Positions 1 through 64,000 of a stretch of DNA of 64,000 nucleotides are shown in pieces. Numbering within the stretch: position 1 is the first letter of the stretch; the number at the start of each line of letters is the position of its first letter. The translations under genes and the position numbers were made by a program. Source of the DNA: Macrostomum lignano (lineage: Eukaryota). The stretch spans positions 372,001 to 436,000 of the forward strand of contig NIVC01000040.1 of NCBI GenBank assembly GCA_002269645.1, written 5' to 3'. Under the pieces are notes generated by a model. It saw nothing but the letters and a program-made list of their open reading frames with translations, made no database searches and was not told where the DNA came from.

Positions 1-2311
1 TCATCAAGTCCCCCTCGAATCAGACTGCAGAGAACTAGGTCCTGGAGCCAGCGACGGAACTGCACTGCATGCACAGCTTGTGGACAAGGCAATTATGCTG
101 CAATGGAATTTATCAGTACATTTACATTAGTGACAATTGGACTACAATGCTGAACATTATCATTTTACAACAGGAAAGAAATTAAGTTTCATTTTTCTAA
201 CTTGAAATATCTGACTTTAAGCATTAAGCATACTCACTATTCTTAAAAGGAAATGGTGGGACACTGAAAGCAGCCAACTTTGCCATGGTCCTCCACATCA
301 TGACTCAGATGTATCAGGAAATACAGAAATAGAAGTTCCTGAAGTTATTGTCTTGCTGATGTCCTGATGGACCTGCTCAATGCTCATGAATGTTCATCAG
401 GCTTTGTGTTGACATAATCTCTTTGGTATTCTGCTGTAATTAGCTGCAATTGCCTTATCTGGTGCACATGATGGGAGCATGACATTATTTAACTTCTTGG
501 GCAAAGTATGCCATCTACAATGCAAAATTTGATAAAAATATATTATCTGTATATAAGAAACAAAAAATGAATATTTTTTCAAGGAAATACATAGAATAAA
601 AGCTTATAAAAATCAATTTTTAATAATCTATAGGTAGCTATTATTTAAGATAAAGATTTATAGGCCTTTTAGTTAGTTACATTAATTTGATTAATAATTT
701 ATTAGATAATTAGATAATTATTAAAGATTAAAAAAGGATTAGATATTTAATAATTTTATTAGATTTTATTAGAATTTTTTAATTTCTATCAATAAATTGA
801 AGGATAAAAGGCAAAAAATAATAGGCTTACCAAAAAGCTAAGTTAGACATAGAAATTGGTTAAGTTTTCAAAGCAAAGTTTTCAAAGCATAAATTATAAA
901 GCAATTTAAAATAAATAGACAAAATAGGGCCTAATCAATGGCATGCTAATGGCAATCCCAATACATAGTCATTATAAAAGTAGGCCTATAAGCCTAAAAA
1001 ATGCAAAAAAATTCTATAAACTAACCTTTTAAATTCCTAATTATTAGTACACTAGAATAATTTTCAAAATATGAATTTTGGCCAAAGATTAGATTAAATA
1101 AAGTTAGGGCCTAACTATCAACATTAATATGTATGTCATTATAAATATAAATAATTTTGTAAATCATATCTTATTAGATAGCCTAGGTCTAGTCAATGGT
1201 CTACATTATTAAATTAAGGCCTAACAATATAAAAGGCCAACTTAAGCTTATAAAATAAAGTCTCAATAATCCCCTTGCTTGTTTTCCCCAATTTAAAGTC
1301 CAATTTTTATTGCTTTTTTCCAACCCAGCTTTCTGTCATTGTAAGCAGAATGACACCATTTGTGTACATAGCATCATAGGTTACTAAGGAACAGGCTCCA
1401 CTTTATGAACTTGATTTGACAAGCCTTTTGGTTTGGCCAAAAACACAACACAATATTTATAGGTAGGTAGGCTGAGGCAAAATTAGGTTTGCTTGTTAAG
1501 ATGTAGACAGCACAAAGAAAATGATAAATTTGAATAATCGTTAAAGACAGTTGACCACAGACCTCTATCATCTTATAAATATAAGGTCATACAAAATTAT
1601 ACCACACAAGGTACAGAGATCAAATGCAGAATTAATTATTTAGCTACTTCTGTCACTATTAATCAGTAAATTTACTTATTGTCAAAAGAAACAGTTCGTA
1701 TTTTGCTACTTCGATCAAGAAAATTTTACTATCCATCGTATAACAAACGAACAAACAACCTTCGTGTAGAAATAAAGGATAGTTCAGCTCAACTAGTTTA
1801 AAAATTCATAAAAAAGTTATTCCGATTTAAGTAAGGATATAAAATCTTCTATAGCATATCAAATATTTTTTGAAAAGAGCCTACGTCGCAAGCCCTACTC
1901 TCCTTGCATGGATAAATCATGGATGAAGCATCCATGATGCCATGTATGGATCATACCTGAACATGTATGGAGCCATACCTGATCATACATGGTTCCACGT
2001 AAACTTCATCCATGGTTACTTTCCATCCATGTACATTGATGTATGATTTTAAATATAATTTTCCTTACTACACTACTGTTAGTAGAACGCAATGTTTGCG
2101 TAGGTTCATTTTAAAGCTGAAATTTTCTAAACAAATTCGGCAGCATCTTTAGTGCTGCTGAGAAATATGTTTCCATTCCCTTATAAATCACTTTCAAAAC
2201 AAAAAAGTATCAGAACAAATACTTATGCAATTAAATGTAGAAGTAATTGAAAACTCGTATGATGACCATTTCGAGACTTATATTATTAATGATAATTAGG
2301 CATAATTCATT

Positions 2312-2856
2312 TCAAAGTACTGTAAGAAAAAATAAGACAGCTCAGTCTCAGAGAGCTTTAAAATACAGAATGGACAGAATTTGACGCATTTCAAGGTACT
2401 GTAAGAAAAAATAAGACAGCTCAGAGAGCTTTAAAATACAGAATAGACAGAATTTGACGCATTTCAAGGTACTGTAAGAAAAAATAAAACAGCTCAGAGA
2501 GCTTTAAAATACAGAATAGACAGAATTTGACGCATTTCAAGGTACTGTAAGAAAAAATAAAACAGCTCAGAGAGCTTTAAAATACAGAATAGACAGAATT
2601 TGACGCATTTCAAGGTACTGTAAGAAAAAATAAAACAGCTCAGAGAGCTTTAAAATACAGAATAGACAGAATTTGACGCATTTCAAGGTACTGTAAGAAA
2701 AATAAAACAGCTCAGAGAGCTTTAAGATACAGAATAGACAGAATTTGACGCATTTCAAGGTACTGTAAGAAAAAATAAAACAGCTCAGAGAGCTTTAAGA
2801 TACAGAATAGACAGAATTTGACGCATTTCAAGGTACTGTAAGAAAAAATAAAACAG
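2312..2856. repeat. 73-bp tandem repeat, about 7.5 copies, inside the CACTA element
   Basis: Unit AAGGTACTGTAAGAAAAAATAAAACAGCTCAGAGAGCTTTAAAATACAGAATAGACAGAATTTGACGCATTTC; period read from TCAAGGT at 2391 and 2464. Confidence 0.95.
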
Positions 2857-3185
2857 TAAATTTTACTGAACAGTCAATAAATAGAATTAGCCGAATTCGG
2901 TACGCATTAAGGGCAAGGGCCGACTAATCCTTTACGAAACGAAGTTAATGCTGCATTAGTCAATTATTTGCGCACAGAAACTTGGAGATTTTGAATATGG
3001 AGAGATCGGACAAAGAGAGGTAACGGTGGGAGTCTGAGAGGGAGGAAGTTGGGCATCTGGAAAGTTATTCTGATTCCCTGATGGTTTTATCTTGGTCATG
3101 GAGCATAATTTTATTTTCTGCCAGACTTTGCAGCATTAATAATAAAATAATCGGATCTAAGGTACGGACACATACTCGTACCTTT

Positions 3186-5486
3186 TTAATCATGTTCAAA
3201 CTCTTTGAACAATGGCACAGCGCAATAACAGTCTTTGCTGAACGATTCTACTGGAACAGCGATGCAGGGTCGATCGACCTCTGAAAAATTAACTATACGT
3301 TCGCGTCTGGCCGATCTGGGCGCATTAGACAGGGATATCAATACAAAATTGAATGTCGAAGACTTTTTGAACATGGATTCCAGCAATGCTTTCCAATTAA
3401 GTAAATCGATGGGGAAAGTTGCTGCTGGTACTCGTAAAACAAAATCAAACAGCGAACCAATGGGATCCAAAATTTGCACTCGAATAGTATTAGGCTCGAG
3501 GAACTCTGCAATAGTGCAGATTTCGCCGGACTTCAATTGGCAAAGATGGTTAGAATTTTTCGACGCACAAGCTGAGCTTGTCGAGAAAAAATGTCCATTA
3601 AAATAAGCAAGTGAGTTTCGAAGAATACCATGTGGCCTGGATGGCTCTAAAGATATAGAGTTAACTGCATCCACTACAATAGAGTCCTTAACACAAGAAA
3701 AGTAGTGATGTAGCAACTTTTGAAACAAAAACTTGCGAACAAGCTGTGGGCCAAATGACACAGTTCCGCATAAGAACTTTTTGAACATGCCAATGGAGCT
3801 CTCAAATGCGAACATAGAATAATTAAATACAGGTCCGTACAATTCGTACTGTTCAGCCATATGCAAAAGCAGGTGGAAATTAAGGCGGAGTACTTTCGGT
3901 CCGAATATTTGCTGAGCATTGGAGATAAAAGCTTTGCATAGCTTTTCGATATCAGTCTTATTTGATTGGGGGCTATACAACATGTGATAAATAAGAACTA
4001 AATTAGTTAACAGCAGTTTCAATGGAAAATGCGAAATTCTCTGCAAAAACGTAGGAAGAAGAAAGTATAGCGCAAAGTTTTTAAAATGCTTTGCTTTCCA
4101 ATCTGAAAAGCCTTTAAAATTTGTGTTGATTGTGATGCTAGAAGGAGTTATAGATTGACGAATACAATTAGATATGAAATCCATGCAATTAGCTGAGCAA
4201 AAATACAACTCGCGCCTGTTTGCAGGTAATGACAGCTCTTCTAGTAGATACTTGGTGTGGCCTTCGAAAAAGCAGTGTAAACTGTCAATAGGATTGCAGC
4301 TGGGAAACGGAACATAGTCTAACAAGCAACTGCGCATCTTTACGCCAAAAACAGGCCGATTTCGAATTTGTGCGAGCCGACAGTGTTCAAGATGGGAAGA
4401 TGGGTTTCTCAAAGGAAACAAGTAGCCTTCACCATAGCGGAAGATCCAGTTTTTACCTTTCTCGGATACTTTAAAGCTCTCACCTGGGTGCAAGCACCTA
4501 GGACAGCTAAACGCACCATTGTACTGGTGAATGCAGAAGAGCTTAGCAAGAGCGGGCAAGTCACAAACAAAGAGTGTGTAATGGACATGAACGGTGTATT
4601 CCGAGAATATAAACTGTTTTGGCAAATTGTTCATAATTTCAGACAGAAAAGACTGGAAATGCGGGACTGCCTTCGATGAAACAAGAGCAATTAGAATTAA
4701 ATTTGCAAAGCGTTGACGGATGTAAACAGGAAGGTTTAGAAGTTGAGCCTGAAATGGCCAAAAGCTACTCTGAACAGATTCAAAAAAATTGGCGCCATCA
4801 GCTGAGATTAGAAGATGCAAGTGAAGCGACTTGCCAGAAGATAGGCTTAAGCCTTGTTCTTTAACTATTTTGGAATTCAAAACGTCTGTGTTTTTATCCT
4901 TTTGCAATTCTTGCTCATACTGCAGAATAGTTGAAGTGTGGCTGCTTAAGATAGTCCGCAGCTGTGGAACAATATTGAGCTGTGTCACAGCAACCTTTGA
5001 CTTTGGGGAATGAACCTGACACTGGCTTTTGCATTCTGGGCAAAAGCCAAATTCAGACACGTCACTATCATCAAGAGGGCAAGTATCTTGAATCAATGAT
5101 TTGAGCAACTTGACGCTATTTGGAAGAGCTAGAGAATCTCTACTAAAAATAGAAAGTAGCTTCAGGAGTCTATCAAGAGCAGCCTCTGAAACTCCGGAAG
5201 TAATTGCCCACTGAAAAATCAGAGCCGCCTGCACACTGGGATCTGAGATGGAAGCCAAATTCGCTAAGCTATCTGAACTCTCCTCAAGCACAGGCACAGC
5301 ATTGTTTTCACCAATAAAAGTTTCCACAGCGTCAGGACAGCTGTGCGAGTGCGTTACACCGGCTTCGCTTGAAATTGAACTCCTATTACTTGTAGAAAAA
5401 CTATTTGAGGGAGAAGAAATCGCCTGACAAGAGTAGGCTGAGTAATTAGTAGAAAGAGAGTGCTCAGATTCTGATTTACTAGACAT
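3186..5486 (-). CDS. CACTA/EnSpm-type DDE transposase, 766 aa, uninterrupted ORF
   Basis: Family motifs in order: ISADGAN..SFWP..LLNLP..R..NLIL (first Asp), FVCDLPA (second Asp), NGAFSCPRC, DSLH, WKAKHF, LNFHLLLH, YGPV..SMFAFES (Glu). Lies between the TIRs. Confidence 0.9.
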   Translation of the reverse strand: MSSKSESEHSLSTNYSAYSCQAISSPSNSFSTSNRSSISSEAGVTHSHSCPDAVETFIGENNAVPVLEESSDSLANLASISDPSVQAALIFQWAITSGVSEAALDRLLKLLSIFSRDSLALPNSVKLLKSLIQDTCPLDDSDVSEFGFCPECKSQCQVHSPKSKVAVTQLNIVPQLRTILSSHTSTILQYEQELQKDKNTDVLNSKIVKEQGLSLSSGKSLHLHLLISADGANFFESVQSSFWPFQAQLLNLPVYIRQRFANLILIALVSSKAVPHFQSFLSEIMNNLPKQFIFSEYTVHVHYTLFVCDLPALAKLFCIHQYNGAFSCPRCLHPGESFKVSEKGKNWIFRYGEGYLFPLRNPSSHLEHCRLAQIRNRPVFGVKMRSCLLDYVPFPSCNPIDSLHCFFEGHTKYLLEELSLPANRRELYFCSANCMDFISNCIRQSITPSSITINTNFKGFSDWKAKHFKNFALYFLLPTFLQRISHFPLKLLLTNLVLIYHMLYSPQSNKTDIEKLCKAFISNAQQIFGPKVLRLNFHLLLHMAEQYELYGPVFNYSMFAFESSIGMFKKFLCGTVSFGPQLVRKFLFQKLLHHYFSCVKDSIVVDAVNSISLEPSRPHGILRNSLAYFNGHFFSTSSACASKNSNHLCQLKSGEICTIAEFLEPNTIRVQILDPIGSLFDFVLRVPAATFPIDLLNWKALLESMFKKSSTFNFVLISLSNAPRSARRERIVNFSEVDRPCIAVPVESFSKDCYCAVPLFKEFEHD

Positions 5487-5535
5487 AAAAATAGCAATTC
5501 AAATATTCAAAAGTTACTAGAATTTTTTCCGCAAT

Positions 5536-7485
5536 TCACGGTCCCATTCGCCTTGAGCGGGAAATGGAATCCCCTGACTCGGGTCCAGAAGCAGCAGTTG
5601 AAGTTCGCTTTCTCGCCCGTGTCTCCTCCCTGGCCAGCTGATTGAGATGGTCTCGTACAGACTTCCAGATTTCGTGGAAGTCGTAGCCAGATGTTCGATA
5701 GCACAATTGAAGCAAACCTGAAAATTCACGAGTATAGTAAAATATTTTTACAATAGACATTGTGTACTGTGTTTATAGTAGAAATAGGCTAAATTTAAAA
5801 GGAAGTTGATTTATGATGCTAATCATTAAATAGGTCAATGGGATGTATTGAACTTTAGAACTATTTTTCCTCAATTTCTTTTATCTCAGACCTAAATGTG
5901 TTTTTTTAGAAAATATCCCAAGTATTGGATTCAGATCATTTAGCATTAATTAGCCTAAATTGCTTTATAATAAAAAAATTGCACAAAACTGTGAAAAAAT
6001 TATATATATATATTTACGTTGAAACTCTGTCACATGCTCAGATGGAGCAGGCCTTCGGGAACTGCGAGCACCACAGGATGAATCGATTATATGCTCAAGC
6101 AAGTAGCCTTCGCCAAATCGCAGCTTGATATACCTTCGGAGGAACACCTTAGGATCGTTGCAAAGAATTGAAGACAGTCAGCTAGGGAACCATCAATGCA
6201 CCTAAATTCCTAAAAAATGTTATTATATAGTAGAACTTTTATACTACAGACGTGATGCTGCTGATGCTAAGAAAAAACTGACATACCTCATTTTGGTATT
6301 CTTTAATTGTTAGCATTCCACCAAAGTTGTCATCCTTTTTTAAAAGTCGGCATATCCTTGCAGCAAGACGCTTCTCAAGAGAAAGCAACTCGGATTGAAT
6401 GAACAGTTTTAGATCTAGAGTAAGATATATGCTCATATATAAAAATATGGTGATTTTGATTTTTAATAATGTGATTGTATCATATTAAAAAAATAAAATT
6501 ATACCTTTCATTGTTGCATCCGATTCACTGTTTACTATCTGTACCCCTCGGAGGGGTTGCACTTCTTGAATTGCACCTAGTGATAAAAAAGGCTTATTGC
6601 TACAAAAATATTGACTCATTTGGTATTTGGTTTTCAATTAGGTGTAATAGAATATACAAACTTGATTCCAAGAGGCCTGTGGCACGAGCTTGCTCATTTT
6701 CAACCAAAGATGCCTCTCTCTCAAATGCAGAAATGGCTTTTTCTAAAAAATAATAATTAATCAAATAATACAACAAAAAAAACAAATTGCAAACAATTAA
6801 TAGTTCATATATATTGCAGTTTTACCCATTGATTGAGTAGCTGGTATCGCCAAATTTGGTTCGCCACTTTCACTATCCACTTCATAAAGCTCGTCAAGTA
6901 GTCCATGCTGATGACAACTAGAACTTGAAGCAACCTGCTTTGAACTAGATGACCTTATTGTCCTTACATTTGCAATGCCAGCTTGGGGATCTTTCATTGC
7001 AAAAAGCTCAATAGCTTGGCTAATCAATGAATCAGTATTTTCAGCCTCACTAACCAAGTTGGAAAGTTGGTTCATAGTTGAAGCCATTTGCCTTTCACTA
7101 CCTTTTGCCACAAGTGTAGCAGAAAATAGTTTGCCATACATGCGTAAAAAGACTTTAGTCCCCTAAAATATAATTTAATAAAGTAATATTACATTTGTAG
7201 TTGGAATAATTTGTTTTAGAAACCATGTACTCAATAACAAAATATTATGCATATAAATCCAACTTAAAATCTTACTTGTGCAAGTTCCAACTTTTCATCA
7301 TTAGTTATTGTACTTGGCCAATAGGGAGACCCAAATGCAATGGTCACATATTGCTCATCATGGCCAACATTGTGAAGAATAAAGCAGAAAAACAATGCTG
7401 AATTGTCATTTCCAAATTTAGAAGTACTTTTTGTCTGCTTTCGAAGAGGCCTAGAATTAGATGCACTTAATCCAATATCATCCAT
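5536..7485 (-). CDS. CACTA accessory (TnpA-like) protein, about 379 aa, 7 exons, BEN-like C-terminal domain
   Basis: Phase-consistent GT-AG model: 7276-7485, 6826-7162, 6662-6742, 6505-6576, 6287-6414, 6018-6147, 5536-5717 (1140 nt). C-terminus VFLRRYIKLRFGEGYL..GARSSRRPA..FQRLLQLCYR..EIWKSVRDHLNQLAR resembles a BEN domain (judged by eye). Confidence 0.7.
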
Positions 7486-8624
7486 AACAATTTGTTCTGA
7501 AAAAGTTTCACAAGGAGATAAGGTTTGAAGAATCAATCAAGAGGCCAATGACAAACCAATTAGAATTGTATATAAAAAAAATTTAATGTAGGGACCCTAG
7601 GCCCCTATGATTTTAAATAAAAATTATAATATAAGGCCTAGGCCCTATATATAGGCCTATAATTATAAAGTTGTGCCATTGTGGATTTTCTGATACAAAG
7701 TAGACAATATTAGGCCTAATTGGGCCTAGTCTAGTCTAGTTTTGATTATAGACTGTATATTAGATACAAAGGACATGAAAGGTCTCGAAATTAAGTACCA
7801 ATTACCATAATATACTATTATTTTTTATTATTTTGAAACTGTCAGCCTACCATGTGATTTTTATCATTAGGCTATGGCCTAGGTCTAGGATGCCACTTTA
7901 GACTAGGCCTTTGGCTTTGGTTAGGCCAACCTATCATTAAAAAAAAGCAGCAAAATATCATTCAAAAATATACATCTAACCCCTATAGGTTATCTTTGCA
8001 TCCCAAATATAATATATAATAGGGTTTCTATTTTCTAATATATCTACAAATACAATTTTCACTGAAGGAGTGAAGATCAAAATTAGCATGTCAAAAAACC
8101 TTACAAGCCACCGAATTTTAAAACTAGCTACCAAAAGTGGAACTGGAAGTATATAGCTAAGAAAAAACATAAACATAAACATAGCACATAGTGACACATA
8201 ATGAAATGATGACAACATGCAAGAGTGACAGAGTCCTCTTAGAAAGGAAAAATAGGCCTAGTAATTTATGTTTATGGGAAGTTAAGTCCGTAATTAACTA
8301 AACCGAAACAAAATGGCCAACAAAATTGCTGGTAATATATTCAAAGCAATTTGTAGGTGAAGATTTTAACAAATTTATTAAACTATTTTTTGTATTTACA
8401 ATTTCGCTTTTATTAAATATATTTAAAACTTTATTAGATATACATAAAATAGCCTGAAATTTTTTATAAGCTTAGTTATTTATTTTCCCGTATGAACTCC
8501 CTGACATGGATGATTTTACCATGGAAAGTTTTAAAAATCCATGCATGAAAATACCATGAACATGCATGATTTATCAATGGATCATGGATCATAGATGATT
8601 TATCCATGATAAGAGAGTAGGGAG

Positions 8625-8729
8625 ATGACGTCGCCCCGACTAAAACAGTGCAACCAATATTTGCCCGCGACGATGGCGACCAATGGCGACTTCATTGCGA
8701 CGTCGAGGCGACGTACTGCCTTGCTTGGG
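8625..8729 (-). mobile_element. Terminus of a second, outer CACTA-like element
   Basis: Reverse complement starts CCCAAGCAAGGCAGTACGTCGCC with repeated ACGTCG/GCGAC subterminal motifs. The same motif (CTACGTCGC) lies just left of the inner element at 1881-1890. Partner end not seen in the window. Confidence 0.45.
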
Positions 8730-8848
8730 GAGTTTTAACTCCTTTTGAGGTAGGGCTCCTATAGAATTCATCGTTAATTACTCGAATAGTTAATTATTAT
8801 ATCACTAATAATTTCTGAGAGCATACTAACGTGCGCAATTAATTCTAA

Positions 8849-11024
8849 TGTAACCGCCCTTGACGCCTGTCCGCTCCGTAGAGAGACGAACGCATGACTA
8901 GAGGGGGCAATGACCGTAGGCTGCCTATGACCGGGCAACGACCTGACGGACCTCCAGCACCAGACTGTCCCGCCCACATGATTAGTAGCTTTTGGTAGCG
9001 CTTCGTGACCAGAGGGCCAAGGACCCACATGGACCCCACCTGTAGCCAAGGTGCAATAGTTGGTCACTCGGTCATGGTATGACCGAGTGGCTGCCACCAC
9101 TCTATGTGACCTGGCGCACCTGGATCTTTCTACCAGACCTCTCGAGGCTAGAGCCCCGCCTGGATTGGTTACCAGGGGATTTAGGCTAACAGGGGAGACG
9201 CATGCAGCCGAGTACAGGGACTCTGCTTGGGGCATGATCGGGAACTCTGGGCTCAATCCTGGAGGATTTCTCAGCAGGGGATCCTTTGTGGCTGTGAGCG
9301 AGGCTGACTTGCGACTTTGATTACTAAGAGTAGTATGAGGCGAACATGTGCTGTCTCCAGTTTAGATTGCTCAGGGCGAAGGGACGCGTTAGCATGGGGG
9401 TGCAACCTTCCCACTGCCATTCTGTGCCAAGACTCGCTAATCCCTCTACTGCACGCACACGCGGCCCCGCAGCACGCACTCACAGGCGGGCTTTGCACGG
9501 GGAGAGGCCATTAGCTTACCCAAACTCCCTTATGCTTTGCCACCCCGGGAGAAAGGCTTAACAAGCCATGAGTTAAATGATGGTGAAAGATTGAATAATG
9601 ATGAAGTTAGTTAATAGTTAATAATTAGGCCCTTAGGCGAATAATCAGGCAATTAGGCGGCTTCACTATTGAGTAAAATACAGCAAAAGATACGGTATCA
9701 CAATTGGCTCAGCTCTCTAATCAGACAATAGAAAAAAGGCAAACCCCGGATAAGCAAAGGCAATTAGAGCACAAATTAGTAACAGGAACTTACCGGCAGC
9801 TGCACAGAGAGAGAGAGAGAGAGAGGCGGAGTGACCGAGGGTGGCTGTAGGCTGCAGTCAGGCAGACAGTGAAGCGGCGATGCGCTGGAGCGGCGAGGCG
9901 CTGATGTAGATCAGGCGATGCTGATAGGCGAGCTCGCTTGGGGAGCTAAGGATAACTTGACGGTAACAGACCGCGGACCGGCAGGGATTCGTCTTATAGA
10001 CGAATGGGTCAGAATTCAGTCTGACGGCAAGTCTAAAGAAAGACTAGGAGCCCGAAGGTGGGCAAAAGTTGAGGATTCTCATGCCGAAATCGCTTCCTTT
10101 TATAGACCTCACAGCCGTTCTCACAGGTCGTTACCATGGCTCCCTCTCTCTGATTGGTTGCCGGCAGAATGACGTCAGAATGAGTCATGATGAGAAGCAT
10201 GAGACCGGCATAGCAACATGAGAAATAGGGAAATTGCGCAATCCGGAGGTGGGGTGGGGGGATAATTGGCGCAGCGGGTGGTTGCGAAAGTGTTGCGCAA
10301 GCAAACATTGAGAACAATAGGGCTGGGGTCGAGAACAAAGGAATTGGAAATCGGGGATAATTGGGGAGAACTGAGAACAATGGAAACGTAAACATTGGGG
10401 AAAAGTTGATAATTAGGTGCGAAAACGAGAACAAAAGAAAGAGAAAATCGGAGAAAATGTGATAATTGGTGGGGGTCGAGAGAACAAAAGAATCAAAAAC
10501 GAGAACAATAGAAGCGGAGGTGGGGTGGGTGTCGCATGAGAAATTTGGGGAGGAGAACAATGGCATGAGAAAAGGTTGCGCAAGAGAGGGGGGTGAGTCA
10601 TCGGGGGGAAGAAGGGGTCACACGACTTGCGTCACCGTTTGGGAGTTTGGGAAAGGATGGGAGGTCGGTGAGCACACAACATACTGTAAGTAGACGTAGA
10701 GAAAGAGGGGACAGCGCAAGAAAAGAGTGCAGAGAGAGACAAAAAGAGGGGGGGATAGGGGAAGTACCAGAAGAATAGGGTGGAGTGCAGCGGAGATAAG
10801 GTAGAGGGGAGGGTACAGAGAGGGACAGGGAGCTCCGGAAAGGCAGGTGTGGCGGCAGGGGAGACGGAACCAAGGCAGTAGGAGGGGGGGCAGCAGAGCG
10901 GGAGTCTCCAGGCCTGGGCGGAGACCTGGCCGAGTCTCGACAGCTCTGTGCAGAGGGTACACGGGATAGGAGGCACTTTCGAAAAAGTTCCCATGCCCTA
11001 TCCCGCGACCAGAGCGTGGTTACA
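8849..11024 (-). mobile_element. Long solo-LTR-like segment (2176 bp)
   Basis: Ends TGTAACC...GGTTACA (7-bp perfect inverted termini, TG..CA). Internal minus-strand CRE/CCAAT/TATA cluster and a splice donor at 9789-9794. Flanks TCTAA/TCAAT do not form a TSD; no adjacent PBS or PPT. Confidence 0.5.
10097..10177 (-). promoter_or_regulatory. Pol II promoter-like cluster
   Basis: On the minus strand, in 5'->3' order: TGACGTCA (10170-10177), CCAAT (10153-10157), TATAAAAG (10097-10104). Confidence 0.5.
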
Positions 11025-11683
11025 TCAATTCACTGAAAGCTCATGCACACGCGAGAACGAATAGGTTACCGTATGTGTGACAAGAGGTCTATCAGTTGTT
11101 TGACTGCACTGATTCTGCGGGTATATAAATACCGTGCGCACCGATTTGAATTTCGCTTTTGCCTTGGCGCTTCTGCGAGACGGCTAGTGTAAATCGCCTC
11201 TCTTAGCCCAGACTGTGTGCTCCCAGTTTTGTATTGTCTTGTAAGATGGGCCCGGTGTGCCTGGACAATAGTTCATGACTAGTTATTAGTAACTATTGAG
11301 TTTTAGTTGAGCACGGCTCCTAAGTACGAAGTTAGATTAGTCCAACTAAATCTAACAAGCTCTAACAAACTGTGTTAGTAAAAGGACACAGGAGGCCGAG
11401 GTTATCTGTGTGTTTTTGTTCTTTATAATTATTGTTAAGGTTATATTTGTTATTTTCTGCTGGTGCGCTAGTTCCAATTAATAAGTTATACCAATAGTAA
11501 GTTATATATAAGTTATACCAATACCAATAAATTAATTTGTTAATTTATCGTTTAGTAATTACAATTGACAATTTGCAGTTATTTGGTTATCGTTCATTCT
11601 AAGTTAATTCAAGTTATTCAAATCTCTTTTGATAGCGATTTATTGGCTCAGTCATTTAATCATAGCTTCGATTGGTGGCAGCG
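11025..11683 (+). mobile_element. Possible LTR remnant followed by a tRNA-Leu-type primer-binding site
   Basis: TATATAAA 11122-11129, AATAAA near 11526, then TGGTGGCAGCG at 11673-11683. No recognisable gag follows. Confidence 0.35.
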
Positions 11684-12939
11684 ATCTACCTTTCGTGACA
11701 ATATTAGTTTTGGGACTGAATTATCGATACATTGGGGAACGTGATTTATCAAGAAATTATTGGGATTGCTCTATCAGACCATCTCAGGGTACCGCGATCT
11801 TCGACTGGTGCATGATAAGCAGTTTTGCCTTAGGCCAATTCTCGGAAAGCTACCGAAAGTTTAATTTATTTGGGACTCCTGTCCACCCGGAAATAGAGAA
11901 ACTCGTCACTCCGCTCACTAAGAGTTTGCTGACAAGAGATCCGTCTGATCTAGGCCAGACGCTGAATCATCCTAGTGCTAGAGTGCGTGTGAGTCATAGT
12001 CTGCCGACAAACAAAGACTCTAGGAACCAAGAGGCCCAGAGGAAAAACTATAGCTCCGCGAGCTATAGGGCCCATAGGAAATTATAGGGCACTCGCGACA
12101 AGAGGTCTGTCTGGGTTCTGCAATAGATTTAATATTCTTGGTAGACTACTCGCCAGCCGTAGCCAAGTTAGTATTAGTCGTTTGTTTCATCGTTAAGATA
12201 TTAATAATTCCGGCAGGTCGTAATAACAACACGCCTACGATATTTGGTGTCTTAGCGGTGGAATTCAGCAGCCATGCAACTCCGGAACCTTTTATTAAAA
12301 ACACACCTGTTACACTTTGAGGCCAATTTTCATTTTCTAATTGCAGCGCAACTTAGGCACTAATCAAGTTATTTTAAAGTCTTGCGCATTGGTCCATCTA
12401 TCAAATTCCAGCCATAATTTTGTTGTCCGGTATCTTTTTTGTTACACTGTTAACTGGCATTTCTAAGGATCCCAGAATATTATTATTGATTCTAAATGAG
12501 TCAGCAGTACAAAAGTACAGTAAAAATACAGCTGCTGTAAACTACAGCACAATACTATATATATAGTGGGGCGACAAGAGAATGGCCCACACAATTAAAC
12601 TGAGTCGCCTGAAGTATATCTACACTGATCATTGTGATACATCTATTGGACAAAATCTATACCTCCATACATATTTCTGTAGAGTCAGAATCAATATCAA
12701 AATCAGCCTCCAAATTTTTTATGCGAATCGTCCTGGTGTACTGTTAATCTTTGTTTTGTAAAGGTGTTATTTTTTTACTCAAATTTTGGACGCGATAATA
12801 ACAAAAAACATTATGTATAGCATCTTTATTTGAGGAATAACAGCATGTTCAACTCTAGACCAACACATGTTTTCGTTTTTTCGCGAAGACATGTTTAAGC
12901 ACTTTTTAATTGGCGGTTATTAAAAATTAGAAAGGACCG

Positions 12940-13076
12940 GTAACGGAAGTATCGGACGGAAGTTACTTTTTTTTAAAAGTACCGCGGTACCAGAACAAGT
13001 GCAGGAAGTTACTTCCCTTGGAACCGGAAGTTACTTAACCAGAAGTTACTTTTTCAGAGTAACTTTCCCAACACTG
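12940..13076 (-). mobile_element. hAT-like transposon end truncating the LINE
   Basis: Minus strand begins CAGTGTTGGGAAAGTTACT with repeated AAGTAACT/AGTTACTT subterminal motifs. LINE RT homology stops exactly here. Degraded ..NMLLFLK* near 12830-12900 resembles a hAT dimerisation-domain end. No partner TIR seen. Confidence 0.45.
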
Positions 13077-13682
13077 GTCAGACTGGCCGTCCGCCGTCAC
13101 CACAGCAGCTTGAGTGTCGCGATACAGTGCCATGACAGCGTCGAGTAGCTGCTGGGGTACCCGGTAAACTCGCAGGACAAAGGGGAGCGCGGCTCTCAGC
13201 ACCGAGTCAAACGCCTTTCGAAAGTAAACGAAGACAATGATCACGTAGACTGGCGGATGCGCGCCTCCTCGATGACACGGCGGAGTGCGAGGATCTGTGT
13301 CATTGTACCGCGTTGCGGCCGGAATCCGTTCTGCTCGTACCGCAGGTACGGGTCCATGCAGCACCGGCCGACTGCAGACGATATCGAGCAGCAGCCGCTT
13401 GAAGAGCTTCGCGGTGCAGGACATCAGCAAGAATCCGCGGTGGTCTTCTTTCCCAGTTGTCCCTGCCTTTTTTGAGATCTGCACGATGTGCGTGACGGTC
13501 CACTCGGGGGGGTGCAGGATCGAACGCGGGCGAGTACGCGGTTCAATGACGCTTACACAGTGGAGCCGCAGCGCTTTGACTGGGACTTCGTCGGGGCCTT
13601 GCCGCCTGTTGTTTTCCGAGAGAACAGCACAACGTCCTCCGTGGTGACTGGTCTGGTGCAGAAGTCCTCGGCTGGGAGCGGC
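13077..13682 (-). pseudogene. LINE (RTE-like) ORF2 fragment, reverse transcriptase N-terminal part, frameshifted
   Basis: GPDEVPVKAL, PPEW..IVQISKK, YFRKAFDSV, YRVPQQLLDAVMALYRDTQAAVVTADG motifs. Confidence 0.85.
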
Positions 13683-13687
13683 ATGTC

Positions 13688-16600
13688 TGTTGTGCTTTGA
13701 GGCAGCGTGGCCAAATGAATAAGATGCGAGAAGCGATTGCAGGGTAGAAAAAGTCACAAAGGCTTGAAAGGCCGGTGCACACTATATTATAGTTAAACTA
13801 TACAAACCAGCATGATTCAGCAAACATCAAACCCCCCACCCGGCCTAGGCCGGTCTGGGCAGACAGGCAAACCTCCCAGCCAATCAGAACGCAAGAACCC
13901 TAACCGGCGTACAAGCCGCATACACAACATCACCCCCCTTGAAAAAGCAACGAGAAGCAACGCATGGGGAACACAACAGTCCATAGAGTGCGCACAGTAA
14001 AAAATTATTCAGTTCGCGAATCAACTCTGACTGAACCGGACCGGAGCTCTTCTTGTTCGGCCGCTTCGTCTCGGCGGTGTCAGCGGCGTCTCGTTGGCCG
14101 GCGCCCTTGCCAGCGGCGCTAGCGCTGGCGCTGGTGTTGGCGCCATCAGAGCACAGAGTTCGGCATCGGTCGTGTCGCTGTCCGCTGACGGTGTACTCGG
14201 AACGCGAACCAGGTTGTCAGAGTGCCATTGCGTGCCTTCGTCTAGCAGCCAGGACTCTGGGCCCAGCCGCCGGGTGATCCTTCGAGTCTCGCCGAGCCTT
14301 GTCGCCAGCTTTTGAGACGTCTGTGGCCTGCGGACGCGCACGGAGTCGCCAGCCCGCAGTCGCGAGGGTCGGGCTCCTCGGCGCCGGTTGGTGGCCAGCC
14401 TGGCCTTCTCCTTGTTGGCCTGGACTCGACGCTCGGTCTCCGATGGCACCGTTGGACTCAGGGGGCGGATGCCTCGACTCCACTGGCTCAGAGGTCCTCG
14501 AAACGGCCGACCGACCATCTGCTCAGCCGGCGTCAGGCCCGTGGTTGCATTCGCTGTCGACCGGTAGCATTGCAGGAACTCGCGGATTGCCTCCTTGAAG
14601 CTGATGGTCGCTCGAAACAGGACAGGAAGTCTGGCACAACGTTATCCTTTCCAGGCTTATACTCGACGTTGAAGTTGTACTGCAGGAGCCGGTCGTTCCA
14701 TCGGTGGATGCGCAGCGGCTTGTGCCCGGTGCCTTGGGTACACAGTAGTGCCTTGAGAGCCAAATGGTCAGTGCGCAAAGTCAGCCGTCAACCGTAGGTG
14801 TAGACGTGCCAACGCTCGAGAGCCCAGAAGCACGCCAGGGCCTCTTTCTCGCTAGCTGAGTATCTGGACTCCGTTGGCGTCAGTGCTCGCGAGGCGTAGG
14901 CCACCGGCTTCTCTGACTCGCCTACGCGTTGAAGCAGCACCGCGCCAAGCGCGAAGTCAGACGCGTCGCACTCGACGATGGTGTCAGCGTTGCAGTCGAA
15001 GTCGGGTATGAACTTGGCGAAGTAGTTGTCGGTTGCCAGGAATGACGAGACGCTCCGTGCTGTCGTCGGTGCCGGGATGCGGAGCACGTCTTCGATGTTA
15101 GACTTGGACGGTCGAACTCCATCGGCTGAGATCCTGCAGCCTAAGAACACGATCTCCGGGACGCCAATCTGGCATTTCTCCTTGTTCAGCGTCAGCCCAT
15201 TTTCGCTAAGACGTTCGAGTACTGTCTGAAGCCGCTTGCCGTGCTCGTCAGAGTTGACGCTGTGAATGACGATGTCGTACACTCTTGATGTCGGCCAGAA
15301 CGGTTGAAAGGATTTTCTGGAAGCAGGTACCAGAACTAGAAATGCCGAACGGGACCCTAGTGAACTGGTAGAGCCCGCAGTGAGTGATGAACGCGGTCAG
15401 CTGCCTACTGCCGGGGTGCAGTGGGATCTGCAGGTAGCTCTGCTTCAGGTCCAGCTTGCTGAAGATCTGCGCGCCTGCAAACTCTGCGGCCAGCTCCTCC
15501 TGGATCGGCACGGGAAACTTATCCGGGTTGATCGCTTGGTTGCAGTAGCGCAGATCAACGCACAGTCGCAGGTCGCCATTCTTCTTCTTGGATACGACTA
15601 GATTGGACACCCAGGGAGAGGCATCAATCTTCTCGATGACACCTGCGGCCTCCATCTTGCTTAGCTCGTCCTTCACGCAGTCCTGAAGTGCCAGCGGCAC
15701 CCGGCGCAGCGGCCGCGGAACTGTCGGTGTCGCATCCTGGCGCAGCTGTGGTCGATGGCAAAACTTCTTGGCCATACCGATGCCGTCGAAGATTCCCGGG
15801 AACTCTCCAGCGATATCATCGATGCTGTTAATTGCGTTGACTCGGATTGAGAATCCCAGCTTGTCGTGCGATGAAGAAGCGGCAGATGGCGGACTTGCCG
15901 CGGTGCACAACGCACAGCTCTGCGGTCCCGAGCACGTCAATTGCAGAGCCTGTGTACGAGAACAGCTGCTTCGGAGTCGGCGTGATGACCGGTTGCTTCG
16001 ACAGGCGTTTCACGGTCTTCTCGTTGATGATGTTGACTCTTGAGCCCGTGTCCAATAGGAGCCTGACGTCGATGTCAGCAATGCTGCACGTCGCAAAGTT
16101 AAGGAGCGACGATTCATATTCTACCGCAGATACTTCGTATGGCTCGTCGTCTACGTCCTTTACGGTGCGAACCTGGCGTCGCTGTCGGCAGCAAGCTTTG
16201 AAGTGTCCGACCTTGTGGCAGTGCAAGCAGGTCTTGTCCTTCGCTGGACACTCTAAGGCGCGGGCGGCGTGCCCGGCCCTCACGCAGTTGCCGCACCGTG
16301 TCTCTGCGCCGGATTTCTGCGGTGCCGCATGCTTGGGTCCCTTGCGTGATGGCGTACGCTGGCTGACCTTCTGGATGCGGGACTCGTCCTTGTCGCTCTT
16401 GCCGTCGCGCAGCTTCTTGGCGTCGTTGATTGGAGATTCGACCTGAATCGCCAATGTCATCGCCCTATCCAGCTCGAGCTCCTTCTCCATGAGCAGTCAG
16501 TCGCTCTCGAATGCGCGGCGAATGGGTCTTCTCGATGATCTGGTCCCGGATCATCTGATCATGGAGAGCGCCGCATTTGCAGTCTGCTGCGAGTTCTCGG

Positions 16601-17200
16601 AGGGCGTCGACGAACTGGCTGACTGGCTCGCCTGGCATCTGGGCGCGCGACTTGAACTTGTAGCGGTTGCTGATTGTGCTGTGCGACTGACCGAAGATCG
16701 TTTTCAGTGCAGCCACCAGCTTGTCAAATGTAACAACGCTCATTGTGGACAGATTCCTCAGCGCGTAGACTCTCTGGCCTTCCTCGCCTAGTAGATGAAC
16801 AAGAATCGCCTTCTTGCGTGCATCCGATGCTTCATTTAGGTCCAAGGCCTCCAGATAAATCTTGAATCCTTCGATCCAACGATTCCAAGGCGTGTGTGGC
16901 TGTCCTGGGTGGGCGAGAAACACGCGTGGCTCGGAAATGCTCAGACTCGTTGCCATGTTGTGCTTTGAGGCAGCGTGGCCAAATGAATAAGATGCGAGAA
17001 GCGACTGCAGGGTAGAAAAAGTCACAAAGGCTTGAAAGGCCGGTGCACACTTATATTATAGTTAAACTACACTAATACCAGCATGATTTAGCAAACATCC
17101 AACACCCCACCCGGCCTAGGCCGGTCTGGGCAGACAGACAAAACCCCCAGCCAATCATAACGCAAGAACCGTAACCGGCGTACAAGTCGCATACACAACA
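13688..17200 (-). mobile_element. Ty3/gypsy LTR retrotransposon, internally deleted (3513 bp), inserted in the LINE
   Basis: LTRs 13688-13929 and 16956-17200 (TG..CA). TSD ATGTC at 13683-13687 and 17201-17205. PBS TGGCAACGAG (16946-16955). PPT AAGGGGGGTGA (13930-13940). Confidence 0.95.
14021..16956 (-). pseudogene. Degenerate gypsy gag-pol
   Basis: Gag MATSLSISEP..PWNRWIEGFKIYL; zinc knuckles including CLHCHKVGHFKACC; protease LLDTGS; RT LCVDLR/FSKLDLKQSY/VPFG with YxDD reduced to YD; RNase H ECDASDFALGAVL..ASEKEALA. Several frameshifts; integrase core absent. Confidence 0.9.
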
Positions 17201-17205
17201 ATGTC

Positions 17206-17996
17206 CAGTGGGAGCGCAAAGCTGGCGGGCAGTGGCGACGCGGGCGCGATCACGATGCCGGCGAAGAAGTCGCGCAATTCATTCCTGCACTTCTCCGGGG
17301 TGTCGCTGGCCAGGTTCAGCGCCACGCGCTTTCTGCGCCCCGTCGGACGGCCATCCACACTGCGCGGCCAGGTGCAGTGATGGACCTGACGGCGTCGTCG
17401 ACAGCGGCCTGTTGCCGCTCATCCAGAAGGCGCTCAAACGCGTCTTCAGCGTCGCCCGTGGGCCGCCGGTTTCTGTGGAGTCGCTCGATGTTGAGCCGCG
17501 CCTACCTGATGGTCGGGTCGCTCTGCCAGACAGGCAGCAATTTTTGCGCTGGCCGCATCAGTGGGACCGTCTGCTCTTCGGCGGCTCTAACGGCGGTGCT
17601 GATGTCTGCAAATTAACGCTTGATGCGGGTGTCCAACAGAGCGCAGATAGTAGCGCCGTGGCCGCTGCTTTGGCGGTCCGTAGAGCTGGTCGCGGAGCCG
17701 CTAAGTCGCAGATCAGGAGTCGGTGGTCTGACCGGAGAGTCAGCGGAGCCATGGTGTCGCAGTTGGTGACGCGGCGCTCGCGAGTGCGAACCAGCGCATG
17801 ATTGAGTTGCGCCAGTCTCCTCTCGTGGCGTTCCGTCTGCGTGCGTTCCGTCGCCTTCTCTTGCAGCCCGCAACGGTGACCAGGCGGGCAGGGGCTTGCG
17901 GAACTGGGTGTTCGCGGATATCCTCAAAATTCTCAACATCGATGTTGTCATTGAAACTAAAAAGCTCAGATCTGGAGGTGCTCCCGGTCCAGACAA
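17206..17996 (-). pseudogene. LINE ORF2 upstream part (APE endonuclease C-terminus and linker)
   Basis: RSDHRLL motif. Removing the gypsy and one TSD copy restores ALPLDMPLPAEDFCTRPVTTEDVV..GGKAP, continuous with 13077-13682. Confidence 0.8.
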
Positions 17997-20559
17997 TTAG
18001 ATTCCCAATATTGTCCTGAAGCTTGGGCCTAGCCTTGATTCAGTTAAAATGCATTGCCCGTATCTTCTAGGCTATTTCCTTAGGCCCCAAAGAGTATTGA
18101 GCTGGCGACCCTCAATACTCTTTGTTAGGCCCGGAAGAGCTAGGCTATCAATAAAATGGTTCCAAAACACAGAAAACCTGCTAGGGGATATCTTCAGTAG
18201 TAACAGACCCTCAAGCTTCACCTCGTGCTGGGGAATCTATTCAGATATACAGCATGAAAATAATAATTACCGAGAGGAACCTGCGTGCAACACTGGATAA
18301 CAAAAGGCATAATTGATGAAGACCAATATGTGCCCGCGGTCAGGCAAGACAATGTGTATTTTCAGAACACCTGTGAGCCGTACAATGTTATCAAACGTAA
18401 GCCTTGCCCGAGTACATGTACAGGAATTGAACAGCACTAATGTATACTACAATAAAACAATTACTTATGTACGTTAAAATATCAATTTCAGAAAGTTTGT
18501 GCTTTCAGATTTCTTGCAATTTCATAAAGTTTGTAAAAATGGCTGACAATTTCTCATGACGCTTGCAGTGTAATGCACATGTACATGTCACCTGAAGCAC
18601 AAATAGAATTAATGACTGGTGAATGAACGACTAAGGTGACTATAATGAATTAGCACGCTCGATCACCTCTGGCAATCACCTCTTTTATTAATGATTCGGC
18701 TTGTAAGAACAAATGGCACTGGACAGACGCGTATTACTTGCGTTGTGCATCATCTTGCGTTACAGCTACAGTACGTATACAGTACAAGGACTACTTTAGT
18801 TGTCCTTGATACAGTACGAGCTTGCATAGCAGAATGTTTGCGCTCCAAATTAAGTGTCCTTTACATATAGTGAAAAACGTTTACTTGCATGAGCAATAAA
18901 TGCCTACATGTGCATGTAATACCATTTGCTACACTATATTTCGTGCAAGTATATACTCTCGTAACATTTGCCTGGTGCATGTATACGTAGTATGTGTACA
19001 ATGTGTGCGTACATGTCTCTATGACTATGGATCTGCACCACCAATATTTTTAGACATAGCTCGTACATGTACATGTACACATACCCGGTACAAGCTGACT
19101 TATCTTACATCGGCTGTAGAGCTAGAGAGTGCATATGGTTCAATGCAATTGGTTTAATGATTATCCTATGATGATTTTATCGAGATAGAAAGCGTTCGAT
19201 TTCACCAGTTAGCGAAAAAGTCAAATCTGCAAGAATTATCAACAAATAGTTGAATTTCATTTTCATTATGAAAGCCCAGTCGAAGAGCTCAAGTATAGGC
19301 AACAATGATTGCAGTGTACTTTTGGATGGAAACGTTTAGGAGATGTCAGAGATTTAAGAAGACTGTAGGATCGATAATTTATAGTTATCAAAAATACACT
19401 CGGCAACAATTTTTTAGAACAAAAAATGGCAAGTTTAAATTTGAACAATGGATGATATACATTTACAAAATTAGGGTTCCTTTAAAATTGACATCTACCG
19501 GATAATTTTGAATTGAGTGCAGTGGCACACAGAAAGCGCGAGAAGTAGCTAATAAGAGTACAGCAAGCTGTCTATGGCCAAAACTCAGCCATAGATAGCT
19601 AATCAAAGCGTTAGCAGGATTTTCTATAAGCTCTTAAGAGCAGTAAGGATTATTTTATAAACCTAACTCGAAAAAATACATGATCACAGCATCATCGAAA
19701 AGTCGCCATCACAGAAGATTCCGTCTGTGGTCGCCATACGGTAAGGGCTTGTGATCGAAGCGGAGTTTAAAAACCATTCTAAAATGCTCTTTCTTGTTTT
19801 GTTCTAGCTAAGCAGATTGCATTTTTGTCGTCACCTTCTATTAATACAGCGAAATTTTCTCATGATAAATTGCATTGCATAGCCGCTATGGATCAAATTA
19901 AATGTCACTTTTCCAGCCTTGCTACCATAGACAAAAGCTCCATCACTTCGTCATATTTATTAATCACCCAGGTACTTTAGATCGAGTACAGATAAAGATT
20001 AGCTAAACACATTGTGAACTTTGAAAGTGTCATGCCGGCTAAAACAAAAGAACAAGTAAATAAAAAAACAATACTTCTTTTACAATAGCTGAAAAAATAC
20101 AGAGATTGAATTGGCAATACAGAATTTGTTCCATCAGCAGCTGGTCAAAAGTTAAACAAATTTACGCTCGTATATATAATTTATATATGAATACTGAAAT
20201 TAGACCAAGGGTCGTAAAAATTCCGCCCTCTGGTCCCTTTGAAAGTTCACAATAGCAATCCACCCCGCCCAGGGTTGGTGTCTCTCCTCAGCTCCTCTTC
20301 TCTTCTCTCATTTTATTTCTCATCCGGCCCACAGCCATGAGCCGGATTCTTTATAACTGATCGTTGAGGTAAACAATTTTTTAAGCCCGAAATTACATGT
20401 AGAGTAACTATCACATATGCTAAATAGAATAACTACTAGGACATGTCAACTCGCAAACAATGCGTTTATTTACTCTTTTTCAGTAGAAAATGTGCCCTTT
20501 TTACATTCATAATCGTAAAATATCGATTCAATGCGCGTGCAAGGCAAGCCATGTAAGAA

Positions 20560-21350
20560 AATCAGCCAGCCCCCAGCCAGGCTGATCAACAGTTTGGCGT
20601 TCCTCTTGCCCGCTTGCCTGTGTCGTCTGACTCATAGATAAAGTATACATAGATTCCACCCCTGCCCAGAATGTACACACGCTCGTGTCCAAACTTTGAC
20701 CACCATAAAACTCACCGTGCTCTCATTGGCTGGCGCGAAAGCCTTCCTTTCAACACCTTCGATTTCATTCCCTCACCCCTTCCACACAAGAAAGCTTTAT
20801 AACTTTAATGCGCGGAACGAAAGGATGTCTTACCAGTTTCAACAGTTAAAGCGGAGATAATAGAAAAGCGGAGTTGGGGGAATGTACACACGTGGACTCA
20901 ATGTGCATAGCGTGGCCCAGCCAATAGGAGCGCAGTGAATAAAGTGATGGTCACAATTTAGACACTCCGCGGGGGTAGGGGTGGAATCCATGTATACTCT
21001 ATCTATGGTCTGACTTTCACCTCTCTCCTTACTGCTCTCTCATTGGCTGAGATAAATTGGGCCTGCTTCCTTAGGCTGACATTCGTCCGTCTGACTTTCA
21101 CCTCTCTCCTTACTGCTCTCTCATTGGCTGAGCTAAATTGGGCCTGCCTCCTTAGGCTGACATTCGTCCTTCTGACTTTCACCTCTCTCCTTACTGCTCT
21201 CTCATTGGCTGAGCTAAATTGGGCCTGCCTCCTTAGGCTGACATTCGTCCTTCTGACTTTCACCTCTCTCCTTACTGCTCTCTCTCTCATTGGCTGAGCT
21301 AGATTTAGCCTGCCCCCCCTAGACTGAGTTTGTCCGTCTTGCGCTCACTT
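20560..21350 (+). mobile_element. Non-autonomous repeat carrying an internal 81-bp tandem array (copy 1, interrupted by a MITE)
   Basis: Array 21008-21330 with period 81. Unique flanks (CCCCCAG..AACAGTTTGGC..TCCTCTTGCC; GTCTTGC..TCACTTGTGT) match the reverse complement of 36315-36790. Confidence 0.7.
20633..21007. mobile_element. MITE with 8-bp TSD (hAT- or P-type), 375 bp
   Basis: TIR CATAGATA(A/G)AGTATACAT(A/G)GATTCCACCCCT plus further imperfect inverted homology. TSD GTCTGACT at 20625-20632 and 21008-21015. Confidence 0.9.
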
Positions 21351-21612
21351 GTGTTGTCACAAAGTTGTCACATTAAATTTAAGTGACACTGCGCAGACAA
21401 ACAACTGAGAAAAAGTAGACTTTCACTTTCACAACTTCAATTGCGAGTGACATATCTAGTTATTCTAGTACTCGTAGCTGTGGATAAAAGAAGACATCGA
21501 CAGGCAGAAGGTAGGCGAAAATTGGTACCTATTGCGAGAGTCGAGACCAGTCTGGATAAATTGACAATCATTAAATCAAGCATAAAATCACAGTTAAAAA
21601 TGTCCATAAACA

Positions 21613-23225
21613 TTAACTCTTCATGATATCGTCGCTACTTATGGACAATCCAGGACGCCTTGGTGAACCGCGACAGATGTTCTGCAGTTTACCGAAGAGC
21701 CATGTACACGGACCTAAAATGGTAATATTAGTAAGAATCTTTTATCGTTTATGATATATTTAGTGCTAATTGTTTTTTATTAAGTTCTACATATTAAAAG
21801 CCTTGATCTTTTAAACTATAAATATTAATGATAGAAACATCGTCCGTTTATAAAAATAAGTAATGGAATAGGGTCTACATCGCCTGAAGCATCAATCAAT
21901 GAATTCAGAGGTGAGATGTCAAGGCTTACGGGGGATTGCTAAGATGTCAAGGCTCAAGGAGGAACTGATGAGATGCTAAGGTTTATAGCGGAATTGATGA
22001 GATGCCATGGCTCATAGGGGGAATTGTTGATATGCTAAAGCTTATTGGGGTATTGCTGGGGTCTACGACAATTTGACTGCCACAAATTGACTGCGGCAAT
22101 TTGACTGCAAACAAAATGACTGCCAAAAATGACTGCCAAAAAACACCCCAAGCTCTTTATTCATGATCGTATTTATGCAAGGCTTTTACATGAGCAAAAA
22201 TGCAAGCTACATTTGGCTTTCAACAAATAATACGTGCATGTATATCTACTAATGTTCAAACGGATCCTGCACATGTAGCTGTGTTCCATGAATGCTGTTT
22301 ATAGAACTAGCCGCACGCTAGCGTATCACTAGCTTTAGCTTTGACTAGGCCTAATAAGAAAGCCAAATGTGGCTTGCATTTTTGCTCATGTAAAAGCCTT
22401 GCTAGGTTCGCATAAATACGATCATGAATAAAGAGGCCTGGAGTGTTTTTTGGCAGTCATTTTGCTTGCAGTCAAATTCCGCAGTCATTTTGTCAGCAGT
22501 CAAATTGCTTGGCAGTCAAATTGTCGTGCACCCGTATTGCTGAGATGCCAGTATCGTTGGGGAAATTGCTGGTATGCCATGGCTCACAGGGGTGCTGATA
22601 TCTCAGGCTAGATTAGCTGGCTTTTAAGGCTAACGCTTTAGGAATTTCAGAATTAACTTTTATCTCAAACGCATGATTTTGACAAGCAAGGACTTGTTCT
22701 AAAGGTAGATAATTATTTTTTCCTCAAAAAAACTCATAAGTCGTTTATTAAATTTTATAATGCAGACAGACTACTGAAAAGCAATCCTCAATGCTTACGC
22801 GATATTCCACAGAAATCCAGTACAACTAAAACGATCAAAGCAAAGACAAAGATGATTGTCCATAAGTAGCCAGATAAGCAAGTCTCTTGCGTTGGAGTTG
22901 GTATTGACGCTGGGATTGTGCTGCAAGAACACTTCTGGCGAGTGCTACTACTAGTACTTTTAGTAGTATCCGTCATAGTAGTATCCGAATTCTTTACATT
23001 CACTTGCATTATGCAATTACTATCGTTCCATAGACGACAACATTTTGAATAAAATATCGGCCTTGCCAGCATTTCAACAAATCTTGGATCAAAGCATACG
23101 TCAGGACACTTAGCCAGTGAGTCAGTTCGTTTGTTATAGTAATAATTACTATCTGGCAGGTTCGTGTCAACTTGCAACTGCGGCGGCGCGTCGCAAAGTA
23201 ATAAGTTTTGAGCCAGCGGTAGCGA
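21613..23225 (-). CDS. Cys-rich single-pass membrane protein, paralog 1 (start codon not located)
   Basis: Exon 22799-23225: ..KRTDSLAKCPDVCFD..SKCCRLWNDSNC, Thr/Ser stalk, CSC, hydrophobic GYLWTIIFVFALIVLVVL, then phase-1 donor C|GTAAGC. Candidate last exon 21613-21713 (RPCTWLFGKL..) is in frame. Confidence 0.65.
21905..22600. repeat. Degenerate approximately 40-bp tandem repeat split by the Mutator MITE
   Basis: GAGATG(T/C)CA(A/T)GGCT(C/T)A..GGGG..TTG units on both sides of 22059-22533. Confidence 0.6.
22059..22533. mobile_element. Mutator-like (MULE) MITE, 475 bp
   Basis: About 170-bp imperfect TIRs beginning GGGT..ACGACAATTTGACTGCCA with internal TGACTGC repeats. 9-bp TSD GTATTGCTG at 22050-22058 and 22534-22542. 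Confidence 0.92.
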
Positions 23226-24015
23226 CTAGCAAGTTTTAAACAATGTGAAGTTTCGAGCTTGTAAAAAACATCCAGTCGAAATAGGCTTCTGCTTCTAACA
23301 AAACCTACGAATGTTAAATAGCATATTTATGGCAAATAAAATAAATGAAAAACTACAAAGTCGAAAAACAGAAAAAGTCCACCGTAGATGGAACTTGCAC
23401 GCTTATTTATTGGTTTATAAAGCTTCAATTTATCAATATAGAAAAAGGCCAATTGTGAAAAATTTTATAAATTTAAAAAAATATGTTTTCATAAAAAAAT
23501 GATAAAAAAAAATGAATAGCTAAAAAACACTTGAAGTTTAGAGATTGCAGAATGACAAGTGACATGGATATTTTTATATTTAACATAATTGGTAAAAATA
23601 TACATTTTTTATTATGATGATTATTAATCGTATTACAGTAAATGTTTTTAGGAAAGTAAAGTTCACCTCCTGTTTTTAAGTGCAGTTGAAAATTTTATAG
23701 CTCTACCCGTGAGCATTTTGAACATGAAATCTGCAGAGAATATAGTATTTCACCTGAAGACTCAAGTGTGCGCATTTAATAAAATGATAATACATATGTA
23801 CGAGTATATACATCATGTATATTAAAAGCCATTAATAATTTCTTTTTTTGGAATGATAAATGACATATTTAAATTATTTACAATGTCTAAAATACGATTG
23901 AAGTGGCTAAACCAAGTTCGAAAATCACCAAGCGATCGGATTTAGCAACCACGGTGCCTAGCGCGAGTTCCAATCTCATTTCTGGGACACGCGCGTAGAA
24001 GCTGGCGACAGGACT

Positions 24016-25329
24016 TTAAGCAGTTTCAAATTCTCCACCCAATACTTGGCTGCTGCTAGTAGATGTAGTCCGAGTTCGTTGCGGAGCAGCTCTCTGATTT
24101 CCACCGGTAATATCTAATGCGCTCACCTCATCATCGTCGATATGACTCTCCACAGGAGCAGCGACAGGCATAAAATTAGCATTCGAAGAAGGCGACCGCG
24201 TTTTAATGTCATTCTTAGACTCCGTGTTATCTGCACCTGCTGCTGTAATATTATCAATTAAGGCCGAATCTGCCTGTGCATCACCGTCATCCTTGGCCTG
24301 GGCGGCTTCAGTCTCCTGAACAGACTGAACTGGTTCTTTTTTGTTCTTAAATTGACGCTTCAAGAGCATGATTAAACGAGATAAAGGACCTGAAAGACGT
24401 TAAAATTCATATCATTAAATTTGCTAGTCAATTCACAGATCAAATCAAGGCAAGCAGTCACACACATTCCCAATGGAGACGGTACTTAGGCAAAGAAGCA
24501 TCCCAGAGTCACTTGAGTCGTTGCTTTCACAGGTAAAATAGAAAAAGAAGTGACTCTAGACGACTCTAAGTCGCATCTGAGGCATGCCAGAGTCGCTGTA
24601 GAACCACTGAGTTGCATCTGCGTCACGTTATGAATTAGAATCGAATTTCACATTTATAACAGCTCTATTTAGTCTACTTGGGTTAAAAGAAAGTTAAGCG
24701 CTAACACAACGACTTTCTGTCGCATTACAGTCGTTTGAGTCGTTAAAACGTCACTAGTGAGTGGTTTCCAATGGCTGTTTAGCGATTCTTGTCAAGGTAA
24801 CGTTTTCACCGGGATTCAACGGGACAAAGGTAGTTGACTCACCTGACTTGCTGAACACGTCCCAAAGAAAGTAACAAATTCCAATGAAAGTACCAAAGCA
24901 TAACATGGCAGAATAAAAATAACCAGCTTTGGTAGTGCCGCTAGCAACATCTGTGCAATTTTTGTTGTCTACTTGTCCTGGCGGCCCTGAGGAACTGACA
25001 GTTGGACAATGACAGTCTCGTGATGGAGCAGGACTGGAACTGCTGGGTGAAGTTGTAGTCGCAGTTGTAGTAGATGTAGCGCTGCTAGTGACGGCACCGG
25101 CACATGGCCGCTGCCGAAGCAGGCAGTCATTATTAGCCCAGAGACGGCAGCAATGAGAACATATTGCCGGAATGCTTAACCTTGCATAATGGACTCGATC
25201 GAAGCATGGTCTGAGACAGTTCTCGGGTCTGTTAGTTCTATTTTTAAAGTAGGTAGGCCGGCAATCCTGCGGATTCGCCAATAATTTGCAGAACGCCAAT
25301 AACAGCACAACGGGAATCAGCCGCAACAT
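24016..25329 (-). CDS. Cys-rich type I membrane protein, paralog 2, about 286 aa, 2 exons
   Basis: Exon 24843-25329: signal peptide MLRLIPVVLLLAFCKLLA, NRT..CLRPCFD..CSHCCRLWANNDC, S/T stalk, CHC, TM GYFYSAMLCFGTFIGICYFLW. Donor G|GTGAGT, acceptor TTTCAG. Exon 24016-24389 in frame (GPLSRLIMLLKRQFKNKK.., acidic tail). Total 861 nt. Confidence 0.8.
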
Positions 25330-25499
25330 CGTGTGGTTACTGAAAATTAGAATGTAAAGAAAATGTATGAGGATGTAATTATTTCGTTTACATGGTTCCC
25401 ATAACAATAAGCTTGGTACAAACAATTAGAAATGACGAGTTTTGGAGAGACTTTTAAGGATTTCTACGAATAAACTACGACTAAGTTAACTCTCGGAGT

Positions 25500-26400
25500 T
25501 GTGATATTTCGGGTTTGTGCTATTTCGGGTTCATGGTATTTCGGGTTTGTGCTATTTCGGGTTTGTGCTATTTCGGGTTCATGGTATTTCGGGTTTGTGC
25601 TATTTCGGGTTTGTGCTATTTCGGGTTCATGGTATTTCGGGTTTGTGCTATTTCGGGTTCATGGTATTTCGGGTTTGTGCTATTTCGGGTTCATGGTATT
25701 TCGGGTTTGTGCTATTTCGGGTTTGTGCTATTTCGGGTTCATGGTATTTCGGGTTTGTGCTATTTCGGGTTTGTGCTATTTCGGGTTCATGGTATTTCGG
25801 GTTTGTGCTATTTCGGGTTTGTGCTATTTCGGGTTCATGGTATTTCGGGTTTGTGCTATTTTGGGTTTGTGCTATTTCGGGTTCATGGTATTTCGGGTTT
25901 GTGCTATTTCGGGTTTGTGCTATTTCGGGTTCATGGTATTTCGGGTTTGTGATATTTCGGGTTCATGGTATTTCGTGTTTGTGATATTTCGTGTTGGTCA
26001 TATTTCGGGTTTGTGATTTTTCGTGTTTGCGATACTTCGGGTTTGTGATATTTCGGGTTAGCGATATTTCGGGTTAGCGATATTTCGGGTTTGCACTATT
26101 TCGGGTTTGTGATATTTCGGGTTTGTGATATTTCGGGTTCATGGTATTTCGTGTTGGTCATATTTCGGGTTTGTGATATTTCGGGTTTGCGATACTTCGG
26201 GTTTGTGATATTTCGGGTTAGCGATAGTTCGGGTTAGCGATATTTTGGGTTTGCACTATTTCGGGTTTGCACTATTTCGGGTTTGTGATATTTCGGGTTT
26301 GTGATATTTCGGGTTTGCGATACTTCGGGTTTGCACTATTTCGGGTTAGCGATATTTCGGGTTTGTGATATTTCGGGTTTGTGATATTTCGGGTTTGTGA
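25500..26400. repeat. 15-bp minisatellite with variant patterning
   Basis: TATTTCGGGTTTGTGC / TATTTCGGGTTCATGG type units, drifting to TATTTCGGGTTAGCGA-type variants rightwards. Confidence 0.95.
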
Positions 26401-27094
26401 TCCCCCCACTACGATTATAGTAGTGTGTAACGCAAACAAAAAATGCAAGTCTATAAAATTGAGGACAGGAAAACCTTATACAATATTCGCATATATTATA
26501 AAGTCATCAAAATGTTTTTTGTGTAACATTAAACAAAGTTACATAGATTCCATCCTCTGCAATTTTTTAAAGTTAGACTTCAATTAATACGACAGCTGGG
26601 CAAAAGTTTGCGGACTGTGTTTTTTACTCTAAACGACAGGAATGAATTTTTTTAGTAACAAAAGTCAGTAAACAATAAACAAAGTCCGGAAATTTCTGCA
26701 ACAGTTATCGTACAACGGTTTAATAGGAGCCAATGAAAAAATATTTACACAAATTTTACAGTAGTAAAATTTAAGCAGCCAATATCACATTGCTTTAATT
26801 TAAAAAAATTACCAAAGCCATTATTCATGCACTAAAAAGCATACACACACCATGAGGCCTATGATTGGAATTAAAAAACTACGAGCTATGCAAAAGTTTA
26901 CGATAAAAGCTAAAAATGCTACTTAACAAGGCATTGTTTAGTAGTATAGTAAGTATAAGCTACAGATCGTGGGGTGATAAAATTGAGAAATTAACATAAG
27001 ACAAGTAAAAATATTCTATTATTTTTCTAAAAAATTGGTTAGAAGTTTCTTGTACTATCAAATTTCAGATTAGCTTATACCAGTTCGCACAAGG

Positions 27095-27311
27095 TCACAG
27101 CGGATCAATGCAAATTTCGCTGTTGCTCGGTGGGTCGCTAATCGGGTCTGAAATAAGTGGGAATGCGAGCTAATACGATAAAAATTTTACTTGACGTACA
27201 TGTAGTCTGTGTTTTGTTCGGTACACCTTAACTAATGGATGCATACATATTAACAGACAGGCAGACAGACAAGTAAAGGAGACAGACAGGCAGACAGACA
27301 GACAGACAGGC

Positions 27312-27350
<39 letters not shown>

Positions 27351-27456
27351 GAGACAGACAGACAGACAGGCAGACAGACAGACAGACAGACAGACAGACA
27401 GGCAGACAGACAGACAGACAGACAGGCAGACAGACAGACAGACAGACGAGTAAAGG

Positions 27457-27497
<41 letters not shown>

Positions 27498-27572
27498 GGC
27501 AGAAAGACAGACAGACAGGCAGACAGACAGACAGACAGACAGACAGGCAGACAGACAGACAGACAGACAGGC

Positions 27573-27644
<72 letters not shown>

Positions 27645-27653
27645 GAGTAAAGG

Positions 27654-27690
<37 letters not shown>

Positions 27691-27713
27691 GGCAGACAGG
27701 CAGACAGACAGGC

Positions 27714-27758
<45 letters not shown>

Positions 27759-27761
27759 GGC

Positions 27762-27837
<76 letters not shown>

Positions 27838-27903
27838 GAGTAAAGGAGACAGACAGACAGACAGACAGACAGGCAGACAGACAGACAGACAGACGAGTAA
27901 AGG

Positions 27904-27944
<41 letters not shown>

Positions 27945-27967
27945 GGCAGAAAGACAGACAGACAGGC

Positions 27968-28000
<33 letters not shown>

Positions 28001-28027
28001 GGCAGACAGACAGACAGACAGACAGGC

Positions 28028-28064
<37 letters not shown>

Positions 28065-28067
28065 GGC

Positions 28068-28139
<72 letters not shown>

Positions 28140-28148
28140 GAGTAAAGG

Positions 28149-28185
<37 letters not shown>

Positions 28186-28204
28186 GGCAGACAGGCAGAC
28201 AGGC

Positions 28205-28273
<69 letters not shown>

Positions 28274-28305
28274 GGCAGACAGACAGACAGACAGACGAGT
28301 AAAGG

Positions 28306-28342
<37 letters not shown>

Positions 28343-28349
28343 GGCAGAA

Positions 28350-28390
<41 letters not shown>

Positions 28391-28405
28391 GGCAGACAGA
28401 CAGGC

Positions 28406-28473
<68 letters not shown>

Positions 28474-28482
28474 GAGTAAAGG

Positions 28483-28519
<37 letters not shown>

Positions 28520-28542
28520 GGCAGACAGGCAGACAGACAGGC

Positions 28543-28615
<73 letters not shown>

Positions 28616-28647
28616 GGCAGACAGACAGACAGACAGACGAGTAAAGG

Positions 28648-28688
<41 letters not shown>

Positions 28689-28763
28689 GGCAGAAAGACA
28701 GACAGACAGGCAGACAGACAGACAGACAGACAGACAGACAGGCAGACAGACAGACAGACAGGC

Positions 28764-28843
<80 letters not shown>

Positions 28844-28852
28844 GAGTAAAGG

Positions 28853-28893
<41 letters not shown>

Positions 28894-28895
28894 GG

Positions 28896-28945
<50 letters not shown>

Positions 28946-28977
28946 GGCAGACAGACAGACAGACAGACGAGTAAAGG

Positions 28978-29018
<41 letters not shown>

Positions 29019-29021
29019 GGC

Positions 29022-29082
<61 letters not shown>

Positions 29083-29330
29083 GGCAGAAAGACAGACAGA
29101 CAGGCAGACAGACAGACAGACAGACAGGCAGGCAGGCAGACAGGCAGACAGACAGACAGACAGACAGACAGACAGGCAGGCAGGCAGACAGACAGACAGA
29201 CAGACAGGCAGGCAGGCAGGCAGACAGACAGACAGGCAGACAGACAGACAGACAGACAGGCAGGCAGGCAGACAGACAGACAGACAGACAGGCAGGCAGG
29301 CAGGCAGACAGACAGACAGGCAGACAGACA

Positions 29331-29363
<33 letters not shown>

Positions 29364-32300
29364 CCATCGAACCAGTCTCACCAGTCATCTCAGCCTCAGC
29401 TCGCACCAGATCCATCAAATCGCCATCCTGATGCAGCAGGGTGCCATCAGAACCCGCAGCGTTGGACGGCAGCTCCACAGTTGGCTGAGAGCCGCCGGCA
29501 GCTGGATCTTCATCATTGGTAGTATCGGTGTCATTCGAGTCGTAATCATAGTCCACTAATCTCCCAGCAGACGAGGAGGAGGAGGTCTCTTTTGGTGTCA
29601 CCTCGTGAAAGGCTTCGCCGTGCTCCAACAGCCAGGTGAACAATTCGCCGCGTTGCTTCGCCGGCAACTTGCAGTAGTTGATGAGGCGTCGATACAGACT
29701 CCCAACAGTGAGTCCCAGTTGTCTGCAGTCAGCTTGAAACTGCTGCAACCTGTGCTGGAAATCTGTGTCGCCAAAAGTGAAATAGACACAGGAGCGGCCA
29801 GTCACAGCGCAGGCCATCAGCTGGATTAGCGACTTCAATTGTAGATCGCCGCCGAATGCGCCGCAACCCCAGTTGCCCGTGGCAACGGGACGACGCTTGG
29901 ATTTATTTTTAACATTGGCCGGACCGCCAAATCCTACGAGAGCTTTGTGCAGCTCTCTGTCGATAGCGGATTTGTTAAACTGTTGTTTGTAGCCTGCGGC
30001 ACCGCGACTGTAGCATCTGGCGTCAATGGCAACCAGCTTGGTTACCAGGCGACGGTTGGTGTCGCGAGGCCGAGTATCGGTGTGATCTCCGTTCCATTGG
30101 AATGTGCCTGTTGGTTGGGATGGAGAGAAAGGAGCCATGAAATGAGAGATGAGAAATGAGAGATGAGATAGGAGAGATGAGATAGGAGAGATGAGATAGA
30201 AGAGATGAGATAGGAGAGTCGATATAGGCGAGACGAGAGAGAAGATATTCTGAGAAAGGATAATAATAATAATATATGTACAACCGACAGCTCAGCGCAG
30301 CTATTACGCGGCGCATCTGAAGGCGTCAAGGACTGGGGGGTCGCCACACACACCCTCAATTACCCCAGCTAATGCTGGCAGCCATTTTACAGCTGGGTGA
30401 ACTGAGGCCATGCAGAGTTAAGCGTACGTCTTGCTCAAGGACACAAATTGTTCCGAGTGGCATCGGGAATCGAACCCCAGACCTTCAAGTCGTAATTTGG
30501 ACGCTCTAACCACTGGGCTACAACCTTCTGAATCTGAGAAATAAATAAATATGATAAGACAATATACGACTACTTTTAGGGATATCAAATGAGGATCAAG
30601 ACAATAAAATTAGAGAAAAAACTTAGCAGCCACTCACTGGAGTAGCCAGTGTAGTTGGAGTAGCGTTCGGCTCCGGTGATCCACAGCGCTTCGCCGTCCT
30701 CCAAGGACTCGGCCAGCAGGCGGGAGAGCAGCAGCTCCGGACAGATGAGGAAGCGAATCTCTTCCTGCATGTTGGGATGATTTGAAAGTGACTTAAATGT
30801 ATAAAGGGAAATTTATCGTAGCTAGCAGGAGGATCTGGGAGGCTGGCCCAGCAACTGAGGATCTGGGAGGCTGGCCCAGCAACTGAGGATCTGGGAGACT
30901 GGCCCAGCAACTGAGGATCTGGGAGACTGGCCCAGCAACTGAGGATCTGGGAGGCTGGTCCAGCAACTGGGGATCTGGGAGGCTGGCCCAGCAACTGAGG
31001 ATCTGGGAGGCTGGTCCAGCAACTGGGGATCTGGGAGGCTGGCCCAGCAACTGAGGATCTGGGAGGCTGGCCCAGCAACTGTGGATCTGGGAGGCTGGCC
31101 CAGCAACTGGGGATCTGAGAGGCTGGTCCAGCAACTGAGGATCTGGGAGGCTGGCCCAACAACCAGGGATCTGAGAGACTGGTCCAGCAACTGGGGATCT
31201 GAGAGGCTGGTCCAGCAACTGGGGATCTGGGAAGCTGGCCCAGCAACTGGGGATCTGGGAGGCTGGCCCAGCAACTGGGGATCTGAGAGGCTGGCCCAGC
31301 AACTGGGGATCTGAGAGGCTGGTCCAGCAACTGAGGATCTGGGAGGCTGGTCCAGCAACTGAGGATCTGGGAGGCTGGCCCAGCAACTGAGGATCTGAGA
31401 GGCTGGTCCAGCAACTGAGGATCTGGGAGGCTGGCCCAGCAACTGGGGATCTGGGAGGCTGGCCCAGCAACTGAGGATCTGGGAGGCTGGCCCAGCAACT
31501 GGGGATCTGGGAGGCTGGCCCAGCAACTGGGGATCTGAGAGGCTGGCCCAGCAACTGGGGATCTGAGAGGCTGGCCCAGCAACTGGGGATCTGGGAGACT
31601 CGCCCAGCAACTGGGGATCTGAGAGGCTGGCCTAGCAACTGGGGATCTGGGAGACTGGCCCAGCAACTGGGGATCTGGGAGGCTGGCCCAGCAACTGAGG
31701 ATCTAGGAGGCTGGCCCAGCAACTGGGGATCTGGGAGGCTGGCCCAGCAACTGGGGATCTGAGAGGCTGGCCCAGCAACTGGGGATCTGAGAGGCTGGCC
31801 CAGCAACTGGGGATCTGGGAGACTGGCCCAGCAACTGGGGATCTGGGAGACTGGCCCAGCAACTGGGGATCTGAGAGGCTGGCCCAGCAACTGAGGATCT
31901 AGGAGGCTGGCCCAGCAACTGGGGATCTGGGAGGCTGGCACAGCAACTGGGGATCTGGGAGGCTTGCCCAGCAACTGAGGATCTGAGAGGCCTCACTCTG
32001 CATTACCAAAAAACCCGAGCGCACCTGCACCAGGCCGCGCCCCAGCACGCCGCCCCCGATGTAGGCGTTGGCGAAGTCCACCTCCAGCATGCCGGCACCG
32101 TCATCCTCGATGGTGCCCTCTGCGGCCGCCAGCAGATCAGGCAGCAGTTCAGTCCGAGCTGACCAGTCTATGCGTTCGTTTATCACTCGACGACTAAACG
32201 TGACAACGCCCAGAGGATCTGCGAGAGTTGTACGCTTTAACAATTATGATTGGAACAAAATTGAATCAGTCAGTCAGTCAGAGACACACATCAAAACCAG

Positions 32301-35151
32301 GCAGAATTTAGCTGACTTCACTTTTGTCCACTGTCTTCTACAGAACTCTCAATAATCTGTTTAACTGTCAACCGCACTCAGCCGAGTGCGCAGGAGAGGT
32401 TATATTATAGCCTGCTTTTGGGAGAGTCTATTAAAACTTTAAGCAATTCCAATTCTTCTATCACGGAACAAAGCAATTTTATTATCGGTAACCGAATAGA
32501 GATGAAATTTACTAGCAAAGCTGTTCTGCTACTGGTAGGATTCGTTCTAATTCTAAACAACCAAATTGAAAGCGTCCAAAGTGTACCAGCTGGTCAAGTT
32601 TCGAGCAAGTCAATCATGTTTCGCAGTCCGGCTGAACTCAAGCAGTACCTGAGAACGTTGAACGCTTTCTATGCCACTTTGGGACGGCCCAGGTAATTTA
32701 AATTCGTTTATATTCGCCATATTCACCACACATCGAAAGTCAAATGGTCGCTATGTACACTCTGTACAGTATTGGCGCGCTTGTACATATTTTTATACAA
32801 GAATTATTTATTCAATATTTCAGATACCGCAAGAGGTTTCACTTCGAAGCCTGAGTCAAACTGACCGACTGACTGGGAGGAACACCAAAAAAGCAAGGAT
32901 AATACAAAGCAATCTTGGACAAACCGTCAATAAAAAAATATAAAAGCTGGATATGCAAAATAATCAGCAATCAGAAAAACTAATTACAATGGATTGATGC
33001 TTGCTTATTTTGATTATTTATTAACTTTTTAGTCCGGGGTTCGATTCCCCATCTCACTGGAACAATTTGTGTCCTTGAGCAAGACACTTAACTCTGCATT
33101 GCTTCAGTTCACCCAGCTGTAAAATGGGTGCCAGCATTAGCTGGGGTAATTGAGGCTGTGTGTGGCGACCCCCCAGTCCTTGGACTGAACAGCCGTACGC
33201 AGCCTTCAGATGCGCCGCGCAATAGCTGGCCCATTAGGGCAGGTGCAATCAATTATGATTATCATTAGTAGTCGAAAAAATTAATCCCTAACCAAACAAA
33301 GTGTTGATAATGAATTAATTACCTTTAGTAGTAACTCTTTGGAAATAGTTGAACAAGCATTTCAGCTTTTCAATTCGGCGGGGGCAACCTGAACCGGCTG
33401 GACCTCCGGATGAGAACAGGCTGAAAATTAGTAGTACATCAGAAGAAGATGGTTAATAATCATAATACTGACAGAATGCTTTACATAATCCACTTCCATC
33501 TTATAACTCTCGAATGGTAAAATATCTACTCTTAACACTAAACCTTAAGGTTTGTGAGGGATTTCAAACCCCCAGTCGCTAACCCTAACCCTAATCCTTC
33601 GCCCCAGTCCCTAATCCTTCACCCTCAGTCTCTAATCCTTCACCCTCAGTCTCTAATCCTTCACCCTCAGTCTCTAATCCTTCACCCTCAGTCTCTAATC
33701 CTTCACCCTCAGTCTCTAATCCTTCACCCTCAGTCTCTAATCCTTCACCCTCAGTCTCTAATCCTTCACCCTCAGTCTCTAATCCTTCACCCTCAGTCCC
33801 TAATCCTTCACCCTCAGTCTCTAATCCTTCACCCTCAGTCCCTAATCCTTCACCCTCAGTCCCTAATCCTTCACCCTCAGTCTCTAATCCTTCACCCTCA
33901 GTCTCTAATCCTTCACCCTCAGTCTCTAATCCTTCACCCTCAGTCTCTAATCCTTCACCCTCAGTCTCTAATCATTCACCCTCAGTCTCTAATCCTTCAC
34001 CCTCAGTCTCTAATCCTTCACCCTCAGTCTCTAATCCTTCACCCTCAGTCTCTAATCCTTCACCCTCAGTCTCTAATCCTTCACCCTCAGTCTCTAATCC
34101 TTCACCCAAAAAAAGTAAACAAAAGCCAATATACTCCAACTCACGTGCTAAAATGTATGGTAGGGAAGTTGGCGTATTCCCTGTTAGCAAAGCTTCGCCT
34201 AGGAAAGGTGCTAAAAAATGCGTTAGCCAATAAGCTGGCCACCTGTAGCTGACTGAGCGTCACCTTGAGCTGATAGCCGCACCTCAGCAGAGGCGGAGGC
34301 GTAGTAACCAGATGCGGCAGAGCCAAGGCCAGCCTCACCATACCAGGCAAGACACGGTTGAGAAAGTGCCTCATCTCTCCCCTACCCAACTCCTCAGTTA
34401 GCAGACAATTGAGACTATCCAAGCACAAGCTAGACTGCCTACGCCCGCTGCACACGTTCAACACCGTAGCCAAATCGTCTATACCAATGGAGCTTGCTGG
34501 CTTGAGTTGATTCAAACTGTGCTCAATAGCTGACCATCGACTGGCATTACTGGGAGAGCAGGGCATTCTAACATGGCCGGAGTCCCATCTGTCAGAGAAC
34601 TCGGTTGGCCAAGGCTGCGGCGGCTGGCTGGATCTTGCCTGCTCGTAGAAATTGTCGATTCTAAATAGTACAGAGTGTCCTAGTCTAGGAGGGCAGCTGA
34701 AGGGCAGCCGGGCAAGATTCGGCTCAGGCCTCAAAGCCTCGAGCTGGCGACGCCAGTCGCGACAACTGGATGTCGATGCGACCGTCGACGAGCTGACGGC
34801 TCCGCCAGTAAGAAAATGCTGCAACCGCTGCGACTCCTCGTCATTGTCGTCGGTTTCCGTTTCTTCTGCTTCTTCCTCCGCAATCGGCTCTGTAGCGGAG
34901 CTTGTAACACTGTCGTCTGTTGGGACTCTCTTGACCTGGCTCTTCTGCTGTTCTGGATCTGCTGAAGCAACAGGATCAGTGTCCGATCGATTCAGCGAAG
35001 CCGGCGGTGGATTGCTAGACTCGCCAGCTTTTCTCGGGCTCCGACGCGTCGGTGGCGTTTGCTGAGAAGCCCGATGCTTGCGTTTTGTTGCTGCTTCTAG
35101 GGGAGACACGTCGGGTTGCTCCGGCTCTTGCTGAATCTTTCTACGCTTCAT
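27095..35151 (-). CDS. PARG: Poly(ADP-ribose) glycohydrolase, 6 exons
   Basis: Exons 34145-35151, 33323-33420, 32025-32218, 30638-30764, 29382-30107, 27095-27147 (last exon tentative), phase-consistent. Motifs [43 protein letters not shown]|[12 protein letters not shown] (catalytic GGG..QEE), [30 protein letters not shown]. Confidence 0.95.
27252..29362. repeat. 2.1-kb (GACA)n microsatellite with recurring interruptions, PARG intron 5
   Basis: GACA/GGCA runs with about 11 GAGTAAAGGA interruptions. Confidence 0.98.
30120..30245. repeat. GAGAT-rich simple repeat, PARG intron 4
   Basis: GAGATGAGATAGGA-type units. Confidence 0.85.
30260..30525 (-). mobile_element. tRNA-derived SINE with CORE-like central domain, near full length
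   Basis: A box TAGCCCAGTGG, B box GGTTCGATTCC, GTGTCCTTGAGCAAG..TTAACTCTGCATGGCCTCAGTTCACCCAGCTGTAAAATGG, (ATT)n tail. Confidence 0.85.
30828..31990. repeat. 28-bp minisatellite, about 41 copies, PARG intron 3
   Basis: GATCTGGGAGGCTGGCCCAGCAACTG(A/G)G; period 28. Confidence 0.97.
32502..32854 (+). CDS. npy/npf: Neuropeptide Y/F precursor, 73 aa, 2 exons, antisense within PARG intron 2
   Basis: Exon 32502-32692: signal peptide [18 protein letters not shown].. then [24 protein letters not shown](R). Phase-2 intron in the final Arg codon, as is typical of NPF genes. Exon 32824-32854 gives [14 protein letters not shown]-like near 32400, AATAAA near 32928. Confidence 0.88.
33031..33230 (+). mobile_element. 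5'-truncated copy of the same SINE, PARG intron 2
   Basis: B box GGTTCGATTCC, GTGTCCTTGAGCAAGACACTTAAC.. and GCCTTCAGATGCGCCGCG shared with 30260-30525, opposite orientation. Confidence 0.85.
33579..34107. repeat. 21-bp minisatellite, about 24 copies, PARG intron 1
   Basis: CCTTCACCCTCAGTCTCTAAT; preceded by CTAACCCTAACCCTAA. Confidence 0.97.
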
Positions 35152-36314
35152 TGGCGCTTTTTAAAAAGTTGAACTCAATAATCTAGTCGCGTAACTACAT
35201 CGATGTTTACTTAATACGTAGCTGTGGATTAAGCATGAAATTAAAAGTATACAAAATGACTCTGTTTTAAGTTATTTACGATACATATCGGCAAAAGCTA
35301 GAGTTAAAGTTGTAACTAGTAAACTTTTATGAGTTTATTGTAGATTTAAGAACCGTAACAATTTACACTATTAAATTTTTTGAGCATTATTATCTACTTA
35401 CAACCAGTAGTAAAATAACCTTTCTAACTTACTATGTATAAATATAATTTTAAATTACTTTTCAGAGTTAGTTAAAACATTTGCAGTGTACAACTAAACC
35501 TTATCTTACGGGAAAAAATATTTTTTTAAATAATTAGAAGTTAAGAAACTTTTGATAAAAATTTTATTACTAATATATCCAGACCACTTTGCTTGCAGCC
35601 AATTATTTTATTAGATGATTTTTCTTTGAAATGACATGATTTTACTACTATAAGTAGCCAAGAGTAGCTAGTTTTGAAAAAAAATTGACAAACAGAAAAT
35701 TATGTCCATCAGTTTTATATAAAGCGAATAATCATAATTTCTTCTAGATTGCATATTCAAAGTCTTCGATTTAGACACGAAGCTTAATACTTGACTTGAG
35801 CAATGGGAACAAATAACAGCGTATTAAAATCGGAACTTTAACTAATCGAATTAAATTGGGGCGCAAAAACAATTCGGCAAATTTATTATTACAGTAATAT
35901 GTCAGCGGTAAATAGAATCCATTTACTTGCAAACTAGCTAGTATGCAAATTGAAGCATCAAAAATTACCAGAAATGATCTGTGTAAGCACCTGGCATATA
36001 AGGGACACTGAATTACTGTAGGTCGTAAGGCAGGTCTGGAAAAAATTCCGTTACCTCTTTGTTTTTTACTTTGTATAGAGAAACGTGTGAGCCAACCTCG
36101 GGTAAAACCACAGATGCTAGAATAACTACTTAGATTTTTCACTCGCGATTTGATGTCATGAAAAAGTCGAGTACCTACTCATTCCTCAATAGTTTGTCTG
36201 CGCAGTGTGATATAAATTTAACGTGGCAGCAAAAACTTCCCTTAATCTTCAGGGTTTGCGGCCTCAGGAGCATATGGGGTTAAAATGAACAACAACCATT
36301 ACCTCGATGTACAC

Positions 36315-36830
36315 AAGTGAATGCAAGACGGAACTTAGCCTAGGGGGCCGGCCCAATCTAGCTGAGCCAATGAGAGAGCAGTAAGGAGAGAGGTCAAAGT
36401 CAGTCGGACGAATGCCAGCCTAAGGAGGCAGACCCAAGTTAGCTCAGCCAATGAGAGAGCAGTAAGGAGAGAGATCAAAGTCAGACGGACGAAACTCAGC
36501 CTAGGGGGCAGGCCCAATCTAGCTCAGCCAATGAGAGAACAGTAAAGAGAGAGGTCAAAGTCAGTCGGACGAATGTCAGCCTAAGGAGGCAGACCCAAGT
36601 TAGCTCAGCCAATGAGAGAGCAGTAAGGAGAGAGATCAAAGTCAGACGGACGAAACTCAGCCTAGGGGGCAGGCCCAATCTAGCTCAGCCAATGAGAGAA
36701 CAGTAAAGAGAGAGGCCAGTGAGACAGACACGAGCAGGCAAGAGGAAAGCCAAACTGTTTATCGGCCTAGCTGGGGGCAGGGGTCTCCCTTATCTCTCTT
36801 GCTTGCTATGCACACAAACTGGATTTGACT
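36315..36830 (-). mobile_element. Copy 2 of the 81-bp-array element
   Basis: Alternating 81/80-bp units (161-bp dimer; the ORF track repeats at offset 161). Flanks homologous to 20560-21350. Confidence 0.75.
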
Positions 36831-37040
36831 TTTTTAGTTTTCCTGCAATCTTCCATCTTAAACGCTAATTTGCTACTGAAAAAGAGTAGATAAGCGCATT
36901 GTTTGTGAATGACATTTCCTAGTTATTCGTGCATCTGGGGATAAAAAAAGATTAAAAACACACGTTAGACAGACGGATTTGCAATTGGAAAGTTTATTTT
37001 GGCTTTATATATTCTGCAGTTAAACAAACCAAGCTCTCAC

Positions 37041-40000
37041 TCAATGCAGCCACTGCCTATAATCCTCTGGCACCGCCGTTAGCAAATTTTTCGATTCCAA
37101 AAACTTTCTACTAAACAATTTAGCGTAGTAGCGCTGGCCCAAGTCGCACAGGCAGGTGACAATCACGTGACCAGGCCCCATCTGGCGGGCGGCCTGCACG
37201 GCGCCGGCCACGTTAATGCCGGACGAGGCGCCAACAAAGAAGCCCTCCTCATGCAGCAGGCGGAACGTGTGCTCAACCGCCATTGCGTCGGTGATGTGCA
37301 GCGCGTGATCCACAGGTGCGCCAGACAGGTTCTGCGTCACCCGGCCCTGCCCGATGCCCTCGGTGATGGAGCCGTCGCCTTGGCGTTTCAACTCGCCATG
37401 GGTGAAATAGTTGTACAGTACGCTGCCCTCAGGGTCCAGTAAGAAGGTGCGCACGTCCGGGTTGCGCTCCTGGGGGTTCCAGGGGATGAAGATAGCTTCA
37501 ACTACAATTTCACTTAATTTCTGTATCACCCTCTCTTCCCTGTTCTATGTATCTCCCTCTCCCCCTATCTGTATCTACCTCTCCCCAAGTCTGTATCTCC
37601 CTCTCCCCCAGTCTGTATCTCCCTCTCCCCCAGTCTGTATCTCCCTCTTCCCCAGTCTGTATCTCCCTCTTCCCCAGTCTGTATCTCCCTTTCCCCCAGT
37701 CTGTATCTCCCTCTTCCCCAGTCTGTATCTCCCTCTTCCCCAGTCTGTATCTCCCTCTTCCCCAGTCTGTATCTCCCTTTCCCCCAGTCTGTATCTCCCT
37801 CTCCCCCAGTCTGTATCTCCCTCTTCCCCAGTCTGTATCTCCCTCTCCCCCAGTCTGTATCTCCCTCTCCCCCAGTCTGTATCTCCCTCTTCCCCAGTCT
37901 GTATCTCCCTTTCCCCCCAGTCTGTATCTCCCGCTTCCCTGTCTGTATCTCCCTCTCCCCCAGTCTGTATCTCCCGCTTCCCTGTCTGTATCTACCTCTC
38001 CCCAAGTCTGTATCTCCCTCTCCCCTGTCTGTATCCCCTCTCCAATCTGTTTACACACCAAGCCTTATTCTATTACTCTCAATCCCGTGATGAGCGCGTC
38101 ATCTGTCACTGCCTGTAGTCTTTATCTATTTTTTATTCAACTGCTCATAAAAACTGTCTGCAAGCTTCTCTAGACCCAAAAGGGGACACTATAGCTACTC
38201 TTATCTTAACCGCTCGGGCTAAGCAATTTATTAGAGAAAATTCACACCTTGTACCAGCCCTTACCCTGAAACTGAAATAACTAGGTCGGCTTATCTAAAA
38301 AACGATAAGGTAACAGTTTTAGCTAGCCAACAAAATATTACAATTTTCCCTACCTTGAGAAAAGTGCCAACACCGGCCAGTGTACCCCCGGTGCCGGTGG
38401 CGAAGGCCACAGCGTCAACCCGGCCCTCGGTCTCCTCCCAGATCTCCGGACCAGTGGTTTCGTAGTGGGCCAGCCTGCATAGAAATTGAGCATAGCGTAC
38501 TTAGTTGGGGGGTATTTGGGTAGCTATATAGTGAGTAGTTCAAGTATATCCAGATTGTAAAGCAATATTATATGATTCCTATATGGATCTCTACCTCTTG
38601 AGAGTCTTAACCAGACGTAAGAATCTCATTCCTTAGTCTGGAATAAAGATTTCATGATAATCTCACCCTTAATTCTAATTAAGCTTAAACCCTACTGAGA
38701 ATCTCATTTTTAATTCTAATAACCCTTAAATCCCCACGAGAATCTTAACGCTTAGAGCCTTATCGTCATGAGAATCTCACCTTTAATTCTAATTACCCTT
38801 AAACCCTAATGAGAATCTCATCATTTAGAGCCTTATCGTCATGAGAATCTCAACACTTAGAGCCTCGTTTTCATGAGAATCTCACCGGTTAGAGCCTCCT
38901 CGACCTCATGAGAATCTCACCACTTAGAGCCTTCTCACTCTTCTGAGAATCTCCCCGCCTAGAGGCTCCTCGACCTCATGAGAATCTCACCACTTAGAGC
39001 CTTCTCACTCTCCTGAGAATCTCCCCGCCTAGAGCCTCCTCGACCTCATGAGAATCATATCCCTTAGAGCCTCCTCACTCTCCTGAGAATCTCACCGCTT
39101 AAAGCCTCCTCACCCTTATAAGAATCTCAGCACTGAAAGTTTCACCTAAAGTCTCAAACAAGAACTAAAGATAGACATGCGCAGCGCCCTTTAAGTCTTA
39201 TATACTCGTATATTTCTAATAATAAATTTTTACTCCTGATACGCTCCTATCTCGTAAACCAAGCCAATAACCCAAGGGTGCCTGTTGGACTTTAATCACA
39301 CTTTAACTTAAGTTTAACCGAACAAACGCACAACTAACGTTTCAAGAAAGCTAAAAATTCTACCTGTGATAAGGCACAACTGTAAAAATACACTATACTA
39401 TATAATTGATAACAGATTCTCAACAGTTGGAAAATGACTGCATGAGACTAGTCTAAGAGCGCAACACGCAGTGTTAGAGTGCTATGATTAAAAAGTAGCG
39501 AACAAATATGATGTACACGTTAGCATGTACATGAATGCACAATGCACATAACTGCCCTGACTCATAGTTACAAGGTGTATCAGACGTTTGCTACAGCCAG
39601 GGGAGCAAAACTAACAGCAAGAGTATATTAGCATCATGGCCTGTTTCCGTTCTAAATTGATCTGTGATCTGGCATTTCATTCCCTGTGTTTTGTGACTTC
39701 CGGATATCTTCAGTAGCTTCCGGGATCTGCGATTTGGCATCTCATTCCCTGTGTTTCGTGACTTCCGGATCTCTTCAGTAGCATCCGGGATCTGCGATCT
39801 GGAATCTCATTCCCTGTGTTTTGTGACTTCCGGATCTCCTCAGTAGCATCCGGGATCTGCGATCTGGCATCTCATTCCCTGTGTTTTGTAACTTCCGGAT
39901 CTCTTCAGTAGCTTCCGGGATCTGCGATCTGGCATTTCATTCCCTGTGTTTTGTAACTTCCGGATCTCCTCAGTAGCTTCCAGGATCTGCGATCTGGCAT

Positions 40001-41163
40001 TTCATTCCCTGTGTTTTGTAACTTCCGGATCTCCTCATTAGCTTCCAGGATCTGCGATCTGGCATTTCATTCCCTGTGTTTTGTAACTTCCGGATCTCTT
40101 CAGTAGCTTCCGGGATCTGCGATCTGGCATTTCATTCCCTGTGTTTTGTAACTTCCGGATCTCCTCAGTAGCTTCCAGGATCTGCGATCTGGCATTTCAT
40201 TCCCTGTGTTTTGTAACTTCCGGATCTCCTCAGTAGCTTCCAGGATCTGCGATCTGGCATTTCATTCCCTGTGTTTTGTAACTTCCGGATCTCTTCAGTA
40301 GCTTCCGGGATCTGCGATCTGGCATTTCATTCCCTGTGTTCTGTAACTTCCGGATCTCTTCAGTAGCTTCCGGGATCTGCGATCTGGCATTTCATTCCCT
40401 GTGTTCTGTAACTTCCGGATCTCTTCAGTAGCTTCCGGGATCTGCAATCTGGCATCTCATTCCCTGTGTTCTGTAACTTCCGGATCTCTTCAGTAGCTTC
40501 CGGGATCTGCGATCTGGCATTTCATTCCCTGTGTTCTGTAACTTCCAGGTCCCAGTATTATCTAAGAATTCCTCCCGTTGACTGTGTCTGGATAAAGAAC
40601 TGGTTAGCTAGCCCACATACGGCTACACGTAGACCCACGAGTTGGATCTGCAAATACTTATCACGCATATGGTCTCACCTATTAGCGGTATTATCAAACT
40701 GATTAGTCCACACGGAGTTCTCCAATCCTTCGGCGAATCGCTTCGCTTGATGATTATAATTATTAGGATCCGTGTAGGCAACGGCCGGTACGGGATACAC
40801 TGTGGCGCCTAATACTCTTAACAAGTCGATTTTCTCTTTAGACTGAGTTTCAGGCATAAATATGACACATTTATACCCAAGCGCGTTGCACAGGTGAGCC
40901 AAACCGATACCGGTATTACCGGCGGTGCCTTCAACCACGGTGCCGCCAGGTTTCAATTGGCCGCGCTTTACCGCATCAGCAATCAGATACAAAGCGGCCC
41001 GGTCTTTCACCGAGCCGCCAGCGTTGGCGTACTCGGCTTTAGCAAGGATTTCGCAGCCAGTAGCTTCGCTAACCCGACCCAATCTGATCATAGGCGTACG
41101 CCCTACAGCGCCGCGAAGGCCCTGACGAATCAGACTGTTAGCCAGAGTGGACATGCTATTCAT
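37041..41163 (-). CDS. cysK: PLP-dependent cysteine synthase family protein (CysK / fungal Cys1-like), 344 aa, 3 exons
   Basis: Exons 40679-41163, 38354-38474, 37041-37469 (1035 nt, phases consistent). [17 protein letters not shown] (PLP lysine), [52 protein letters not shown]. No haem or Bateman domains, so not cystathionine beta-synthase. Confidence 0.93.
37545..38030. repeat. 22-bp minisatellite in cysteine synthase intron 2
   Basis: CCAGTCTGTATCTCCCTCT(T/C)CC. Confidence 0.95.
38690..39130. repeat. Approximately 32-35-bp minisatellite in cysteine synthase intron 1
   Basis: ATGAGAATCTCACCACTTAGAGCCTCCTCGACCTC-type units. Confidence 0.85.
39655..40550. repeat. 65-bp minisatellite, about 14 copies, cysteine synthase intron 1
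   Basis: GATCTGCGATCTGGCATTTCATTCCCTGTGTTTTGTAACTTCCGGATCTCTTCAGTAGCTTCCGG; period 65. Confidence 0.96.
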
Positions 41164-41750
41164 AGGTTGATTACTTTAACTTATGTTTATCCAGTCTCAG
41201 TTCGGCGCAGAGTCGATAGTAGGTTCACTGAAAAATCAGGATGTCATTGATCTTTAGTACGTTTCATAATGGATGTTTCATTTTGGATAATGATCTTTTA
41301 TCAAGTAGCTAAATGACTTATAAATTAATTTTCATTGTTTCACCTGGACAGAAAGCACAAAATAGAGTCAAATGACTTGTTGGCATGCTGCAACAGAAAG
41401 AACAACAGGGTTTGTAACCCACGGCAGTGTTACGTTAGTTTATACTTTGCCATTAAATATTATAGTCAGCCAATAGGATTTCGCGTATTTGTTTACGTGA
41501 CTTATGACCCGGCTCAGTTCTGTGGAGGGATAGGGTTGCAGCATTAAAAAGCAACAAGTAGCCATTTTTGACAGAATATAATTAAGCAATCAACAAGACA
41601 GACAGCATCGTACGTTTTATATATCGTACAGTTAATAAATAAAAATGTTATAAGCGTTCAGTGCTAAGTGCGTTCAGCGTTTTCTGAATTCAATAGTTAA
41701 CAGACGATGTTAAATTATAACCACCACGTGGGTGAACTGTGAAGACAGCT

Positions 41751-42749
41751 CTATCGTCCACGCCCGATGCGACCAGGACCCCGAACTGGATGAGTGACCA
41801 GACGCGGCCGAGCTACTGGCACGGACGGCACGCAGCCCAAGGCCTCGGTGCGGCCAGAAAAACCGTCCAGTTCGAGAAGCAGTGGCGGCGACAGGGGGCG
41901 ACAGCGCTGCAGCTTCTGGCATCGACTGCTGCCACGCAGCTGACGCAACGACGGCGTCAATGTCTCTGAGCGCGGCGGAACAGCGCTCGGATGCAGACCT
42001 TTAATCGGACCAAAATAGTAGTCGCAGGACCGCTGGGGACCAGGCGAAAGATTGACACGAAAATCGCACTCGTAATTGTAGCACGATTTTGCTTTCTTTT
42101 TATTAGCCTTTCTAGCGCTATTGGTATTGGCTGTCGCACTGAATAGGCTGGATATTGTTGAACTGGTCAGTACAGACGGCGTCTCAACTCGAACTACGCG
42201 CTGGCTATGGCTGTCTTGATTCTTTTTTTGATTTCCAAACTGCCAATTGTTGCAGTAGTTTTTCTGCTGCAGCTCTTCGATATTTGACTGGCTTTGCTTC
42301 GTTTGAGACCGCGAAATCTCGACAGATTCCGGCAGTTCAAACGCGATGGGATCTCTGACCAGAGATCGGACAGCATCGGCGCTCGGGTACAGCTCAAGAT
42401 CGTCCTCAAAGTGAGTCAGTAGCTTACCAAAGCTAGAGAACAGACGGCAGGTGAGGCTAATATTGGCTGTTCCTGCCGGCAATAAAGTGATGAGATCACC
42501 GGACAAGCTCACGGGGCCGGCAAGACAGGCGTCGCCTTGTGGTCCCGGAGACATACCAGGACAATCGCCATTCGCTGCAACGCCGGTGATGACACTTCTC
42601 GATTTCACAGACGGCGATGTAGACTCGTTCTGGCCAAGAGCCGTAGCTAGACGCTCTGCGCTGTCTGTATGCACTGCTGCGCCGGCTTCGGACCTCTCAG
42701 CAGCGGTGCCGGTTCGACTGCCGAGCATACAGTTCAAGTGACGCAGCAT
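41751..42749 (-). CDS. Uncharacterised 332-codon ORF (or large exon)
   Basis: Long non-repetitive ORF with a possible acceptor (CGTAG) just upstream of the ATG; no domain recognised. Confidence 0.45.
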   Translation of the reverse strand: MLRHLNCMLGSRTGTAAERSEAGAAVHTDSAERLATALGQNESTSPSVKSRSVITGVAANGDCPGMSPGPQGDACLAGPVSLSGDLITLLPAGTANISLTCRLFSSFGKLLTHFEDDLELYPSADAVRSLVRDPIAFELPESVEISRSQTKQSQSNIEELQQKNYCNNWQFGNQKKNQDSHSQRVVRVETPSVLTSSTISSLFSATANTNSARKANKKKAKSCYNYECDFRVNLSPGPQRSCDYYFGPIKGLHPSAVPPRSETLTPSLRQLRGSSRCQKLQRCRPLSPPLLLELDGFSGRTEALGCVPSVPVARPRLVTHPVRGPGRIGRGR

Positions 42750-43401
42750 GATGCGCTACGTATTGATGCACTTAAACCAGTGGCTATTTATATAGCTTTT
42801 GACATTTATTTAGACCATGATGTGGTGTTCTTTTGCACGCTGGCAATATTCATTTGTGGTTTGTACAATCTAATAGAGACTTCAATACGACAACAGCCTT
42901 AGTTAGTGGCTTCTAAAAGGATTGTCTATGGCAACTCTGTGAGCTCGTCATCTACTAAGAGTAACTAACGTACTTATTAGATGATTTCATGTTTTGCTTC
43001 TTAAATGGGATCTACGCTCAAAGCTTAAACGGCCCGAAGTTTTGCTCTAGCCAATTAAAATATAAAAATTAAGATCAGATTGAGAAGTAAAGTTAGATTT
43101 CTCAATATTTTTAGCTTCAGAACTTTGCAAAAAAATGGCCATAGGCAAAATAAACTTCCACGCTTGTATTTATTCATCGAAAAAACTACCCAACTTTTTC
43201 GTTTGACGACGAAAAAATCAAAATGGCAGAGAGACAAGGATCGCTTCTTCGCTTTTATCTGTCGCTCTCTTCTCCCTCTGTTTAGTCTCTGCATTTCCTT
43301 CATCAACTTCTCGGTCTCCGTGCGTTTTTTATCTGGCTTCCGAAAAAAATTTCACCAGTCACTTTGTAACAAAAAATGACAGCAATACGTTCAAAAGTTG
43401 G

Positions 43402-43977
43402 TCATATATTGCTTTCAGAAGCGCCGCCGATGCCGCTGCTGCTGCTGCCGGGACAACAGAAGCTGCTGCTGTGGCCGAGTTTAAATATATTCGACGACTC
43501 GGATTCGTCGCTTAGGATTCCGCAGAATCCGTTTCTAGGCAACATGTTGTCGCCAGCGTGCGACAGGCGACCAGTAGAGGACTGCACGGTGACCTCGGAC
43601 ATTCCTCCTGTAGTGGGCGCTGTAGTAGACGGTTGGAACTGCTTCAGTTTCTCGCCGATGGCCAACTTCAATGGCACTTGAAATTCTTTATTAAGCAGCT
43701 GTTTCTTATCGCCGCGACTGGTCTCGAGGCTCATCGACAGGTCCAAGCTCAGATTGAGATCATTGAGATCATTAATAGATGACACAGCAACAGATGACAT
43801 ATCTCGATATGACAAATTCAAACAAAGATTAGCAATGTTTTCGCTGTCAGCAGCAGTATCTTTGGTTGATAACCTCTGTTTGGAAGCGGAATCGTTTCTA
43901 TTAGCAAGGTTAACTTGTTCGTTTGAATCATTGGTCTGATTGAGTAGACAAACGATACGCTTCAAGTTGTCTGCCAT
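43402..43977 (-). CDS. Uncharacterised 191-aa Ser/Asn-rich ORF
   Basis: ATG in good context (GGCAACATGG), non-repetitive; no domain recognised. Confidence 0.45.
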   Translation of the reverse strand: MADNLKRIVCLLNQTNDSNEQVNLANRNDSASKQRLSTKDTAADSENIANLCLNLSYRDMSSVAVSSINDLNDLNLSLDLSMSLETSRGDKKQLLNKEFQVPLKLAIGEKLKQFQPSTTAPTTGGMSEVTVQSSTGRLSHAGDNMLPRNGFCGILSDESESSNIFKLGHSSSFCCPGSSSSGIGGASESNI

Positions 43978-44842
43978 GTTGCCGCGAGTAAGTACTGATT
44001 AGCTGTCGATCGGTTTTCACAAGTTGCTCTAATTAGTAATTGTATATCTTTTGTGCCTCTTTTACCATTCATTTACCACAGACTATTTTTGACAAAAGCG
44101 ATTCTACAAGCATTCCCATGAGATAGCTGCCGCCTTGTGGCGAGTCCATGGGCTTAAAGATGGGCGTTGGCGCCATTAAAGATTACCAGCTGCTCAGCGT
44201 CCACAGAATATCCAGTTAACCTCAATGTATGACAAATTTTCGACTCGAAAAAGCTGCACCAGCGCGGTGGTTCAGTTCCAATTGTAAAGATCGATATGGA
44301 CAAGCTGTCTAACTGTCCTTCAAGTTCTGCGCAAGTTGACCTGCCTCGATGTGCACCATCCTTGAGTCCTAGCTGTCAAGAGACTCAGTTCGAACTCATC
44401 AAGAAATATCAGGTGTCCACCATGTCTTTTCTTAATCAATTAATTGACTACTTGGATGATAATTCACAGCAAAGAATACAAAAACTGAGATACGAGTTAA
44501 GGTAACTGGGGTATATTTTTTAGGCTCTCATTAAGAAAGTATTTCATACTATATATATACATATACATAATGTTGCTGAGATGACAACTGTAGTCATACA
44601 TCATGCCCAACACCCATCCGAACTATCCAAACCAGATGGGTGAAATGGCTGCCAGCCAAGGTAAGTTGGAAAAAAAATGCAAAAAATTAAAATTTTGGGA
44701 AAAAAGAAAGGAGAGGAAGAGAAAGAGAAAAGAAAGGAGAGAGAAGAGAGAGAGGGAAAAGAGGAGAGAGATTAAGAGAAAGAGAAGAAAAGAGTAAAAG
44801 GCAAGAAAAGTCATATACAAAGTGAAAATTAAGTTGCAATTG

Positions 44843-45070
44843 GGGGAACTAAGTCGCAATCAGGAGGAACTAAGTCTCAATTGAGAGGAACTAAGTCGCA
44901 ATCAGGAGGAACTAAGTCTCAATTGAGAGGAACTAAGTCGCAATCAGGAGGAACTAAGTCTCAATTGAGAGGAACTAAGTCGCAATCAGGAGGAACTAAG
45001 TCTCAATTGAGAGGAACTAAGTCGCAATCAGGAGGAACTAAGTCTCAATTGAGAGGAACTAAGTCGCAAA
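44843..45070. repeat. 42-bp (2x21) tandem repeat
   Basis: GGAACTAAGTCGCAATCAGGA alternating with GGAACTAAGTCTCAATTGAGA. Confidence 0.95.
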
Positions 45071-48000
45071 TCTGGACAGAACTAAGTTGCACCAGATGGG
45101 TGAAATTTTGAAGTTAGGCATGTATGACTGTAGTCTTCTCTTCACAATGCTTCGTGTTTTAGATTAGACTGTCTTTAATAATAGTTAATGCTTGGCTTAT
45201 CAAGAAAGGGGTTTTACATTGATTAAAAAGAATTTTGAAGATATATCACAAAGCAGTTTGCTTGTTTATCTAATCTAAAGTTTATTTAAAATGATTTATT
45301 AGCTTAAAATTATTTTAACACTCAACTTAGATAGTTCAAATATATTTTACATCTTGCTATCAAATCATGACCCAATAGAAAATAATAGAAAATAGAAAAT
45401 AACTGCCATCTCTATGCCAAAATTATAAAGTAAAAAAACATAATCACAAACAGCAAAATAATTGTGCAAAGTTCTATCATAGACACTTTCTTACATTATT
45501 TGAATTCTATAAATGTCAGATGTATAACCTTGCCATAATATGCATCATGGCACAACTTGTATAATTGTTGTCTAATGAAGTAAATATGATATACATGTCA
45601 TATATGCTAGATACTTATGTGTCCTAATGCTAATATATGGCATAGCTATATTTTTCAATTTTGTTTAGAATGCTAAAATGCTTATATTTGGTTAAGAAAG
45701 CCTAATTATTTAAAAAAAGAGGCCTTACCAGATTTTGTACTAAAAAATAAATAATTTTCTTTCTACTTATATATTATTATTTCTCATACTAAAAGTTGAA
45801 TATATGCATCAAAAAATCTTACATTTTTTAGAAATAACATTACTAATAAATTTGCAAAAAAATTGTCTGTTTAAAATAACAAAATAATTTGAATGTTAAA
45901 CTTTTCTTTTAAATATACCTAAAAATTCTAATACAATTAGGAACCAAGTTTAGGGAAAGGAGCTCAATTTGTTTTTGTGTTATTCTCAAACTTGCAAATA
46001 TAAGAATTGGTTATTTACAAAAGGAGTAAAATGTAACTTGGTAGCATAGGTGGGGGCAAAGGGGGCTATCCCCAAGTGACCACCCTCCTACCCCCTTGGG
46101 GGTGACTACCCTCCTATCCCTCTGTGGGATGACTCACTGTATTTTTATACTGAGCATGTTATATGCATTTTTGTGAGATTTAAGCAGAATATGCTGCTCT
46201 AATTCTAAAAATTCACTGGGAGAGAGAGGTGACCACCCAATCACTGCCCTCTCCCATTTGGAGATACTGCACCACCATTGCTTTAATTGTGCCACCTTTT
46301 TGTGCATCACCCCATATCATTGTGTGCTTATATATTTGAGACATAAAGCAAATAAACTCGTTAATAAAGTAAAAAAATATTTCAAAAATAAAATATACCA
46401 AAGTAAATATGCATAAAACTATAAATGAATGAACTAATATTTTGAATATTTTCCCAAAAAATCCTATTTCAAAATGCTGGTTGGTTTAGTTTTTGGTTTA
46501 GTTTAAAGCACTTAATGTCTTATATTGTTTCTATAAAAAGATTTGTTATTTGTAATTTATTATAAAGTGCAGAATGTTCTATTCTAAATTAGGCAAAACT
46601 AGTTTAAAAATTATTTAGTTAAATGTTGAAATGGTGAAAATTTAACCTTATAAGTAGCAAAATAACCTTTGAATTAAAGAAATACTTTTAAAAAATAATT
46701 AAAAATTTTTTTTTAATCTTATTAATGCATAAACCAATATATTTTTAGCATGACTTTTGTCTCATATGTCTAATAGACAAAAAATAAATATTTGTGATAT
46801 AACTTATCATTTGACTTATTTGTTAGTGGTAATATTAATTTTTTTACTTTTTTTAACTTTTTGGCAAATTTAATGTCATCATTTTAATTTTAAATCTAAA
46901 GGGCATAGCTATTAAATATTAGAACTGTATACTTATACTACTATAAAATAAAAATATGGTTCAATATGCTTGCTTGTTTTGTTAAAAATCCTTATTATTT
47001 ATTTTATGAATTCTAATTTAGCCAGTTTTTGCACTTTTAAAGATTAATAATTTTTTATTTTAAAATAATATTATGTTTATTTATTTTGTCTTTTTAAACT
47101 TGGAAATTTTGATATAATGCATATGCCCCTAGGACTTAGATATAAAATAATGATTACTTAGCCATTATATATATTATATATAAATAATATATTATATATT
47201 TTAGTAACAAATGACTATATGCTAATAAGGCATTTTGCCGTTTTGGTGAGAAGTTTCATCTATACCAAATTTATTTGACATAAAAGCCATTTTTAGACTT
47301 ATGCTTTTATGTTTTGTTTAGATAAGATAGCCATATAGGCCCCTCCTAAGCCTACACAATGTATATAATTTTATATTAAGCCTTATGGATGGCAATTTTC
47401 ATATTTTCCACTCTAAATATTTTATTTGCCATTATAGCCACTCATAGGTAGTATGGCAGGACACCTTCTGGCACTTTGGGTTATCATTCTTGCTGCCAAA
47501 CTACAAGCTACCATTGAACTATGTAACTTGGAATCTTGGATCTAAATAATGATAGGCTAGTTGCCTTAGTGTCAAATGTTGACATTGCCAAATATATACC
47601 AGCTATCAAAGTACTAAGGGCCTATTTGCTGCAAAATAGCCTAGACTGCGGTACCTGCAATATCCCAATGTCTCTACAATGCCATGCAAGACAAGACTGC
47701 ATTGATAGCTAGTAGCCTAGTATTAGCTAGTCCTATAAGACATGCAGATACAAATGCTATTAGTTTATCTAATAGGGCTTGTTCTTTAAGAGAAACTATC
47801 TGTTACTAGCATAGCTTAGTGAAATTAGGCCTATTTACTTTTATGTAAAGGATCGAAAGCTTGCCAATGTGAACAAGGAGGCTTGACTATTGACTTGGCC
47901 ACAATGCTTCTATGCCTATGGACTGACTAGTTTAACTTTAACTTTAGTATCCAACAATAACATTCATTAATGGTGACTCCTTAGCTTCTAACCCCTACGA

Positions 48001-49217
48001 CTTTGTAGGCTAATTCAGTTTTGTAATATGGTGATTTATTATTAAAAAATAATTAAGAGGAGGAGCAAGAAACATGAAGATTTCTTGCCATACAACTTAA
48101 AGTTCCAATGGAATCTATAATAGGGCCCTAGTTAATATGGCCTACTTATTTGAATAAGCCTAGCTTTGCTAGATAAATATAGGCCTAGGTATTAAGATAA
48201 AATTTATAATGCTGAGCTTAAAGTCTATTGATTAAAAATTAAAAATATAAATAGGCCTAACTATTGCAAGAGTTTGAGCTAGGCCCCACTTCATCCCAGC
48301 CTCAGTCAGTTCTAGGCCCCCCTACTAAAGCCAGATGTTTATTATTGTTCCAGAATATATTAGAAAATAAAGGGAAATATATTGCTAAAATTTTTCATAT
48401 AAATATAATTACAAATTACATAGTTATCCGGTAAGCCTGTGTCTTATGTTTCAGTTTCACTAGCTGCTCTGCTCGCAACTCATACTTAAAATAGTCGGCA
48501 ATTTGGGAATCCATAGGCCTATAACTTTATTACCTATGGTCTAACCTAGGCATGCATGCAAAAATGTTCTTCATGATCTTTTGATTTTGAAAGTAAGATG
48601 CCTGCATAGTCGGAATATTTAGGCCTATATTGTATCAATATCAATTTGTAGGCCTTTGTAGGCCTAGTTAAAGTTGTATAGGTCGATCAAGCTAGAGAAT
48701 GAAATGCAGAAAACTTAGTGGTAATATAATATTTAAAAGTCTATATTGTTTTGTATTACTGTAATGTACTTAATTCATAGTTTAATTTACTTTGCATCTT
48801 TATTCTATTACAATTTGTTTTTTTCCTTAGGCCCAGCTCTTATTCTAAAGTCGGGTCCTTCGATCAATCGATCTTTAATAATTCTTCTCTCCTGCAGGTC
48901 GCGCTGATCATCATCCTCTATTAAGATTAAAAAATGGCTTTATCTAGGATGTATCATACGGAATTAAGTAAATATACCTTACAATAAGGACCACTGCGGT
49001 ACAGCAGAACGTAAAACTCGACGATATCGTAATTGTTAGGCCTATTTCCTGGACAAAGATAGGAAAGAGCATTGCATTACGAAATAAATGATTGCATTTG
49101 TTTATGCTATTGCTAATATATTTACGAGCAGGTATAATTTCATATATTACATGTAGTTCCCACAATACATCCGTCATACATACACAAAATTAGTGCATAC
49201 AGCTTTGAGCTCATGAT

Positions 49218-50351
49218 AATATATATATATAGCGACACAGAGTAGCACACAAGACACAAAGAGATCTAGTTGACTAGGCGCGGACGCATTCGCAGAACAA
49301 TCGAGAGGGGCAAGTCATGGCGGACTGGGGGCTGAGCCCAATGGCCTGCAAGTCAGTCAGAAACGTACGTATCATTTAGCGTCACAGATTGGCCTTGTCA
49401 TGGCCACGCGGCGCAGGCGCTCAGTGGGTTGATGCAGGAGAGCCTGCGCCAGAGGATTTTGCTCGCCGCGGCCGTGGCTTCTTAGGCAGTGGCCAAGAAA
49501 CATCTGACGGCGTTTACGGATAGTGCAGCTGAGCGCGGGAACACCAGCGTGAGTCATCAGGTCCCATCAGGCCCCAGGGCATAGCGGAGCAGCGACCTGT
49601 AGTGAGCATCCAGGGCTTGCTGTCGCGTCGCAGTCATTGGCACAGCCTCCATGCCATATAGGAGAATCGGCTCAATGGCAGTGCGGAAAAGGCGCATCTT
49701 TAGGTCGTCGTCGCGCGAGCGGTTGAATTGAAGACACTCCTGAGCATGCGTGCCGCACGCCAGGCCTGAGTCCTCCTGTCAGAGACAATGGTGTCGGGGC
49801 TCAAGACAAGGGAGCCGAGGTAGCGGAAGTCCTCGCACACATTGACGACTTCTCCATTTGGAAGAGCTAGCGCAGGGGTAGTTGCAGTGCCCACGTGGAG
49901 CACCTCAGTCTTGGATGCGTTGATCACCAAGCCAACTCGGGTGCCCTCTTCGTAGAGTCTATAGACAGAGCCCGTTGGTTGGGCAGCAGCCGGATCGCGA
50001 AACAGAAGGGCAATGTAGTCAGCATAGACGAGAGCAGGCAGCGAGACGGCGGGATGTCGGGAGCTTCGGCGTGAGACCAGCACATAGCCATCATCTTCAC
50101 ACAGGCATCGGCGAAGAACATAGTCTACCACAACAATGAAGAGTAGTGGAGCCAGCGTGTCGCCCTGAAGGACGCCGGAAGTTGTGCTGAATTCTTCAGT
50201 GGGGCCGTCGCTCGACTGAACAAACGCTCTTGAATCGCTGTACAAGTCCATCACAGCAGCTACATGTACAAGTTCGGAAGGAACGCCATAGTAGGACAGA
50301 ATCCATGGAAGTGCAGGTCTGGATCAACGCGACCTGCAGGAGAGTCGAACG
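49218..50351 (-). pseudogene. 5'-truncated LINE (RTE-like) RT fragment with (TA)n 3' end
   Basis: KAFDS, LPWILSYYGVP, SGVLQGDTLAPLLF, LVYADYIALL, GLVINASKTEV, FRYLGS; frameshifted. Confidence 0.9.
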
Positions 50352-52264
50352 CTTCTCTCCTGCAGGTCGCGCTGATCATACCTTACAATAAGGACCACTG
50401 CGGTACAGCAGAACGTGAAGAAACATAGAGCTCATGAAATAAGCGTATAATATGAATACTAGGAAAATGAAACTCTACACAGCTAAAATACAAGAGTAAA
50501 ATTCTGTGTGTGGTAAATAAAAAATGATAATCGTCACTGTCCCAGCTTAAATGCAATCATTTATTTTGTGATGAAAACATGATTTTTTCCTAACTTTGCA
50601 GAATATTGATTACGAGAAATTGGCCACACTAAAAACAATACACTATCCTAAAGTTTTTCGTCCTGTTATACCAGTGGTCCTAATTTATTGTGATAGTAAA
50701 GAACACGAGGCGCTTCAGGTAGTACTCGTAGGTAGATTAATTGTATATCCGTATTTGTAGATCAATTGATTACTTTTTTATCAACCTCACATTACAAGTG
50801 CATATGGGTCCTAATGCGAAAAGCAGTTATGTACAGTAACATTCTATATTATGTTAATGTAGATTAGTCTTTCTACAGCTAGTGTACGTCCGCAATCCGC
50901 ATTAAAATAACAAGTTTTGATTTACTAAAATTACAAATGAAACATCAGAGATATATATTTTTTGTTTAACTAAATATTATAGTAATGGATTTTTGCGTAG
51001 CGGTTATAAGTATAGATTTTATTTTTTATTTCGCGTTTAGATTCAAAACAACACTAAATAAGCATAAGAAGTAAACAGAGAAGCATTAAGCAGATTACAC
51101 AGTCATCTCTTTCAGCGGTTATTTTTAAATGGTTTTATAAGGTAAATATAATGATAGCAAGTACGTACGGTTTATACCGGATTATTTAATAAATAGATAA
51201 GCATACTAAGACGCACAAAATTTCTTGTTTAAGAGATACAGAAAATAGTAGAGCGTTCGTAATATTTTGCGATGTTAACTAACTTAAAATAATTATGATT
51301 TAATAAGCGAATGGTGAAAAAAACAGAAAGATTGTAATAATTGGTTACCATTCCGATGATTCTTATTATTACTATGAAATAATCGTAAATAAATCAGCGA
51401 GCAATGAACAATCATTTAAACTGCCTAATAAACTTTTTAACTACAACAATGACAGATGACTCTGCTTACCACAGAAACTTCCCATTGCGAACACAACAAT
51501 CCAATTCATAACAAACATAAGGATAAACTCCCAAGCTGCTTTCCGTATCGAACTGTAAAAACGTAAGGCGAAATTAGCAATAAGAAAATTGCAAAAAATA
51601 CACACAGTGCCAGCGAAAACAACTAAATGGATCAAGCCGCAGGCAAGCAGATTCATTAATTTCTAAACTAAAGTTGTGAAAAATTCATATTTAAAGTGTA
51701 GTTATAATACTAAAGTTTGAAAACAGAAAATATTGACAGCTTGTCAAATAAAAGTAATGCTCGACCTTTCTGATTATATTGTAGTTTTCTCCAAAATTAT
51801 CTGAAAAGTTTCGCGTCAATAATTTGATTTTTTCCAAAAAACTAACGTAGACGAGCTTTCAATATAATCTGATTATTATATAATATTATTGAAAATAGCC
51901 TATAGCACAATGAAATAAATTAATGAATTTTTCTAATAAAATATTTATCTAAGCGAAATAAATAAAGCAGCGAACCGAGAAAAAAGCTTATAAATTTTCT
52001 CAAATCGAGAAAAGCTATTGAAAACCGACGTCGAGGTATGGGGCGAAAAACGAGTAAGTTTTAATTGTTTGTTTTTTTATTCAAATGATTCGGGCATAAA
52101 AAGAAGGAAGAAGCGAAACAGCGGGTTTCTGTGCGCGCCAAAAAATTGCAGAATCATATTAGTAGCTAATAAGTTTTATTAATGTCCTCTTCTGCCGCCA
52201 AGTCATTCGGTTTTTAATCAGTCTAGATAGGGCCTGAAAATAAGATGTTTATGTGTGAGTGGTT

Positions 52265-52500
52265 GCGTTAATTGGGGCTATGGGGCAGGTAGGGAGTGAG
52301 GTGGGTGTTAATTGGGGCTATGGGGGCAGGTAGGGAGTGAGGTGGGTGTTAATTGGGGCTATGGGGGCAGGTAGGGAGTGATGCGGGTGCTAATTGGGGC
52401 TTGGGAGGGCAGGTAGGGATTGAGGTGGGTGCTAATTGGGGCTTGGGAGGGCAGGTAGGGAGTGAGGTGGGTGCTAATTGGGACTTGATAGGGCAGTTAG
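52265..52500. repeat. Approximately 41-bp G-rich minisatellite, about 6 copies
   Basis: AATTGGGGCTATGGGGGCAGGTAGGGAGTGAGGTGGGTGTT. Confidence 0.9.
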
Positions 52501-53136
52501 GGAATAAGGTAGAAATAAACCAAAAGTGTGTTAAATCCTCTCACCATATAAATAATTATTTTCAAGCCGCTATAGCAAACACAGGGCAGGCGGACGAACA
52601 GATGAAGACCAGAATTTATTCGGATCAGTTGGTGGTACCTGAAATGCGTGTGTTTATTTAAGTAAATCAATGCTACATTAAATAAATTGATATTTTTCAA
52701 CCGCCTGAAAGCATAATTTTCAAAATCATGCAACTTGGTTATTTAATAACATTAATTATACTAGCTCTGTAATTTAGTACCTAAATTCAGCAAAGCAATA
52801 ATCACGATAACATGTACATTAGTAATTTAACGACTAATTTAAGAGCATTAATAATTTAAGCCAGTTTCAACCAATCAGAGACAGATATATAGGTACCAAT
52901 AAAATTATGACAGACAAATAATGCTAGTAAATAATGTGCGTTTAATTAGGCTGTGCATATCCGTTAGTTTTGCGTGTAGTGTGGCATGATAGAAAATCGG
53001 TGTAGGAGATTTCAGGTGATTTGAGAAATCAGTTAAGGATTGTTGGGAATTGAGTACAATGCCCTCGCGTATACCTGATTGCATTCTCAGATGTTAAACA
53101 GCGACAAAATTTCACTATTTGGCATCGCTATTTATG

Positions 53137-56100
53137 CTAATTAATTAATTTCTTCTTCTTGTTGCGACGCTTTTTCTTTCCACCCTGCTGCTGCTGCTGC
53201 TGTTCATCTTCTTCTGCCGGCTGAGTTTCGGCTTCATCGTCTTGACCAGCAGCTGACGCCATGGCGGCGGAAGCTTCATCAGGGTTTGCTTCATTTTCCG
53301 GAACACTCGAAACAGTCTGAGCGGGCTTCGGCTCTTCCTGCTCTACTTCCGGTTGCGCTTCCTGTTCTACTTCCGGTTGCGCTTCCTGCTCTACTTCCGG
53401 TTGCGCTTCCTGCTCTACTTCCGGTTGCACTTCCGGCTCTACTTCCGGTTGCACTTCCGCCTCTAATTCCGGTTGCGTTTCCTGTTCTACTTCCTGCTCT
53501 ACTTCCGGTACAGACTGCGGCGACGCTTCAACTAGCGGCTGCTGTAGCTGAATCGCCTCGACCGGAGCTGCTTGTGTCGCATAAATCGAAGTATGGACTT
53601 TGTTGATTTGCACATCGAATTGGGAGTTTATTGTTTGATTTATAAAAAGATAAAAAGGGAAGCTGGGTAGGGAAATATAATGGGATAATTATCTGAGTAC
53701 TGCAAACGGTGAGGTGTAGCAAAATAAACTGTAATATTAACTGGATAAAATATGTAATATCACAATAAATTAATAAAGTAATACGGGTGACTACATGTGC
53801 TAGATACGCGGGAGGCGGGTGACCAATGCAGCCAATGCAATAATATAACAAATGACAACACAAAAGTGACTAATAAACTAGCTTAAAATAATCAAACACA
53901 AACACGAAAACTATTGTTAAACTTTAGCTACTAATAGTAGGCTAATTAAACTACGGTGCATGGCATTCCATCGCTAGTGAGTTACGTTGGAAACAAAACC
54001 ATTTTAGGCGCGAAAATTTATTTTTTCACGGCTAATTCCTATTGTTCCTTGGTAGATTTTTAGGACACACACGTTTTTCTTGACAGACAGGCACAGACAG
54101 ACAGAACAAAACAGACAGACAGACAACCGCGGAGACAGCCGCTCAGCACTCGGGCATCCGGCTGCTACCTTCCACCGCCTTCAAAGCATCCCGGATGGCG
54201 TCGTCAACAATGCGATCGGCGGCAATTCGCAGATCGGCTTCCCGACCGTCTCCCTCGACGTCGCCGTCGTCGTCGTCGTCAACCAAGCTGACAACCTCGC
54301 GCCTTGTCCTGGTGATGACGCGGCGCTTAACAACACTGCCATCGGGCAGCTCCTCCTCAGTCTCCGTCACCTCCTCATCAACTTCATCATCGGCGCGTTC
54401 GACATCATCACCCCGACAATCGGCCTGGACAACGGCGCCGGAGATGTCCGGGTCGCAGCCTTCGGCCACGATTCGTTCGGTGACCTCTTGAACTACGCGA
54501 CGCTTGACGATCCGACGACGCACAATGCCACCGTCTGGCAGCGGCTCCTCGTAGTCGGAGACTTCGACGAACTCCTGAGCAGGCTTGGAGCTGATCAGCT
54601 CGCGGCACACCGTCAGGCTGTGCCGATGATCTGCGTTGATTGAAAAAAAAACGAATCGGTTTGAAAATTTTAACTACTATAAGTAGTTTCCGCTAGAAAA
54701 TCAAAATATTACCGGTACAACAGGGTCTTTTAGGTTTATGGAGGCTCTACTCTTTTTGAACTGCATAGCTTGTACTGCCATGTGAACCATATTAGGGAAT
54801 AGCGGCCAGTATTCGACTCCGGTCCAGATTCTGATATGCAAATGTCCACGCCTGTCCATGTCATGTCTCCCCGTCTACTCTTTTAATATCTACTTTTTCT
54901 AATACCCATTGTCTACTCTTATTTATATACTTTGTCTACTCTTCTAATTTCCTTTGTCTACTCTTCTAATTTCCTTTGTCTACTTTTAATCTCTCATTGT
55001 CTACTCTTCTTAATCTCCATTGTCTACTCTTCTTAATCTCCCTCGTCTACTCTTCTTAATCTCCCTTGTCTACTCTTCTTAATCTCCCTTGTCTACTCCT
55101 CTTAATCTCCCTTGTCTACTCTTCTTAATCTCACTTGTCTACTCCTCTTAATCTCCCTTGTCTACTCCTCTTAATCTCCCTTGTCTACTCTTCTTAATCT
55201 CCCTTGTCTACTATTCTAAACTTTATTGTCTAGTTCCGCATCTCCCTAGTCTGCTGCTCCTCTCTCCCTCCCTCTAAACCTCCGCGACTCCACTCTCTTA
55301 CCTCAGTCTAATTACAAAGTGAGACAATAAAATTAAAAAGCATCATATTTTCGGTGATGGTGCGTAAAGATGTTTAGATATCACGATACTGTTTTAAACT
55401 CTTTAGGAAGCCTGCCTCAGTCAATAAACGTTGCCTATAAGATTTGTCTGTACAATATACTAAGGTGAATCGATAGGGTGACGCAGAAATTAAAGAAAGT
55501 GCTTGCTGTACTTTTATATAGTGTACAAAGCACACAGAGTGCAGTTGAAAAAACCCAAAGAGCTTGCATTGGAATACAAACTAAATATAGTTTGCTAAAG
55601 TCGCCTAAATATGATTTCAGTTTTATCGCTTTCAAGAAACATTCGCGGCACATACTACTTATGTATTAATTCTATGAAAACGGCAAACTGTGAGTGGTTG
55701 TCGCTCTAATTCCTAATTTCCCATAGGAGAAACTGATTGCTCACTCAGTTTGATCAATCAAATTAAACTACAAACGACCTATATTATTTTAAACAACATT
55801 AATTAAAACAAAACTGACGAAAGATCCGTGATATGATGACGCTCTGGCTTTGAGGATACTGTTGATCAATGAATGAGATGATTACATCAACTGCAAAGCT
55901 AATCACCGAACTAATCTATGACACATTTATTAGCCAGTGTTTATAAGAAAGTTCCTACAAATAACGAAACAGGGCGCTTATTTAGAAAACTTAAAATAAG
56001 AAATCACAGTTCTGTTTTAAGGAAAAGCAAGGGGCAACCAACTGACCTGCAGACAACGACAATTTCTTTTAAAATTTAATTTCAAGTAGCTAACTGGACG

Positions 56101-56320
56101 GCTTTCAGGATAGATGGTAGTTTGATTTGTTTGATGGCGAGAGACTGCCCTTGACCAAATAATTCAATTTGAATTTTGCGAACTGTCTGCCTGCCTGCCT
56201 GCCTGTCGGTCTGTCTGTATGTCTGTCTTCCTGTCTGTCTGTCTGTCTGTCTGTCTGTCTTTCTGCATGTCTGTCTGTCTTTCTGTCTGTCTGTCTGTCT
56301 GTCTGTCAGTCTGTCTTTAG

Positions 56321-56365
<45 letters not shown>

Positions 56366-59300
56366 GCCTGTGTCCATAATCTACTCACACAAAAAGCCAG
56401 CTTCTATAGCTAATCAGACAGAACAGGCAATGCTAAATCTGCGCACATGCATGTGTACGCGCAGTAGGAGACGCCACAAAGTATTGGGAAGAAGTGCGAA
56501 CAGAATTTTATAGGTTAAAAAATTGCCCAACACATCTTGGCGCAAGTCTGTTTATAATTGAACAGTTATTTAAGCTACTGTAAGTAGTTATTCTAAACAA
56601 TTGGCGGTATTCAAGTTAATAAAACATATAGGCCTCACAGACACAGTCAGGGAACTGAGGCACAGACAGATGCTGGCCACATAAGCTATGGTTCTGTAAA
56701 TTGTGGAGGGCAATAAAAAAGTGAAATAGTTTTACTTTTACAAATATTTTTCTAGCAGAGAAAATCTATTTAAATTCCAAAGCCAGCGAGGGGGGGGAAT
56801 CATACGAGTAGATTCGTTTGTGTTTAAATTTTTATTCGCAAATAAGTAGTGCACATTTTGTTTACTGCTAGTAGTAGCATAGGAAATAAACAATATAATA
56901 TAATGTAGTATTGAAAAGTCGATATATACTACTGATAGAATGCAAGCATATAAAATTAGTTATTGAAAAAACGCTCAAACTACTTAAATAAAAAGATGTA
57001 TATAGAGCTTACCTAATAGAAGAGCAGATCTGACCGACTCTTCACCCTTATGGACATCATTAGTAGACACAGAAGCACCGGAAGCCAACGGCCAAGTTAA
57101 GCCAAAATGTTGATCTTGTTGTTGTTGTTGCTGTTGCAGAAGTTGTCTAGTATCTAGATCTCGATATTGATCATCCATCAATCCATCAATCACTCAATCA
57201 ATCAAAATTCACCCGCATACTGAATTCAAAACATGCATGTGCCAACAAGCCTTTTTTTAATAAAATAAGAAATTTAGAATTTTATTAAAATATTTTTAAG
57301 AAGGAACAAACAATTCAGTAGTTAGTGCTTTAAGAATAGCAAGAGGAATATAAAGTGTGCTTTATAAAATTTAAAATTTAATGAGGAGATGACACTCTGT
57401 GTGATAGCTGTATAAGTAATAAGGATTATTTTTATTGATAAAGCCTTTCTCACCATCTTTCTCACCGCCTTCTTGCTGGTTGTCTGGTGGTTAAAATTAA
57501 AAAATGAAACTTTATTGTGGGCGCCTTAGGGATTTTAGGATTTTAAAATCGGGATTTTGGGATATTAGTAGGATCGGAATATTTGGGAATTAAGGATTGG
57601 GATATTTGTGATTTTGAGATTGGGATAATTGGGGATTTGGGGATTGGGATATTTGGGATTTCAGGATTGGGATATTTGGTATTTGGGGATTGGGATATTT
57701 GGGATTTCAGGATTGGGATATTTGGTATTTGGGGTTTGGGATATTTGGTATTTGGGGATTGGGATATTTGGTATTTGGTGATTGGGATATTTGGGATTTC
57801 AGGATTGGGATATTTGGGATTTCAGTATTGGGATATTTGGTATTTGGGGATTGGGATATTTTGGATTTTACGATTGGGATATTTGGGATTTCGGGATTGG
57901 GATATTTGGTATTTGGGGATTGGGATATTTGGTATTTGGGGATTGGAATATTTGGGATTTCGGGATTGGAATATTTGGGATTTCGGGATTGGGATATTTA
58001 TGATTCCGACTAAATGAAAAATAATAACCACTAACAAATAAAACTCCTACCAAGATCCTCTTGCTCCTGCTCGTGGCGCTGCAGATCATCCTGACGCTCC
58101 ATAACGCCCTCAGCGAATTGCCTGGCCTCTTCTTTGAGTCGGGCTTCGTCGTCGGCGTCTTCCGCTCGTTCGGCGGGCGACGGCGGCGGCGTGTGGCGCT
58201 GCGGCGGCGCCGTGTGGCTCACTGGGGCGGCCTGGGGCGTGTCGACTTCTGAGCACGACCGAATCAGAAAAGGGATAGAATTGTTAGCTGTGGACGTTTT
58301 ACTGTTTGCAATGGATAGAATAGATTTGTTATGGGCTACTGCTGGCCCGTGACTTGCTGTTCGTTAGTTCTGAGTGTTTTGGATTCTAGAATTGGGGGTC
58401 AATGGGATTCTAGAGTTGGGGATCATTGGGGATTTTAGAATTGGGGGTCAATGGGATTCTAGAATTGGGGGTCATTGGGATTCTAGAGTTGGGGATCATT
58501 GGGGATTCTAGAGTTGGGGATCATTGGGGATTCTAGAATTGGGGATCATTGGGATTCTAGAATTGGGGGTCATTGGGATTCTAGAGTTGGGGGTCATTGG
58601 GATTCTAGAATTGGGGGTCAATGGGATTCTAGAGTTGGGGATCATTGGGGATTCTAGAATTGGGGATCATTGGGATTCTAGAATTGAGGATCATCGGGAT
58701 TCAAGGATTGGGGATCATTGGGATTCTAGAATTGAGGATCATCGGGATTCAAGGATTAGGGATCATTGAGATTCTAGAATTGGGGATCATTGGGGATTTT
58801 AGAATTAGGGATTTAGGGATTTAAGAATTAGGGATCATTGGGATTCAAGGATTGGGGATCATTGGGATTCTAGAATCGGGGATAATTGGGATTCTAGAAT
58901 TGGGGATCATCGGGATTCAAGGATTGGGGATCATTGGGATTCTAGAATCGGGGATAATTGGGATTCTAGAATCGGGGATAATTGGGATTCTAGAATTGGA
59001 GATCATTGGAAATTCTAGAATCGGGGATAATTGGGATTCTAGAATCGGGGATAATTGGGATTCTAGAATCGGGGATAATTGGGATTCTAGAATTGGGGAT
59101 CATTGGAAATTCTAGAATCGGGGATAATTGGGATTCTAGAATCGGGGATAATTGGGATTCTAGAATCGGGGATAATTGGGATTCTAGAATTGGGGATCAT
59201 TGGGGATTTTAGAATTGGGGATCATTAGGGATTCAAGGATTGGGGATCATTTGGAATCTAGAACTGGGGATCATTGGGGATTCTAGAATTGGGGATAATT

Positions 59301-62256
59301 GGGATTCTGGAATTGGAGATCATTGGGGATTCTAGAATTGAGGATCATTGGGATTCAAGGATTGGGGATCATTAGGATTCTAGAATTGGGGATCACTGGG
59401 ATTCAAGGATTGGGGATCATTAGGATTCTAGAATTGGGGATCATTGGGATTCAAGGATTGGGGATCATTGGGGATTTTAGAATTGGGGATCATTAGGGAT
59501 TCAAGGATTGGGGATCATTTGGAATCTAGAACTGGGGATCATTGGGGATTCTAGAATTGGGGATCACTGGAATTCAAGGATTGGGGATCATTGGGATTCT
59601 GGAATTGGGGATCATTGGGATTCAAGGATTAGGGATCATTAAGATTCTAGAATTGGGGATCATTGGGGATTCTAGAATTGGGGATAATTGGGATTCTGGA
59701 ATTGGAGATCATTGGGGATTCTAGAATTGAGGATCATTGGGATTCAAGGATTGGGGATCATTAGGATTCTAGAATTGGGGATCATTGGGATTCAAGGATT
59801 GGGGATCATTAGGATTCTAGAATTGGGGATCATTGGGATTCAAGGATTGGGGATCAATAGGGATTCTAGAATTGGGACCACAGAGATTTACGATCTAGAC
59901 AGACAAATTTCATAGTTTATGTTGCTATTCTTGTCTTAATAACGCTTTGAAAAACGTCAGAGTTCACATGCACTGATCGTATTGTCGAGTTCAAACTGAG
60001 CATGCTTTTAAATTTTGAATGAGTTATTTTCAGCACATAAAATGTCATCTTGAACTTCTTTAAGGACAGACAAATTAATGTAGATTTCCATATCGATGAC
60101 CAGCATTCAAAGACTGTTTAATATTGTTGATCAACGAAGAATTCCGATAAAAAACATGTTGGTTCAAACTGTCGTGCGACACAACAAACAAGAAAAAAAC
60201 TGCTTTTACGAGATTAAAAAGTTGGTGCAACAATGCAACTTTGCAAGGCAGGATATAAGAAAAAAGAAACGGTGAAGTCTATGCTTATCTATAAAATTGT
60301 TATATTTTTGTTAATTTATTGAACTAAACTGGAGTGACAGTGAGTAAAGTACTGAGTAGAGAGAGGGTGAGAGGGAGACAGCAGAGAGATGGAGACAGTA
60401 AAGAGGGAGACAGCAGATATGGTGAGAGGGAGACAGCAGAGAGGCTGAGAGGGAGACAGCAGAGAGGCTGAGAGGGAGACAGCAGAGAGGCTGAGAGGGA
60501 GACAGCAGAGAGGGTGAGAGGGAGACGGCAGAGAGGCTGAGAGGGAGACGGCAGAGAGGCTGAGAGGGAGACAGCAGAGGGTGAGAGGGAGACAGCAGAG
60601 ATGCTGAGAGGGAGACAGCAGAGATGGTGAGAGGGAGACAGCAGAGAGGATGAGAGGGAGACAGCAGAGAGGCTGAGAGGGAGACAGCAGAGAGGCTGAG
60701 AGGGAGACAGCAGAGGGTGAGAGGGAAACAGCAGAGAGGCTGAGAGGGAGACAGCAGAGGGTGAGAGGGAGACAGCAGAGAGGCTGAGAGGGAGACAGCA
60801 GAGAGGCTGAGAGGGAGACAGCAGAGAGGCTGAGAGGGAGTCAGCAGAGGGTGAGAGGGAGACAGCAGAGAGGCTGAGAGGGAGTCAGCAGAGGGTGAGA
60901 GGGAAACAGCAGAGAGGTTGAGAGGGAGACAGCAGAGAGGCTGAGAGGGAGACAGCAGAGGGTGAGAGGGAAACAGCAGAGAGGTTGAGAGGGAGACAGT
61001 AAAGAGGCTGAGAGGGAGACAGCAGAGAGGCTGAGAGGGAGACAGCAGAGAGGGTGAGAGGGAGACGGCAGAGAGGCTGAGAGGGAGACGGCAGAGAGGC
61101 TGAGAGGGAGACAGCAGAGGGTGAGAGGGAGACAGCAGAGATGCTGAGAGGGAGACAGCAGAGATGGTGAGAGGGAGACAGCAGAGAGGATGAGAGGGAG
61201 ACAGCAGAGAGGCTGAGAGGGAGACAGCAGAGATGGTGAGAGGGAGACAGCAGAGGGTGAGAGGGAAACAGCAGAGAGGCTGAGAGGGAGACAGCAGAGG
61301 GTGAGAGGGAGACAGCAGAGAGGCTGAGAGGGAGACAGCAGAGAGGCTGAGAGGGAGACAGCAGAGGGTGAGAGGGAGACAGCAGAGAGGCTGAGAGGGA
61401 GACAGCAGAGAGGCTGAGAGGGAGACAGCAGAGAGGCTGAGAAGGAGACAGCAGAGGGTGAGAGGGAGACAGCAGAGAGGCTGAGAGGGAGACAGCAGAG
61501 GGTGAGAGGGAAACAGCAGAGAGGTTGAGAGGGAGACAGCAGAGGGTGAGAGGGAGACAGCAGAGGGTGAGAGGGAGACAGCAGAGAGGCTGAGAGGGAG
61601 ACAGCAGAGAGGGTGAGAGGGAGACAGCAGAGGGTGAGAGGGAGACAGCAGAGATGCTGAGAGGGAGACAGCAGAGATGGTGAGAGGGAGACAGCAGAGA
61701 GGGTGAGAGGGAGACAGCAGAGAGGCTGAGAGGGAGACAGCAGAGAGGCTGAGAGGGAGACAGCAGAGAGGTTGAGAGGGAGACAGGTGAGGGTGAGATA
61801 GTGATAGTTAGAATTCCGTCTAAGACGCTACTGTCCTGAAGGGTAGCACAATTAGTCCGTTATTACAGAATGAAAAGCGCCAAGGCAATAAACGAAAACT
61901 AAAAAAACAAACAGACTGCACAACAGATCAATATCGAACTGAATTACAAAGAAAATAAAAGCTGAAAGATGCACCGCCCTCAATGTAGCGAGCGAAAGGC
62001 GACAATAGCTCTACTTGTAGTAGTACAAACCTTCGTCACCCTCAGGCGCCATAGACATGGCAGGCAACGAGTCCAATTTGCCTAGCAACTCTTCAACCGC
62101 TGCGGGGTCTTCTACAGCTGGTTCGCGACTAAGAGCGGTAATGTCCTCTTCTTGTACGGCTTCTTTGTTGTTTGATTGGGGATTATTGGGCAATTCAAGT
62201 TGAGAAGGATCCAGTGGAGATACGAATACGTTGTTAAATCGACAGGACTGGATCAA
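53137..62256 (-). CDS. 3' exons of an acidic low-complexity protein (5' end not identified)
   Basis: Candidate exons about 62031-62256, 58051-58248, 57013-57153, 54169-54630, 53137-53567. Internal lengths 198/141/462 with all introns phase 1. Two EE-LPDG-(I/V)V-RR-(I/V) motifs, QPEVEQEA repeats, basic C-terminus GGKKKRRNKKKK. Confidence 0.6.
54940..55230. repeat. 23-bp intronic minisatellite
   Basis: CTTGTCTACTCTTCTTAATCTCC. Confidence 0.92.
56185..56372. repeat. (CTGT)n microsatellite
   Basis: Direct reading. Confidence 0.95.
57570..58005. repeat. 23-bp intronic minisatellite
   Basis: TTGGGATATTTGGGATTTCAGGA / TTGGGATATTTGGTATTTGGGGA. Confidence 0.92.
58380..59880. repeat. 24-25-bp intronic minisatellite, about 1.5 kb
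   Basis: GGGATTCTAGAATTGGGGATCATT(G) with GGGATTCAAGGATTGGGGATCATT variants. Confidence 0.96.
60365..61790. repeat. 21-23-bp purine-rich minisatellite, about 1.4 kb
   Basis: GAGAGGGAGACAGCAGAGAGGCT / GAGAGGGAGACAGCAGAGGGT. Confidence 0.96.
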
Positions 62257-62289
62257 TATCGAGGATTATTCTAATCCAAAAACAGGTTA

Positions 62290-62600
62290 TATTAGGCATC
62301 ATTTGGGATTCCAGGTTGGGGATCATAGGATTACAGATCAGAGAGCATGGGATTCCAGATTGGGGATCATGGGATTCCAGATTGGGGGTCATGGGAATTA
62401 GGGATCATAGGATTCCAGATTGGGGATCAAGAGAATTAGAGATCATAGGATTCCAGATTGGGGATCATGGGAATTAGGGATCATAGGATTCCAGATTGGG
62501 GATCATGGGAATTAGGGATCATAGGATTCCAGATTGGGGATCATGAGAATTAGAGATCATAGGATTCCAGATTGGGGATCATGGGAATTAGGGATCATAG
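62290..62600. repeat. Composite approximately 40-bp minisatellite
   Basis: GGATTCCAGATTGGGGATCAT alternating with GGGAATTAGGGATCATA; ends abruptly at the LTR. Confidence 0.85.
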
Positions 62601-64000
62601 TGAGGTGCCGGGCGTGTTTTGATGTACTGCACTGCACCTGACTCACCTGAGTCCAATTATGAGTAACTCTAACTAGCCAGCCAGCCTAACTAACCAAACC
62701 GGCCTACTCCGGTGTACGCTGCTCTGCGTACTTTTTCTCTCTCTCCCCCTTGACATGATAATATTCAGTAGTGATCGATTCTGAGTTTTAAGCCCACTTA
62801 CTTGTTGTCTTTTAAGCCTATATATTGGTCTCGCCACCTACCACCTCGTATCTCACAATCATTGCAATAATTCGCTCATCTCAAATACACAACTTCGTAC
62901 TTGACTCAAACCAAGCCCACGGGCGGCCTTGTCATCGTTTACTGGGCGCGACTTGACAATGGCGTCGCAAGCAAACAACTCCGAACTAAACTTGGATGAC
63001 CCAGACACAGCCGAAGCCTGGCTGCTCAGCTTTGCGGCTGCCGCACGAACCAAGAAACTGACGGACACAGAAGAAGATCGGCAGATCACCGATCTATTCC
63101 TCGCCAGGGCAGGTCTCAAGGCACTGAGAACGCTGTCCCTCATGGCTGCCCCGACCAGCCTGGAGAAAAAAACATTTGAACAAATTCGAGACATCATCAA
63201 GGAGACAATCCGGCCCAAGAAGCGCCTCGATATTGCCGAACGAGCAAAATTCCTCGCCCTCAGGCAGGACCCAAGCGAAAGTGTCGCCTCCTACTACCGC
63301 CGACTCCGTGCAGCAGCGGCTACGTGTAGCTTTGAGAAGCTCGGGACGAAACAGTCAAGCGAGGACGAGCTCATCACCATGCGGCTCGTGGACGGACTCG
63401 CCTCTGTGGACCACAAACATAGACTGTTGGAGAGAATGCAAGCTACCGACATGCTGCTGAACGAGGTGCTGCAAACACTTGAGCAACTTGAGCAAATCCG
63501 CTGCTACAACACCAGCACCGGGGCCGCTGCCAACACCGAGGCCAGCATCGCCTATGCAGGGCGGCGCGGCACGCCCCACAGCCAGCGCCGGACACCAGAC
63601 CACCGAGGAACATCAGCAAGACGAAGTGCCAATATTGCGGCGGTTTGCACCAGCAAGGCGCATGCCCTGCGTTCGGCAAGCGGTGCACCGCCTGCAACAA
63701 GAAAAACCACTTTGCTGCCGTATGCAGGTCCCGCACCGTGCATCTAGAGACCTGGGAGGAGAACGAAGGCGCCGAGATGGAGCGAGATACTGCCAACGTC
63801 TTCGTCATCAGACCGAAGCGCAGAGAGCGGAACGGCATCTTCCGGCAGGTAAAAATCAACGGCAAGGAGCTGCAAATGCAGGTAGATACGGGCGCTGATG
63901 TGAGTCTCATTCCACGGGGCCACTGGGAGACACTTGGATGCCCAGCACTGAGGAAATCCAGACGAATTCTGAGACAGTTCGACGGATCGATCATAAGAAC
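62601..64000 (+). mobile_element. 5' part of a second Ty3/gypsy retrotransposon (runs off the window)
   Basis: Putative LTR 62601-62958 (TG..CA), then PBS-like TGGCGTCGCA at 62960 and gag-protease coding sequence. LTR limits tentative. Confidence 0.85.
62959..64000 (+). pseudogene. Gypsy gag-protease with one frameshift near 63600
   Basis: MASQANNS..AERAKFLALRQDPSESVASYYRRLRAAAATCSF; after the shift CQYCGGLHQQGAC, CTACNKKNHFAAVC and protease QVDTGADVS. Confidence 0.85.

What the first reader, a model, noticed from the sequence alone, without database searches (positions are those of the whole stretch)
21613..25329. Tandem pair of unrecognised Cys-rich type I membrane proteins sharing an ectodomain motif and an intron position
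Seen: two adjacent minus-strand genes share the pattern Y-x2-(N/K)RT-x4-5-C-x3-CFD-x6-L-x2-P-x3-S-x-CCRLW-x4-C, then an S/T-rich stalk, C-x-C-x-T, a further Cys, and (S/A)GY followed by a TM helix. Both have a phase-1 donor at the same place (D-x4-S-|: WDVFSKSG| and LDFCGISR|), and both downstream exons start GTCC. Outside the Cys scaffold they are very divergent and the tails differ (long acidic versus 34 aa). I do not recognise the domain. Inference: a fast-evolving lineage-specific cell-surface family, such as allorecognition, immune, adhesion or gamete-interaction proteins.
Basis: partly seen in the sequence, partly recalled or inferred. Interest (0 to 1): 0.8.

Follow-up and report, generated by a model that had tools for sequence, protein, structure and literature searches.

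The report
Orphan flatworm membrane-protein gene pair
Two neighbouring genes in the flatworm Macrostomum lignano encode small, cysteine-rich, single-pass surface proteins with no detectable relatives; the pair is real, but one copy has no start codon of its own, and lineage-specific genes like these are common in this animal.

Summary
The window is Macrostomum lignano (Mlig_3_7, contig NIVC01000040.1). Gene A (25329..24016, minus strand, one phase-1 intron) translates to 286 aa. Gene B (23225..21613) is a true paralogue. The N-domain alignment scores 92 against 25.8±5 for shuffles, eight Cys are shared, and the phase-1 intron sits at the same place.

B is not annotated. It has no in-frame ATG, and its N-terminus is only weakly hydrophobic. 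Its ORF starts directly after a TAG that aligns with A's ATG. B therefore either takes its AUG from the M. lignano spliced leader (which ends in ATG), has an exon I did not find, or is a young pseudogene.

No relative was found in Pfam, PDB sequences, 1.84 billion representative proteins or metagenome contigs. AlphaFold models were unusable (pLDDT 48-49).

Best reading: a Macrostomum-restricted orphan family of type I, mucin-stalked surface glycoproteins. They lie downstream of a PALP-enzyme gene and PARG on the same strand, and A is probably trans-spliced. Interest is modest.

The parts
25340..25346 (-). Candidate SL trans-splice acceptor of gene A (TTTTCAG; the exon would begin at 25339, 10 nt before the ATG)
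   Evidence: The sequence reads ctaattttcag|taaccacacgATG. It fits the [T/C]TNCAG motif reported for M. lignano trans-splice acceptors (PMC8629364). The '.g2' in the gene name marks a transcriptional unit split into genes after trans-splicing events were identified (PMC5816591). That this site is used is inferred, not shown.
24843..25329 (-). Gene A, coding exon 1 (aa 1-162 plus the first base of codon 163). Signal peptide aa 1-18 (25329..25276); Cys-rich N-domain core aa 27-69 (25251..25123); S/T/P-rich stalk aa 77-105 (25101..25015); CxC...C...GY aa 106-137 (25014..24919); TM aa 138-159 (24918..24853)
   Evidence: The spliced translation is 100% identical over 286 aa to NCBI BOX15_Mlig023323g2. 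Hydropathy, Cys positions and sequons are; coordinates are.
24390..24842 (-). Gene A intron (453 nt, phase 1, GTGAGT...TTTCAG)
   Evidence: The junction is required to reproduce the annotated 286-aa protein.
24016..24389 (-). Gene A, coding exon 2: K/R-rich juxtamembrane segment, then an acidic, apparently disordered tail ending ...GGEFETA; stop TAA at 24018..24016
   Evidence: From SKSG the tail is 127 aa with 14 K+R and 19 D+E; its first 25 residues have 7 K+R and 1 D+E.
23226..23228 (-). TAG immediately upstream of B's ORF. It is the in-frame stop that bounds the ORF and also a possible AG acceptor, in phase 0, for the spliced leader
   Evidence: The sequence reads aaaacttgcTAG|TCGCTACCG. 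In my hand alignment of the two N-termini (B LLL-C/PPQ against A LLLAFC/NPQ), this TAG falls at the position of A's ATG; this is an inference from the sequences. The M. lignano SL ends in ...TTGCATG (PMC8629364).
22799..23225 (-). Gene B, coding exon 1 (142 codons plus 1 base). Weak signal-peptide remnant (23225..23193); Cys-rich N-domain core (23141..23013); S/T-rich stalk (23012..22932); CxC...C...GY (22931..22866); TM (22865..22803)
   Evidence: The frame is open throughout and all 8 shared Cys are kept. It is not annotated in NCBI.
21714..22798 (-). Gene B intron (1085 nt, phase 1, GTAAGC...TTTTAG). It contains a foldback (MITE-like) insertion at about 22060-22620
   Evidence: Inverted arms 22177-22221 / 22358-22402 are 98% complementary; arms 22096-22143 / 22461-22508 are 81% complementary.
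21613..21713 (-). Gene B, coding exon 2 (a 34-aa basic tail, RPCTWLFGKLQNICRGSPRRPGLSISSDDIMKS, counting the junction-split R codon whose first base lies in exon 1; stop TAA at 21615..21613)
   Evidence: The exon starts GTCC as in A. P2, L6 and L10 after the junction are identical in A and B (read from the two sequences), but the tails as a whole are not significantly similar.

Best explanation
The region holds two tandem paralogues of a taxonomically restricted (so far Macrostomum lignano-only) gene family. The family encodes small single-pass surface glycoproteins.

Architecture. Each protein has an N-terminal module of about 45-55 aa, presumably disulfide-bonded. It has an S/T/P-rich stalk that is probably O-glycosylated. 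A membrane-proximal CxC...C...GY element precedes one TM helix, which is followed by a basic juxtamembrane segment and a variable cytoplasmic tail.

Gene A (Mlig023323.g2) is a complete gene. Its cleavable signal peptide should send the N-terminus into the ER, giving type I topology with the Cys-rich head displayed on a mucin-like stalk. Its long acidic tail ends in -ETA, a possible class I PDZ ligand (weak inference).

Genomic setting. A lies downstream of a PALP-enzyme gene and PARG on the same strand. It is most likely matured by spliced-leader (SL) trans-splicing at the TTTTCAG acceptor 10 nt before its ATG.

Gene B arose from the same intron-containing ancestor by DNA-level tandem duplication. 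It has since diverged to about 25% identity while keeping the Cys scaffold. It has no ATG of its own. My estimates for B are:
- about 0.4 that it is trans-spliced at the AG of the TAG bounding its ORF, so that the 3'-terminal AUG of the SL supplies the initiator Met, as an operon-like downstream gene of A;
- about 0.4 that it is a recently disabled pseudogene (ATG to TAG);
- about 0.2 that it has an upstream exon I did not recognise.

Shown: paralogy, exon structure, A's identity with the annotated protein, and the absence of detectable relatives. Inferred: topology, glycosylation, trans-splicing, and any binding or recognition role of the head domain.
For: - Organism and gene model: A is 100% identical, at 100% coverage, to the M. 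lignano protein BOX15_Mlig023323g2 on the 1.33-Mb contig NIVC01000040.1.
- Paralogy: BLASTP E=1e-8. N-domain score 92 against 25.8±5 for shuffles. Eight aligned Cys and the CFD and CCRLW motifs. Same intron position and phase, and the same GTCC exon start.
- Topology of A: N-terminal 9-residue hydropathy 3.14; TM window at aa 138-160; 7 K+R against 1 D+E in the 25 residues after the TM. Stalk: 80% S/T/P over 25 aa in A and 64% in B. N-glycosylation sequons in the ectodomain: NRT and NCT in A, NDS in B.
- Orphan status: no significant Pfam match (none for A; one sub-threshold match for B, E=0.041, 13.5 bits against a cut-off of 27.1). No PDB sequence hit at E<=10. Only the query's own protein among 1.84e9 representatives. 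Only A and a frame-shifted fragment of A among 5.8e9 clusters. Nothing in metagenome contigs.
- Trans-splicing context: the SL is CGGTCTCTTACTGCGAAGACTCAATTTATTGCATG. The acceptor motif is [T/C]TNCAG, and 30% of genes are trans-spliced. Adjacent genes are assigned to one operon when less than 1000 bp apart (PMC8629364). '.gN' genes come from splitting transcriptional units at trans-splicing events (PMC5816591). The flatworm SL AUG is used as an initiator (Cheng et al. 2006, as summarised in PMC9851317). From A's stop (24016) to B's candidate acceptor (23226) is about 790 bp.
- Host-gene setting: PARG lies directly upstream on the same strand, and PALP-enzyme exons lie further upstream.
Against: - No transcript, SL-read or junction-read data could be consulted, so trans-splicing of A and any expression of B are inferences.
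- B's candidate acceptor (TTGCTAG) does not fit the [T/C]TNCAG motif and has a poor pyrimidine tract. An ORF bounded by TAG is automatically 'in phase' with an AG, so that coincidence is cheap.
- With an SL-donated Met, B's N-terminus (MSLPLAQNLLLC) is a weak signal peptide.
- No AATAAA or ATTAAA lies within 700 nt downstream of B's stop.
- B is absent from the transcriptome-based NCBI annotation.
- Disulfide bonding, glycosylation and surface localisation are not shown. Structure prediction failed (pLDDT 49.3 and 47.6), so a known fold cannot be excluded.
- Proteomes of other Macrostomum species are probably not in the searched libraries, so 'M. lignano-only' may just mean 'Macrostomum or Macrostomorpha-only'.
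Confidence: 0.6

Rival explanations
1. Only A is a gene. B is a decaying tandem duplicate, a unitary pseudogene, that lost its start codon (ATG to TAG at the homologous position). Its signal peptide is eroding.
For: - B has no in-frame ATG, and a TAG sits exactly where A's ATG aligns.
- Its N-terminal hydrophobicity is weak.
- No plausible upstream signal-peptide exon lies between A and B.
- B is not annotated and no protein was found for it.
- A transposon-like foldback has inserted in its intron.
- There is no canonical poly(A) hexamer within 700 nt downstream.
Against: - The frame is open for 142 + 34 codons. Both splice sites are intact (GTAAGC / TTTTAG), and all eight shared Cys and the CFD/CCRLW motifs are retained.
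- The annotated frame scores better than the other two frames on codon usage (a weak test).
- The SL-AUG route is an established way for flatworm ORFs without an ATG to be translated.
- If B is a pseudogene, the inactivation must be recent relative to the old A/B split.
Confidence: 0.4
2. One reading: a fast-evolving cell-surface recognition family (allorecognition, immunity, adhesion or gamete interaction) under diversifying selection.
For: - The architecture (displayed Cys-rich head on a mucin stalk, single TM) suits a binding or recognition molecule.
- The paralogues are very divergent outside the scaffold, at 25% identity.
- No homologues exist outside the species in public protein sets.
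- Reproduction-related genes are reported to evolve rapidly in Macrostomum (title and abstract of PMC7336406).
Against: - No evolutionary rate, polymorphism or expression-site data exist for these genes.
- Mlig023323 does not appear in the supplementary tables held for four M. lignano expression or reproduction studies.
- Only two copies are present, with no expanded polymorphic cluster in the 64 kb. Only one annotated protein exists genome-wide at HMMER sensitivity. That is unlike typical allorecognition or immune families.
- Lack of homologues is the norm for a large share of M. lignano genes.
Confidence: 0.12
3. The head domain is a highly diverged member of an already known small Cys-rich ectodomain class, too far diverged for sequence methods. 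Leads from memory only: TNFR-type CRD, Shisa-like, Ly6/three-finger.
For: - Small disulfide-rich modules diverge quickly and are often missed by sequence profiles.
- The query profile had only two sequences.
- The structure models were too poor to test fold similarity.
Against: - hmmscan against all of Pfam-A, reporting up to E=10, returned no Cys-rich family for either protein. PDB sequences gave no hit at E<=10.
- The Cys spacing (C-x3-C-x17-CC-x7-C, then CxC and C after a low-complexity stalk) does not match the signatures I recall for those families. That is recollection, not a test.
Confidence: 0.15
4. The pair is cargo or a by-product of a mobile element rather than host genes.
For: - Two inverted copies of a repeat of about 1 kb (20435-21468 and 36117-36923, about 75-92% identical across the aligned pieces, with 81-bp internal tandem units) bracket the PARG-A-B block.
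- The window is rich in retrotransposon and transposase remnants.
Against: - Neither A nor B has any transposon domain.
- The bracketed block contains PARG, a conserved host gene.
- The repeats may simply be two insertions of a dispersed element in a repeat-rich genome.
- No target-site duplications or terminal motifs were defined.
- A and B are only about 25% identical, so they are not recent TE copies.
Confidence: 0.04

Closest known systems
Generic mucin-stalk type I surface glycoproteins with a small N-terminal Cys-rich head, for example single-CRD TNF-receptor-superfamily members or Shisa-like adaptors (comparison from general knowledge)
   Same: The order of parts matches: signal peptide, disulfide-rich head of about 50 aa, S/T/P-rich linker, one TM helix, basic juxtamembrane stretch and an apparently disordered tail.
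   Different: There is no sequence-level relationship. No significant Pfam match was found (none for A; one chance-level match for B, far below its cut-off) and no PDB sequence hit. The Cys pattern is distinct, with its invariant CFD and CCRLW motifs and a second CxC...C cluster next to the membrane. Fold similarity could not be tested.
Taxonomically restricted ('non-conserved') protein-coding genes of Macrostomum lignano
   Same: No homologue was found outside the species in very large protein libraries. A is annotated only as 'hypothetical protein'. Such genes are a large fraction of the M. lignano gene set (PMC8629364; PMC5816591).
   Different: Here two old paralogues allow a conserved scaffold and a conserved intron to be defined. 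That argues for a real, constrained protein family rather than a spurious ORF.
Flatworm mRNAs that take their initiator AUG from the spliced leader (Cheng et al. 2006, J Biol Chem 281:733; summarised in PMC9851317)
   Same: B's ORF has no ATG and starts directly after an AG, in the phase that would put the SL's 3'-terminal AUG in frame. The M. lignano SL ends in ATG.
   Different: Use of the site is not shown. The acceptor context is poor, and the same sequence is equally well explained by an ATG-to-TAG inactivating change.

Membership tests
Type I single-pass membrane protein | Cleavable N-terminal signal peptide | tested here: inconclusive
   A has MLRLIPVVLLLAFCKLLA, with R3 then a strongly hydrophobic core (9-residue KD 3.14), so the feature is met by heuristic. 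B has no ATG, and its N-terminus reaches only 1.36. SignalP was not available.
Type I single-pass membrane protein | One TM helix with the positive-inside rule placing the C-terminus in the cytosol | tested here: met
   19-residue KD windows exceed 1.6 at aa 138-160 in A, and reach 2.86 at aa 115-150 in B. The first 25 residues after the TM have 7 K+R / 1 D+E in A and 5 K+R / 0 D+E in B. AF2 models this segment as a confident helix.
Mucin-like (O-glycosylated) stalk protein | S/T/P-rich low-complexity segment in the ectodomain; actual O-glycosylation | tested here: inconclusive
   The composition criterion is met (80% S/T/P over 25 aa in A, 64% in B). Glycosylation itself cannot be tested with these tools.
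Any Pfam-A domain family (including TNFR_c6, Shisa, UPAR_LY6, PSI, EGF-like) | Profile match at or near the gathering threshold | tested here: not met
   hmmscan of A and B, reporting up to E=10, gave no match for A. B gave only a 13.5-bit chance match to CFAP43_N (cut-off 27.1).
Proteins with a solved structure | Sequence-profile match to a PDB chain | tested here: not met
   The profile of A+B against 177,635 distinct PDB sequences gave 0 hits at E<=10. Fold-level comparison was not possible because the models had pLDDT 49.3 and 47.6.
SL trans-spliced, operon-type gene of M. lignano | 3' acceptor of type [T/C]TNCAG just upstream of the ORF with no cis donor upstream | tested here: inconclusive
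   A has TTTTCAG 10 nt before its ATG, which fits. B has TTGCTAG, which has an AG but does not fit the motif.
SL trans-spliced, operon-type gene of M. lignano | Same-strand upstream neighbour within 1000 bp (repeat-adjusted) | tested here: met
   From A's stop (24016) to B's acceptor (23226) is about 790 bp. From the annotated PARG end (27070) to A's acceptor (25340) is about 1.7 kb, of which 903 bp is a 16-bp satellite.
SL trans-spliced, operon-type gene of M. lignano | RNA-seq reads carrying the SL joined at the acceptor | not testable with these tools
   No transcript data were accessible. The only indirect hint is the '.g2' suffix of A's locus tag.
Transposable-element gene | TE protein domains, or many near-identical copies | tested here: not met
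   A and B have no TE domain. The window holds only these two copies, about 25% identical. Only one annotated protein exists in the databases. The flanking inverted 1-kb repeats remain unexplained.

The most novel reading that the evidence does not exclude
A and B define a new disulfide-rich ectodomain fold, confined to macrostomid flatworms, that acts in cell-cell or gamete recognition. B would be a working gene whose translation depends wholly on the AUG donated by the spliced leader: its own start codon was converted into the trans-splice acceptor (ATG to TAG), making it an obligate downstream cistron of A.
Probability: 0.08. Interest if true: 0.55.

Novelty: new variant of a known kind. 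Interest (0 to 1): 0.27.

Why it matters
If confirmed, the pair would add one more taxonomically restricted membrane-protein family to the M. lignano catalogue. It would define a new small Cys-rich ectodomain (CFD...CCRLW) that could be registered as a domain family.

It would also give a tidy example of paralogues that differ in how they obtain a start codon: an own ATG in one, a spliced-leader AUG in the other.

On the practical side, gene B is missing from the public annotation. A UniRef entry named 'TFIID subunit 11-like' is a frame-shifted fragment of gene A. Both are annotation points worth correcting.

None of this bears on a long-standing open question, so the value is local to the Macrostomum community.

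Tried and rejected
1. Structure route. AlphaFold2 on the A+B alignment (exon-1 products) gave pLDDT 49.3, and on the N-domain alone 47.6. Only the TM helix was confident. I therefore ran no Foldseek search, because the matches would be meaningless.
2. Remote homology. Pfam reported up to E=10, a PDB profile search, phmmer-type searches with A and with B, a profile search of 1.84e9 representatives and back-translated pattern scans of metagenome contigs all found nothing beyond A itself.
4. Expression and function from the literature. 'Mlig023323' is absent from the full-text library. It is also absent from the supplements held for PMC7336406, PMC12896417, PMC5946080 and PMC5816591. PMC8629364 and PMC10786194 have no supplements held.
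5. An upstream cis exon for B. I enumerated every ATG-started ORF with a phase-0 GT donor between A's stop and B. The only semi-plausible one is MMYILVHMYYHFIKCAHLSLQ|GTGAAA (23816..23754). It is not a convincing signal peptide and probably lies in A's 3'UTR.
6. The name of the upstream gene. I spent the last homology search on PARG exon 1 to learn whether it is 'Mlig023323g1'. Only an old-assembly UniRef PARG came back, so the question stays open.
7. A codon-usage test of B's frame. The annotated frame is the best of the three, but the test is weak.
8. An SL RNA gene in the window: none.


Full report
**What the window is.** The spliced product of the first gene is 100% identical over all 286 residues to NCBI 'hypothetical protein BOX15_Mlig023323g2 [Macrostomum lignano]'. 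The exact-protein look-up places it on contig NIVC01000040.1 (1.33 Mb) of assembly GCA_002269645.1 (Mlig_3_7), range 386016-407329 reversed. The window is therefore nuclear DNA of the free-living flatworm M. lignano. Its composition is patchy (30-60% GC) and it is full of satellites and transposon remnants.

**Checking the observation: gene A.** On the minus strand, gene A has the following structure.
- ATG at 25329.
- Exon 1 to 24843, with donor G|GTGAGT.
- A 453-nt intron.
- Exon 2 preceded by the acceptor TCTTTCAG and starting at 24389.
- Stop TAA at 24018..24016.

**Checking the observation: gene B.** Gene B's ORF begins at 23225.
- Exon 1 ends at 22799, with donor C|GTAAGC.
- The intron is 1085 nt, with acceptor ATTTTAG.
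- Exon 2 is 21713..21613 and ends in TAA.
- Both introns are phase 1. Both lie six residues after the Asp at the cytoplasmic end of the TM helix (WDVFSKS|G in A, LDFCGIS|R in B). Both downstream exons begin GTCC, giving x-Pro.

**The shared motif is real.** The alignment shows Y, RT, C-x3-CFD, L-x2-P-x3-S-x-CCRLW-x4-C, an S/T-rich stretch, CxCxT, one more Cys and (A/S)GY before the TM helix.
- BLASTP of the pair gives E=1e-8, with 25% identity over 126 aa.
- Each protein finds the other's exon by tblastn in the window (E=1.5e-5 and 3.7e-6), and there is no third copy.
- The N-domain local score is 92, against 25.8±5.0 (maximum 55) in 5000 shuffles that keep the Cys-rich composition.
- The cytoplasmic tails are not significantly alike (p=0.39).

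The conserved intron shows that the duplication was at the DNA level, from an intron-containing ancestor.

B has no in-frame ATG. Upstream of 23225 the frame is closed by TAG (23228..23226). The first residues are SLPLAQNLLLC-DAPPQ. Their hydrophobicity (best 9-residue mean 1.36) is far below that of A's signal peptide (3.14).

I enumerated every ATG-started ORF with a phase-0 GT donor between A's stop and B. None gives a convincing signal-peptide exon.

B is not in the NCBI annotation. No gene is called in the 10 kb downstream of A, and a search with B's sequence found no protein.

When I align the N-termini by eye (A ...VVLLLAFCKLLANPQ against B ...QNLLL--CDAPPQ), B's TAG falls at the position of A's ATG.

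**Three readings of B's 5' end.**
- B takes its start codon from the spliced leader. The M. lignano SL is CGGTCTCTTACTGCGAAGACTCAATTTATTGCATG, and 30% of genes are trans-spliced. Adjacent same-strand genes less than 1000 bp apart, with a trans-spliced downstream member, are treated as operons (PMC8629364). The flatworm SL's 3'-terminal AUG is a documented initiator for ORFs that lack one (Cheng et al. 2006, as summarised in PMC9851317). Splicing at the AG of B's TAG would put that AUG in frame and give Met-SLPLAQ..., a 176-aa protein. The site is about 790 bp from A's stop.
- The ATG mutated to TAG and B is a young pseudogene.
- An exon escaped me.

Arguments against the SL reading:
- The acceptor TTGCTAG does not fit [T/C]TNCAG.
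- Any TAG-bounded ORF is trivially 'in phase' with an AG.
- The resulting signal peptide is weak.
- No canonical poly(A) hexamer follows B within 700 nt.

Arguments against an old pseudogene:
- Both exons are open.
- Both splice sites are intact.
- All eight shared Cys are kept.

I put these at roughly 0.4 (SL AUG), 0.4 (pseudogene) and 0.2 (missed exon).

**What A looks like as a protein.**
- Signal peptide, aa 1-18.
- A Cys-rich head of about 55 aa. Cys 38, 42, 60, 61 and 69 are shared with B, and Cys 23, 57 and 76 are extra. It carries an NRT sequon.
- A stalk that is 80% S/T/P over 25 aa.
- CHC...NCT...GY next to the membrane.
- TM helix, aa 138-159.
- A K/R-rich juxtamembrane stretch (7 K+R, 1 D+E in 25 aa).
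- A net-acidic, apparently disordered tail ending -FETA.

This is the anatomy of a type I, mucin-stalked surface glycoprotein that displays a small, presumably disulfide-bonded head. B has the same plan with a 34-aa basic tail. Topology, disulfides and glycosylation are inferred, not shown.

**Looking for relatives.**
- Pfam-A, reported up to E=10: nothing for A, and one chance-level 13.5-bit match for B.
- PDB sequences with the A+B profile: none at E<=10.
- 5.8e9 protein clusters: A itself, plus P0002.
- P0002 is a 160-aa UniRef entry named 'TFIID subunit 11-like'. Its N-terminal 36 residues are A's exon 1 read in a wrong frame, and the rest is A's exon 2.
- The A+B profile against 1.84e9 representatives with full HMMER: only A.
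- Metagenome contigs: 204 pattern matches, none confirmed.
- AlphaFold2 with the two-sequence alignments gave pLDDT 49.3 and 47.6, so I attempted no fold comparison.

The family is an orphan at the level these tools reach. Proteomes of other Macrostomum species are probably not in these libraries, so the true range may be the genus or order.

**Context.** On the same strand, going 5' to 3', the order is as follows.
- PALP-enzyme exons (41163..37041).
- PARG (35151..27070).
- A 16-bp satellite (25499-26401).
- Gene A, then gene B.

A's ATG is preceded at 10 nt by TTTTCAG, which fits the published trans-splice acceptor motif. [quoted passage not shown] So the '.g2' suffix suggests that A is a trans-spliced downstream gene of a multi-gene unit. 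I could not confirm which gene is g1.

Neither A nor B carries transposon domains. Retrotransposon remnants lie 4-8 kb beyond B (RT, RNase H, protease), and a foldback element sits inside B's intron. Two inverted copies of a 1-kb repeat (20435-21468 and 36117-36923) bracket the PARG-A-B block. I regard this as two insertions of a dispersed element, but I did not resolve it.

**Function.** No expression or phenotype data were found. 'Mlig023323' is absent from the searchable full texts and from the supplements held for four M. lignano studies. Two further papers had no supplements held.

The mechanism I commit to is generic: an extracellular binding head held away from the membrane by a glycosylated stalk, with the divergent tails coupling to different cytoplasmic partners. 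A's -ETA end is a weak PDZ-ligand candidate. The small copy number and lack of an expanded cluster argue somewhat against an allorecognition- or immune-type family.

**Verdict.** This is a real, correctly described paralogous pair. One member is already an annotated hypothetical protein. The other is unannotated and possibly defective or SL-dependent. The ectodomain is an undescribed family. However, taxonomically restricted genes are very common in this genome (about 43% of non-trans-spliced genes are 'non-conserved' protein-coding genes), and nothing here points to an unusual mechanism. Interest is about 0.27. The most novel surviving reading (a new fold, a recognition role, and a start codon converted into an SL acceptor) has a probability of about 0.08.

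Noticed in passing
window 20435-21468 and 36117-36923: Two inverted, colinear copies of a repeat of about 1 kb (about 75-92% identical across the aligned pieces), each containing 81-bp tandem units. They bracket the 14.6-kb PARG / gene A / gene B block. They could be two insertions of a dispersed element or the ends of a large composite element. No target-site duplications were sought.
   Followed up: partly
window 22060-22620 (inside gene B's intron): A foldback, MITE-like element. Arms 22177-22221 / 22358-22402 are 98% complementary. Outer arms are built of 13-15-bp GACTGC-type tandem units. It accounts for much of the size difference between B's intron (1085 nt) and A's (453 nt).
   Followed up: partly
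window 25499-26401: A 16-bp satellite (TTGTGATATTTCGGGT, about 56 copies, 85% matches) lies 160 bp upstream of gene A's candidate acceptor, between PARG and A.
   Followed up: no
window 27250-30138 (minus strand): The ORF holding the last PARG coding exon runs on for about 2 kb through an (ACAG)n microsatellite, read as CLSV repeats. The annotated PARG gene range (to 27070) includes this array, yet the product is only 734 aa. Where the true stop or 3'UTR lies is unclear.
   Followed up: no
window 30689-32000 and 33476-34231: Long 28-bp and 21-bp tandem arrays lie inside the PARG gene range, presumably in introns. They create long spurious repeat ORFs on both strands.
   Followed up: no
window 13000-17200 (minus strand): A GC-rich (about 59%) degraded LTR-type retrotransposon. 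It has gag-like, aspartyl protease, RT and RNase H pieces in different frames, and a 124-nt direct repeat at 13806-13929 / 17077-17200 (93% identical).
   Followed up: partly
window 3186-5486 (minus strand): An intact 766-aa ORF matches DUF1258 (E=1.2e-14) and DUF4218. It looks like a transposase-related gene. A 73-bp tandem array lies next to it at 2334-2929.
   Followed up: partly
window 37041-41163 (minus strand); proteins P0002, P0003: Exons of a PALP-fold (pyridoxal-phosphate-dependent) enzyme lie upstream of PARG on the same strand. An old-assembly UniRef protein (P0003) fuses PALP and PARG domains into one model. UniRef's 'TFIID subunit 11-like' (P0002) is a frame-shifted fragment of gene A. 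Both look like annotation artefacts.
   Followed up: partly
window 49700-50254 and 62929-63747: Further retroelement fragments: an RT piece on the minus strand and a retrotransposon gag-like ORF on the plus strand.
   Followed up: no

Follow-up and report, generated by a model that had tools for sequence, protein, structure and literature searches.

A predicted NPY/NPF-family gene of the flatworm Macrostomum lignano encodes arginine in place of the amidation glycine in three genomic copies

The C-terminal amide is regarded as a feature that defines the NPY/NPF/RFamide superfamily and that its members need for function, and amidation by PHM/PAL takes the glycine after the last residue of the peptide as amide donor. 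The free-acid forms of vertebrate NPY-family peptides have essentially no activity at Y receptors, and a priori, therefore, loss of this glycine belongs to the changes that typically inactivate such a peptide; we know of no earlier NPY/NPF-family ligand that works without its C-terminal amide. For NPF peptides of flatworms a further rule holds, namely that aromatic (Tyr) residues stand at positions 10 and 17 from the C-terminus. Flatworm prohormones of this family, among them those encoded by npy-1 to npy-11 of the planarian S. mediterranea (Smed; Collins et al. 2010, PMC2953531) and the NPF of Moniezia expansa (Mair et al. 2000, as cited in PMC7314547), share a signal peptide, one peptide of ~30-40 aa, a K-R site and a short C-terminal tail, together with the core ...YL..LN.(Y/F)(F/Y)....RPR(F/Y). 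They also share an intron that interrupts an Arg codon after its second base, a position that is a conserved hallmark of NPY/NPF genes (PMC7314547; PMC2953531). Some amidated NPY forms of S. mediterranea have been detected by mass spectrometry (PMC2953531). In the literature covered, to which the surveys likeliest to list Macrostomum NPF did not belong, we found no relevant account of GRPRY, of a non-amidated flatworm NPF or of an NPF pseudogene.

Here we describe a predicted member of this family on the plus strand of a 64-kb stretch of M. lignano DNA (assembly Mlig_3_7, GCA_002269645.1, contig NIVC01000040.1), which we refer to as the window. The gene is nested in an intron of PARG (poly(ADP-ribose) glycohydrolase, PAA92746.1 / BOX15_Mlig023323g1) and runs antisense to it; in contig coordinates the locus is 404502-404934 (+). 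The minus-strand PARG exon at the lower-coordinate edge of the host intron (32058..32240) was placed by tblastn with PARG proteins and by the annotated gene range, and the first large PARG coding exon at the higher-coordinate edge (34129..35151, minus strand) by tblastn, the queries being PARG proteins of M. lignano, a rotifer, an ostracod and a wasp. Exon 1 CDS of the nested gene (32502-32692, 191 nt) begins with the ATG at 32502-32504, the start of a 73-aa ORF, and ends in phase 2 with ...GGA CGG CCC AG. The 131-nt GT...AG intron that follows (32693-32823, phase 2) splits the Arg codon of the C-terminal R-Y; its donor is CCCAG/GTAATT, with GTAATT beginning at 32693, and its AT- and pyrimidine-rich acceptor, ...ttattcaatatttcag, leads through tatttcag/A into exon 2 from 32824. 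Exon 2 CDS (32824..32854) reads A TAC CGC AAG AGG TTT CAC TTC GAA GCC TGA, the stop codon TGA, as read from the sequence, occupying 32852-32854. This reading bears out the join proposed in a preliminary description of the locus (AG/gtaatt...tttcag/A, giving R-Y-R-K-R), and without splicing the frame terminates immediately (AGG TAA). Because an AATAAA that probably serves as polyadenylation signal lies 75 nt past the stop (32929..32934), exon 2 is predicted to be the terminal exon. The TATA-like element TTATATTATA (32400..32409), ~95 nt upstream of the ATG, is a putative core promoter.

The gene is absent from the annotation at this locus and at the two further loci described below. A collection of 15 billion proteins has no exact match to its 73-aa product or to the 64-aa ORF read without splicing, and a word-index search of proteins for the spliced product was equally empty. 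Annotation pipelines frequently discard ORFs under 100 aa, and the missing annotation and protein record could just reflect the shortness of the ORF. By tblastn and motif scans we found no second NPF-like paralogue within the window. A homologue search with the cysteine synthase exon returned matches outside Macrostomum only, and contig look-ups for the PARG exon ORF, the gene model P0011 (below) and a 191-aa ORF found no record.

The spliced product is a 73-aa prepropeptide in which a signal peptide is followed by a peptide of ~38 residues, the basic triplet R-K-R and a tail of five residues. The signal peptide (aa 1-27, 32582 being the last base of 32502..32582) consists of MKFTSK, a 12-residue hydrophobic core and NNQIESVQS; it was called by inspection and simple rules, and it combines a basic n-region with a mean Kyte-Doolittle value of 3.5 over 11 core residues. 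Cleavage is predicted at VQS/VP, which fits the -3/-1 rule and would release a 38-aa mature peptide, encoded in exon 1 from 32583 to the AG of the last Arg codon (32583..32692). The product matches Pfam PF00159 (NPY/pancreatic hormone) with 37.9 bits (gathering cut-off 28.7, E = 1.7e-9), aa 40-65 aligning to profile positions 10-35 of 36 and the last position, a Gly, remaining unmatched; an in silico Arg66->Gly variant extends the match to profile positions 10-36, at 42.5 bits. When 1.84 billion representative proteins were scanned with HMMER, 12 matched, 11 of them NPF/NPY-type; the remaining one (P0012), an unrelated 802-aa repeat protein, was rejected as a relative. The best pairwise matches are to Smed NPY-1 (36% identity over 59 aa) and NPY-5 (41% over 37 aa).

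The phase-2 intron of the gene interrupts the C-terminal Arg codon after its second base, exactly at the family position, and two environmental NPF genes have the same intron. The C-terminal R-x-R-(F/Y) motif is present as R-P-R-Y, and the basic convertase site K-R (32831-32836, within the triplet R-K-R at 32828-32836) follows the amidation position. Position 17 from the C-terminus is Tyr, and positions 10 and 9 are F-Y where the usual order is Y-F. Given the PF00159 score, the family-specific intron position and the occurrence of the same CGC-bearing gene in two more copies, the NPF-like match is far beyond chance, and by its predicted sequence this is a real, unannotated paralogue of the NPY/NPF gene family in M. 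lignano, in agreement with the assignment made in the preliminary description, which had also pointed to a Tyr ending on an NPF-type intron. That combination turns out to be ordinary: flatworm NPY/NPF peptides have Tyr as well as Phe endings, and planarian NPY-5, -7, -9 and -10 share both features (PMC2953531).

What sets the gene apart is the codon after the last aromatic residue. The amidation glycine was described as missing, and it is: codon 32828-32830 is CGC (Arg), whereas Gly stands at the same position in all of the 14 aligned relatives. The simplest route for the change from Gly to Arg is a single base, GGC>CGC. Two more copies of the gene, L009 on NIVC01000297 and L010 on NIVC01000298, have an intact 73-aa ORF and read TAC CGC AAG AGR, as in the window. 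They were reached through PARG proteins in the cluster of a contiguous ORF of the window, and the locus lies on the minus strand in both, at 5196-5872 of L009 and 4733-5450 of L010. Exon 2 CDS is alike in the three copies except for a synonymous AGG>AGA in L009, 8 nt 3' of the C at 32828. With PARG exon 34129..35151 as a gauge of local neutral divergence, the copies differ at ~3-5% of synonymous sites (pS 0.03-0.05; pN/pS of this exon 0.17-0.27). The three copies had not yet split when Gly gave way to Arg. A loss-of-function allele of recent origin, which had been considered, does not fit an identical CGC in intact ORFs of three diverged copies.

Our preferred reading, to which we give a probability of roughly 60%, is that the gene is a real NPY/NPF paralogue whose product is not amidatable, whose core has been maintained, and which would serve as a secreted signalling peptide with altered pharmacology. 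The strongest competitor, which we regard as unlikely but serious, is that the gene is a dead or dying paralogue: the change from Gly to Arg would have inactivated an NPF member before triplication, and the copies would since have drifted, too young to have acquired disabling mutations. Loss of the amidation Gly is a classic inactivation of an RF/RY-amide peptide, a separate canonical M. lignano NPF gene could carry the function, and the gene is unannotated with its product on no record. Moreover, an intact ORF is by itself weak evidence at ~4% neutral divergence, because only ~9 substitutions and ~1 indel are expected in 222 nt, and the CDS, with 2.3-4.1% nucleotide divergence, is not better conserved than the DNA around it; whole-CDS pN/pS is 0.38-0.6, not clearly below 1.

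The distribution of the changes, however, argues against decay. Amino acids are identical in the three copies from aa 35 on, and within the core (aa 39-73, 35 codons) all 4 events are synonymous and none non-synonymous, for which P is 0.0024 given that ~78% of random changes in these codons would be non-synonymous. In the N-terminal part there are five amino-acid changes, and every change is non-synonymous (Fisher, core against N-terminal part, 0.005-0.008); the boundary between the parts follows the Pfam match but was set after inspection of the data, and the signal consists of four substitutions. None of the three copies has a damaged start, stop, splice site or KR site. Indels are absent from the CDS, whereas the 131-nt intron aligns with 5-52 gap columns and shows, between an identical donor and acceptor, 5-9.5% substitutions in its body; large indels occur in the intron and in the 3'UTR, which in L009 has a 30-nt deletion. 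Furthermore, the stretch of 101 nt that precedes the ATG has hardly changed, with 1 difference from either copy compared to 2.5-7% in neighbouring non-coding DNA, and the TATA-like element is identical in L009 and has one T>C in L010. The peptide core is constant since the copies split, and the NPF-like peptide has apparently been kept by selection, as judged from these substitution patterns.

Far less probable than decay is that the gene model is wrong and that another acceptor or a further exon supplies F/Y-Gly-Lys-Arg, so that the peptide would be amidated after all. An exon encoding F/Y-G-K-R, named earlier as the finding that would overturn the claim, was sought across the window and not found: no frame of the 64 kb contains R[FY]G[KR][KR], and a motif scan for exon 2, which as a positive control recovers the true F-G-R exon 2 of two unrelated environmental NPF genes, gave no real alternative F/Y-G-basic exon within the window. 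One distant site, at 63884, has the sequence ag/A TAC GGG CGC TGA, which would read (R)YGR-stop; it is 31 kb away, has no pyrimidine tract, lies in a retrotransposon beside a gag ORF, and is at chance level (~0.47 such sites expected). Nearby alternative AG acceptors were likewise rejected, since none puts a Gly after an aromatic residue (one gives ...GRPRFHFEA). An old ML2 gene model (P0011, A0A1I8FTJ1) splices from the GRPR donor into another exon further downstream, but it is chimeric, enters exon 1 at an internal AG, runs antisense of PARG and PALP, and yields no F/Y-G. Against all of these stands the strong near acceptor, followed by Y-x-K-R, a stop and AATAAA, an arrangement kept in the three copies, with AATAAA at roughly the same place in L009 and L010 despite the indels. 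We note that three apparent Tyr-ending relatives were set aside as such: P0013 and P0019 resemble GRPRY precursors only through unspliced read-through of the donor (CG/GTAT or AG/GTAC, read as R-Y), and on their contigs the true exon 2 encodes F-G-R, while P0010 was rejected as a Tyr-ending relative on its protein sequence alone. Because Arg takes the place of Gly and no alternative F/Y-Gly-basic exon exists in the window, the Gly-dependent PHM/PAL route is closed to the predicted product.

A sequencing or assembly error, or an allele private to the sequenced line with G as the true base at 32828, was suggested by the single-base distance from the expected GGC in an assembly made from long reads, and can be set aside because all three separately assembled contigs, which differ at nearby sites, carry CGC in an intact ORF, at a site outside any homopolymer.

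We therefore return to a non-amidated variant with altered activity, which we infer to be the best reading of the sequence. The expression, processing, secretion and activity of the product are all predicted. The precursor would enter the secretory pathway and there be cut behind its three basic residues by a convertase of PC2 type; the PC2 homologue of M. lignano is neuronal and essential (PMC4490696). The basic residues would next be removed by an enzyme of the carboxypeptidase E type, and the resulting peptide, ...GRPRY, would have a free carboxyl end and would not be amidatable. Such a peptide might signal with a receptor pharmacology unlike that of the canonical NPF-amides, either as an agonist of a diverged receptor or as a weak or competing ligand. 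The more specific proposal that selection maintains a secreted free-carboxylate NPY/NPF peptide, bioactive or acting as an endogenous competitor, we offer tentatively, as possible rather than probable; if it is true, either a receptor would have co-evolved with the peptide or NPF-amide signalling would have an antagonist built in.

The loss of the amide donor with an unchanged core across three diverged copies provides a natural test of the amidation requirement, and poses the question of whether function strictly depends on the amide or receptors are able to re-tune to a carboxylate terminus. Both transgenesis and soaking RNAi are feasible in M. lignano, and the canonical NPF-amide gene of the same species offers an internal comparison. 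Should the gene instead be a silent relic, it would exemplify routine paralogue decay in a recently duplicated genome. Because the gene is unannotated at three loci, inventories of M. lignano neuropeptides are incomplete for short nested genes.

In S. mediterranea, Gly immediately follows the last residue in 11 of 11 precursors, where the Macrostomum gene has Arg in each of its three copies. A close planarian parallel is Smed-npy-11, described as an 'atypical neuropeptide Y' (PMC2953531), which likewise combines the gene structure of the family with a departure from RxR(F/Y)-amide. The departures differ, in that Smed-npy-11, having lost its aromatic residue, ends in RPRL yet retains G-K-R and is still amidatable, whereas in the Macrostomum gene the aromatic residue remains and the Gly is gone; the example of Smed-npy-11 indicates that flatworm NPY families tolerate atypical C-termini. 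The canonical NPF of M. lignano itself (BOX15_Mlig009822g1-3; PAA66726.1, PAA79626.1, PAA75754.1) belongs to the same Pfam family and also has three genomic copies, and its identity to the product of the window is 30-38% over the NPF core. It is intronless and GC-rich and encodes three tandem short units, each SRPRF-G-K-R and amidatable, whereas the gene in the window keeps the ancestral intron and encodes one long peptide without the Gly. Outside flatworms, a likeness exists to bovine seminalplasmin (PYY2), an NPY-family duplicate whose product is no longer an amidated Y-receptor ligand. According to Herzog et al. (1995), seminalplasmin reportedly lost its amidated end and gained another role, and nothing suggests a comparable new role for the Macrostomum gene. 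The two differ in that seminalplasmin, identified as PYY2 (PMC2698874), is a vertebrate protein whose C-terminal region has been remodelled far beyond one residue, whereas in M. lignano a single residue, the amidation Gly, has given way to Arg.

The NPF-like gene (window 32502–32854, plus strand) was read and translated from the window, and its sequence, splice and CGC codon agree base for base with the preliminary description. Exon 1 begins with the ATG at 32502, spans 191 nt and ends ...GGA CGG CCC AG, directly followed by the donor GTAATT; left unspliced, the frame runs into an immediate stop (AGG TAA). Removal of a 131-nt intron, which has the acceptor ttattcaatatttcag, joins exon 1 to exon 2 (A TAC CGC AAG AGG TTT CAC TTC GAA GCC TGA) and yields a 73-aa product in which codon 32828–32830 is CGC. 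A TATA-like TTATATTATA lies ~95 nt 5′ of the ATG, and an AATAAA at 32929–32934 lies 75 nt 3′ of the stop. The N-terminus is predicted to be a signal peptide: its n-region is basic, its hydrophobic core spans 12 residues, and cleavage at VQS|VP would leave a 38-aa mature peptide. The architecture of a secretory precursor is conserved, with a tribasic site that follows the Tyr without an intervening Gly.

The product matches Pfam PF00159 (pancreatic hormone/NPY) with 37.9 bits (curated cut-off 28.7; E = 1.7e-9), residues 40–65 aligning with profile positions 10–35 of 36, so that the final profile position, the amidation Gly, goes without a match. Replacing the Arg in silico (R66G) raised the score to 42.5 bits and extended the match through position 36. 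When 1.84 billion representative proteins were scanned in full with HMMER, 12 matched at E < 1e-3, and 11 of these are NPF/NPY-type; the remaining one, P0012, was set aside as an unrelated 802-aa repeat protein. The intron falls between the second and third bases of the Arg codon in the terminal R-Y, a conserved NPY/NPF signature from flatworms to vertebrates (PMC7314547; PMC2953531). On the grounds of profile match, database scan, intron position and signal peptide, this is a real NPY/NPF gene; it belongs to the family by descent, though at the level of the peptide it would lack the family's C-terminal amide.

An adjoining ORF is 87% identical overall to an M. lignano PARG model, and ~97–99% identical outside gaps in that model. 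PARG exons map to the minus strand at ~35151–34129, 32240–32058, 30770–30630 and 30111–29566, which places the NPF-like gene (32502–32934 with its poly(A) signal; PARG span 32058–35151) in antisense orientation within a PARG intron of 1.9 kb, its ATG ~260 nt from a PARG exon. The corresponding 21-kb database locus, on contig NIVC01000040.1 of GCA_002269645.1 and located through an exact match to a 332-aa window ORF, is identical to window 31751–52749 (record coordinate = window + 372000), and the gene has no annotated CDS at its three Mlig_3_7 loci. In the older ML2 annotation, P0011 (A0A1I8FTJ1) is a chimeric model that enters NPF exon 1 at an internal AG and takes 22 aa from it; PARG and cysteine synthase, translated antisense, supply the rest. 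P0001 (A0A1I8FTI8) is a fusion of cysteine synthase and PARG. Fusions of this kind are the probable reason for a 90%-identity cluster in which PARG and cysteine synthase occur together with an unrelated ORF of 332 aa. That ORF (P0082; 41751–42749, minus strand), an annotated single-exon gene with no Pfam domain, has a same-length counterpart (PAA86035.1) at one paralogous locus, and so may be a lineage-specific gene beside cysteine synthase.

Minisatellites flank the NPF-like gene within PARG introns (28 bp × 41, 30831–31991; 21 bp × 25, 33591–34107), and others lie in a cysteine synthase intron (22 bp × 23, 37548–38043) and at 25499–26401 (16 bp × 56); copy numbers in these four large arrays vary among the three genomic copies. 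A 2.1-kb (ACAG)n microsatellite (27253–29363) starts ~200 nt past the final coding segment mapped for PARG and on the minus strand forms a long ‘CLSV’ repeat ORF in frame with the PARG C-terminus. A SINE-like stretch (33030–33200), ~100 nt 3′ of the poly(A) signal of the NPF-like gene, starts with the tRNA T-arm-like motif GGTTCGATTCC; ARAGORN called no tRNA in the window. Transposable-element sequence includes a GC-rich LTR-retroelement with PNMA/gag, aspartyl protease, RVT_1 and RNase H pieces (13000–17800), a reverse transcriptase fragment (49700–50254), a region at 62929–63994 with a gag ORF (62929–63747), and a 766-aa DUF1258/DUF4218 transposase-like ORF (3186–5486).

Two more copies of the PALP–PARG locus came to light in the protein cluster to which the 332-aa neighbour belongs. 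They lie in this assembly on NIVC01000297.1 and NIVC01000298.1, are collinear with the window across several kb at 92–96% identity, and each contain the NPF-like gene. In a three-way alignment the start codon, donor, acceptor, stop and TAC CGC AAG AG(G/A) are all conserved, and all three copies encode an intact 73-aa product. The copies have diverged elsewhere: the host PARG exon has pS values of 0.047 and 0.031, the NPF-like intron differs by 5–9.5% substitutions plus 5–52 gap columns, and L009, the copy on NIVC01000297.1, has a 30-nt deletion in the 3′UTR. The Arg codon is older than the split of the three copies.

Within the core (aa 39–73: the Pfam-matched part, processing site and tail), the copies differ by four independent nucleotide changes (ACG>ACT, GCT>GCA, TTG>CTG, AGG>AGA), every one synonymous (P = 0.0024, because 78% of random core changes would alter the protein). 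All six nucleotide changes in the signal peptide and variable N-terminal part are non-synonymous (K2D, N20S, Q32K, V33F, S34L); Fisher's test of the contrast gives 0.005–0.008, on small counts and with a partition that follows the Pfam match and was set after inspection of the data. The 101 nt 5′ of the ATG are nearly invariant. These patterns are moderate evidence that purifying selection has preserved the core of the peptide as a non-amidatable form, and we give a probability of roughly 0.6 to a real, maintained, non-amidatable NPF-family peptide gene. Across the whole CDS pN/pS is 0.38–0.6, and nucleotide divergence is no lower than that of the surrounding DNA; that the gene is an inactive relic whose decay is still to come is a less likely alternative. 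The recent loss-of-function allele proposed earlier is contradicted by the intact ORFs and by an Arg codon that precedes the separation of the copies.

A wrong gene model is highly improbable. The motif R[FY]G[KR][KR] occurs in none of the six frames of the whole window, and an acceptor-like site followed by F/Y-Gly-basic occurs downstream only at 63884 (chance alone would give ~0.47 of these), which was rejected as the true exon 2, being 31 kb distant, without a pyrimidine tract and in a retrotransposon beside a gag ORF. A further exon supplying F/Y-G-K-R, which would have overturned the earlier reading, was not found in the window. As a positive control, the identical scan of two unrelated environmental-contig NPF genes, in which exon 1 ends GRPR before a donor of the same phase, found exactly one match in each, the genuine exon 2 (ag|R TTC GGN CGN = F-G-R). 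Three proteins ending ‘GRPRY...’ were rejected as Tyr-ending relatives: P0013 and P0019 are unspliced read-through artefacts, as shown by their contigs, and P0010 resembles the same artefact, judged from its protein sequence. Since diverged copies all carry the Arg codon, CGC is neither a private recent allele nor, with near certainty, a sequencing error. Of the three explanations offered in the preliminary description, this leaves a non-amidated variant with altered or antagonistic activity as the candidate reading.

The precursor would be cleaved by a PC2-type convertase; the M. lignano PC2 homologue is neuron-specific and essential (PMC4490696). A carboxypeptidase E-type enzyme would then trim R-K-R; the 38-aa product, ending ...GRPRY, would carry a free C-terminal carboxyl that PHM/PAL would be unable to amidate. 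This peptide might be an agonist of a diverged receptor, might bind NPF receptors as a weak or competing ligand, or might have no action. On sequence grounds, the gene would break the amidation rule cleanly, by a single residue, and in a model flatworm where such an exception lends itself to experiment.

In Schmidtea mediterranea all 11 NPY-family prohormones have Gly after the last residue (PMC2953531), including the four that end in Tyr and the atypical npy-11 (RPRL-GKR), whereas here RPRY is followed by Arg. The two environmental NPF genes likewise have Gly, and in a 15-sequence alignment the NPF-like product alone lacks it in the amidation column. The canonical M. lignano NPF gene, BOX15_Mlig009822, is also present in three copies, yet is intronless and retains Gly in three tandem ...SRPRF-GKR units; BOX15_Mlig009822g1 (L001 4001–4414, on NIVC01001537.1) is GC-rich, with units ending SRPRFGKR. 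In the krill Meganyctiphanes norvegica the NPF precursor (P0008) is likewise laid out in three units, a resemblance suggestive of convergence. A Tyr ending on an NPF-type intron, singled out in the preliminary description, is normal in flatworms and so is the unremarkable part of the finding. The nearest known precedent is bovine seminalplasmin/PYY2, an NPY-family duplicate that is no longer an amidated ligand. PYY2 and seminalplasmin are equivalent names (PMC2698874).
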